This document shows positions 1 through 19,280 of a stretch of 19,280 nt of DNA, in pieces. Positions within the stretch are counted from its first letter, which is position 1; the number at the start of each line of letters is the position of its first letter. The translations under genes and the position numbers were made by a program. This DNA is from a virus. Its lineage: Duplodnaviria; Heunggongvirae; Uroviricota; Caudoviricetes. Below the pieces are notes generated by a model, which saw nothing but the letters and a program-made list of their open reading frames with translations, was not told where the DNA came from and did not search any database. The stretch lies in IMG/VR virus record IMGVR_UViG_2711768037_000017, positions 1 through 19,280 of that record. One strand, written 5' to 3'.

Positions 1-1158
1 ATGCTCACCGTTAAGCAAATTGAAGCAGCAAAGCCGAAAGAAAAACCATACCGCCTTCTCGATGGTAATGGCCTGTACCTTTATGTCCCTGTATCAGGGA
101 AAAAGGTATGGCAGCTTCGCTACAAGATTGACGGTAAGGAGAAAATCCTGACCGTCGGAAAATATCCGCTTATGACTTTGCAAGAGGCAAGGGATAAAGC
201 ATGGACTGCGAGGAAAGACATCTCGGTTGGCATCGATCCGGTAAAGGCGAAAAAGGCTTCGTCTAACAACAATTCCTTTAGCGCCATTTACAAGGAATGG
301 TACGAGCACAAGAAGCAAGTCTGGTCAGTAGGCTATGCAAATGAACTTGCAAAAATGTTTGATGACGACATTTTACCCATCATCGGCGGTCTTGAAATTC
401 AGGATATTGAGCCGATGCAACTACTGGAAGTAATCCGCAGATTTGAAGATCGCGGTGCAATGGAGCGAGCAAATAAAGCCCGCAGAAGATGCGGCGAGGT
501 TTTCCGTTACGCTATTGTCACTGGTAGGGCTAAATATAACCCGGCACCTGACCTTGCTGACGCCATGAAGGGATACCGCAAGAAGAACTTCCCATTTTTA
601 CCTGCCGACCAGATCCCGGCATTCAACAAAGCACTTGCAACATTTTCAGGAAGTATCGTATCGCTCATTGCGACCAAAGTTTTACGCTACACAGCCCTAA
701 GAACGAAAGAGCTTCGTTCCATGCAATGGAAGAACGTCGATTTTGAAAACAGGATTATCACTATCGACGCCAGTGTGATGAAGGGACGCAAGATTCATGT
801 TGTCCCGATGTCGGACCAGGTGGTTGAACTTCTCACTACGCTAAGCTCCATCACCAAACCAGTATCAGAGTTTGTTTTTGCCGGGCGCAACGATAAGAAG
901 AAGCCAATCTGCGAGAACGCGGTATTGCTTGTGATCAAACAAATCGGCTATGAGGGCCTGGAAAGCGGTCACGGATTCAGGCATGAATTCAGCACGATTA
1001 TGAACGAGCACGAATGGCCTGCTGACGCTATTGAAGTGCAACTGGCACATGCCAACGGCGGATCTGTGCGCGGGATTTACAACCATGCTCAGTATCTCGA
1101 TAAGCGCAGAGAAATGATGCAGTGGTGGGCGGACTGGCTTGATGAAAAGGTGGAGTGA
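1..1158 (+). CDS. int: Tyrosine site-specific integrase, IntS/P4 family (385 aa)
   Basis: Full-length ORF beginning at window position 1. N-terminus MLTVKQIEAAKPKEKPYRLLDGNGLYLYV is the characteristic start of argW-type prophage integrases (CPS-53 IntS, Shigella serotype-converting phages) as I recall them. The C-terminal catalytic region contains HGFRHEF and a downstream tyrosine (RGIYNHAQY). Confidence 0.93.
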   Translation: MLTVKQIEAAKPKEKPYRLLDGNGLYLYVPVSGKKVWQLRYKIDGKEKILTVGKYPLMTLQEARDKAWTARKDISVGIDPVKAKKASSNNNSFSAIYKEWYEHKKQVWSVGYANELAKMFDDDILPIIGGLEIQDIEPMQLLEVIRRFEDRGAMERANKARRRCGEVFRYAIVTGRAKYNPAPDLADAMKGYRKKNFPFLPADQIPAFNKALATFSGSIVSLIATKVLRYTALRTKELRSMQWKNVDFENRIITIDASVMKGRKIHVVPMSDQVVELLTTLSSITKPVSEFVFAGRNDKKKPICENAVLLVIKQIGYEGLESGHGFRHEFSTIMNEHEWPADAIEVQLAHANGGSVRGIYNHAQYLDKRREMMQWWADWLDEKVE

Positions 1159-1364
1159 TCCACATTAACCACTATCGGATAGTACAAAGCTTTGTGTGCC
1201 TCGTTCATGCCTCACATTACCTGGCAATCATCAAATTCACCAGAACGTTCATAAATCGTCTTTGTGATCTGCTTCACTGTTAGACGTAATACTTTTTGCA
1301 GTTATTTTATAATCATAGAAATGCTCATCATGAGCAGTGAGTTGGTGATCTGCGCTGGTAGCCC

Positions 1365-1373
1365 TGCTATAAT
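1365..1373 (+). promoter_or_regulatory. Candidate extended -10 promoter element (TGcTATAAT) for the acyltransferase gene
   Basis: TG-n-TATAAT at 1365-1373, about 20-30 nt upstream of the first ATG codons of the acyltransferase ORF (1392, 1404). No convincing -35 hexamer. Sequence pattern only. Confidence 0.3.
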
Positions 1374-1391
1374 CCTTTGAAATTTTATCTC

Positions 1392-1946
1392 ATGGTGTGC
1401 ATTATGATCTTTGAGGCGCAAAGTCTTTATTTATATTTTTTGTCTCTTTTAGCCGTTGTGTTATGTATTACACTATTGACACGATATAACTATTTTTCTC
1501 ACATCAACTTTGCAAGTAACAGGTATTTCTTTATAGACGGATTGCGTGGGATAGCTGCGTTCAGCGTTCTTATTAATCACGGCGCTCATACAATTATTAC
1601 CAATGGAGTTCAGCCCATATTTATAGACTTCACAAAATACTCCATCACAGGGAATATGGGTAGCTTCGGTGTACAGATTTTCTTTTGCATTACAGGATTT
1701 TTGTTCTTTGATAAATTAATAAAAGGAAATAATACATTTGACTGGAATAAATTTTATGTTGCTCGGATAAAAAGACTCGTTCCTCTATATATGCTTACTG
1801 CGCTTTTGGTGGCAATTTTAGCTATTATATTATCCGGCAGTTCAGCAAGGCTTAACTTTGTTGATTTTTCAAGCTTCCTAAATTTTTTTGGGTTTGGATT
1901 TTTGGGCACAGAAATCTTCATTGGCTCTTTTAACGCATCAGGATAA
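1392..1946 (+). CDS. Membrane O-acyltransferase (Acyl_transf_3/OafA-Oac-like), N-terminal portion, ended by an in-frame TAA; probable lysogenic-conversion gene, likely a pseudogene
   Basis: Translation contains the family motifs FIDGLRGIAAFSVLINH and RIKRLVPLY and is strongly hydrophobic. Very AT-rich relative to its neighbours. The ORF track starts at TTG 1377, which lies only 4 nt after the putative -10, so ATG 1392 or ATG 1404 is the more likely start. Stop TAA at 1944-1946 is in frame with the next ORF. Confidence 0.75.
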   Translation: MVCIMIFEAQSLYLYFLSLLAVVLCITLLTRYNYFSHINFASNRYFFIDGLRGIAAFSVLINHGAHTIITNGVQPIFIDFTKYSITGNMGSFGVQIFFCITGFLFFDKLIKGNNTFDWNKFYVARIKRLVPLYMLTALLVAILAIILSGSSARLNFVDFSSFLNFFGFGFLGTEIFIGSFNASG

Positions 1947-1952
1947 AATGCG

Positions 1953-2531
1953 GTGATATGGACTCTACCGTATGAATGGAGGTTTTATTTAATTTTCCCT
2001 CTATTATCGATTGCCATCGCAAGCAAGAGATATGGTATGTTTGCCATTTCCGCAGTAATGTTACTTGCGGCAAGAGACTTTATGACAGAATTTGTTTTGT
2101 GGCCATATTTTATAGTTGGCGCCTTAGGTGCATATATATTCAATAAATCTTATGTTAACATTGATGATAAATATTGGATATTCTCATTCATTTCTTTCAT
2201 AGCTATTTTTGTTATCTTCTGCTCTTCCGCAGACAGCTATGGACGAATCAGATTTGCATGCATTTCATTACTATTTATAATGGTACTTATAACTAAACCA
2301 AAAATATTTAAAATAAAATCATTAGTTTATTTAGGTGAGGCAAGTTATAGTCTTTATTTGCTGCATTTGCCTATCATGGCTATAGTAATGAGAACAATAA
2401 ATAATTTCTATAACCTATCGAGCATGTCTACTGTGAATTACACAATTTTGATAGCCTTTATTGCATCTCTGTGTAGCGTTATTTCCTGTATCTGTTTTAA
2501 GAATTTTGAGTGGAGATTCATTAAAAAGTAA
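1953..2531 (+). CDS. Membrane O-acyltransferase (Acyl_transf_3), C-terminal portion, in the same frame as the preceding ORF
   Basis: Same reading frame as 1392-1946 (1377 and 1953 are both divisible by 3). Translation carries the downstream family motifs WTLPYEWRFYLIFP (WSLxxE-type) and GEASYSLYLLHLP. ORF track start is GTG 1953. The two ORFs together are the length of a single acyltransferase. Confidence 0.75.
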   Translation: MIWTLPYEWRFYLIFPLLSIAIASKRYGMFAISAVMLLAARDFMTEFVLWPYFIVGALGAYIFNKSYVNIDDKYWIFSFISFIAIFVIFCSSADSYGRIRFACISLLFIMVLITKPKIFKIKSLVYLGEASYSLYLLHLPIMAIVMRTINNFYNLSSMSTVNYTILIAFIASLCSVISCICFKNFEWRFIKK

Positions 2532-2535
2532 CATT

Positions 2536-2553
2536 GCGGGGCGATGGCCCCGC
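2536..2553. terminator. Bidirectional intrinsic terminator between convergent acyltransferase and tailspike genes
   Basis: Perfect GC-rich inverted repeat GCGGGGC-gatg-GCCCCGC at 2536-2553. On the plus strand it is followed by ttgattt; on the minus strand by a U-rich tract a few nt away. It lies between the acyltransferase stop (2529-2531) and the tailspike stop (2564-2566). Confidence 0.6.
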
Positions 2554-2563
2554 TTGATTTCCG

Positions 2564-4762
2564 CTACGCTATATTAAGATTACCATATGTATTGTTTCCA
2601 AGACCATACCATGCCCAGTTTGTTCCTGATGCAGGAGTACCTGCATTGTGAATCATATCGCCTATATTTATCAGCACTTTCCCAGGGTATGTTGTAGTAG
2701 GAGCAGTGTCTATTCCAGCAGACACATCGGCAAAACGCCAACCACAGGAAACCATATCTGCGTTATCTCTAAATTTCTTAATTGAAAACGTGTATCTGTT
2801 TCCTCTATATATCATTCCAGCAAAACTAGGCCAGTCAATAAGTTGATTTACTGGTGAGTTTAAAGTGTTACTAAACTCATTATTTTCAATAACTGGTTCA
2901 TCGATACGCACACCCGAAGTTGATACTAGATATGTAGAATCAAAGTCGTTGTCAGAAATAATTGGAGCATAACCACCAATTTCACAACCTGTATTGCCAT
3001 GAACAAAATATGACTTATTCCCTCGGTATATAGATTTTCTCCATGTGGGCATTGTTACTTTTACGGCATCAGTTCTATCAAACTGGTTGTTTTCAATCAC
3101 AAGTCCATAACAATATGCAGACATCTGAGTTTCAGCATAATCATTTATGGCATAACCACCGCCTTTAAATGTATTTTTTGTTATTTTAATTCCATTGAAT
3201 GATGTTGAGTAGTCATTACTACCATTCCAGATAATTAGAATATGAGATGAAAATGTGCCATCCTCGTTCTGATCCCCAATGCTTATATTGCTATCAATAA
3301 CAACATTCTGCGCTGCAACACCGTTAGATTCACCTCCTATCTCAACGAATATTCCTTGTCCTGTTTTGATGTTATTCGATATAACTGCACCACCAGTCAC
3401 CCCCCAAGGAGTAATCCTAGACTGAATACTTATAGGGCTTATAAAGTGATTTCTTTCTGCAATTAAATATTTTGTTCTTGCTGAGCACGCAAAATCTTCA
3501 CCAAAAGTATGCCATTTTCTGCCTGTTCTGTACGTTTGGCAGTCAATCATCTTAGCAATTCCATTAAGATTTTTAGTGAAAAATGTATAATTTGTTACCA
3601 AATCAGTCCTTACATTGCTAAGAGTTATATCCTCATTTGGTATAGCACCGTCACCATCAGCATCTGCCATTACAAAGATTCTTGCAGCCAATACGTCAAT
3701 ATCATTAATAGATCCACTACTCCCCTCAAGTGCGAAACCAAACCAATTCTCTTGAGGGGTAAACGTGGTATCTGAAGGTCCAGTTGAAAAATTTGTGCAT
3801 GACTGGTTTAACTTTATACCATTAAATTTAAAGTTTTTGCAGTTGAATAAACCAAAGCAAACACGCTCAGCCTCACCATTTCCATCTGTATTTATATTTA
3901 CATCATTATCTGCGTAAACAAATAAATTATTTTTACCATTAATTACAATTGCTGTTTTACGTATAACACCTGCAGAGTCATGATATTGCTGGCTGATTTG
4001 GTAATTAAACTTTATCTCACCGGCGCTAAAACGTATTGCTCTAACACCACCAAATTTTGATATACAAGCGTTAACCGATGCCGTTGAATCATGCACTCCG
4101 TTAATATCATGTCCAGCCCAAACTGTATGTATGCCATCGAGCACACAATTCGAACGGATCCAGCAACCAGAGCCACCACCATCACTCTCACCAGTTCCCG
4201 CAAGGAAAGCAGCGAGCTCAGCATACGAACCATCCCACGGAACTGTGGGGCTAAATATGGTGATACCGTTGTGCTGAGATTTAGGCATGCTGGCATCCCA
4301 GTAAAACTGCCCGCCGCCAAAGTTGGTTCCTGGTACGTATCCAATTACATTTAATGTGTGATTCCCAGCAGGCTCGCTCATTAAGGTATGGATGTCAGGA
4401 ACATTCTCCATTCGCTGGCTAAACTGATCGGGATCATACTTCAGCACATTGGGAAAATAGAACTGCTGCGAACCATACGCATCATATACAGCCATGGAAT
4501 GGCCTTGCACAGTTACGAACTTGGCAATCTGTCCGTTATATACCGGATATCCGGCAGCGTTAATGATTATTGGTTGCGAAACAGGAACGTGAGAGCCGTC
4601 TTCGTTCTCTATATAAACCTGAATCTGGTTTTCTGAATTTACGGGGTCAGCGTCAATTTTACCGATATAAATTTTGCCATTGGCTACGGCTTTAAAAGAA
4701 CGAGCCATAGTGAAGAGTTGCGAAGGCATGCTTACCACAACATTTGCGGTGATATCTGACAT
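2564..4762 (-). CDS. Tailspike protein: P22-family N-terminal head-binding domain plus divergent C-terminal receptor-binding/depolymerase domain (733 aa)
   Basis: N-terminal ~115 aa ([42 protein letters not shown]...VLKYDPDQF) closely matches the head-binding domain of P22, Sf6 and HK620 tailspikes as I recall them. Start chosen at the internal Met (ATG at 4762-4760) with a GGAG Shine-Dalgarno 8 nt upstream. The 16-codon upstream extension in the ORF track is not present in homologues. The remaining ~620 aa is Gly/Asn/Ser-rich, consistent with a beta-helix receptor domain. Confidence 0.9.
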
Positions 4763-4883
4763 TTCATTGCTCCAGACGAATGATATGATGCAACCATGAT
4801 GTGATTGCATACCGAAATGGTACTATTGAGTATTTATCCAGTAGGTTACGATGCCATTCCACCCAACTGGTGAGGCATCAAGG
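4763..4883. promoter_or_regulatory. Divergent intergenic control region between tailspike and mnt (candidate Pmnt and Mnt operator)
   Basis: A 121-bp non-coding gap between two divergently oriented starts. Contains the inverted repeat ATGCAA-N11-TTGCAT (4788-4810) and AT-rich -10-like hexamers. By position it corresponds to the mnt/arc-ant control region of P22 immI. No operator could be identified with confidence. Confidence 0.35.
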
Positions 4884-5144
4884 ATGTACAGCAAATACGA
4901 CGAGGCGCAGTTTCACTTGAGACTTCCGCATGAACTCCACGCGAAAATTAAGCAGCGTGCGAAGATGAATAACAGGTCGCTGAACTCAGAGATAATTGCA
5001 GCGATTGAAGAATCATTGGCTAAACAAAGCTCTGCATCTGTTTACATTGACGATGCAGAGCGTATGGCAGAACAACAATCTGATATGGTTAAGAAAATTG
5101 TCTTTGATACGCTCAAAGAGCTATATAAAAAAGACAGCAGCTAA
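4884..5144 (+). CDS. mnt: Mnt-like ribbon-helix-helix (Arc/MetJ family) repressor (86 aa)
   Basis: C-terminal half DAERMAEQQSDMVKKIVFDTLKELYKK is nearly identical to the P22 Mnt tetramerisation region as I recall it (DAERLADEQSELVKKMVFDTLKDLYKK). The N-terminus has the RHH beta-strand/helix layout (QFHLRLPHELHAKIKQRAKMNNRSLNSEI). Start placed at internal ATG 4884 with a GAGG Shine-Dalgarno 8 nt upstream; the ORF track begins at 4851. Confidence 0.85.
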   Translation: MYSKYDEAQFHLRLPHELHAKIKQRAKMNNRSLNSEIIAAIEESLAKQSSASVYIDDAERMAEQQSDMVKKIVFDTLKELYKKDSS

Positions 5145-5164
5145 CCATCAGTTACGGAGGATTT

Positions 5165-5242
5165 ATGCAAAGAGATATGCTGAATATTGCGTTCTACATA
5201 TTTGGTTTTTGCACGTTCCTGGTGTTTGCGAAGCTATTCTGA
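5165..5242 (+). CDS. Hypothetical 25-aa hydrophobic peptide (MQRDMLNIAFYIFGFCTFLVFAKLF), possible small membrane protein or gene remnant
   Basis: ATG at 5165 is preceded by GGAGG (5156-5160) with 4-nt spacing, 21 nt after the mnt stop. The product is one predicted transmembrane helix. It overlaps the 3' end of the convergent gp16-like gene by 9 nt. Too short for the ORF track; entirely predictive. Confidence 0.2.
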   Translation: MQRDMLNIAFYIFGFCTFLVFAKLF

Positions 5243-7231
5243 CAACGCATCAGACTTGGCACCCTGAGTCAGGGCGTTAATGGCCTTTTGCGCCTGCTGC
5301 ATGGCTTTCTCAAACGCTGTTGATCCGCGTGGTGTGTTTGCCATTCGGAGCATTGCATTTCTGAATGGCTCGCTCTCATAGGCGCGAGTAAGAAGTCCGT
5401 AGCTTACCGCTGCGCCAGTTGTCGCCGGGTTCATTGCCGTCCCATACCCGATAATGAACGGGATGGTTTGCTGCCCTGTTGGTGTTGTTACTGCCGCTTT
5501 TGCAGCCTGCTGCGTGGATTGCAGGTAGTTTTTCAATCCTTTCAGATAAGCAGCGTCCTGCCCCTTAAATGTGATGCCAGTCTGGTTTTGCAGGATGTTA
5601 AGCTGTCGAAGGAACTGATCAGGGGAACCACCTGATTTCTCCATCGCTTTTCCAATGATGCCATTGCGCATTTGCGCCCTGCCAACACGACCAACTGAGT
5701 TATACAGCGTCTTAATTTCCGATTTGTTCTTGCTGAATAGCATGTTGTTGACAACTTCCGGCGTCAGGTCGCCTTTCATGAGAACATTCTTCAGCCTGGT
5801 ATTCTTTAGTTTCGCCGCTTCGTCAGCGTAGACGGCATTGGCCTGCTGATATTTACGGAGAGTATCGTTGCCAAGATTCTGACCAATGGCACCATTGATA
5901 TCGTCAGTCATTGCCTTGTAAACGCGCTGAATGGCAGCATCGGAACGGTTTGGTAACACTGGTCGCTCACCCTTCACGTCCATTCTGAACTGGCTGCGCA
6001 GGTCGCTTAATTGCTTCAAATCCAGAGTTACCGGACCATCAGGGCCAGCATTGCGAACAAGCTCATCACGATATGACTGAAGTTTTGAAATTGTCTCGTT
6101 ATCAGCTACCTTACCAAGCTTCTGCAGGTTAGATATTTCTGTATCAATCTGCTGAATTGCTCGCGCAGGCTGAATGTTTACTCCAGCCATAGCATTCTGA
6201 ACCTGCTCCAGTCGATTACCGGCGGCACGACGAATTCCTGATGTTTTCGCTTTAAGGCTGTCAATAACAACCGCTGGATCATACTCACCGAATTTATCAG
6301 CAAATCTCTGCACCAACTGGCTTCTCGCTTCCTGTTGCGTTGCTCTCATTCCGCTTGTGCCAGCTAGAGGGATATTTTCTGCTGTAGTCTGCGCCATTTT
6401 TCCGACGCGGGAAGTTGGTTGTAACAGGTCTGTGGTGTGCAGAGGAACTCCTTCACGCTCTGCAAATCTGATAGCCTGCTGAGCTTCTGGCGCGATAGCA
6501 CCACGAACGCCACGATAAGCAGCACCTAATCCACGTCCGGCAGCGTTAATAGCACCGCCAGCAAGTACACCAACGCCTAAATCGGTGGCGAGTGCTTCCG
6601 CATCATCTTTCGCACTATTTGCAGCAAGTGATCCAACTGCGTTTTCTGCTAGAAGGCGAGTTGCCCCCTGAGCAATTCGACCAGCAAGTGTTGGTGCCTG
6701 TGTTGCCGCTCTCTCAATGCCAGCAGGAGTGAGGTAAGGCAATGCCTCAGCAAATACCCTGCCCTCTGTAGTTTGTGGAGTCAGCGCGCCTTGCTGAAGG
6801 CCAAAGTCCTGCTCTAATCCCTGAGTTGTTACTCGTGGCGCTGGTTGATATGTCCCATCGCCAATTCCGAGTTTACCGCCAGCCCAAGCCGCCGCGCTTG
6901 TTACAGCATCTGCAACTGATGCAGGTATGTTTGCCACGTTCACGCCCGCCTGCACCAGTCCGCGACCAGTCTCTTTTACTGCTTCACCAAGATCAGACAT
7001 AAATCCACTTTGCTGTGGTTGTTGCTGTGCTACTGGTTGCTGTGTCTCCACTGGCTGCACAGATGGCAATGGATAGGCAGCATAGAAAGCTTGCTTAGCC
7101 TGCTCTGCATTTTCTCCGGCTTGCGGGGCAACGACTTCATTGAAGTATTGCTCCTGAGCCTGCGCTTTTTGTTCTGGTGCTAACGCCTGATACTGTGGAG
7201 AGGCGATAACATCTTTCCATGCTTTAGCCAT
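5234..7231 (-). CDS. Ejection (internal/injection) protein, P22 gp16-like (665 aa)
   Basis: Last gene of the late operon, in the gp16 position by synteny. Large Ala/Gln/Gly-rich protein. Its start overlaps the upstream gene's stop (TAATG at 7229-7233). Confidence 0.7.
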   Translation of the reverse strand: MAKAWKDVIASPQYQALAPEQKAQAQEQYFNEVVAPQAGENAEQAKQAFYAAYPLPSVQPVETQQPVAQQQPQQSGFMSDLGEAVKETGRGLVQAGVNVANIPASVADAVTSAAAWAGGKLGIGDGTYQPAPRVTTQGLEQDFGLQQGALTPQTTEGRVFAEALPYLTPAGIERAATQAPTLAGRIAQGATRLLAENAVGSLAANSAKDDAEALATDLGVGVLAGGAINAAGRGLGAAYRGVRGAIAPEAQQAIRFAEREGVPLHTTDLLQPTSRVGKMAQTTAENIPLAGTSGMRATQQEARSQLVQRFADKFGEYDPAVVIDSLKAKTSGIRRAAGNRLEQVQNAMAGVNIQPARAIQQIDTEISNLQKLGKVADNETISKLQSYRDELVRNAGPDGPVTLDLKQLSDLRSQFRMDVKGERPVLPNRSDAAIQRVYKAMTDDINGAIGQNLGNDTLRKYQQANAVYADEAAKLKNTRLKNVLMKGDLTPEVVNNMLFSKNKSEIKTLYNSVGRVGRAQMRNGIIGKAMEKSGGSPDQFLRQLNILQNQTGITFKGQDAAYLKGLKNYLQSTQQAAKAAVTTPTGQQTIPFIIGYGTAMNPATTGAAVSYGLLTRAYESEPFRNAMLRMANTPRGSTAFEKAMQQAQKAINALTQGAKSDALSE

Positions 7232-8619
7232 TAATCACCCCATAGTGAAGAAAAGTTACTGCTGGCTGCTGGCTGTGATACCTGTGCAGGTTGAGATTGC
7301 TGCCGCTGAGATTTACCAACATTAACGTTATATTGTTGGTTGTAATTGTTGGTGTATTCCTGAATCTCACGAATCGACTGCTGCATAGCCTCCGGGCTTG
7401 AATAGTCAACCTGCGGCATCCCCTGAAAATACATCTTCGCTTCTGCAACGGTGTTAATACCACTGGCACCCATGTCCCTTGCTGCTGCCACCCCCTGATT
7501 CTGCATTCTGCCCTGAATACGTTGTGCTGAGTTATATAACTGGCGCTGCTCTTTTCCTGTTAATCGGCTGCGAACATCAGCACCAATTGCCGGGTTACCT
7601 GCACCGCCTGTCATTCCTGTCATGAAATCGAGAGCAGAAGCGTCTGCATTTGCGATCGCGTCGATATCCTTCTTCATGGCATAGTTTTGTGCTGATGCAG
7701 ACGATGTTGCAGGCGCTGCGATTGAACTGGCAGGAACGCGAACCATATTCCCCTCGTTGTCGATGCCTTCGTAGAACGCATTAGCCCCAGCGCCGTGAAG
7801 TTTCCCGCCTACCGTTACAGTTCTGCCATCTGATAACTGAACTGTACGCTCATCATTACCAGCGGTTCCTCTTGTTGACGCTCTCTGCATTGCCAAATCC
7901 TGCCCGCGTCGCGCAGTAGAAGCAGATAAATCCTGACCGCGCATCGTGATGTTCTGACCTCGTGCTGTTAGCGCCTCTCCGGCCTGATTGCTGCGGATTG
8001 TCTCTGCCAGTCTGCCCCTGTCAATCTCACGACCAGCCATCTTGTCCTGAACATTGAAGTAATCAATCGGACCAAGAGCAGCCATTCCGAGGTGATCAAC
8101 AAACTCACCAAATCCTGAAGGATTCTGCTGATACATCTGAGCAACGTTGTTAGGGTCAACGCCGACGCGCGCCAGTTCCTTGGCGTTGTTTTGCAGCCAT
8201 GATTGCATTGCTTCTGGAGACGAGGCCGCAAGGCGTGCGCCAGCTGCTAAGGTGCCGATAGAATTACGCTGCTCTTCATCAATGAATCCCATGCCTTTAC
8301 GAACGGATTCAATCTGGTCTGGATATTGAGTAGCCAACTGACGCAAAGCACCGCGATCACCAGACGCATAAGCATTAGCGTATGCCTGCTGAAATTCTTT
8401 CTGCCGCTGAGCCTGCTTTTCCTGCTGAAACACCCCCGCAATACCTGAAAGGCCTTGCAAAGCAGTCAGCCCAACATTGTTAGCGCCTGAACGCTCAATA
8501 TCATTGTTCTGCCTGATAAGCTGAAGCGTATTGCCGATGTCATTTACGCTCGGAGCGTTTGAGTTGACGCCACCGATACCAGCCAACAATCCGCCGTTTG
8601 TTCCTTGCCAAGTAGCCAT
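7231..8619 (-). CDS. Ejection protein, P22 gp20-like (462 aa)
   Basis: Position and size match P22 gp20 (about 470 aa). Ala/Gln/Gly-rich, low-complexity composition typical of ejection proteins. Translationally coupled to the gp16-like gene. Confidence 0.75.
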
Positions 8620-8628
8620 GATTACCCC

Positions 8629-9321
8629 TTAAAACAACGAGCCAAGCAATCCGATACCAGCACCAATGCCAGCGCCCCAAGGCGTTGATGTTCCCAAAAG
8701 GCTGGCAAGACCTGCACCGGCAATCGCACCAGACGTGCCACCGCTAATTGCAGTCTGAAGACTTGATGGTTTATTGGCATTAGCAGCGGCAAGCGCTGCA
8801 CTTTGCTGTGCAATGCTGCTCATGTTGTTGGCGTATGTCTGCCCAGCGTTTGCCTGACCTTGCAGCGCACCAAGCCCAACGTTTGCCAGATTATTGTAAT
8901 TGCTCATCTGGTTTGATAACCACGACTGACCGAGAGTCGGAGCAATCGTAGCCAGTTGATTGCTTGTAGCTGTCGAACCAAGTCCGCCAGTCGCCTCCGC
9001 AGCAGCAAGACTCTGGTAACGAGCCTGACCTGCAAGGTCTTTATACTGCTGAGAGTTGTAATACTGATTAAGTGCCTGCCCCTGACCTTCTAAACTGGAA
9101 AGGTTCTGAAGCTGGTTAACATACTGCTCCGCAAGAGGCGTGAACGGAGCAAGGTTTTTCATGATCGTCTGCCACTGCTGATTTTGCAGGTCTGCTGCAT
9201 ACTTCTGAGCTTCTGCGGCATACTTTGCGCTTTTATCAGAACTGCCACCTTTCCCGCCTTTTTCAGGGCAATAAGGTTCCTCGCCGCGCAGTTTTCTGCC
9301 CAGCTTAAATGCATATAACAT
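8629..9321 (-). CDS. Ejection protein, P22 gp7-like (230 aa)
   Basis: Position and size match P22 gp7 (about 229 aa). N-terminus MLYAFKLGRKLRGEEPYCPEKGGKGG followed by an Ala/Gln-rich body and a Gly-rich hydrophobic C-terminus. Confidence 0.75.
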   Translation of the reverse strand: MLYAFKLGRKLRGEEPYCPEKGGKGGSSDKSAKYAAEAQKYAADLQNQQWQTIMKNLAPFTPLAEQYVNQLQNLSSLEGQGQALNQYYNSQQYKDLAGQARYQSLAAAEATGGLGSTATSNQLATIAPTLGQSWLSNQMSNYNNLANVGLGALQGQANAGQTYANNMSSIAQQSAALAAANANKPSSLQTAISGGTSGAIAGAGLASLLGTSTPWGAGIGAGIGLLGSLF

Positions 9322-9323
9322 GG

Positions 9324-9779
9324 CTATCTCCCGTGATTCAGGAATTCGATTAGTTCTTCGCGTGTAGCACTGTAAAATGTCACGTCATCCACGCCTTTGA
9401 AGTATTTCTTGATGGTTCCTACACGCTTAAGGCCAATCATTGCGCAGTAAATCTGCCCGTGGCGGAATTTGCGTGCGGCGAACGATGTGACGCACTGAAC
9501 GGTGGTGTTAGTCAGAATGTATCGCCAGAACGCCAGCCCGATTTCCTTGCTGAAGCCGCGAATCTCTGGCAGGTACATGGCGTGGCAATCGAATGTCAGC
9601 GGCTGAATCTCCTGATAGTAAACAATGCCGCCGAACTGCCCGTGCACGTTCACCTCAAAGTAACGGCATTCAGGTTTGTAGTCGTATCCATCACCGTTGT
9701 TGCTTCCGGCAATAATGTCAGGGTGATTTCCGACTGCTTCGATCAGGTCGATATTTCGCGTTGGTTTGAACTGAATCAT
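9324..9779 (-). CDS. Virion protein in the P22 gp14 position (151 aa)
   Basis: Assigned by synteny between the tail needle and the gp7-like gene. No motif recognised. Tightly packed against both neighbours. Confidence 0.6.
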   Translation of the reverse strand: MIQFKPTRNIDLIEAVGNHPDIIAGSNNGDGYDYKPECRYFEVNVHGQFGGIVYYQEIQPLTFDCHAMYLPEIRGFSKEIGLAFWRYILTNTTVQCVTSFAARKFRHGQIYCAMIGLKRVGTIKKYFKGVDDVTFYSATREELIEFLNHGR

Positions 9780-10627
9780 TACTGCTCCGCAATGATTTTG
9801 ATGGTTGTGGCAGTAAACGCCGCACCATTAGACTGAATGGTTAACGTGCTGCCATTTGTGGCAAGAAAGCCGTCTTTATCCACGCTGAAGAACGTAGCTA
9901 ACAGGATGTTATCGGTTGTTGTAGCAGAGTTGCGACTGCTGACCAACGTGTCAGGAACAGAGCCGGAAAAGGTTAGCTGCATTGACCTGTTGGCGGTTCC
10001 GCTGGGCCACGTGCCGACAATCGACAGCTTGAAGAACAGCGTTTTGTTCTCGTTGAACACAACCATCTTGTTGTTAACGGTGTCGAAGAATGGTGCCAAC
10101 GTTCCGGATGACGGCGTGAGCGTTTTCAGCAGGCTAACAAGGTTGGTCGGCGCTGTCGGGATGGTTACAGATACGCCAGAGTAAACAACCTCTGACTTCT
10201 TGCGAGTAGTGGCATACTCCAGAGCATCGATGCGCGTTTCATGGTCTGAAACCTGCGATTCCAGCGACTGAACTCTGGTATCAAGCGACGCAATATCGCT
10301 TTCATTCTGAGCTATTCGTGTTTCATGTTCCTGAAGAGTTGATTCTGCCTGGCTGATTCGCTCCTCATGATTAACAAGCGTTGCTTCCGCAGCAGAAATT
10401 CGCTGCTCATGGTCAGCGAGAATCACATCCTGCTCATCGTTCCTGACCTGTGCATCATAAGCGCCCTGTCCGGCCTCGTTGGCCTTGTTAGCCACATTAC
10501 CAACATCAGTACCCTGTGCAATAACGTACAGCAGATATGACTGCGAGAAGATATTACGCGGAAGGACTGATGTGTCGAGCCGTGTAGCCTGAATGATTAC
10601 CGGCACATTGAGATTCGAATCCGCCAT
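9779..10627 (-). CDS. Tail needle protein (P22 gp26 / Sf6 gp9 type) with C-terminal knob domain (282 aa)
   Basis: N-terminus [43 protein letters not shown] matches the conserved gp26 N-terminal domain as I recall it. The central region is a heptad-like coiled-coil repeat (HEQRIS, HEERIS, HETRIA, DTRVQS, HETRID). A ~130-aa Ser/Thr-rich C-terminal extension resembles the knob of Sf6-type needles rather than the short P22 tip. Confidence 0.85.
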
Positions 10628-12045
10628 TACTCAATCCTTATCTGAGCGCCAGACAGAGTGACTGGTGACTTCGTGATAACGCGCAATTTGAAGCCGACAT
10701 TTTTCCTGATGCGCCCGACTCGCTTCCACAAAACACGTTTGTCGTAAACGAACGGTTCATTCTGTTCAATCATCTGCTCACGTCCGTAATTTATGCCGTC
10801 AGTGGTTGCAGAGAGAAAAAGGCGGTCCGCGTACTGAGCAACACCCGTCGATGATTCCACCTCCAGATCAAAACATCTGGCGTTCTCAGCTTTGAAGAGG
10901 GGTGTAAACAACAGGTGTTCTTGCTGTAGCCCATACTGGCAGCTGATGTCGAACTGCAATTTCCCGGTCACGGACTCCAGCTTATCGCCGCACGTTATCT
11001 GATTGCCTTCGTAAATGAAGTCGATAGCGCGGTACACATCATCATACAGTCCTGTTTTCAGCACACACCATTGCGGACCATTGGCGCTTGAAGATGCATC
11101 GTACACGAGGACGTGACGCGGAAGATGGATAATCAGCAACTCATGAGCATCAAACCGCAACGATTCCATCACGCCATCAGCCAGTTCATCAGCAGTGTAG
11201 GAGCGGAGGATTTTCTCAATGCTCGCACTGGCGATTGATGACACCTGACCGGAGCCGATGATGTACACAGACGGCGCACCTGTTGCCGGATTGCTGATGA
11301 ACGCATATGAATCAGAGAATGGCGTTTTGCAGTAAGTCCCGGCAATGCCTTTCTGCACCATCAGCGATGGCTGGGCGACATACAAAGCAGCACCAACTGT
11401 GGTTGCACCAGTCAGGGAGAAATATTCAATCGTCGATGAACCAAAGCAGACGATGAAGTCTCGCCATGTGCCGATACCGATGATGCCGTCCGGCTGCGAT
11501 TCTGCGCGATATTGTGCGCTGTAACGGTCAGGATGCGATTCGTCTTCAAGGTCAGTGATAAACCATGAATCAGTTCCGTCTTTTGACCACGCATAACGCC
11601 CGCGTAAGCGCGTAATGTCACGAACAGAACCTAACTCATACTGCGTGAATCCGCTGTCTGTAGGCCAGTTTGAGACGGTTTTAACCGTGCCATCATAGCG
11701 GTATTCGACCAGTTTCCCGTTAACGCCTACCGCCTGTGATGTCCGACCATGCGCCATTGATACACGACCACTTCCGGCGACGTCACCGACTTCGCTTTCG
11801 CCTTTGTAGAGCTTGCCGCCACACACGCGATAAACAGCACTCTGCGCCATGTTGTACTCGACGCCTCGAGATACACCGTTCACATCAGAACGTTTGGCAA
11901 TGCCCGGGAATGAGCGAAGATATCCGCTGCTGTTCAGGATTTCTTTGGGTGTAGCCAACATATTCACTGGCAGATAGTCGATATAGTCGGCGTTTCGAAA
12001 GTCTTTGCCGACACCTTTCATAAGCGGAAGTTGCTGAATCGGCAT
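10627..12045 (-). CDS. Tail accessory (tail hub) protein, P22 gp10-like (472 aa)
   Basis: Same length as P22 gp10, and the N-terminus [49 protein letters not shown] matches my recollection of gp10. Position follows gp4 as in P22. Confidence 0.85.
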
Positions 12046-12054
12046 TTATTCACC

Positions 12055-12516
12055 TCACGTACTCGGATCATCTTTCTCGATGTAAAACCGATTCCACGTA
12101 AACGCGCTTTTGTTACCACTACCGCGAGGCATGTCATTTCGCCGCTCAAGTGGTGGTATTTTGGTTAAAGCGATACAGATTGTCTGATATGCACTGTCAG
12201 CAGCGGTAAGGAGAGCGTCTGACGGCTGAATGACGTTATCCATGCACACTTGCACAGCGAGTTTCAACGCGACGCCATCATTTGCCCATGCAGGGATACC
12301 TGAATCATCGTCAGGTAACGGCATGATGCCGTTTTCTGTATCAGCAAACTGATACCCAAGCTCGATACCTTTAGCCTGCCATGCTGCCATCATGTCTTCG
12401 AGGTCATTAATGGCATCTTCAATTGCCTGAGGGTCAGCATCTGTCAACGTGGCATTGGAATACAGCCCGGCTTTTCGTAAAGCCTTTAGAACGAGATCAC
12501 CCTTCGTTTTCGCCAT
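12055..12516 (-). CDS. Head-to-tail adaptor protein, P22 gp4-like (153 aa)
   Basis: N-terminus MAKTKGDLVLKALRKAGLYSNATLTDADPQAIEDAINDLEDMMAAW resembles P22 gp4 (KTKGDLV...ATLTD...DLEAMMAEW as recalled). ATG at 12516-12514 has an AAGG/GGAAG Shine-Dalgarno upstream. Confidence 0.85.
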   Translation of the reverse strand: MAKTKGDLVLKALRKAGLYSNATLTDADPQAIEDAINDLEDMMAAWQAKGIELGYQFADTENGIMPLPDDDSGIPAWANDGVALKLAVQVCMDNVIQPSDALLTAADSAYQTICIALTKIPPLERRNDMPRGSGNKSAFTWNRFYIEKDDPST

Positions 12517-12685
12517 CTTCTTCCGCCTTAGCCACTTTTTGCTTCGTTGCGGTTTCTTCAGGAGTTTTTACCCAACCTTTTTTCAGGTGAGATTTAACTT
12601 CTTCGTCATCAACAATGATGTAATCGACAGCAAACTGACCACAGGTGATCATGTTGCCAGGCTTATAGAGCATTGTTCGTGCCAT
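12497..12685 (-). CDS. Small hypothetical protein between coat and gp4 (62 aa, acidic C-terminus)
   Basis: Start moved to internal ATG 12685-12683, which has a GGAG Shine-Dalgarno 6 nt upstream. The longer ORF-track start at 12724 would lie inside the post-coat terminator hairpin. Product MARTMLYKPGNMITCGQFAVDYIIVDDEEV...EEDGENEG. Overlaps the gp4 start by 20 nt. Confidence 0.5.
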   Translation of the reverse strand: MARTMLYKPGNMITCGQFAVDYIIVDDEEVKSHLKKGWVKTPEETATKQKVAKAEEDGENEG

Positions 12686-12693
12686 TGTCTTCT

Positions 12694-12720
12694 CCCAATA
12701 AAAATGGGGCCGAAGCCCCA
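12694..12720 (-). terminator. Intrinsic terminator/attenuator directly downstream of the coat gene
   Basis: On the minus strand: UGGGGC-UUCG-GCCCCA (6-bp GC-rich stem, UUCG tetraloop) followed by UUUUUAUUGGG, lying 6 nt after the coat stop codon (12727-12729) and just before the Shine-Dalgarno of the next gene. Probably partial, since essential genes follow. Confidence 0.55.
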
Positions 12721-12726
12721 CCAAAA

Positions 12727-13980
12727 TTACTGCCCGGCAATAACGATGCCCGTATATTCAGGAACAAGTACAGAGCAACCGTACAGAGTGGTGAAACGAG
12801 CAGTGGTTACGCCTTTGATGTGGTCGAAGGCGTAAGACATGATCAGCGTAGCGCCCTGCTCGGTGGTTGCTGTCATTACCTGTGGACCCTGACCAGTCGG
12901 GAACGCCAGTTTGCCGTACATCAGCTCAACAGAACCATCAGCCCAGAACAGGTTAGCCGGTGCGGCATTTTTGTTGAGAATGGTAATTGCTGCACCATTT
13001 GCCGCGTTAGCATCAACGTTTGCATATGGTCGGCTGGCGACATCAGCGTTATCAGGCGGCAGAATTTTCGGGGAGATAGTTACTGTCGTTCCGCTTACTG
13101 CCAGAACGCGGAATACCTGCGGCTGCCCGGTGGTATCTTTGGTGATTTGGTGTACGGAATTCACGCCAGCAATGGTGAACGCATCGCCAACCTGCAAACC
13201 AGATGCAGATACCGTAATGGTCCCCTGTCGGTTATCCACTGGCATATCGTTGGCATCTTTCGCTTCAACCTTGTGCGCAGGTTCAGCCGCCAGCGTCAGG
13301 GAAGTTGCTGTACCCTTCGGAACACGACCAGAAATATCGGTCTTGTAGCTATCGAAGGACGCAACCGGAGGGATCTGCGCTTTTTCGTATGCTGTCAGGG
13401 TTGCACCCTGAGCATAGGCACGGTGACCAAGCTCGCCAGCAAGGTCTTTGTAGTTGAAGGGGTTCCAGAAAGAGTGACGGTTGATACCCTGAGGTACACC
13501 AATCGCCGTCATGGTGGCATCAATACCTGCCGCACAGTTCCACAAATCACGGCCCTGTGTTCCTGTGGTTGAGTCAGCCATCGTGATCACGTTAGTAGCA
13601 CGCTGCGTGACCATGGAAATCAGGTCAGAGTCAATCTGTGCAGCAAGGCGCATACCTGCAGCGCGACCAGCTTCAGTTTTATGTTCCGGGTCACGCATTT
13701 CACGCGCATCCAGAGTGTACAGTATGTTTTTCGGCTCCTTGAACACAGAAGGAACAAGGCGCTGAACCAGTGCTGTTGGCGTTTTGCCGCTGAGGTCTAG
13801 GCCTTCCTCAATGTTCATGTGGTAATGCTGCGGACGATACAGAACATCACCTGCTCGCTGCATTGCTGTATCACCGGGACGGAATTTTTTAGCGTTACGG
13901 GAAACTACGCAGGCGGCCTCAAAGCCTTCAACGTAGTTTTCGAACATGATTTCAAGGTCTTTTGCTAATTGGTTAGCCAT
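12727..13980 (-). CDS. Major capsid (coat) protein, P22 gp5 type (417 aa)
   Basis: Position after the scaffold gene and a size near P22/Sf6 coat proteins. Local similarity to P22 coat as recalled (NLFWADGS vs NVFWADDA; RPYANVDAN vs RAYANVNTS). Confidence 0.88.
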   Translation of the reverse strand: MANQLAKDLEIMFENYVEGFEAACVVSRNAKKFRPGDTAMQRAGDVLYRPQHYHMNIEEGLDLSGKTPTALVQRLVPSVFKEPKNILYTLDAREMRDPEHKTEAGRAAGMRLAAQIDSDLISMVTQRATNVITMADSTTGTQGRDLWNCAAGIDATMTAIGVPQGINRHSFWNPFNYKDLAGELGHRAYAQGATLTAYEKAQIPPVASFDSYKTDISGRVPKGTATSLTLAAEPAHKVEAKDANDMPVDNRQGTITVSASGLQVGDAFTIAGVNSVHQITKDTTGQPQVFRVLAVSGTTVTISPKILPPDNADVASRPYANVDANAANGAAITILNKNAAPANLFWADGSVELMYGKLAFPTGQGPQVMTATTEQGATLIMSYAFDHIKGVTTARFTTLYGCSVLVPEYTGIVIAGQ

Positions 13981-13998
13981 GCTTAATGCTCCGATAGG

Positions 13999-14892
13999 TT
14001 ATTTTTTTGCCTTTTTAGCGGCGAAATACGGCGTCCAGTCACCAGTTTCCAGCGCCTTGGCTTTCAGTTTGTCGAGGTTATTGATTACTGCGCCGTTGCT
14101 CCCCTTAACTGTCGGGGTTGTGGCTGCCGTGGTTTTTGCTTTTGGCATGATTCTGGCCTTCGATTCGATACGTTCCAGCAGACGACCAATTGCTACGGGG
14201 TTGGTAGCTTCTGCCAGTTGCTTGCGCAGTTCAGCGTTGCGACCGAGCGCCAGAACAACGATTTCCGGCTTCTCTGACTCAAACAGGATCGCGTTTTGTG
14301 TCTCGATGGGGATTTCCTCGAGTACGGCCTGTTCTGCTTCCTGATAGCCAGGAACCTTGAGAGCCTTAACACGTTGCTGATATTTGGATAATCGCTCTTG
14401 ATAAGCAGCCTGAAGCTCCTGCTCCTTCTGCTTGCGAGCCATCTCCTGTTGCTGGTATTTGCCGTTATCCTCTGCCCACTTAGCCATGCGTTGCTGGTAG
14501 ATTTCTTCATCGAAACCGATGTCCTCATCATCCAGTTTTGGCATTCGCGGTGGTTGAGTGATTACCGGCTGCTGCTCGACGGGTTTCTGAGACTGACGCA
14601 TCAGCTCTTTCAGCTCACGGTCTTTCTCTTTAATCGTCTTGCGCAGGTGTTTTACCAGTCCATGCTCTGCGCCATCTTCGCTGGTTGGCGAATCCAGCTT
14701 TTCGTCACCAAAGTAGAATTCCTGTTCTGATTCGTCGTCATCAGTTTCAGTAGCTTCCTCTGCATCATTGCCGGAGGACTCACTGCCATCTTCTGTTTCG
14801 ACTTCTTCAGCCAGTTCGACATCATCAGGAATCTGCTCTGACGCGTCGGTTTCGATTTCAACTTCTGGTGTGTTTTCTGCCATCTGGTCCAT
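13999..14892 (-). CDS. Scaffolding protein, P22 gp8-like (297 aa)
   Basis: Located between portal and coat. Highly acidic N-terminus, Glu/Gln/Lys-rich helical middle and a basic helix-turn-helix-like C-terminus (…LDKLKAKALETGDWTPYFAAKKAKK), the architecture of P22 scaffold. Size matches (P22 gp8 about 303 aa). Confidence 0.8.
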   Translation of the reverse strand: MDQMAENTPEVEIETDASEQIPDDVELAEEVETEDGSESSGNDAEEATETDDDESEQEFYFGDEKLDSPTSEDGAEHGLVKHLRKTIKEKDRELKELMRQSQKPVEQQPVITQPPRMPKLDDEDIGFDEEIYQQRMAKWAEDNGKYQQQEMARKQKEQELQAAYQERLSKYQQRVKALKVPGYQEAEQAVLEEIPIETQNAILFESEKPEIVVLALGRNAELRKQLAEATNPVAIGRLLERIESKARIMPKAKTTAATTPTVKGSNGAVINNLDKLKAKALETGDWTPYFAAKKAKK

Positions 14893-14982
14893 TTGTTACC
14901 CCTGTTTACTCGATGTTCAGCCCATCGGAAGGCAATAGGGTGCCAGGCCTCATAAAGACAGCCATTGCACGTTATGGGTTAA

Positions 14983-17181
14983 TTACTGCTGTGGTTGTTG
15001 CTGAGTTGATTTTTGCAGGATGCTGCTGATGTCCATGCGCTGCGCATGGCCCTGTGCCTGACTTTTCAGGACAAGCTCTGCATCAGCACGGGCATTGTCT
15101 CCTTGCTGTTGCTGGAACTGTCCGAGCAGTTTCAGAGCCTCGCGGATATCAGATTTCTGCTGGCTATCAGCAGATGCGAGGATTTTCACAACGTTTGCCG
15201 CTGCAACCTGAGCATCAGTCTGTGCCTGGAATGCTTTAACCTGAATGGCTGCCTGCTCGTTCTGCGCTTTCTGCAATTCAGCCTGACCAGCAAGAAGCTG
15301 ACCTTGCGCAGCAACCATAGCCGGATCTGGCTGACTGGCCTGTTGTTGTTTCGCCTGCTCAACCATCTGCTGTTCTTCTGGCGTTCTCGGCTTGATAACT
15401 CCAGACAGAAGCAACTGATTGCGGTTGTATTCTTTCAGGTCGTCCATCCCTTCGCCGTCCATATTGTCGAGAATCATCGACGATACAAGGTCGTGCTTCG
15501 GCGTTCCTGGTGGGATAAGTGCCAGCATGGAAAGTAACGACTTAACCGTTGCATCACGGCGAGTAGCGAACGACTGACCGACATCGACAGTCACTTCATA
15601 GTTACCCTGCGAAAGGTCGTTAAGCGCGATAACCTGCCCTGTCTGACGGTCAACCACTTCACCAGTCATCAGCGCCACGTCATCGCTGCCGTCCTCATTA
15701 ACGATACGCATCGGCGTATCGCTGCCATAGACTTCACGCGCCATAGAAAGCCACACAACGCCAGCGCGACGCATGGATTTAGCCATGTTGTCCATGTAGA
15801 TATATGACTGCGTGTCCATCCTGTTAAAGATGCTATCAACGGTATCGGTAGCGACGTTGCTCGGCATGTTCTCAAGCTGCGACGCACCTGTAATTTGCTG
15901 AATAGCCGTTCCGGTGTACTGTAATAGCCCGGCAAGAGCAGGAGGCATTTGTGTCGGAGGCGTATAACTGCTGACCTGAGCCTGCGCTGTAATATCTCCG
16001 TTTTTGTTTTTCAGACTGACCATCGGCAGGAACGCCGGGCGCTTTTTGTTTCGCTCCGCCCAATGAGTGGCGAGAGTACCAGGAATCATGTCAACATCAA
16101 CTACAGGAATGCCATCACCGCCAGCCTGAGTAGCGTTATCTGCAATCATGGAAACCATCAGGTTCTCAAGACGCTGCGCATCCATCGCTTTTGCTGCGTG
16201 GCCTTCGATTCGCTCCTGATTATCAACAAATGAGCGACGCCCATATACCGGGATGAGAGGAATATGTTCGCCAGGAATACGCTTCGGCTCTTCCAGCCAT
16301 TCAGCGCCAGACAGAAGACCGCAATAAACTCTGCGTTTCTTCACTGTCCGCTCACCGATCAGTTCGAATGCACCATCGGTTAGCTCGTCGACAATATCTT
16401 TGATTTGCTCTTCATCATAGATTGCCGTTTCTCCGCTAACAGGGTTGCGCCACGCCGTGAGCTTCACCTTCTCTATGCGAACTTCGTAGTAGCGACCAAC
16501 ATAGATAGCATCAGGCGTTGACCAGTCATATTGAGTGCCAGTGTCATCACGAGAAAGGCTTGCCGCGATGGAATCAGGGTATTCAGCCTCGAACGCTTTG
16601 GGCGTCATGGAGAACATTTCCATAGCCCACATAGCATCAGAGCGGTCATATTGCTTGCTGTCCTGATCGAAGAAGACGCATGTCGCTGGGTCGTAAACAG
16701 GAAGAAGGCTGATGCGTCGCTGCTCGTTACTCGGATCCATTTCATCTTCGTAATCGGCACACATGCGGAAACAACCGAATCCTCCCGTTACAGCATCATC
16801 AAATGCGTTATCACACGCTTCGCCACCGGATGTTTCCTGATAGTCAGCGCGGAATTTGCCGTTCATCTTTTCGGCTAACGCTTCCGATGCCTTATCGTCC
16901 TTCGGCCTGAATTTAACGCTTATGCGATTCTGTCGATACTCGCCAATGATGCGATCACATTCACGGGCAATCTTATTCAGTTCAAAGCGCGGATAATGCT
17001 CAAACCTGCCTTCATCAAATGAGTAACCAGCGTTTGTGCTGCCTTCCCACTGTGCGCCGGATACCCGGACGAAACGTTGAGCCTCAATAATCTGCTCACG
17101 CATATCCTGCGTTGCTGACCAGGCATTATCAAAGTTGCACAGCACCTTGCGATGCCAGTCAGTCATCTTTTTTTCTGCCAT
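14983..17181 (-). CDS. Portal protein, P22 gp1 type, with long C-terminal helical barrel region (732 aa)
   Basis: Segments match P22 portal as recalled: RRRVY, GEHIPLIPVYG (P22 GEHIPIVPVFG), PRTPEEQQMVEQAKQQ, DPAMVAAQGQLLAGQAELQKAQNEQ. The Gln/Ala-rich C-terminal ~120 aa is typical of P22-like portals. Confidence 0.93.
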   Translation of the reverse strand: MAEKKMTDWHRKVLCNFDNAWSATQDMREQIIEAQRFVRVSGAQWEGSTNAGYSFDEGRFEHYPRFELNKIARECDRIIGEYRQNRISVKFRPKDDKASEALAEKMNGKFRADYQETSGGEACDNAFDDAVTGGFGCFRMCADYEDEMDPSNEQRRISLLPVYDPATCVFFDQDSKQYDRSDAMWAMEMFSMTPKAFEAEYPDSIAASLSRDDTGTQYDWSTPDAIYVGRYYEVRIEKVKLTAWRNPVSGETAIYDEEQIKDIVDELTDGAFELIGERTVKKRRVYCGLLSGAEWLEEPKRIPGEHIPLIPVYGRRSFVDNQERIEGHAAKAMDAQRLENLMVSMIADNATQAGGDGIPVVDVDMIPGTLATHWAERNKKRPAFLPMVSLKNKNGDITAQAQVSSYTPPTQMPPALAGLLQYTGTAIQQITGASQLENMPSNVATDTVDSIFNRMDTQSYIYMDNMAKSMRRAGVVWLSMAREVYGSDTPMRIVNEDGSDDVALMTGEVVDRQTGQVIALNDLSQGNYEVTVDVGQSFATRRDATVKSLLSMLALIPPGTPKHDLVSSMILDNMDGEGMDDLKEYNRNQLLLSGVIKPRTPEEQQMVEQAKQQQASQPDPAMVAAQGQLLAGQAELQKAQNEQAAIQVKAFQAQTDAQVAAANVVKILASADSQQKSDIREALKLLGQFQQQQGDNARADAELVLKSQAQGHAQRMDISSILQKSTQQQPQQ

Positions 17182-17182
17182 A

Positions 17183-18598
17183 TCAACCTACACCACAAGG
17201 AATTGAGTAACTGGAATAGTCGGGTTGCGCAGCCGACTCCGGGCAATGCATACACATCATCAGCGCATCAGCCAGGTTAGGAGATGGAATACCGAGCTTC
17301 TGCTTCATTTCTACCTTAGTCATAAGCTCCAGCTTCCCGTTGTTATTGAATTTGCGCTGAATCTGCGTCAGTTCTGCAAACAGCTTCTCCAGCATCTTCT
17401 CGCCTATCGCTTCTTTGTCGAAACTCAGCATGTCGTCGGGGTCTGCATACTCACCGTGAACAACCGCCCGATATGTCAGATACAGCCTGTCAGCCAGCGC
17501 GTAATAGAATTGCGCTCGCTTATTGCGAAATACATCGCCAATAGTGCGAACGTTGTCGCCCTGTACTACTTCATCAGCCCATGCTCCGGCCTGATACGGC
17601 GCATCTTCATCGAATGGCGATTCGCTGCCCTTGAACATCGTGGCGGTGATTTTCTTGCCGGAGAACGCTTCCGTTGTCTGTCTGCGTAGCCCGGCACCAA
17701 CACCATCACCATCCCACAGGTAATGGTCAGCGCCGTCTTCAATCGCCAGCGAAGTAGCCCAGTCAGCACCTTCATTGATGTCCATCAGCAGGCCTTCGGC
17801 AATGCGCTTAACTACCGAACCGTGGCGCGATGCATAACCTTTAGCATCTGGCCCTGTATCTGATGGGTCATGCGCAGAGACAACAGCGCCTTTCGCTTTC
17901 CATCCGAGTTTCTTGTGCGCATCGGTTGCAGCTTCAAGCCATTCACGTTTGATGATTGCCATATCACTTGCGCTTACTGGCTCACCAAGCCAGATGTGAC
18001 GATACAGTGTCGGGTTTCTGCGTTTACACTCTTCCATCTCCAGACGGAGAACTTCAGGAAAGTGCGGGTTGTCGGTGTAGTTCACCGTCAGCAGACAAAT
18101 ATCATCGGGAGGGTTTACTACGAATCGCTGATAGGTATCGTCGAGGATGTTTTTCGGGTTGAAGCTCACCCATATTTCGGAAAATGGCTTGCGGATGGTT
18201 GGTATCAGGATATCCCATGATTCCTTCGTTACCGCTTCCGCTTCCTCCACCCAGCAGATATCAATGCCTTCGAGCGATTTAATCTTCGTCGGGTTGTTTT
18301 TGATGCCGTAGAACATGAACTCAGCATTCGTCCCGAGATGACGAATCATGGAACGCTGAATTTCAAACTCAGCCGTATACCCTTCACGCTCTATGGTGTC
18401 TTCAAGCAGCCGGATTACCGAATCGCTGATACTGTTTTGCAGTTCACGAGCGCAGAGAATACGCACTGGCTGCCGACGCGCCGCTTCAACAAGCAGTCTC
18501 GCAATTGCCCATGATTTACCGCTACCTCGACCGCCTTTGGCGACTTTGTAGCGATGCGCCTCAATGAACGGTTCAAAGATAGGATTAATCGAGGTCAT
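17183..18598 (-). CDS. Terminase large subunit (471 aa)
   Basis: Walker A motif KGGRGSGKS near the N-terminus, a C-terminal nuclease-type region rich in acidic residues, and a position between small terminase and portal. Size equals the Sf6 large terminase (about 470 aa). Confidence 0.93.
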   Translation of the reverse strand: MTSINPIFEPFIEAHRYKVAKGGRGSGKSWAIARLLVEAARRQPVRILCARELQNSISDSVIRLLEDTIEREGYTAEFEIQRSMIRHLGTNAEFMFYGIKNNPTKIKSLEGIDICWVEEAEAVTKESWDILIPTIRKPFSEIWVSFNPKNILDDTYQRFVVNPPDDICLLTVNYTDNPHFPEVLRLEMEECKRRNPTLYRHIWLGEPVSASDMAIIKREWLEAATDAHKKLGWKAKGAVVSAHDPSDTGPDAKGYASRHGSVVKRIAEGLLMDINEGADWATSLAIEDGADHYLWDGDGVGAGLRRQTTEAFSGKKITATMFKGSESPFDEDAPYQAGAWADEVVQGDNVRTIGDVFRNKRAQFYYALADRLYLTYRAVVHGEYADPDDMLSFDKEAIGEKMLEKLFAELTQIQRKFNNNGKLELMTKVEMKQKLGIPSPNLADALMMCMHCPESAAQPDYSSYSIPCGVG

Positions 18599-19035
18599 TT
18601 TCCGAATAGAGTACTCATCGGTGATGTTTCAATCTGGATTGCGCCGCCGTCTTTGCCTGTTAGCTCGTGATCAACCTTGTCGCGCCATTTATCCTTCTGT
18701 CGGTTCTTAAGCCAGAAGATGGCAGCTGTTGTATCAGGCGGGTAATACTTCTCAAGAGGAGTTTCGACAATTCTGTTTTCAATAACACGAATATCGATGT
18801 CTGGAGCCACGAAGCCCATAGCGCGTTGATAAAGACGGTCACTAACTTCTGCATCAGCGACGGCCTTACCCTTTTTTATGGACTCCGAAAACTCAGGATA
18901 ATCAAGCTTCCACTTGTTAATAGTTGACTCACTGACTTCGAAGAAATCAGCAAGCTCTGCATCGGTGTAGCCCAGCAAGCACAGTTTGCGTGCCTGTTCG
19001 GCATACGCCTCTTGATACTTTGTTGGGCGCGCCAT
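18595..19035 (-). CDS. Terminase small subunit with N-terminal HTH DNA-binding domain (146 aa)
   Basis: Immediately upstream of the large terminase with a 4-nt overlap. N-terminal helix-turn-helix-like segment (LGYTDAELADFFEVSESTINKWK). Size typical of Sf6-type small terminase (about 140 aa). Confidence 0.8.
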   Translation of the reverse strand: MARPTKYQEAYAEQARKLCLLGYTDAELADFFEVSESTINKWKLDYPEFSESIKKGKAVADAEVSDRLYQRAMGFVAPDIDIRVIENRIVETPLEKYYPPDTTAAIFWLKNRQKDKWRDKVDHELTGKDGGAIQIETSPMSTLFGK

Positions 19036-19037
19036 GT

Positions 19038-19280
19038 TTATGCTCCGGTGGTGAACAGGTCTAACGCTTCCTTCGATTTACGCACCGCTTCGATAGTGCG
19101 GGTCGTGATATCTGAATTAGCGCCGCCTGACTGGAAGTGAATTTTGAATAGCTCAAGCTTCAGTTCGTCAGTGCCAATGAACTGAAATGCTTCCTCTGCG
19201 GCTGCGTTCTGGTTCATGACCAGCTTGTAAATCTCTAACTGGAATTTCTGTTCTTCAGTCATGGGAATAATCTCTGCCAT
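19038..19280 (-). CDS. Hypothetical protein upstream of small terminase (P22 ORF80 position), 80 aa as far as the window shows
   Basis: ORF begins with ATG exactly at the window edge, so it may continue beyond the window. Positional analogue of the small ORF preceding gene 3 in P22. No motif recognised. Confidence 0.5.
   Translation of the reverse strand: MAEIIPMTEEQKFQLEIYKLVMNQNAAAEEAFQFIGTDELKLELFKIHFQSGGANSDITTRTIEAVRKSKEALDLFTTGA

Follow-up and report, generated by a model that had tools for sequence, protein, structure and literature searches.

A single-base ochre stop in the Oac-type O-acyltransferase gene of an Sf6/P22-like Escherichia coli prophage, beside an intact tailspike gene

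A single T-to-A transversion has turned codon 181 of a prophage gene for an O-acyltransferase, TTA (Leu) in the counterpart of E. coli W, into the ochre stop TAA. The stop is recent and is restricted to one isolate. It is our preferred reading, held as probable though short of certain, that the product, a membrane enzyme consisting of an AT3 domain only, has been knocked out by it and that acylation of the O-antigen has been lost by the lysogen. The stretch of DNA analysed, hereafter the window (19,280 nucleotides), is 100% identical to part of the E. coli draft contig CXWY01000050.1 of assembly GCA_001269305.1, with the altered base, window position 1945, being CXWY01000050.1:179479. The case is one of ordinary pseudogenisation in a known kind of gene, an Oac-type AT3 gene of lysogenic conversion.

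The interrupted gene

The list of open reading frames has 1377..1946 and 1953..2531, the latter with a GTG start, in one and the same frame, with a single internal stop across 1377-2531. The initial annotation had taken these neighbours for two parts of one acyltransferase gene with TAA as its only lesion, and on both counts it was right: the GTG is in frame with what precedes the stop and its frame runs to 2531, frameshifts are absent, TAA is the sole interruption, and across the gene there is a single mismatch to E. coli W. The motifs that it had listed, IDGLRG...H, RIKRLVP, WTLPYEW, FYL and SYSLYLLHLP, are all to be seen in the translation, which around the interruption reads FNASG-stop-NAVIWTLPYEW. 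Where it had the gene running from 1392 to 2531 on the plus strand, the end stands, but for the start RefSeq prefers, in E. coli W, the ATG at window 1404 (375 aa, WP_000575660.1), with 1392 matching the original 379-aa annotation of W (ADT75968.1).

The Pfam profile for the family (PF01757, Acyl_transf_3; cut-off 31 bits) matches the N half over profile positions 3-119 of 326 (E 3e-17, 62.9 bits) and the C half over positions 125-320 (E 1.5e-13, 50.9 bits), each half alone being above the cut-off. With the stop bridged there is one match, 3-320 of 326 (E 9e-33, 114.2 bits), and since it is a single stretch the two reading frames are successive parts of one domain, with a chance pair excluded. 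No other Pfam domain is present in the 375-aa protein, an SGNH domain being absent, and judged by this domain content the architecture is AT3-only and Oac-type. It is a trait of the AT3 family to be one uninterrupted polypeptide, and that trait fails here at codon 181: the window carries a disrupted allele of a family member.

Table 1. Features of the acyltransferase region (window coordinates) and segments of the AlphaFold2 model of the intact allele (residue numbers)
Feature	Position	Strand	Remarks
Prophage integrase IntS, argW-specific type	1..1158	+	385 aa; 381/384 identical to Sf6 IntS (99%)
Block identical to E. coli W argW prophage bar base 1945	1165..5245		4,081 bp; from mismatch list against NC_017664.1; holds acyltransferase, terminator, tailspike and arc-like genes or elements
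Low-GC mobile cassette: promoter region, AT3 gene, terminator, receptor-binding part of tailspike	1253..4342	.	94% identical to L019 4850-7939
Candidate extended -10 element, TGcTATAAT, upstream of acyltransferase gene	1365..1373	+	Read from sequence
AT3-family (PF01757) O-acyltransferase gene	1404..2531	+	Intact allele 375 codons; pseudogene here; alternative start ATG 1392
N-terminal fragment ORF	1404..1946	+	180 aa; extra N-terminal helix, AT3 TMH1-3, re-entrant loop (translation and AlphaFold2 model)
Premature ochre stop TAA, codon 181	1944..1946	+	Base 1945 is A, against T in E. coli W
C-terminal fragment ORF	1953..2531	+	192 aa; AT3 TMH4-10; W186, E191, Y195, S314, Y315, H321 invariant
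GC-rich hairpin, candidate bidirectional terminator	2536..2553	both	7-bp all-GC stem; annotated terminator of Sf6 in the same place
Tailspike, intact	2564..4762	-	732 aa; Pfam Head_binding (P22-type) and Phage_tail_beta (beta-helix receptor-binding part)
Arc/Mnt-like small DNA-binding protein	4884..5144	+	86 aa; Pfam Arc, Repressor_Mnt; arc-like PHROG families
Model: extra N-terminal helix	residues 5-27		
Model: AT3 TMH1-3	residues 42-61, 81-107, 114-147		
Model: short re-entrant helix	residues 152-162		
Model: loop	residues 163-178		
Model: TMH4	residues 179-206		
Model: six more helices	up to residue 374		

Comparison with Escherichia coli W and origin of the stop

The region is held at 99.9% identity by five complete E. 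coli genomes, namely two assemblies of E. coli W, B-766 and two records labelled DH5alpha, and in both of the annotations that were read (W, NC_017664.1, and B-766) the gene encodes an intact 375-aa 'acyltransferase family protein', WP_000575660.1. When 1200-2760 is set against E. coli W base by base there is one difference, A for T at 1945, which gives TAA for TTA. The W gene (ECW_m2538) is the same gene, and its DNA is identical not only there but through the promoter region, terminator, tailspike gene and arc-like gene. Its prophage is at the same integration site, beside yfdC. Outside the block of identity matters are different, with the integrase on the left and the ejection-protein genes on the right diverging by ~2-10%; to the right of 5246 the W backbone is 2-10% different, and its head/packaging module is without a blastn match. 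A 4,081-bp block that is near-identical between diverged flanks implies that acyltransferase and tailspike were shared very recently by prophages otherwise well diverged, and that the stop came later. A recent nonsense mutation had been among the explanations first offered, and it is this one that the comparison favours, with one base differing in an otherwise identical block and the broken products being on one contig. Literature searches found no experimental characterisation of the W acyltransferase; the protein is annotated.

How rare is the broken allele? In a collection of ~15 billion proteins the intact 375-aa protein is on 165 contigs, with the longer 379-aa start call on 37 more, and the present contig is the only one with the exact 180-aa N-terminal product. 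For the identical 732-aa tailspike that collection has 269 indexed blocks, and the intact 375-aa gene was beside it in every one of the 24 contigs read, these being the longest ones. The exact 192-aa C-terminal product is also present in the Logan assembly SRR22106267, which was considered as a second witness of the TAA and rejected: its contig retains TTA and has another lesion, a T7-to-T6 deletion at window 1877-1883, following which the shifted frame stops, by coincidence, nearly where the TAA does. That lesion could be a homopolymer miscount or else a knockout that arose independently.

Might the TAA itself be an error of sequencing or assembly, with the isolate truly having TTA and a working enzyme? 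That a catalogue of some 15 billion proteins has the allele on just one contig gives some grounds for the suspicion, as do the different lesion in the sole other source of the 192-aa fragment and an exact look-up of the window's gp16, which brought no second, independent assembly of the isolate. However, a substitution outside any homopolymer would be an unusual type of error, the nearby 4 kb agrees with E. coli W at every other base, and all other genes are intact in the 19-kb window and in 8 kb of host flank (no complete E. coli genome exceeds 99.6% identity to the flank, which is therefore uninformative on per-base accuracy). For an assembly from short reads, should this be one, a wrong substitution in the consensus is much less common than a real pseudogene among accessory genes, and an erroneous base, though deserving of mention, is an unlikely explanation. 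We continue with the reading of a genuine stop.

The homologues tell what the stop has replaced. In an alignment of 38 that spans 30-89% identity, 34 have Leu at codon 181 and the four exceptions have Val, Ile or Met, so that the residue is aliphatic throughout; it is Ile in Sf6 Oac, and the codon is TTA in the 89%-identical homologue (L019) and TTG in the 70%-identical one (L022). The initial annotation had looked to homologues for the sense codon of this position, and the answer that they give, together with the TTA of E. coli W, is leucine, which on this alignment is the ancestral residue. It had also allowed that the family might normally be encoded as two polypeptides broken at this point. 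Yet the best 120 homologues listed include none that is split: 119 are each one chain of 350-463 aa, and the remaining one has 260 aa; as far as their lengths can tell, this AT3 family is not normally split.

The intact enzyme: motifs and predicted fold

Among PHROG families the protein falls to 3333, 'O-acetyltransferase' (E 8e-44). Its best match among sequenced phages is OacB of Sf101, a Shigella phage, at 27% identity over 99% of the length, and it is 22% identical to Sf6 Oac (pairwise E 4e-9). NCBIfam has no family match for it. A megablast of 1200-2760 against sequenced phages gave no match, and going by such searches the gene is known solely from prophages.

The residues that define the family are in place. 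R48-X10-H59, in TMH1, is invariant in 58 homologues; FFCITG (93-98) is of the FFxISG type and RIKR (121-124) provides the RxxR, with F93, F94, T97, R121 and R124 invariant. The R/K-X10-H of TMH1 (R14 and H25 in OafA), the FFxISG-type motif in TMH2 and the RxxR before TMH3 are AT3 motifs whose equivalents proved by mutagenesis to be indispensable to OafA and Oac (PMC7448272).

For the intact allele an AlphaFold2 model (pLDDT 90.6, pTM 0.91), for which the input was a 377-aa cluster representative that is the same as the E. coli W protein except for the last residues, shows the ten helices of an AT3 core, TMH3 and TMH4 being joined through a re-entrant loop, in agreement with the AT3 fold described in PMC9833829. 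A sequence search of the PDB with the 38-sequence profile gave no match, and with Foldseek against the PDB there was nothing significant, the only meaningful weak matches being to human HGSNAT (probability about 0.7, TM 0.35). These weak matches are in line with the proposed TmAT superfamily, and no solved AT3 structure came to light in either search for comparison with the model.

Consequences of the stop

By analogy with the family, the intact enzyme would take up an acyl group (in all likelihood acetyl, with cytoplasmic acetyl-CoA as donor) and, with use of the Arg-X10-His pair of TMH1 and the RxxR, pass it through a transmembrane pore onto the host O-antigen. The glycan so modified would be the one recognised by the phage's own tailspike, and its modification would be expected to alter the serotype and to hinder adsorption of the same phage and of phages sharing its receptor-binding domain. 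In this isolate translation would end after TMH3 and the re-entrant loop, and the 180-aa product, being without seven of the ten core helices, would be an inactive enzyme with the O-antigen no longer acylated, while the tailspike and other structural genes would be left intact.

In the model residue 181 is at the N-terminal end of the TMH4 helix, just past the re-entrant helix, and it is five residues ahead of the invariant W186-T-L-x-x-E191. The R-X10-H, FFxITG and RxxR motifs lie before the stop and the seven remaining helices after it, and the 180-aa product, though it retains the acyl-donor motifs, is without the invariant S314, Y315 and H321. With seven core helices and these three residues missing, loss of function is to be expected from the model. 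Comparable lesions are on record for Salmonella oafA: stops at codons 136, 378 and 602, as well as a 7-nt deletion and an IS4 insertion, all of them confined to isolates that are O:5-negative (PMC9426603). The first of those stops, inside the AT3 domain, is probably at the counterpart of W186, a correspondence drawn from motif spacing rather than from alignment.

Does translation, having stopped at the TAA, restart at GTG 1953 to give 180-aa and 192-aa fragments that assemble, with acylation kept or reduced? The local sequence, 1940..1955 on the plus strand, offers a possible site: a Shine Dalgarno-like AGGA at 1940-1943 is followed by a 9-nt spacer that holds the stop and then by the in-frame GTG at 1953-1955, 6 nt past the stop codon, and the duplex energy of the AGGA site with the 16S 3' end (dG -4.1 kcal/mol) is stronger than that of the site ahead of the native start. 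Besides, gene callers predict both reading frames, the break comes where two structural elements meet, past the re-entrant loop and at a helix start, and some other polytopic membrane proteins function when expressed as two halves. However, GTG is a weak start and here has to compete with out-of-frame ATGs at 1948 and 1958; the conserved Leu181 is lost at the break, as are the opening residues of the helix with the invariant WTLxxE; the best 120 homologues listed offer no natural precedent; and an allele on one contig only gives no sign of having been maintained. In addition the oafA codon-136 nonsense allele, a stop at what is probably the equivalent of W186, is O:5-negative (PMC9426603). We regard acylation by two assembled pieces as very improbable. 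Should a restart at GTG 1953 give a two-chain AT3 enzyme after all, active or altered in specificity, for which the chance appears slim, it would be without natural precedent as a two-chain AT3 acyltransferase, and the TMH3-4 loop would stand out as a place where a split is tolerated. That read-through or an ochre-suppressor tRNA yields enough full-length enzyme is scarcely credible, the perfect continuation of the frame past the stop being the only reason to consider it and no support having been found, with no tRNA gene within the window, no recoding signal evident around 1944-1946 and UAA being the least leaky stop codon in E. coli.

To return to the knockout, if the base is real then the lysogen is probably without one acyl decoration of its O-antigen. 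Its serological fine type could shift, and its own phage, like others that share the receptor-binding domain, could then adsorb to it. Changes of this sort recur, in oafA in Salmonella and in oac in Shigella, and the present one has little weight beyond this isolate. The TTA and TAA alleles are a clean natural pair for probing the effect of the enzyme on the O-antigen.

A cassette of acyltransferase and tailspike

The acyltransferase gene is in a stretch, the cassette of Table 1, whose GC content is 32-39% as against 45-55% in the flanks. Its nearest homologue (P0016, 89% identical) is in a different phage backbone, where holin and GH19 lysis genes are close by and the P22 head-binding domain is absent, and there it is convergent to a gene for an 811-aa tail protein that is 96% identical to the window's tailspike across residues 118-732 of the latter. 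A 70%-identical acyltransferase (P0021) is paired with a P22-type tailspike of 63% identity. The backbone of the window, recognised by an identical 665-aa gp16, has in other isolates a 622-aa tailspike together with a module of gtrA, gtrB and Glucos_trans_II. From these comparisons acyltransferase and receptor-binding part evidently travel jointly between unrelated phage backbones, as a cassette of ~3.1 kb, and divergence of the one follows divergence of the other (89% with 96%, 70% with 63%). Linked exchange of O-antigen-modifying genes and receptor-binding domains is what would be expected if the enzyme modifies the glycan that the tailspike recognises, as has been shown for Sf6 Oac and for BTP1 GtrC (OafB).

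Which glycan would that be? Tail fibres of 33-39% identity to the receptor-binding part occur in siphophages whose records give CFT073 or ATCC 25922 as host, and in another named 536P11; CFT073, ATCC 25922 and 536 we take to be O6 strains. E. coli W is O6 (PMC3032704). Considering the O-type of W and the hosts of the phages with related receptor-binding domains, the target may be the O6 antigen.

The acyltransferase-tailspike pair occurs in E. coli W and in a few hundred assemblies. The intact allele encodes an uncharacterised acyltransferase that is tightly linked to one tailspike receptor-binding domain.

Prophage setting and known counterparts

IntS adjoins the host genes yfdC and mlaA, both in the source contig and in the W genome, and in the W record an annotated tRNA-Arg gene sits between yfdC and intS. 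The tailspike was said at the outset to be intact, and so it is, at its full 732 aa and with DNA that is without difference from the E. coli W gene encoding WP_001280400.1. Past the arc/mnt-like gene come P22-type genes for ejection, tail and head. The extended -10 element upstream of the acyltransferase gene, with a weak -35, is put forward as a candidate promoter on the model of the annotated oac promoter of Sf6; it is because of that weak -35 that a scan for consensus promoters passed over it. The match that the scan reported instead, at 1377-1405, was rejected as a promoter of the gene, for it overlaps the start codon.

The order IntS, acyltransferase, terminator hairpin and convergent tailspike is that found around oac in Sf6. 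Not only this classic slot but the PHROG 3333 match and the similarity to OacB and Oac bear out the initial description of the gene as one for a lysogenic-conversion acyltransferase, and gene order and similarity together support its assignment to an Sf6/P22-like prophage at argW.

A close parallel in layout is Oac (OacA) of the Shigella flexneri phage Sf6, an AT3-only O-antigen O-acetyltransferase like the window's protein, encoded in the same order of IntS, promoter, acyltransferase, terminator and convergent tailspike and beside an IntS that is 99% identical. Both proteins have the R-X10-H, FFxISG-type, RxxR and WTLP(L/Y)E motifs. Once Oac has acetylated the O-antigen, the Sf6 tailspike is blocked and superinfection thereby prevented. 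The Sf6 protein differs in being of 333 aa and without the extra N-terminal helix, and the tailspikes and O-antigen targets of the two systems differ also. OacB of Sf101, a serotype-converting O-acetyltransferase, is likewise AT3-only, though distant in sequence (27%).

In OafA and OafB of Salmonella the AT3 domain has the same essential Arg and His of TMH1 and the same RxxR residues, but an 11th helix is added there, and the final transfer is done by a periplasmic SGNH domain, whereas the window's protein is AT3-only. The natural oafA stops, the 7-nt deletion and the IS insertion recur and abolish O:5 acetylation, the same kind of event as the TAA here. A different solution in the same slot, between int and tailspike, is provided by the gtrABC modules of P22-like prophages: they too modify the O-antigen receptor of the phage, but by glucosylation with three proteins rather than by acylation with one AT3 protein.

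Mosaicism and exchange of the tailspike region

The window prophage is a mosaic: by blastn its left part matches the argW prophage of Escherichia coli W at 97.6%, and for the head and packaging module (coat, scaffold, portal and terminase) no blastn match was found in that same prophage. Among prophages of other isolates that share an identical copy of the 665-aa gp16, the tailspike is exchanged together with the O-antigen-modification genes, as one unit. In place of the window's 732-aa tailspike and acyltransferase gene, three such loci, L008, L009 and L011 (around 8484-13082), have a 622-aa tailspike with a gtrA, gtrB and Glucos_trans_II module.

One cassette of low GC content (32-39%) holds both the acyltransferase gene and the tailspike's receptor-binding part, and its boundary falls where that part meets the head-binding domain. 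The cassette is 94% identical to positions 4850-7939 of L019, a locus with a different phage backbone, and there the receptor-binding part is joined to a non-P22 N-terminal anchor in a protein of 811 aa.

Positions in the window of the features discussed
Feature	Position	Strand	Remark
Part matching the E. coli W argW prophage	1-12051		
Acyltransferase-tailspike cassette	1253-4342		
Candidate extended -10 element, TGcTATAAT	1365-1373	+	19-31 nt 5' of two candidate acyltransferase start codons
Additional N-terminal helix	1416-1484		acyltransferase residues 5-27
T7 run	1877-1883		equivalent is one T short in L005
Tailspike	2564-4762	-	
gp16	5234-7231		
Head and packaging module	12052-19030		

Tailspike specificity

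Tail fibres from lytic siphophages share 33-42% identity with the receptor-binding part. For some of these phages the record host is CFT073 or ATCC 25922; another is named 536P11, and one is a Citrobacter phage. Both host strains are O6, and these sequence resemblances hint at an O6-directed specificity common to several types of phage.

The acyltransferase: expression, topology and a second broken copy

The candidate extended -10 element is likely the promoter from which the acyltransferase is expressed in the lysogen, its absence from the promoter scan output being due to a weak -35. In the structural model of the enzyme an additional transmembrane helix precedes the AT3 core; the 333-aa Oac of Shigella flexneri phage Sf6 does not have it, and the aligned homologues are of similar lengths (359-397 aa). 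Such a helix would place the N-terminus on the side of the membrane opposite to that in other AT3-only enzymes.

Another broken copy of the same gene is present in an E. coli W-type prophage, L005 (a Logan contig of SRR22106267), in which a shortened T run shifts the frame to a stop very close to the position of the window TAA. A misread homopolymer may account for the missing T, or the gene may have been knocked out independently.

Follow-up and report, generated by a model that had tools for sequence, protein, structure and literature searches.

The analysis of a 19,280-nucleotide stretch of viral DNA (hereafter the window) identified in it a gene for the tailspike of a temperate, P22-like podovirus, and comparative evidence permits a specificity to be proposed for this spike, most likely the O6 O-antigen of Escherichia coli. 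Our preferred reading, held with a probability of roughly 0.65 and built on sequence comparison, is that the protein would be an O6-directed endoglycosidase paired with an O-antigen acyltransferase of the same prophage. The tailspike sequence itself was already known: it is identical at 732/732 residues to WP_001280400.1, an uncharacterized protein of the E. coli W prophage, the gene is 100% identical in DNA to the W copy, and the exact protein is present in 269 assembly blocks. Its receptor-binding part is uncharacterized, and literature searches returned no mention of WP_001280400, phage vB_CfrS_K1M, or phages 536P11, T147, and LF31. The relevant features of the window are as follows.

1 to 1158, plus strand: intS-type integrase at the argW-integrating end of the prophage (W annotation, adjoins tRNA-Arg; layout repeated in other assemblies)
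1404 to 2531, plus strand: O-antigen acyltransferase gene (Acyl_transf_3), broken by TAA (two Pfam half-matches)
2536 to 2553: GC-rich hairpin (7 GC pairs), resembling a terminator on either strand, in the gap where the tailspike and acyltransferase genes converge
2564 to 4810, minus strand: open reading frame containing the tailspike gene (ORF listing)
2564 to 4762, minus strand: tailspike gene with 732 codons and a TAA stop codon (ORF, ribosome binding site, and RefSeq start in E. coli W)
2567 to 2842, minus strand: beta-rich domain at the C-terminus, from about residue 641 to 732, with an approximate boundary (model and conservation)
2843 to 4150, minus strand: right-handed parallel beta-helix, residues ~205-640, putative specificity and probable catalytic module
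4151 to 4420, minus strand: linker and conserved neck, residues 115-204, ending in GSGCWIRS (alignment and sister-spike identity)
4421 to 4762, minus strand: virion anchor (head-binding domain) spanning residues 1-114, with KYDPDQF at its end (PF09008 and PDB matches)
4770 to 4773, minus strand: GGAG Shine-Dalgarno sequence preceding the start codon at 4762 by 7 nt (read from the sequence)
4851 to 5144, plus strand: repressor gene of the Mnt/Arc ribbon-helix-helix type, transcribed away from the tailspike gene (Pfam)

The ATG at 4762 was used as the working start, which is also the one that RefSeq gives for the E. coli W gene, and the 732-amino-acid reading frame ends with a stop codon at 2564-2566; the span 2564-4430 of the initial annotation corresponds to residues ~111-732. 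The gene closes the virion module, following the gp7/gp20/gp16 ejection-protein genes (PHROG, Pfam, and the annotation of the syntenic W prophage), in a P22-like setting that comprises homologues of gp7/gp20/gp16, the needle knob, gp10, gp4, coat, and portal. The divergent repressor gene matches PF03869 Arc (E=1e-14) and PF11423 Repressor_Mnt (E=3e-14) and is annotated in W as 'Arc family DNA-binding protein'.

Residues 1-114 are the part by which the spike docks into the tail hub. The initial annotation had assigned the first ~115 residues to the head-binding domain of the P22/Sf6/HK620 type, and this is borne out by a full-length match of the Pfam model Head_binding (PF09008) to residues 1-113 (E=6.7e-66, 220 bits versus a cutoff of 24). 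A phmmer search of all PDB chains gave Sf6 gp14 (7sg7) as the best match (E=1e-63, residues 1-116), and the P22 gp9 head-binding domain was also aligned (E about 1e-49). The alignments to Sf6 gp14, P22 gp9, and relatives are confined to residues 1-117, in agreement with the module junction that had been placed at KYDPDQF (residues 108-114), and past residue 117 no PDB chain was aligned in this search except for a weak match of WceF (6tgf) to residues 7-167. Similarity to solved P22/Sf6-type tailspikes thus ends at residue ~116, and profile alignments end at 116-130. That the variable region begins right after KYDPDQF was correct with respect to P22 and Sf6 but not with respect to sister E. coli spikes, in which residues 115-204 are conserved (~100%).

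This conserved neck points to a second boundary. The tailspikes of JKHS016 and 2017-02-2CC have ~100% protein identity to the window spike up to about residue 200, whereas the helices of sister E. coli prophage tailspikes with the same neck are only 20-40% identical; judged from these sequences, a second exchange junction is located just after GSGCWIRS (residues 197-204), and the specificity module proper starts at about residue 205. At the DNA level, the neck is 92-98% identical in six other genomes with differing helices, and in an alignment of 47 homologues invariant columns are dense at residues 139-222. The neck has low pLDDT in the monomer model, and when searched alone against the PDB it yielded only a sub-threshold motif match to the spike of Acinetobacter phage Fri1 (E=0.31). 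Being common to different helices and different anchors, the neck is probably a recombination hotspot, and alignments place the same helix on P22-like, T1-like, Kagunavirus, and other anchors, among which it appears to move. The conserved neck and the KYDPDQF sequences would serve as homologous crossover points that move the cassette between phage backbones.

Residues ~210-732 were modelled confidently, as a monomer, as a right-handed beta-helix, and its matches to known enzymes are at the level of the fold, with only 13-18% identity; the depolymerase-like receptor-binding domain envisaged from the sequence is therefore supported. The C-terminal domain is strand-rich (pLDDT 74-95) with conserved G674, P688, K695, G701, and D702. 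As had been noted from the sequence, no sequence match exists to the receptor-binding domains of P22, Sf6, or HK620, nor to those of any other solved structure, and no close C-terminal identity to a characterized tailspike was found, the best phage relatives being 35-42% identical. In the PHROG search, phrog_24092 was matched with E=1.9e-129 over residues 117-732, and it was the only match of the helix alone (residues 205-732, E=2e-95). BLASTP identity to spikes of the phiEB49 gp24 type is 38-39% over ~620 residues, and the nearest helix relatives outside E. coli are in Citrobacter (90-94% identity) and Salmonella (72-75%). A sialidase beta-propeller catalytic domain, as in endosialidases of the CUS-3/K1F type, was not found in the tailspike.

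Assignment to O6 is based on the genomes that carry this spike family. O6 wzx/wzy were present in all 12 of the 12 complete E. coli genomes with the neck and a related helix, a count to which the window's own host does not belong, against a base rate of 154 among 5426 complete E. coli genomes (2.8%). Among complete genomes, the helix is found in exact form in two lineages, W (integrated at argW) and E423 (at thrW), both with O6 wzx/wzy. The carriers use four att sites (argW, thrW, dacD, and torT), which implies at least 4 independent acquisitions, and the chance expectation for four O6 acquisitions is about 0.028^4 = 6e-7, a figure to be read with the fact that all 12 O6 carriers belong to a single 22-genome wzx/wzy allele group, so that host phylogeny could inflate the association.

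Lytic phages extend the association to the other O6 allele group. The spikes of phiEB49 (on record as Drexlerviridae, Lindendrivevirus), UALMA_PCEc3, and the Kagunavirus 536P11 are 35-39% identical to the window spike over ~98% of residues 118-732. Phage phiEB49 was isolated on CFT073 and UALMA_PCEc3 on ATCC 25922; the record of 536P11 names no host, and strain 536 was inferred from the phage name. Both ATCC 25922 and 536 are O6 by wzx/wzy and belong to an allele group different from that of the 12 carriers. Furthermore, CFT073 with waaL, wzy, or waaG mutated does not allow phiEB49 to plate, complementation of the waaG and wzy mutants restores plating, and the K2 capsule is dispensable and even hinders the phage (PMC12488582). 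This O6 dependence is established by whole-phage genetics, and gp24 and the window spike are only 38% identical. O6 is absent from a survey linking receptor-binding proteins to serogroups (PMC10408124), and literature searches found no tailspike assigned to O6.

Carriers are also found in other genera. The Salmonella carriers of the spike family include serovars Johannesburg, Millesi, Bijlmer, Bukavu, 1,40:g,z51:-, and 40:-:1,5, names that we take to denote O:40, and one carrier named houtenae 43:z4, which is not O:40. Homologues of the O6 Wzy are ~60% identical in Salmonella (including 40:z4,z23:-), Citrobacter, and Enterobacter and 41% identical in Morganella; Salmonella, Citrobacter, and Morganella are also genera that hold the tailspike family. 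Close homologues of the helix would bind related Salmonella O:40-type and Citrobacter antigens. A literature search found no open paper on the structure of Salmonella O40. It is conceivable, though we regard it as doubtful, that O6 and its Salmonella O:40 and Citrobacter counterparts are the common target of a deep helix superfamily diverged to 20-40% identity. Such divergence would be driven by prophage O-antigen modifications (acetylation, glucosylation), with each helix clade reading a differently decorated O6, and the neck would be the crossover site through which cassettes of helix and modification gene pass from genus to genus and among podovirus, siphovirus, and other anchors.

Under the endoglycosidase reading, the helix module would bind the O6 O-antigen and probably cut it, and cleavage would let the virion advance through the LPS layer until it reaches the outer membrane, like the spikes of P22, Sf6, and HK620 on their own antigens. 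These characterized P22-family spikes are endoglycosidases, and the SGNH domain on which known tailspike deacetylases rely is not detected by Pfam in the window protein. Nine acidic residues (D262, D287, E299, D331, E338, E346, D367, E422, and E474) are invariant or nearly so across helices otherwise 30-40% identical, and they form a stripe of Asp/Glu along the helix, recurring about one rung apart, that fits a catalytic groove. All of this weighs against an O6-binding spike that does not act as an endoglycosidase, i.e., a non-cleaving adhesin or a protein with other chemistry on an O-acetyl or glucosyl substituent, which we consider unlikely. In favor of such a protein, Pfam detects only Head_binding and the generic PF27114 (Phage_tail_beta, a precomputed match on the identical protein and nearly all homologues) and no glycoside-hydrolase family signature, and sister spikes adjoin differing O-antigen modification genes. 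In addition, a PDB profile search with the 47-sequence alignment retrieved anchor domains and just a marginal match to GH110 (E=0.004), with no helix template; likeness to the GH110 alpha-1,3-galactosidases (for example 8yk2, 9beh, and 9i4f) does not exceed that to other proteins with this fold, such as lyases, epimerases, and adhesins. A hydrolase is favored over a lyase because the O6 repeat unit, which has five sugars and one branch, is neutral (PMC8244359), and a lyase mechanism was ruled out on this ground; the recurring Asp/Glu stripe likewise favors a hydrolase.

The second half of the endoglycosidase reading concerns the neighboring gene. After lysogeny, the prophage acyltransferase would modify the same O-antigen, and the lysogen would no longer adsorb phages of this type. 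In the window, the two Pfam half-matches cover profile positions 3-119 and 125-320 of 326 and are separated by a nonsense codon (TAA at 1944-1946, codon 181; TTA in W), the single base that differs from the intact 375-amino-acid W gene. The acyltransferase is thus inactivated, and the immunity half of the model is not operating here. Its sole phage match is Sf101 OacB (27% identity), and tblastn gave no match to Sf6 Oac. Between 1200 and 5300 the window differs from W by 2 bases, whereas identity falls to 94-98% in the flanks and the two sets of head genes are unrelated. Beyond the cassette, identity to the window is incomplete in every complete genome and in each of four assembly contexts compared. 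The GC content is 32-39% across 1500-4000, as compared with ~50% elsewhere in the window. At the same position, E423, JKHS016, and 2017-02-2CC contain gtrABC and/or other acyltransferases, which is consistent with a tailspike and an O-antigen-modifying gene that may travel as one low-GC cassette.

This nonsense mutation, the interruption of the E423 copy by ISApl1 in a decayed prophage, and the partial deletion of the JKHS016 and 2017-02-2CC prophages could also suggest that the tailspike is a functionless relic of a defective prophage, its intactness being incidental. We regard this as quite improbable, considering that the 2199-nt reading frame is intact with a good ribosome binding site, that its DNA is unchanged relative to W, that the window has a full intact virion gene set from terminase to tailspike, and that the exact protein is retained in so many assembly blocks. 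Moreover, the W derivatives LY180 and KO11FL are without the tailspike, which is compatible with the excision of a live prophage.

Very improbable is a receptor other than the O-antigen (colanic acid, capsule, or other exopolysaccharide), with the O6 association arising from shared host ancestry, as the confinement of the 12 carriers to one allele group would allow. The whole protein does match phrog_8280, 'tail spike protein with colonic acid degradation activity' (E=4e-102), and weakly the stewartan-degrading WceF, but the former match is due to the anchor, as neither the helix alone nor the neck alone retains it, and the latter is limited to residues 7-167. Nearly all E. coli make colanic acid, which as a receptor would not confine lysogens to 2.8% of genomes; colanic acid was rejected as the target on both grounds. 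Also against such receptors, the hosts used to isolate the lytic relatives were O6 strains from the second allele group, the co-distribution with Wzy across genera is specific to the O-antigen, W is reported to be without a K antigen (PMC3032704), and the capsule is not needed by phiEB49 (PMC12488582).

The tailspike is a useful but ordinary addition to a well-known protein class; it would fill one specificity and leaves the general picture of tailspikes unchanged. O6 is common in uropathogenic and enterotoxigenic E. coli; strain W, of probiotic and industrial use, and ATCC 25922, a reference strain, have this serogroup as well. If validated, an O6 spike would be useful for O6 detection reagents, phage retargeting, and understanding phage resistance in ST73-type pathogens. 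In a small space, the locus illustrates how genes for receptor recognition and for receptor modification can travel together in nature, with two nested exchange junctions.

Among named systems, Sf6 shares with the window spike the N-terminal domain (7sg7, as above; also 7ukj), followed after KYDPDQF by a beta-helix receptor module. The order of tailspike, O-antigen acyltransferase, and integrase region is also common to both, the Sf6 order being presumably tailspike, oac (the seroconversion gene), and integrase region, as is the logic of receptor recognition combined with receptor modification by the lysogen. However, the window spike has no similarity to the Sf6 endorhamnosidase gp14 after residue 116, contains an extra neck of ~90 residues, and has E. 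coli O6 as its proposed target, whereas that of gp14 is the rhamnose backbone of S. flexneri. P22 gp9 (2xc1, 1lkt) resembles it in the head-binding domain, the place after the ejection-protein genes, and the adjoining Mnt-type repressor gene, but its receptor module is unrelated in sequence and the window has no ant/arc genes between mnt and the spike. The HK620 tailspike (2vji), an endo-N-acetylglucosaminidase acting on O18A1, has only fold-level likeness (13% identity) and a different serogroup. The homologous neck, helix, and C-terminal domain are found in phiEB49 gp24, ACG-M12, CEB_EC3a, UALMA_PCEc3 (phrog_24092), and 536P11; these are lytic phages whose spikes have a siphovirus N-terminus of 330-390 residues in place of the head-binding domain, and at 35-39% identity their fine specificity may differ. 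Among the closest relatives, the Citrobacter freundii prophage spikes (WP_233595131.1, P0003), with 90-94% identical helices, are anchored by PF18668 (TSP1/gp66-type) and not by a head-binding domain, and the Salmonella enterica spikes (P0011 cluster) have helices 72-75% identical to that of the window spike.

The spike gene and its surroundings comprise the following features (window positions).

1404-2531, plus strand: O-antigen acyltransferase (Acyl_transf_3), convergent with the spike gene
2536-2553: perfect hairpin with 7 GC pairs, terminator-like on both strands, separating the spike gene from the convergent acyltransferase gene
2564..4810, minus strand: spike open reading frame (ORF call)
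4851-5144, plus strand: Mnt-like repressor (Arc fold and Mnt C-terminal motif), immediately upstream of the spike gene, with divergent orientation
12050-19030: head and packaging genes (gp4-like, coat, scaffold, portal, terminase), without DNA similarity to the prophage of Escherichia coli W

Translation of the spike almost certainly starts at the ATG at 4762, since a GGAG lies 7 nt upstream in the sequence, the predicted 732-aa product opens with MSDITANVV, as the P22 and Sf6 spikes do, and the RefSeq start of the identical gene in strain W is the same ATG. The Pfam domain PF09008 (Head_binding) matches over its full length to residues 1-113 (E=6.7e-66), and KYDPDQF occupies residues 108-114. 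In a phmmer search against every PDB chain, Sf6 gp14 (E=1e-63) and P22 gp9 (E about 1e-49) aligned over residues 1-117 only, and no chain matched beyond residue 117 except for Pantoea WceF, with a weak match to residues 7-167. Given the PF09008 match and the end of the alignments at residue 117, the initial annotation was correct in describing a conserved anchor followed by a receptor domain without match.

A total of 47 homologues were aligned, and the structure of the spike was predicted separately (mean pLDDT 78.9, pTM 0.72). Residues 210-732, with pLDDT mostly >85, show short strands in a parallel beta-helix rhythm followed by a strand-rich C-terminal domain, which agrees with the earlier proposal of a depolymerase-like beta-helix; residues 86-208 were of low quality. 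A PDB profile search retrieved anchor domains only, plus a marginal GH110 match (E=0.004). Based on the model and this search, the receptor domain is predicted to be a beta-helix of the depolymerase kind, without a solved or characterised close relative.

Conservation among the homologues was densest at residues 139-222. The spikes of sister P22-like prophages in E. coli JKHS016 and 2017-02-2CC share ~100% identity with the window spike as far as about residue 200, and identity drops to 20-40% right after GSGCWIRS (residues 197-204). The DNA of this neck (~220-260 bases) is 92-98% identical in six genomes with different helices, and proteins of Pseudomonas and Paenibacillus also have the neck (40-70% identity), followed by other helices. 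The sister spikes and the shared neck DNA thus show two nested exchange points, of which KYDPDQF divides the anchor from all the rest and the neck end the shared module from the helix. By this comparison, residues ~205-732 (window 2567-4150) form the helix that must carry specificity. The low model confidence of the neck despite its high conservation would fit an intertwined trimeric element.

The serogroup of E. coli W is O6 (PMC3032704), and its rfb cluster contains O6-family wzx and wzy (RefSeq annotation), the O-antigen flippase and polymerase genes. E. coli E423 likewise has O6 wzx/wzy, and the strains with sister helices, JKHS016 (prophage at dacD) and 2017-02-2CC (remnant at torT), are both O6. 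The O6 wzx-wzy pair was found in 154 of 5426 genomes, and 12 out of 12 genomes with any match to the receptor-domain query fall among these. The four integration sites would mean that the spike was acquired at least four times, and the O6 association would then be expected by chance at about 0.028^4 = 6e-7, a caveat being that all 12 carriers fall in one 22-genome allele group.

Among the best phage homologues, 35-42% identical over ~98% of the receptor domain, three isolates have a link to O6 strains, namely phiEB49 (isolated on CFT073), UALMA_PCEc3 (isolated on ATCC 25922), and Kagunavirus 536P11, whose record names no host and for which strain 536 was deduced from the phage name. ATCC 25922 and 536 carry O6 wzx/wzy of another allele group than the 12 lysogens. 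Mutation of waaL, wzy or waaG in CFT073 abolished plating of phage phiEB49, plating was regained when the waaG and wzy mutants were complemented, and the K2 capsule was dispensable (PMC12488582). These lytic phages on O6 strains provide independent support for the O6 link. The spike superfamily contains at least three clades, mutually 35-40% identical, and an O6-linked member is present in each.

The helix was also detected in Citrobacter freundii (90-94% identical, on a PF18668 anchor) and Salmonella (72-75% identical). The named Salmonella carriers are Johannesburg, Millesi, Bijlmer, Bukavu, 1,40:g,z51:- and 40:-:1,5, which we take to be all O:40 in the Kauffmann-White scheme, plus one houtenae 43:z4; this last aside, the Salmonella members of all three clades belong almost only to these serovars. 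A search with the O6 Wzy, run as a test, retrieved ~60% identical homologues in Salmonella (one named arizonae 40:z4,z23:-), Citrobacter freundii/portucalensis/braakii and Enterobacter hormaechei, a 41% identical one in Morganella, and none beyond these taxa. The other genera with the spike family, Salmonella, Citrobacter and Morganella, all have an O6 Wzy homologue, a co-distribution that would be hard to explain unless the O-antigen were the receptor. We consider O6 well supported as the predicted serogroup target of the spike.

The P22, Sf6 and HK620 spikes bind and cleave O-antigen, and by analogy this spike would do the same. The O6 unit, with five sugars and one branch, is neutral (PMC8244359), which rules out lyase chemistry and would make a hydrolase likely. 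Nine acidic residues (D262, D287, E299, D331, E338, E346, D367, E422 and E474) are invariant or nearly so across the spike clades in the 47-sequence alignment, and several of them sit in the model at strand ends, roughly one helix rung apart, a spacing that would be expected of a catalytic groove. The O6 backbone presumably includes an alpha-GalNAc-(1-3)-Man linkage, and this linkage and the faint resemblance to GH110 (alpha-1,3-galactosidase) point, as a lead only, to the bond that may be cleaved. We regard it as rather improbable that the spike is a binder without catalysis or with a different catalysis. A dead relic is unlikely, because the ORF is intact and preceded by a ribosome-binding site, the virion module is complete and the spike sequence is strictly conserved. 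Colanic acid was rejected as target: the whole spike matches phrog_8280, a family labelled colanic-acid-degrading tail spike, but this match comes from the anchor, and the helix alone matches only phrog_24092, the phiEB49/ACG-M12 family.

The spike is identical in 732 of 732 residues to WP_001280400.1 from the W argW prophage, whose annotation reads just 'phage head-binding domain-containing protein'. Databases already contain the sequence, without a named function, and proteins of this kind are classical. Only two bases separate window 1200-5300 from W, its flanks show 94-98% identity, and over window 1-12051 identity to the W prophage is 97.6%, with a clear mosaic boundary in the alignment near 12050. 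In view of the near-identical cassette, the diverged flanks and the unrelated 12050-19030 region, the window represents a different mosaic phage with the same acyltransferase-tailspike-mnt cassette as W. The GC content is 32-39% over 1500-4000 (acyltransferase and helix part of the spike gene) versus about 50% elsewhere in the prophage, and is back at 44-47% in the neck and anchor region (4150-4762).

Across assemblies, 269 index blocks contain the exact protein. Of the four assembly contexts shown, three have the spike between a Mnt-like gene and an intact 375-aa acyltransferase, adjoining intS at argW, and in the fourth the contig ends just beyond the tailspike gene. Complete genomes seldom carry the helix DNA (6 records among 5426): the W lineage (W twice, B-766, and two labelled DH5alpha with W features) and E423, the sole other lineage with this helix. 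The records labelled 'strain DH5alpha' (NZ_CP026085.1 and NZ_CM135829.1) contain both the O6 gene cluster and, with an identical spike, the argW prophage of W, and look like mislabelled W-lineage genomes. The E. coli genomes LY180, KO11FL, SL112, AQ15 and HBUT-L, known W derivatives among them, have the W-type O6 wzx-wzy allele, yet gave no spike match; these lineages have apparently lost the prophage, a loss that would be compatible with an element able to excise.

The acyltransferase, whose sole phage match was Sf101 OacB (27% identity), is a likely seroconversion partner of the spike. As compared to the intact 375-aa W gene, a single T-to-A change converts codon 181 from TTA (Leu181) to TAA, a stop at 1944-1946 that splits the window gene into two ORFs, so that the predicted seroconversion half of the system is off in the window. 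The gene is intact in all three other assembly contexts shown that reach past the tailspike. In E423, a 98-99% identical helix is found in a decayed prophage at thrW (NZ_CM173464.1 9000-12285), where the 5' end of the spike gene carries an ISApl1 insertion, the genes for the ejection proteins are cut short, and gtrABC, beside the helix, occupies the place held by the acyltransferase in the window. In JKHS016 the sister spike adjoins a 367-aa acyltransferase and gtrABC, whereas in 2017-02-2CC its neighbour is a 653-aa acyltransferase. Partial deletion affects both prophages, with portal and coat genes fused as fragments in the former and the spike abutting replication genes in the latter.

In contrast to the P22 immI region, the mnt-like locus of the window is without arc or ant genes. 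A survey of E. coli receptor-binding protein specificities comprises fourteen serogroups, O6 not among them (PMC10408124). The present analysis adds the predicted O6 assignment, the nesting of the two junctions and a link to O6-type Wzy that spans genera.

Follow-up and report, generated by a model that had tools for sequence, protein, structure and literature searches.

The mnt gene of the phage DNA analysed here stands beside a tailspike gene and without arc or ant, and the explanation that we consider probable, if by no great measure, is that it encodes a functional, autoregulated orphan repressor. On this reading, a small downstream open reading frame (ORF) would probably be co-regulated with mnt, and the tailspike would be expressed by late read-through. 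We favor a functional autoregulated orphan because of the selection on mnt, the position of the operator at the place of Omnt, the occurrence of a single site and the decay of Pant. The window, i.e. the whole stretch of DNA that was analysed, comprises 19,280 nucleotides (IMG/VR record IMGVR_UViG_2711768037_000017).

The ORF map and Pfam matches identify the window as the right arm of a P22-like (Lederbergvirus) prophage. An IntS-type integrase gene (1-1158) is followed by an O-acyltransferase gene, the tailspike gene (minus strand), mnt (plus strand), a 25-codon ORF and, again on the minus strand, the late operon, which extends from the gene 16 homologue to the terminase at the window end. 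The gene 16 homologue, placed by the ORF map at 5234..7231 (-), encodes a DNA-ejection protein that is 99% identical to the Sf6 gene 13 protein, and is the final late gene ahead of the mnt cassette. The tailspike (2564..4762, -; N-terminus MSDITANVV...) combines a P22 gp9-like head-binding domain (Pfam Head_binding, 6.7e-66, residues 1-113) with a different receptor-binding domain, and its ribosome-binding site, read from the sequence, is GGAG at 4770..4773 (-), 7 nt 5' of the ATG. With mnt at 4884-5144 (+) and the tailspike start at 4762 (-), the intergenic stretch 4763-4883 measures exactly 121 nt, which confirms the original prediction of an mnt gene without arc or ant and with a divergent tailspike gene 121 bp off. 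The mnt cassette of ~370 bp (about 4783-5150) replaces ~70 nt of unrelated sequence in Sf6. Homology to Sf6 resumes at the ATG of the 25-codon ORF and at the tailspike ribosome-binding region, where the ~20 nt preceding the tailspike (to about 4782) are common to Sf6 in an alignment with Sf6, P22, VSe13 and 720R6. The ~370-bp block would represent the minimal "mnt-only" form of the variable "ant moron" between gene 16 and the tailspike.

The 86-aa product of mnt (4884..5144, +) is a ribbon-helix-helix repressor; its C-terminal tetramerisation helix is of the Mnt type, and its beta-strand reads QFHLRL, which we term class 3. The N-terminal, Arc-like ribbon-helix-helix domain matches Pfam Arc (PF03869, 7.5e-15, residues 7-49), and the tetramerisation helix is assigned by sequence to Pfam Repressor_Mnt (PF11423, 3.4e-14, residues 57-82). 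The fold is already settled through matches to solved P22 Mnt structures, namely 1mnt (3.4e-19, residues 6-79) and, for the C-terminal helix, 1qey (1.7e-8). The beta-strand region reads MARDDPHFNFRMP in P22 (NC_002371) and MYSKYDEAQFHLRLP in the window; the residues given in the original prediction, HFNFRMP for P22 versus QFHLRLP for the window, proved right when checked against this record. Its description of the tetramerisation helix as essentially P22-identical was overstated, as 20 of 29 residues are identical by a hand count on the alignment, with conservative changes. A ribosome-binding site, GAGG (4872..4875, +), lies 8 nt 5' of the ATG and is kept in most of the aligned class 2 and class 3 relatives. 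A longer ORF of 97 aa opens at 4851, and Sf101 gp14, unlike our mnt call, is annotated from this upstream ATG; we consider the 4851 start probably wrong, because this ATG shares bases with TACGAT, the conserved -10 hexamer, and does not lie in the mnt frame in phage 720R6.

The cassette is widespread. It is present in Shigella phage Sf101 and E. coli phage IME10 at 96-97% DNA and 98-99% protein identity, and the mnt-tailspike junction occurs in 227 IMG/VR contigs. The whole 4600-5300 block is found in 135 of 5426 complete E. coli genomes, and the operator/promoter block in 328 of 5426 (~6%), always whole. Over positions 1165-5245, a single base separates the window from the prophage that lies at tRNA-Arg in CP026085, a genome deposited as DH5alpha. 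An mnt gene directly divergent from the tailspike is also seen in ST64T, ST160, Proteus phage Brookers, E. coli 720R6, Salmonella VSe13 and E. coli JEP4. By its gene order, the window holds an mnt-only ant moron, located between gene 16 and gene 9 homologues, containing mnt without arc or ant and transcribed against the late operon. This arrangement is already known and common in related phages; mnt-only ant morons have been described in ST64T, ST104, phage L and ST160/SE1 (Villafane 2008, PMC2629481, section 15; PMC8022706). The gene itself is labelled poorly: the Sf101 paper does not mention mnt, IME10 leaves it unannotated, E. coli annotations call it an "Arc family DNA-binding protein", and RefSeq labels it, including P22 mnt itself, as "partition protein ATPase", a misnomer of PHROG 795.

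Sequence divergence among the alleles points to constraint on the protein. The mean pairwise dN/dS over 57 distinct close alleles is 0.14, and mnt is intact in 84 of 85 close alleles. Compared with the Salmonella and Serratia versions, the N-domain shows an omega of ~0.05, with a dS that approaches or exceeds saturation. Its sequence, DEAQFHLRL...HAKIKQRAKMNNRS, is near-invariant in seven genera (Escherichia, Salmonella, Citrobacter, Klebsiella, Rahnella, Serratia and Buttiauxella), and the C-terminal part is mosaic. The gene is under purifying selection and is most likely functional rather than a relic. The papers on ST64T- and L-type phages speak of "another function or a remnant" for the orphan gene (PMC2629481; PMC8022706), and the authors on phage L leave the remnant option open for their own mnt homologue (PMC8022706). 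Neutral persistence of mnt and its site, as leftovers from a deletion of immI, would fit the loss of arc and ant, the probable loss of sar, the decayed Pant and the occasional pseudogenes (an internal stop in locus L052; a stop at codon 5 together with an operator change in locus L013). The low dN/dS, the N-domain omega at saturated synonymous sites and the high fraction of intact alleles speak against such leftovers, as do operator arms and promoter hexamers that are conserved in at least seven genera amid scrambled non-coding sequence, and we regard this explanation as very improbable.

Upstream of mnt, a palindrome, cATACCgaaatGGTACt (4808..4824), with the core TACC-N5-GGTA at 4810-4822 and its centre at 4816, is the predicted Mnt operator. 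In an alignment on the annotated P22 record it matches P22 Omnt in position and spacing, its centre lying 10 nt before the -35 of Pmnt; tATTGAG follows the predicted operator at the same 10-nt offset, and TACGAT occupies the -10 position. Conserved, at the homologous position and in step with the beta-strand class, this palindrome is the putative binding site of Mnt. Exact TACC-N5-GGTA occurs once in the window, where 0.08 occurrences are expected, and once in the whole 38.7-kb Sf101 genome. In this search for a second operator, which would have pointed to a target in trans, one extra match in the coat gene of the CP026085 prophage was taken as chance. A pattern scan of IMG/VR was carried out with ATACCNAAANGGTACNA and a cut-off of E<=1e-3 for mnt homologues; among the 119 loci listed, 88 lack an mnt homologue and presumably represent chance matches, and the 31 mnt-linked ones all show the usual context. 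The conservation of the arms was assessed in 134 loci with a class 3 N-domain, representing 52 distinct upstream haplotypes. The TACC/GGTA arms are unchanged in 50 of these 52, and the left flank and the 5-nt spacer vary (GAAAT, TAAAT, AAAAT, GAAAC, TAAAC, GTTAA); one of the two exceptions is the L013 locus, which also carries the nonsense codon in mnt. Across at least seven genera, the operator arms and promoter hexamers are kept and the adjoining non-coding sequence is scrambled.

The predicted operator co-varies with the DNA-reading residues of the protein, and three classes can be distinguished. Class 1 (P22, ε34, UPF_BP1) has the beta-strand HFNFR, the operator AGGTCCACCGTGGACCT, which is P22 Omnt, and arc-ant. 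Class 2 (ST64T, ST160, 720R6, Brookers) has QFNLR and the operator AGACCAC(G/T)GTGGTCT, and class 3 (the window, Sf101, IME10, VSe13, JEP4 and relatives) has QFHLR and ATACC-N5-GGTAC; arc-ant is absent from both. Operator class tracks the class of the N-domain, not of the C-domain: 720R6 joins a class 2 N-domain and class 2 operator to a window-like C-terminus, and VSe13 joins a class 3 N-domain and class 3 operator to a different C-terminus. Half-site positions 3-4 are invariantly GG in all three classes, and among the positions measured in the P22 half-site GTGGACC, the third is the most specific (PMC2726951). The window encodes an Mnt-family repressor, most likely functional, with a changed DNA-reading beta-strand (QFHLR for HFNFR), and has a matching predicted operator centred at 4816. 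The expectation, drawn earlier from these strand residues, that a different operator would be found is supported by the new palindrome, TACC-N5-GGTA, predicted at the Omnt position.

Adjacent to this site lies a homologue of Pmnt (4826..4852, +) with the -35 hexamer TTGAGT (4826-4831), a 15-nt spacer and the -10 hexamer TACGAT (4847-4852). In the alignment, each of its hexamers lies opposite its counterpart in the annotated P22 Pmnt, TTGAGA-17-TATCAT, and the -10 TACGAT is kept in Escherichia, Salmonella, Citrobacter, Buttiauxella, Serratia, Klebsiella and Rahnella. We infer a start near 4859, which would place the predicted operator ~43 nt upstream of it, in the Omnt/Pmnt geometry of P22. The original prediction had offered an autoregulated relic as one option. 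The location of the operator directly next to the -35 of a conserved Pmnt makes autoregulation plausible, while the relic part fails in view of the purifying selection and of operator arms that are invariant at saturated synonymous divergence. Mnt bound at the operator would mainly set the level of its own transcript.

In P22, Pant is a strong opposing promoter that drives arc, ant and partly the tailspike; on the annotated P22 record it reads TTGACA-17-TATATT on the other strand. Exactly at the equivalent position, the window has a candidate directed towards the tailspike (4829..4857, -), with a -35-like ATGGCA (4857-4852), a 17-nt spacer and a -10-like AATACT (4834-4829). Promoters were scored roughly with a simple two-hexamer matrix based on textbook frequencies, a crude measure by which P22 Pant reaches 15.5, P22 Pmnt 13.1, the window Pmnt 7.5 (99.86th percentile, with its short spacer of 15 nt) and the leftward candidate 5.7. 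As 171 of 38,498 window positions score at least as high as the leftward candidate, ~0.5 such matches are expected by chance in 121 nt. In the sister upstream variant "type B", which is the commonest (VSe13, JEP4, ~90 E. coli genomes), the leftward score is below 4, and our reading of the aligned sequences gives the -10-like elements CAAATC, TATATC and TGCATC at the Pant position of other orphan types. The candidate is retained in no other orphan upstream region examined, type B and class 2 relatives included, whereas Pmnt and the operator are conserved, and a separate promoter scan found no leftward promoter either. The residual resemblance of the candidate reflects descent from Pant; the promoter itself, as far as its hexamers indicate, has decayed. 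The strong opposing Pant has been lost from the window, and Mnt may in addition block any weak leftward initiation that is left.

That the former Pant now drives the tailspike, as had been proposed, is unsupported by these scores, by the chance expectation and by the comparison with relatives. We consider it unlikely that a Mnt-repressible leftward promoter descended from Pant is still active and lets Mnt control the tailspike in the lysogen. Such control would be consistent with ATGGCA-17-AATACT lying in the right place: its predicted start at ~4822 falls inside the operator, so that bound Mnt would occlude the leftward promoter, as in P22. The gene context points the same way, class 2 and class 3 mnt lying, in every context examined, beside the tailspike 5' end or an inserted endonuclease gene, even when a separate arc-ant module is present in the region. 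In P22 itself, the region influences tailspike expression, in which Mnt and Arc may take part (Villafane 2008, PMC2629481). Besides the low score and the missing conservation, two observations argue against tailspike control by Mnt. Sf6 expresses the same tailspike module without any cassette. Moreover, ~14 of 90 close relatives, as well as Rahnella, have an HNH/AP2 homing endonuclease gene (~0.5-0.7 kb) inserted antisense at the 5' end of the tailspike gene, between the operator and the true tailspike start, which has moved ~550-610 nt farther off and left a vestigial MSDIT start behind. Across all contexts examined, the tailspike 5' end is nevertheless the only neighbour that class 2 and class 3 mnt constantly have, which leaves room for a tailspike-linked role.

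Of the partners that mnt has in the P22 immI region, arc and ant are missing from the window, and sar probably is as well. Searches of the whole window by tblastn with P22 Arc and Ant gave no match, and the ORF map leaves no space for ant. No Rfam family, sar being one of them, reaches its gathering score in the window, and none appears at E<=1 in 4500-5400; in P22, sar is located at the arc-ant junction, which is absent from the window. A P22-type maintenance role, i.e. the repression of Pant, does not apply here, with no ant or arc in the window and with degenerate hexamers at the Pant-equivalent position. Related genomes were also checked for arc and ant at this place: in the contexts examined, class 3 mnt faces the tailspike or an inserted homing endonuclease gene, never arc-ant. 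JEP4, E. coli HS, ACN001 and a CUS-3-like contig do carry arc-ant modules in this region, but on the other side of mnt, where they are accompanied by an Mnt-like gene of their own and by palindromes that differ. Rha- or KilAC-type genes occur elsewhere in close relatives, and a matching operator was not found near them. In the CUS-3-like contig (L163), class 3 mnt coexists with GTACC direct repeats in an ant promoter. We rejected these repeats as a class 3 Mnt target; they are also found in CUS-3 without class 3 mnt and are thus assigned to the own regulators of CUS-3.

These observations bear on the idea that Mnt acts in trans as an extra layer of immunity, repressing the ant promoter of superinfecting P22-like phages of the same class and thereby shielding the prophage repressor. 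The Mnt of a P22 prophage does this job against incoming P22. Such a role would explain selection on the protein and on its specificity without a target in cis; the role of Mnt in P22 has been summarised elsewhere (PMC11016777). No ant-linked class 3 operator was found, though, and in all class 3 contexts examined (134 loci plus the block in 328 E. coli genomes) the divergent partner is the tailspike, not arc-ant. The arc-ant modules found alongside class 3 mnt rely on palindromes of another kind and on separate Mnt-like genes, and the conservation of the operator beside mnt would be left unexplained. Immunity in trans is in our view rather improbable.

Since the tailspike is distal to the mnt cassette in the late operon, late transcription must traverse the cassette antisense. 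If mnt is an autoregulated orphan, the tailspike would be expressed by late-operon read-through across the cassette, as in the cassette-less Sf6. Terminator-like sites were absent from 4500-5400 on either strand. A repeat search revealed an inverted repeat in the tailspike 5' leader (4788..4810, -) that can form a hairpin of nine pairs, including one G-U, on the late-strand RNA; the minus-strand fold has -9.4 kcal/mol (z -3.1) and the plus-strand fold -6.6 kcal/mol (z -1.4). It is restricted to the "type A" upstream variant. All pairs are kept on the minus-strand RNA in five of seven stem-variant haplotypes; in one locus (L009), a compensatory change from G-C to U-A is seen at one stem pair, but two inner pairs are lost. 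One could imagine that the cassette tunes the lytic dosage of the tailspike, convergent transcription from Pmnt or the bound Mnt tetramer impeding late read-through. Late transcription runs antisense through mnt and then over the operator, which is 46 nt away from the ATG of the tailspike gene, a conserved hairpin sits in the tailspike leader, and earlier work on P22 found that the region limits read-through and controls the level of the tail protein (cited by Villafane 2008, PMC2629481, section 15). There is no terminator-like site on either strand to support this idea, and the hairpin belongs to the type A variant only. Late transcription of P22-like phages is, moreover, antiterminated, as is generally known. 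We give dosage tuning a small chance, comparable to that of immunity in trans.

Downstream of mnt, the 25-codon ORF (5165-5242, +; feature 5156..5242 with its GGAGG ribosome-binding site at 5156-5160) encodes MQRDMLNIAFYIFGFCTFLVFAKLF. It is co-oriented with mnt and begins 20 nt past the mnt stop; its last 9 nt coincide with the end of the gene 16 homologue. The ORF is open in 79 of 79 loci, with a pN/pS of 0.22 and changes that are mostly hydrophobic-for-hydrophobic; it has no PHROG match. A terminator between mnt and this ORF was looked for and not found, and the search for a promoter of the Sf6 25-codon ORF gave none that was convincing. The mnt transcript probably continues into the 25-codon ORF, as the orphan reading would have it. 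Other phages have a co-oriented gene at or just after the mnt stop as well, encoding a Rap1a-like protein (three loci, L229, L230 and L232), a ClpP-like protein (L231), a 106-aa protein (L225), a lipoprotein (Brookers) or, in P22, orf59a. This recurrence of mnt followed by a co-oriented cargo gene suggests that mnt, regulating itself, heads a small unit expressed from the prophage. In about half of the related contexts, mnt is followed not by a co-oriented gene but by convergent KilA-N, P63C or arc-ant modules, so that a role as operon head cannot be general. As a tentative extension, to which we attach a good deal less confidence than to autoregulation as such, mnt, its operator and Pmnt may form a portable self-regulated module that drives lysogen cargo genes across Enterobacterales, is kept at the tailspike border and may gate residual tailspike transcription. 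The cargo would then comprise Rap1a-like, ClpP-like and lipoprotein genes and, in the window, a 25-residue membrane peptide, and the three beta-strand/operator classes would constitute a natural set of orthogonal ribbon-helix-helix specificities.

In conclusion, the selection on mnt, the predicted operator with its class covariation, the uniqueness of the site and the decay of Pant are new here. They do not change the overall understanding of these phages. They sharpen a minor question from the ε34 and phage L genome papers, namely why mnt is kept after the loss of ant in many P22-like phages; the data argue that mnt is functional and supply a concrete predicted operator and promoter. For annotation they matter because the gene is unannotated or misnamed, and its operator/promoter block is present in ~6% of complete E. 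coli genomes. The three co-varying beta-strand/operator classes extend the classic work on Mnt specificity and could serve as orthogonal repressor-operator pairs.

Among known systems, the Sf6 gene 13-gene 14 junction shares with the window the gene 16 homologue (99%), the 25-codon ORF and the tailspike ribosome-binding region, and differs from it in that the whole mnt cassette is missing, with ~70 nt of unrelated sequence in its place. ST64T, ST104, L and ST160/SE1 share a tailspike gene divergent from mnt with only ~120-135 bp between them, as well as the absence of arc and ant; unlike the window, they have the QFNLR strand, the operator AGACCACGGTGGTCT, another gene after mnt and a Salmonella host. 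Compared to P22 immI, the window lacks arc and ant and probably sar as well, has a decayed Pant and the tailspike as divergent neighbour, and differs both in the beta-strand (QFHLR versus HFNFR) and in the operator arms (TACC/GGTA versus GGTCCAC/GTGGACC). It shares with P22 immI the ribbon-helix-helix domain followed by the Mnt C-terminal helix, the site between gene 16 and gene 9, the orientation opposite to the late operon, and a palindrome centred 10 nt before the homologous Pmnt with GG at half-site positions 3-4.

The inverted repeat at 4788-4810 lies in the leader of the tailspike gene, and RNA folding favors a hairpin in the late-strand transcript (9 pairs, -9.4 kcal/mol, z -3.1) over the fold of the plus-strand RNA. 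Pairing of the stem is retained through G-U pairs or even improved in five of the seven stem-variant haplotypes. One pair of the stem has undergone a compensatory exchange in L009 (Escherichia sp. E1V33), although this locus has lost two inner pairs. The hairpin is not an intrinsic terminator, since no U-run follows the stem. The inverted repeat is absent from the sister (type B) upstream region.

Just within the 5' end of the tailspike gene, about 14 of 90 close relatives contain inserted HNH_3/AP2 homing endonuclease genes, and such insertions are also found in Rahnella, Klebsiella-type and other contigs. Examples from the whole set are L010 (2830-3369), L047 (2827-3369), L092 (2636-3130) and L225 (3341-3850). 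In these loci a vestigial MSDIT start codon and its ribosome-binding site adjoin the mnt promoter, while a new tailspike start is located downstream.

On the other side, 20 nt after the mnt stop codon, an unannotated 25-codon ORF (5165-5242, plus strand) is preceded by a GGAGG site and shares 9 nt with the end of the gene 16 homologue. The ORF is open in all 79 related loci with a pN/pS of 0.22. Its product, MQRDMLNIAFYIFGFCTFLVFAKLF, comprises one hydrophobic helix and yielded no match in a PHROG search. The same ORF, likewise unannotated, is present in Shigella phage Sf6, which lacks mnt.

In other Enterobacterales prophages, Rap1a-like and ClpP-like cargo genes directly follow class 3 mnt, i.e. 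the type with the QFHLR beta-strand (L229/L230, 4258-4620; L232, 1079-1420; L231, 4264-4800), and are candidates for lysogen-expressed functions. The Rap1a family comprises type VI immunity proteins. Class 3 mnt also coexists with second immI-like modules (L103, 6482-6604; L163, 7808-7912), in which an arc-like gene is accompanied by KilA-like genes and by an antirepressor of the P22AR or Bro-N type. These modules possess their own Mnt-like genes, truncated or full, and different repeats, namely ATGACATCAccATGATGTCAT in L103 and, in L163, direct repeats of TGCGTACC at a distance of 21 nt. Ten nucleotides of the L103 palindrome are identical to window positions 4793-4802 (ACCATGATGT), a match that may be due to chance.

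The serotype-converting O-antigen acyltransferase gene (1404-2531, plus strand) is otherwise identical to the CP026085 gene and contains one nonsense change at 1945 (TTA to TAA, Leu181 to stop); it is probably inactive in the window's genome. CP026085 (L095; 4.83 Mb), deposited as E. coli DH5alpha, harbors a full P22-like prophage at tRNA-Arg, beside yfdC. Because such a prophage is unexpected in the laboratory strain DH5alpha, the strain label or assembly merits checking.

Finally, RefSeq phage records label Mnt as "partition protein ATPase", both in Sf101 (gp14, 3752-4045) and in P22 (mnt, 3492-3743). The label originates from PHROG 795/2685 and is wrong, as Mnt is a ribbon-helix-helix repressor.

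Follow-up and report, generated by a model that had tools for sequence, protein, structure and literature searches.

A conserved 25-codon hydrophobic ORF beside the gp16-like gene of P22-like prophages is very probably a protein-coding gene and a candidate superinfection-exclusion determinant

Results

Organization of the mnt-gp16 region

The window analyzed here, a 19,280-nt stretch of viral DNA (IMG/VR record IMGVR_UViG_2711768037_000017), constitutes the right arm of a P22-like (Lederbergvirus) prophage. Its gene order comprises an integrase gene, two ORFs, a tailspike gene on the minus strand, an mnt-like gene and a small ORF on the plus strand, a gp16-like gene on the minus strand, a gp20-like gene and the remainder of the late operon. 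The features relevant to this work are the following:

4756..4784, plus strand: sigma-70-like site CTGACA-17-AATGAT, candidate promoter for the mnt-like gene and the small ORF (consensus scan)
4884..5144, plus strand: mnt-like gene of the Arc/Mnt family, 86 aa, likely upstream cistron of a shared transcript (Pfam Arc 1e-14, Repressor_Mnt 3e-14)
5156-5160, plus strand: Shine-Dalgarno (SD) sequence GGAGG, 4 nt (ATTT) ahead of the start codon (read in the sequence)
5165..5242, plus strand: small ORF of 25 codons, encoding the hydrophobic, predicted single-helix peptide MQRDMLNIAFYIFGFCTFLVFAKLF (ORF list, conservation, selection, hydropathy)
5234..7231, minus strand: gp16-like DNA ejection protein gene, 665 aa, convergent with the small ORF; its product is the proposed target of the peptide (ORF list)
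5417..5455, minus strand: gp16 residues 593-605, IIGYGTAMNPATT, counterpart of BTP1 gp16 codons 583-595 (translation and alignment)

Homologs of the gp16-like protein are annotated as DNA transfer or ejection proteins in Sf6 and in Escherichia coli prophages. The mnt-like gene is an orphan, accompanied by neither arc nor ant, and diverges directly from the start of the tailspike gene; the paper describing the phage L genome likewise asks what Mnt represses without ant. Between the tailspike and mnt-like genes lies a 9-nt inverted repeat, ATGCAACCA..TGATTGCAT (4788-4796 and 4802-4810), which could be an operator for the mnt-like protein. The tailspike ORF (2564-4810, 748 aa) begins at an upstream ATG, and the conserved head-binding N-terminus is found from about position 4760, which is the likely location of the true start.

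A short hydrophobic ORF with a strong ribosome-binding site

The small ORF opens with an ATG at 5165 and closes with a TGA at 5240-5242, and both the coordinates and the strong GGAGG-attt-ATG signal described in the initial annotation agree exactly with the sequence and the ORF list. As had also been described, it is co-oriented with the mnt-like gene, starting 20 nt after the mnt-like stop codon (5142-5144), and its GGAGG is mostly unpaired in the minimum free energy fold. The overlap with the 3' end of the convergent gp16-like gene that had been pointed out is real, but it spans only 9 nt (5234-5242), so that about 88% of the small ORF is intergenic DNA free of gp16-frame constraint, and the accompanying concern that the overlapping frame might account for its sequence is moot. 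The single hydrophobic helix attributed to the product was borne out by hydropathy analysis. The peptide has a GRAVY of 1.20 and one hydrophobic stretch, with a best 17-residue window, from residue 5, averaging 2.06 on the Kyte-Doolittle scale, and this profile fits that of one predicted membrane-spanning helix.

Taken without conservation, the combination of an SD-ATG motif and a short ORF is at chance level: the window contains one instance of GGAGG-N3-8-ATG against 2.76 expected from shuffled sequences, and short ORFs are common, with 77 of at least 20 aa overlapping window positions 3000-8000. It is because of its conservation that the small ORF rises above this background. The region yielded no RNA-structure signal on folding (z = -0.35) and no match in Rfam, and no terminator-like site was found at or just 3' of the small ORF in the window, Sf6 or BTP1. 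The peptide returned no match in Pfam, NCBIfam or PHROGs at E <= 10, its sequence was not found in a literature search, and it was not present in the available portion of the supplements to an enterobacterial microproteome preprint. Sixteen exact variants of the peptide were likewise absent from a collection of 15 billion proteins.

No terminator-like site was found between the mnt-like gene and the small ORF, and expression of the latter is therefore most simply envisaged from the mnt promoter. The number of sigma-70-like sites returned by the consensus scan was at chance level, so the site at 4756..4784 constitutes weak evidence for the location of this promoter. In the lysogen, the small ORF is most likely co-transcribed with the mnt-like gene, as judged from this arrangement.

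Conservation and selection in close relatives

In the tblastn comparison with P22-like phages envisaged in the initial annotation, the intact peptide was identified in Sf6, IME10, Gally, 720R6, 683R2 and an O26 phage, in none of which it is annotated, and a diverged intact copy was identified in Salmonella phage VSe13. The segment spanning window positions 5100-5300 was matched in 367 of 5,426 complete E. coli genomes, some 300 of which include the small ORF (a rough estimate from the matches listed), and PGAP never called it in the E. coli genomes matched. In most of the E. coli matches listed, homology begins at window position 5164, one base 5' of the ATG. E. coli 81EVA matches positions 5100-5300 with full identity.

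Close loci were gathered with a 17-mer fixed mainly by the gp16 C-terminus, providing about 120 sequences with 49 distinct 78-nt ORFs. The ATG and the reading frame are kept in all of them, with no stop codon or indel, but stop-creating changes represent only 2% of the possible substitutions in this frame, so that an intact frame is by itself weak evidence of coding. Analysis of the 49 distinct sequences with the Nei-Gojobori method yielded a pN/pS of 0.29 in the ORF frame, contrasting with values of 0.74-1.59 for three control frames out of five. The '-1' shadow antisense frame presented a pN/pS of 0.41, yet it contains stop codons in 48 of the 49 sequences. A per-site test on this clade, with 17 synonymous to 32 non-synonymous changes and an expected synonymous fraction of 0.22, was only modestly significant (P = 0.025).

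The small ORF occurs in at least four unrelated upstream contexts, nearly all of them with an SD-like purine run. It follows the mnt stop codon and GGAGG, as in the window; a lipoprotein-like gene and AAAGG; the Sf6-type arrangement, with GAGATGAG, a weak SD and the tailspike start at a distance of about 95 nt; or a further type of sequence with GGAGG. The string GGAGGATTT-ATG, or a one-base variant of it, is found in most mnt-linked loci and also in most loci of the 23-aa clade from other genera described below. No consensus sigma-70 promoter was found 5' of the small ORF in Sf6 or BTP1. The small ORF is missing from some otherwise near-identical prophages, which indicates that it is accessory and dispensable. 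One locus without it, from E. coli CFSAN064035, looks like a rearranged or recombinant P22-like prophage: positions 2495-5061 of that locus contain a truncated copy of gp16, a fragment of the Arc family and a second gene with an SLT domain, arranged in tandem.

Conservation and selection in distant relatives

The search was extended to distant relatives by querying one genome per species with the gp16 C-terminus, followed by a scan of viral contigs that added 58 analyzed loci. Diverged small ORFs were identified at the same place in Escherichia sp., Citrobacter, Pseudescherichia, Candidatus Erwinia dacicola, Atlantibacter and Kluyvera. All six are convergent with gp16 and overlap its stop codon, and five of them are preceded by a GGAGG-type SD. 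Taking all the phages and prophages with the small ORF together, the assigned hosts are Escherichia, Shigella, Salmonella, Citrobacter, Kluyvera, Atlantibacter, Pseudescherichia, Erwinia and Klebsiella. The ORF was present in each of the 65 distant loci examined, 63 of which carry a 23-aa form with consensus MxRDLLNFAFLIFGIxVGxALFA. This form is also present, unannotated, in phages L, ST64T, ST104, g341c, BTP1, MG40 and SPN9CC and in Klebsiella phage phiKp_30. The 25-aa and 23-aa clades are homologous (hhalign 97%, E 5e-11), with the window and BTP1 peptides (25 and 23 aa) sharing about 39% identity.

For the 23-aa clade, selection was assessed in the same frame on the 42 distinct 60-nt sequences present at its 63 loci, yielding a dN/dS of 0.10 with pS at 0.69. 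Substitution events were distributed as 20, 9 and 45 over the three codon positions (chi-square 27.6, P about 1e-6), and they include synonymous exchanges such as CGT/CGA/AGA, TTA/CTG/CTT and GGC/GGA/GGT. Most loci of this clade share an upstream module consisting of the near-palindrome TTGCGCA(A/G)CGTTGCG, about 10 nt, the hexamer TATAAT, about 17 nt, and GGAGGATTT-ATG. The conserved TATAAT has a poor -35 element and is regarded here as a putative promoter. The near-palindrome, which is perfect in one locus (L132), lies 25-60 nt upstream of the ATG in loci such as this one and L141-L186. It could serve the small gene as operator or promoter, or act as an element in the late transcript of the opposite strand.

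Two further observations concern the same variable region. In Yersinia aleksiciae, a different ORF is located just downstream of the gp16 stop codon (about position 3882 of that locus). It is preceded by a GGAGG SD and encodes about 42 aa, VLEIASFVALAAIVYLIRQVG..., among them a hydrophobic helix at the N-terminus, and its presence suggests that unrelated micro-proteins have been recruited more than once to the slot beside the gp16 stop. Uncharacterized genes of the phrog_6067 (161-171 aa) and phrog_6823 (139 aa) families are also found here, at positions 1441-2480 of the Gally and 720R6 loci and 2026-2511 of the VSe13 locus. Their N-termini weakly resemble the Cor superinfection-exclusion family (phrog_1119), and they may be further exclusion morons.

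What is generally expected of a coding small gene, that is, purifying selection in the ORF frame only, together with a kept start codon and SD, is what was found here. Given selection in the ORF frame and maintenance of the start and SD across genera, the small ORF is very probably a genuine protein-coding gene. The initial annotation had also considered that the ORF might lack conservation in related prophages and drift as dictated by the gp16 frame; the opposite was observed, with the ORF both conserved and under selection, and its suggestion of a small membrane protein is strongly backed by protein-level purifying selection across genera. The gene appears in none of the annotations checked, including those of Sf6, L, ST64T and BTP1.

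The BTP1 homolog lies within the STnc6030 fragment

In BTP1, the locus corresponding to that of the small ORF is the site of a transcript with a documented phenotype, the most informative link, which the initial annotation had not drawn. STnc6030 of the Salmonella prophage BTP1 is a 786-nt transcript that entered the literature as an antisense RNA (Owen et al. 2020, Microb Genom, PMC7067206). It maps to the minus strand of the chromosome at 403,942-404,727, opposite the tailspike gene's 5' end and the 3' end of gp16 (STMMW_03891) (PMC7067206). In lysogens it reaches TPM values of 28-178, versus 3-16 for gp16. It was detected by RNA-seq and by Northern blot, where the main bands were of about 480-500 nt, not 786 nt, and it was classed as non-coding because it holds no ORF of more than 60 aa, a criterion ruling out only ORFs above that length (PMC7067206). 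A plasmid-borne STnc6030 fragment conferred total immunity to BTP1 and none to P22, its constitutive expression from PLlacO-1 still allowed cells to form lawns, and overexpression left phage production on prophage induction unchanged (PMC7067206). Four escape SNPs were mapped to chromosome positions 404,041-404,078, and all four are non-synonymous changes in gp16 codons 583-595 (PMC7067206).

Mapping of the STnc6030 cloning primers placed the cloned insert at positions 2095-2880 of the BTP1 locus in our set (L221). The insert holds a complete 23-aa ORF, MERDLLNFVFLIFGLVVGKLLFA (chromosome 404,321-404,250), together with its SD and the TATAAT, and no other ORF of at least 20 aa on the STnc6030 strand starts with ATG. 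The ORF is the homolog of the one in the window. Both lie on the strand that is antisense to gp16 and extend across its 3' end, where the stop codon of gp16 is overlapped in the same manner, and both begin with the arrangement GGAGG-N4-ATG. The two loci differ in that the BTP1 transcript begins inside the tailspike gene, whereas in the window an mnt-like gene intervenes between tailspike and ORF, and in that exclusion and expression were measured for the BTP1 fragment, while the E. coli version is known from its sequence. The alignment of the BTP1 promoter region with the window is dominated by tailspike coding constraint. An internal transcription start site near BTP1 chromosome position 404,337 was not seen in the portion of the Canals et al. 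2019 supplements that was available.

The escape region of BTP1 gp16 (codons 583-595, ILGIGTVTNPALV) has a counterpart in the gp16 of the window. Among the IMG/VR loci, the gp16 segment corresponding to window positions 5417-5476 is almost invariant in the E. coli clade. Rare natural variants change NPATTG to NPTTTG or NPVTTG and GYGTAM to GYGAAM, and these might be natural escape alleles.

The small ORF occupies the position of sieA

The initial annotation had placed the small ORF where P22 carries sieA, and the two do occupy the same slot, between gene 16 and the tailspike gene and on the prophage-expressed strand. SieA of P22 (Pfam PF26849) is a protein of the inner membrane which is expressed from the prophage and blocks DNA injection, and the phages it excludes are of various gp16 types, among them the types found in Sf6 and L (Leavitt et al. 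2024, mBio, PMC10883804). Escape from SieA requires gp16 substitutions G532W and P546S together with changes in gp20 (PMC10883804). These two gp16 residues align to G576 and V589 of BTP1 gp16 and to G586 and A599 of the window gp16; the P546 site therefore falls inside the STnc6030-escape segment, and the G532 site 7 residues before it. The two studies (Owen 2020; Leavitt 2024) do not cite each other regarding this shared segment.

In other respects the peptide departs from SieA. SieA proteins have about 160-200 aa and at least three predicted transmembrane segments, in contrast to the 25 aa and single hydrophobic stretch of the peptide, and the SieA cytoplasmic C-terminal motif FxRYPxEAxxFNK is absent from both the peptide and its read-through frame. 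A search for RYPxEAxxFNK within 2.5 kb upstream found it in none of about 109 ORF-bearing loci. No significant similarity between the peptide and the SieA profile emerged, with no Pfam hit at E <= 10 and hhalign probabilities of 11.5% and 4%. SieA acts across gp16 types, whereas the STnc6030 fragment discriminates between BTP1 and P22. No accession is shared between the 41 phage records with sieA and the 38 with the small ORF, a pattern consistent with sieA and the small ORF being alternative occupants of one niche, although linkage to different gp16 alleles could also produce it. We propose that the peptide is a functional counterpart of SieA and not a relative. The paper on the phage L genome reports no known exclusion genes in L, with only mnt and orf62 between genes 16 and 9.

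Proposed function and alternative explanations

Several small membrane proteins encoded by prophages or phages, such as HK97 gp15 and T4 Imm, block DNA entry. They embody the concept considered here, a small inner-membrane moron product made in the lysogen that stops genome entry by related phages, but they are larger, are not known to be related to the peptide in sequence and act on other delivery machinery. We propose that the small ORF serves as an accessory 'moron' gene in those P22-like phages whose ejection proteins are of the Sf6/L/BTP1 type, and that its product is a single-pass membrane peptide that excludes superinfecting phages through gp16, the copy in the window included; we assign this reading a probability of about one half. 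The peptide would have a short, polar N-terminus (MxRD) and, after it, a single hydrophobic helix inserted into the inner membrane. In the lysogen, the window copy would be expressed from one transcript together with the mnt-like gene, and in phages without mnt the upstream module (near-palindrome, TATAAT and GGAGG) would serve the small ORF. The peptide would then interfere with the gp16/gp20 DNA-delivery conduit of incoming phages bearing the cognate gp16 type, much as SieA, an unrelated protein of 160 aa, does in the case of P22. The exclusion attributed to STnc6030 would be carried, wholly or in part, by the peptide encoded within it. The stricter version, in which the 23-25-residue peptide is by itself the effector, STnc6030 is its mRNA and the target is the same gp16 C-terminal segment as for SieA, appears to us about evenly balanced between right and wrong.

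The published model for STnc6030 offers a different account, in which a cis-antisense RNA pairs with the late mRNA over the 3' end of gp16 and the tailspike gene's 5' end, destabilizing it, the ORF being incidental or secondary (at most, part of a dual-function RNA). The transcript was seen by both RNA-seq and Northern blot, the cloned fragment excludes BTP1, the escape SNPs lie within sequence complementary to STnc6030, as pairing requires, and a 2025 review retains the description of STnc6030 as a base-pairing RNA. Any transcript reading through mnt in the window would, moreover, be antisense to the gp16 3' end. An antisense RNA does not predict, however, the kept ATG and SD, a dN/dS of 0.10-0.29 or the variation concentrated at third positions, and the region gives no structural RNA signal. 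A single mismatch in a duplex of several hundred nucleotides should not abolish pairing, yet single SNPs allow escape, and four out of four are missense. Overexpression did not reduce phage yield on induction, and a start at the annotated 5' end would leave the 480-500-nt bands too short to reach the proposed 'seed'. We therefore favor a peptide blocking gp16-dependent entry over RNA pairing, since single missense SNPs escape, induction is unaffected and specificity tracks gp16 type, and we regard the antisense RNA as an unlikely explanation of the phenotype. At clade level, peptide and gp16 segment correspond perfectly, but this is not counted as evidence because physical linkage can explain it.

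The evidence for coding is silent on function, and the peptide could serve the lysogen in some other way, modulating a host transporter or sensor or contributing to fitness with no part in exclusion. Numerous peptides of 20-50 aa in bacteria act by binding membrane proteins and tuning them, which lends this option general plausibility, and variation is greater in the peptide than in the gp16 segment, which hardly changes within the E. coli clade. This role seems to us somewhat less likely still than the antisense RNA: the ORF sits inside a fragment with a demonstrated exclusion phenotype, it sits in the place of sieA, with which it was never found together, and it always abuts and overlaps one gp16 family. 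A type I toxin-like peptide, acting in addiction or abortive infection and held in check by the complementary late transcript or another antisense RNA, would also be small, hydrophobic, borne on a mobile element and overlapped by convergent transcription, and toxins such as Ibs, Ldr, TisB and ShoB resemble the peptide in size, hydrophobicity and antisense overlap. It matches none of the profiles of the Hok, Ldr, Ibs, TisB, ShoB and Zor families, however, and no toxin family was hit in Pfam, NCBIfam or PHROGs. No leader sequesters the SD, which is strong and accessible, and the antisense partner would here be present only in the lytic cycle. Unlike such toxins, the peptide is apparently tolerated when highly expressed, the BTP1 homolog being highly transcribed in healthy lysogens and lawns forming under constitutive expression from PLlacO-1, and a toxin role is accordingly very improbable. 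The same low standing is given to a decaying sieA-type remnant, reduced to the last transmembrane helix, or to a chance ORF in conserved non-coding DNA. A remnant would account for the sieA position and for the best match to SieA by both tblastn (37% over 19 aa) and hhalign (11.5%), which falls on the last SieA helix. Such hhalign values (11.5% and 4%) are typical of unrelated hydrophobic helices, the SieA motif and any Pfam hit are lacking, and purifying selection, a kept SD and, across genera, about 185 loci with the frame intact speak against a remnant. The initial suggestion that the ORF might be what is left of a deleted gene was consequently abandoned, and a sieA remnant was rejected as the present state of the locus on the weak helix-to-helix similarity and a dN/dS of 0.1-0.3, even though the peptide gene may have an ancient origin in sieA.

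Implications

If the proposed role of the peptide in exclusion is correct, an unannotated gene would be added to the heavily studied phages Sf6, L, ST64T and BTP1, and it would encode the smallest superinfection-exclusion protein known. The mechanism of a published phage 'antisense RNA', which reviews still present as a case of RNA-based exclusion, would be overturned. More broadly, length cut-offs in gene calling and in the classification of non-coding RNAs would be hiding functional micro-proteins in defense-relevant prophage regions. For the P22-like phages, the finding would reveal a shared weak point of the DNA-delivery conduit that is exploited by two unrelated prophage proteins, and would provide a minimal, one-helix probe of how gp16 and gp20 build a conduit across the cell envelope.

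Follow-up and report, generated by a model that had tools for sequence, protein, structure and literature searches.

The hairpin behind the coat gene of a CUS-3-type P22-like prophage has the form of a terminator and may mainly protect the 3' end of the coat message

Immediately behind the coat gene in the late operon of a CUS-3/Sf101-type P22-like (Lederbergvirus) prophage lies a GC-rich hairpin with a UUCG tetraloop and a U-tract. I propose, at about even confidence, that this hairpin is a dosage boundary inside a single late operon, a leaky terminator in form that would mainly shield the 3' end of the scaffold/coat mRNA. Its anatomy, its rarity, its gene context, and its positional conservation and covariation among distant relatives can be read directly from the DNA, and these are laid out first. 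The analysis covers a window of 19,280 nt, that is, the whole stretch of DNA that was available, and extends from there to the coat loci of related phages and prophages.

Gene context of the hairpin

The window represents the late operon of the prophage. Its coat-gp4 junction is 97-99% identical to those of Sf101, JEP4, Kapi1 and CUS-3, and 408 of the 5426 complete E. coli genomes contain this junction. The gene order is that of CUS-3: small and large terminase, portal, scaffold, coat, a small ORF, gp4, gp10, needle and gp14, followed by the ejection proteins gp7, gp20 and gp16, after which the tailspike closes the operon. The features that matter here are the following.

12727..13980, minus strand: coat (major capsid) protein, 417 aa; PF11651 P22_CoatProtein, E = 5.8e-76
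12497..12685, minus strand: 62-aa ORF (MARTMLYKPG...); phrog_1175, E = 9e-29; hypothetical in CUS-3
12055..12516, minus strand: gp4 homologue (head completion / tail accessory factor); PF11650 P22_Tail-4, E = 7e-41
9779-10627, minus strand: needle (gp26 homologue), 282 aa; PF16532, E = 1e-117
9324-9779: gp14 homologue; sole match DUF2824
5234-7231: gp16 homologue; no Pfam match, assigned by synteny with the CUS-3 record
2564-4810, minus strand: tailspike; PF09008 Head_binding
2536..2553: all-G/C hairpin GCGGGGC-GATG-GCCCCGC, 7 bp, between the convergent tailspike and oac-like genes

The coat protein is 95-99% identical to those of CUS-3 and Sf101. The 62-aa ORF behind it is the counterpart of P22 orf69, Sf6 gene 6 and HK620 HKbT, and its 3' end overlaps by 20 nt the start of the gp4 homologue, which is the first essential gene downstream of the hairpin. 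The N-terminus of the 62-aa ORF also matches phrog_3769 (phrog_1175 is a family of unknown function), and in P22, Proteus, Vibrio and sphingomonad loci the hairpin is followed by a small ORF whose N-terminus has a "MLYKPGG"-like motif. Judged by these matches, the 62-aa ORF appears to be a widely conserved, uncharacterised late-operon protein.

Further downstream, Pfam recognises Phage_stabilise (gp10), P22_gp7 and Inj_translocase (gp20). Together with the gp4 and needle matches, and with gp16 placed by synteny, these confirm the claim of the initial annotation that essential virion genes (gp4, gp10, needle and ejection proteins) lie downstream of the hairpin. Most late genes abut or overlap, and the spacers are 90 nt between portal and scaffold, 18 nt between scaffold and coat, and 41 nt between coat and the 62-aa ORF. 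A crude consensus scan of the minus strand found no sigma-70-like candidate from the hairpin to gp4 and gp10, the nearest ones being at 10578-10551, inside the needle gene, with others further downstream. Because no promoter candidate lies between the hairpin and these two genes, read-through is required at least for gp4 and gp10; and since the downstream genes are essential and gp4 and gp10 have no visible promoter, most polymerases must pass the hairpin. Upstream, the same kind of crude scan, which leaves weak promoters possible, found no sigma-70-like site on the minus strand from 17181 to 12727 (portal-scaffold-coat), and the 90-nt portal-scaffold gap, read directly, holds no obvious structure or promoter.

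The hairpin at 2536-2553 is the sole other strong intergenic hairpin on the late-operon strand and stands at the far end of the late operon. It is probably the shared end terminator of the tailspike and oac-like genes, and the Sf6 record lists its equivalent as a putative terminator for oac transcription.

Several further features of the window deserve mention in their own right. The needle has a C-terminus of the Sf6-type knob domain, not the P22-type tip. The oac-like O-antigen acyltransferase gene (PF01757 Acyl_transf_3; 1377-2531, plus strand) consists of two same-frame ORFs of 189 and 192 aa, which cover profile positions 3-119 and 125-320 and are separated by an in-frame stop at 1944-1946; it is probably a nonsense-mutated pseudogene of a serotype-converting gene. 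A complete tyrosine integrase with an Arm-DNA-binding domain occupies positions 1-1158 (plus strand) at the start of the window, and the gap that separates the gp16 homologue from the tailspike, the "ant moron" position, holds an Arc/Mnt-type ribbon-helix-helix repressor (4851-5144, plus strand).

Anatomy and rarity of the hairpin

Read on the minus strand, the end of coat and the start of the next gene run cag TAA ttttgg TGGGGC TTCG GCCCCA TTTTTATT GGGAGAAG aca ATG, and can be divided as follows.

12729-12727, minus strand: coat stop codon TAA (sequence)
12721..12726, minus strand: 6-nt spacer UUUUGG, from stop codon to core stem (sequence, fold)
12705..12720, minus strand: core hairpin UGGGGC-UUCG-GCCCCA (sequence, terminator scan, fold)
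12720-12715, minus strand: 5' arm of the hairpin
12714-12711, minus strand: cUUCGg tetraloop
12710-12705, minus strand: 3' arm of the hairpin
12697..12704, minus strand: U-tract UUUUUAUU, directly 3' of the stem, 7 T in 8 (sequence)
12689..12696, minus strand: Shine-Dalgarno sequence GGGAGAAG (sequence)
12685-12683, minus strand: ATG of the 62-aa ORF

A hairpin 6 nt past the coat stop, with a UUCG loop and a U-run, was what the initial annotation had described, and both coordinates and description prove exact on the minus strand. The span that it assigned, 12686-12726, coincides exactly with the 41-nt spacer between coat and the 62-aa ORF, and the Shine-Dalgarno sequence and start of the next gene do stand right behind the hairpin and U-run (12696-12689, with the ATG at 12685), the GGAG lying 6 nt from the ATG.

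The core stem has 6 bp, five of them G-C or C-G, and two G-U pairs are possible through the GG at 12722-12721, in which case the stem reaches 12722/12703. The gap between stop codon and stem is thus 4-6 nt (6 to the core, 4 with the G-U pairs). The loop is a UNCG tetraloop with a closing C-G pair (C-UUCG-G at 12715-12710). Both parts of the structure fall within the range of intrinsic terminators: the stem is G+C-rich, within the usual 5-14 bp or so and with a loop of 3-8 nt, and the U-tract, for which about 7-9 nt directly 3' of the stem are expected, has U at 7 of 8 positions. The hairpin is in sense orientation and post-stop, and its gap of 4-6 nt is the distance at which termination at lambda tR2 dropped to <10% in vivo.

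Folded in isolation, the hairpin reaches -13.6 kcal/mol with the two G-U pairs (z = -2.69 against shuffles), and a fold of the 91-nt context merely adds weak A-U pairs (z = -1.73). A generic terminator scan lists it, and a search of the whole window against Rfam 15 at gathering score matched no family. On the late-operon strand of the 19.3-kb window there are 8 perfect-stem hairpins at or below -10 kcal/mol, 2 of them intergenic, and the post-coat hairpin is the only one of the 8 with a real U-tract (7 T in 8). When 200 dinucleotide-preserving shuffles were searched for a hairpin at or below -13 kcal/mol followed by at least 6 T in 8, the chance expectation came to 0.01 per 19.3-kb strand. Two other readings of the site were rejected: a terminator for the antisense strand, since CCAAAA and not a U-tract lies behind the reverse complement, and sequestration of the Shine-Dalgarno sequence, since this and the ATG lie outside the hairpin.

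The same element in annotated phages

By position and structure, the post-coat hairpin is one of the "t coat" stem-loops of P22-like and lambdoid phages, in the copy carried by the CUS-3 lineage. The element is already known and annotated in sister phages, and it is nothing new for this prophage type. Its place, a spacer of 41 nt that separates coat from the 62-aa ORF and gp4, is also that of the corresponding features of Sf6, P22, L and HK97. The CUS-3 record carries no annotation of the hairpin, and the CUS-3 sequence is the same as that of the window.

The Sf6 record (AF547987, 6147-6173) describes "t coat" as a "stem-loop that is likely to be a transcription terminator". Like the window, Sf6 is a Lederbergvirus in which the hairpin, made of a GC stem, a tetraloop and a U-run, lies 4 nt past the coat stop and before the homologous gene 6 and a gp4 homologue; unlike the window, its stem and loop read AAGGGGC-TTAC-GCCCCTT, and the two coat proteins are only 18% identical. 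In P22 (BK000583, 6102-6119, recorded as "stem_loop, putative") the hairpin behind gene 5 is again found 5 nt past the stop and before orf69, as AGGGGC-TGCG-GCCCCT-TTCTTTAT, with a UNCG loop, although the U-tract is broken by a C. At the corresponding post-coat place, the record of phage L (MW013502) lists terminators.

The likeness extends to phages with unrelated capsids. HK97 has a "terminator, putative" after gene 5 (major head) and another after gene 12 (major tail); its tetraloop hairpins are at 1193-1214 and 3444-3463 of the collected locus (L136). Lambda has ATGGCCC-TTCG-GGGCCAT, also a cUUCGg hairpin, 2 nt past the stop of gene E and within a 41-nt spacer before FI; the E-FI spacer is at 1461-1502 of the collected locus (L135), or lambda 7161-7201. 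Both resemble the window in that a stable tetraloop hairpin directly follows the structural gene of highest copy number in a late operon under Q antitermination, which for the window is presumed from its relatives. They differ from it in their capsid and downstream genes, which are unrelated, and in detail, HK97 having a GAAA loop and lambda a tail that is T-rich but interrupted (TGTTTCTCTG).

My search of the literature found no mapping of 3' ends and no measurement of termination at the hairpin behind the coat gene of any P22-like phage, and no experimental test of whether the post-capsid hairpin of Q-antiterminated phages, Sf6 included, terminates, stabilises or does neither.

Comparison across coat loci

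Loci for comparison were collected from phage records and from one-genome-per-species bacterial assemblies, with alpha-, beta- and gammaproteobacterial hosts, and their coat proteins are 18-74% identical to the coat of the window. A GC-rich hairpin stands just past the coat stop in 10 of the 11 first records, its stem sequence differing between them. In 24 of 44 non-redundant loci, no perfect-stem hairpin anywhere in the 3-7 kb locus is stronger than the one found 0-60 nt past the coat stop, as against about 0.5 loci expected if hairpins were placed uniformly. Furthermore, a hairpin at or below -10 kcal/mol is present behind 77% of coat ends but behind only 15% of other ORF ends, the latter set being the output of a crude ORF caller (Mann-Whitney p = 7e-10). 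The gap from stop codon to hairpin is at most 7 nt in 23 of 44 distinct hairpins.

When 29 distinct tetraloop hairpins are set in register, all 8 stem pairs show double-sided changes; the alignment was kept gap-free by artificial constant end anchors, which lie outside the counted pairs. Paired cells amount to 95%, compared with 43-67% for slid partners, a comparison that is partly circular, the hairpins having been picked as hairpins. The diversity of pair types across the 29 hairpins, unlike the percentage paired, is not circular. Across the family, then, the post-coat element appears from these alignments to be conserved as structure, not as sequence.

Among close relatives it is the stem that stands still. 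Its 12 bases are invariant in about 66 CUS-3-type loci, the near-identical relatives that a scan of viral contigs mostly yielded and that inform on variation within the lineage, whereas the 5' spacer, one loop base and the Shine-Dalgarno region vary. The 5' spacer is the most variable part (TTTAGG, TTTGGG and TTTTAG all occur), and the loop variant, UUCG to UACG (TACG in the DNA), is still a UNCG loop. In one CUS-3-type viral contig (L077, from about 4167 onward) the coat match ends at residue 389 and the sequence past the stop is unrelated, which suggests an insertion or rearrangement at the coat 3' end.

TTCG is by far the commonest loop, with 13 of 44 scored directly and several C-TTCG-G cases scored as longer loops, and TGCG, TACG and TCCG are also present among the relatives. 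Post-coat hairpins across very different hosts (loci L002-L132) are dominated by C-G-closed UNCG tetraloops, UUCG above all.

The U-tract has a different distribution. At least 6 of the 9 positions behind the GC core are T in 11 of 15 loci with a GC content below 0.55, as opposed to 8 of 21 loci at or above 0.55. It is clearly kept in the enteric and Vibrio lineages, and very stable hairpins occur without any U-tract (for example in L096, L097, L104 and L118). The conserved part, as far as it can be judged from these loci, is the hairpin more than the U-tract.

That the hairpin is a chance palindrome or a functionless neutral relic is hardly credible. The shuffles give it almost no chance of arising in a strand of this length, its position is kept with differing sequences across Proteobacterial phages, and its stem has stayed invariant in close relatives in which the surrounding spacer, loop and Shine-Dalgarno region vary; the comparative data appear already to have effectively refuted this reading.

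Loci with an extra ORF

Some loci have their next ORF starting directly behind coat. Six of these, from the Ralstonia phage Firinga and several alphaproteobacterial (largely sphingomonad) prophages, have the strong hairpin not behind coat but behind an extra ORF of 138-323 aa, and the relocated hairpin is again just before the small "MLYxxG" ORF. The extra ORFs are located as follows.

L007: 2769-3458
L099: 4283-5254
L107: 4289-4729
L108: 4292-4786
L113: 4288-4704
L124: 4282-4740

A PHROG search with the extra ORFs returned no match. Those of about 145 aa have in common the motif "GLLALERNG.NRT.YV...GP.YTND". The extra ORFs may be additional high-copy head proteins and are candidate decoration proteins.

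The company of the small ORF invites a reading in which the hairpin is a translation element for the 62-aa ORF and gp4, by keeping the initiation region unstructured, by providing a U-rich S1-binding enhancer, or by uncoupling their translation from that of coat. The U-run does abut the Shine-Dalgarno sequence, and the hairpin is almost always directly upstream of the "MLYKPG" ORF, even where an extra gene follows coat. However, the Shine-Dalgarno sequence and start codon are not within the hairpin, lambda and HK97 have the same hairpin before the unrelated genes FI and gp6, and HK97 has one after its major tail gene too, so that the hairpin tracks high-copy structural genes and not one downstream ORF. 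I consider a role in translation highly improbable.

Termination at the hairpin

CUS-3 encodes a Q protein that shares 98% identity with gp59 of Sf6, and the Sf6 record likens gp59 to phage 21 Q and lists a PR', qut site and tR' like those of phage 21. For the present prophage, whose own Q gene and late promoter lie outside the window, CUS-3 stands in as the closest annotated relative among genomes that are mosaic. The late antiterminator of P22 is gp23. The nozzle that Q21 forms at the RNA exit channel blocks terminator hairpins sterically and has been described as an effectively absolute barrier to them over tens of kilobases.

Ribosomes are the second consideration. At lambda tR2 in E. coli, termination falls from ~90% to <10% with a stop codon 5 bp upstream, the cause being that the terminating ribosome covers the 5' arm. 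No late gene is translated more heavily than coat, whose stop codon stands 4-6 nt from the stem. Thus, because of the Q21-type antiterminator in relatives and of the stop codon 4-6 nt upstream, strong termination at the post-coat hairpin seems unlikely.

The initial annotation held that the element must be a partial terminator or an mRNA-stabilising 3' hairpin. Canonical terminator anatomy, the conserved post-coat position and the appearance of the same alternatives in GenBank all speak for that choice, but "must be" is too strong in view of the Q21-type antiterminator, the short stop gap and the high-GC relatives that lack a U-tract. The interpretation is reasonable but overstated, and the alternative that it put first is probably the less likely of its two.

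In that first alternative, a genuine partial terminator in late growth, tens of percent of polymerases would stop at the U-tract and transcription would step down after coat. Besides the full anatomy of an intrinsic terminator, it has in its favour the retention of the U-tract in most low-GC relatives, the label of terminator that curators give to equivalents, the wide use of leaky terminators by phages for expression tuning, and the precedent of Tphi in T7. Tphi, the only terminator of T7, is incomplete and directly follows the capsid gene, gene 10, and the essential tail and internal-protein genes downstream of it are reached by read-through. However, Tphi acts on T7 RNA polymerase and not on host RNA polymerase carrying Q, and T7 has the strong promoters phi9 and phi10 just upstream of scaffold and capsid; none was seen in the window, which therefore lacks the strong scaffold/capsid promoter with which Tphi is paired. 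The late operon of the relatives, moreover, is driven by a Q21-type antiterminator, the stop codon has a geometry comparable to the one that all but silenced tR2, and many high-GC relatives have the hairpin but no U-tract. Partial termination of this extent I therefore regard as rather unlikely.

A further possibility is that the hairpin terminates polymerases that Q has not modified, which may be making stray or internally initiated transcripts, either in the lysogen or at an early stage of induction. Unmodified RNA polymerase should stop at such a hairpin when it is uncoupled from translation, and four coding-strand promoters have been reported inside the capsid cluster of the P22-like prophage BTP1; the BTP1 transcriptome paper has nothing on the post-coat hairpin site. 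Yet the portal-scaffold-coat region of the window offers no minus-strand sigma-70-like candidate, with nothing obvious in the portal-scaffold gap, and ribosome occlusion would weaken termination of translated transcripts too. I find termination of this kind improbable. I likewise give little credence to the effect that it would have, which is to insulate the distal virion genes or to produce a short Q-independent scaffold-coat transcript, there being no evident benefit in insulating virion genes that are not toxic.

Protection of the coat message

Of the two roles that the initial annotation offered, stabilisation of the message looks more likely than partial termination, on the grounds of Q21-type antitermination, stop-codon proximity and the high-GC relatives that lack a U-tract. 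For the dosage boundary proposed at the outset, I infer read-through, folding after passage, 3'-end protection and an effect on protein ratios, in the following manner. The hairpin has the form of an intrinsic terminator, with GC stem, cUUCGg tetraloop and U-tract, but a polymerase modified by Q at the late promoter would read through it almost always, and ribosomes terminating 4-6 nt upstream would also occlude its 5' arm. The downstream essential genes (gp4, gp10, needle, ejection proteins and tailspike) would thus still be transcribed. After polymerase and ribosome have gone by, the very stable hairpin would fold. A 3' end at or near it could then come about by either of two routes, through a minority of termination events or through cutting by an endonuclease within the AU-rich spacer, after which a 3'-to-5' exonuclease trims the end. 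The hairpin would halt the exonuclease from going further, and the scaffold/coat segment would outlive the distal segment, with more protein made from it.

Intercistronic 3' stabilising hairpins that confer segmental mRNA stability are known from the malE REP, the Rhodobacter pufBA operon and the CUUCGG hairpins of T4. In these cases, as in the stabiliser reading of the post-coat hairpin, a stable hairpin stands downstream of a gene needed in excess, and the upstream mRNA is shielded from 3' exonucleases while the distal message decays; the T4 intercistronic hairpins even have the same extra-stable cUUCGg motif as the window. Their role is backed by direct half-life or 3'-end evidence, that of the window hairpin being proposed from its sequence, and REP elements are repeated genome-wide, whereas the window hairpin is single-copy and phage-specific.

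Besides the mosaicism of these phages, the Q gene lying outside the window, and the partly circular pairing figure, two considerations weigh against the dosage boundary as I have drawn it. One is the U-tract, which a pure exonuclease barrier would not require and which enteric and Vibrio lineages clearly keep (11 of 15 loci of low GC), so that selection may favour some real termination. The second concerns translation. In lambda, differences between late proteins are attributed mainly to translation initiation (reportedly in work by Sampson and colleagues in 1988), and coat excess may also owe much to it, which the hairpin does not explain.

It is also possible, although I would stop short of calling it probable, that the selected element is the hairpin as a termination-independent 3' mRNA stabiliser at the end of the high-copy head block, in P22-like phages across Proteobacteria and with a parallel in lambda- and HK97-like phages. 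Such a role would fit the persistence of the hairpin in high-GC hosts without a U-tract, its persistence where the polymerase carries a Q nozzle that cannot terminate, and its relocation behind an extra ORF that maybe encodes an additional high-copy head protein.

Conclusions

For every dozen subunits of portal, adaptor or needle, a tailed phage needs coat subunits by the hundred, and a single polycistronic late transcript supplies them all; what sets the ratio of coat to portal or needle is understood only in part. Behind the capsid gene a stable hairpin recurs, a feature noticed long ago in Sf6, P22, L, HK97, lambda and T7. The comparative pattern described here, in which the hairpin is kept without a U-tract, stays close to the stop codon and shifts behind an inserted ORF, sharpens the question of whether that feature acts as a terminator or as a stabiliser.
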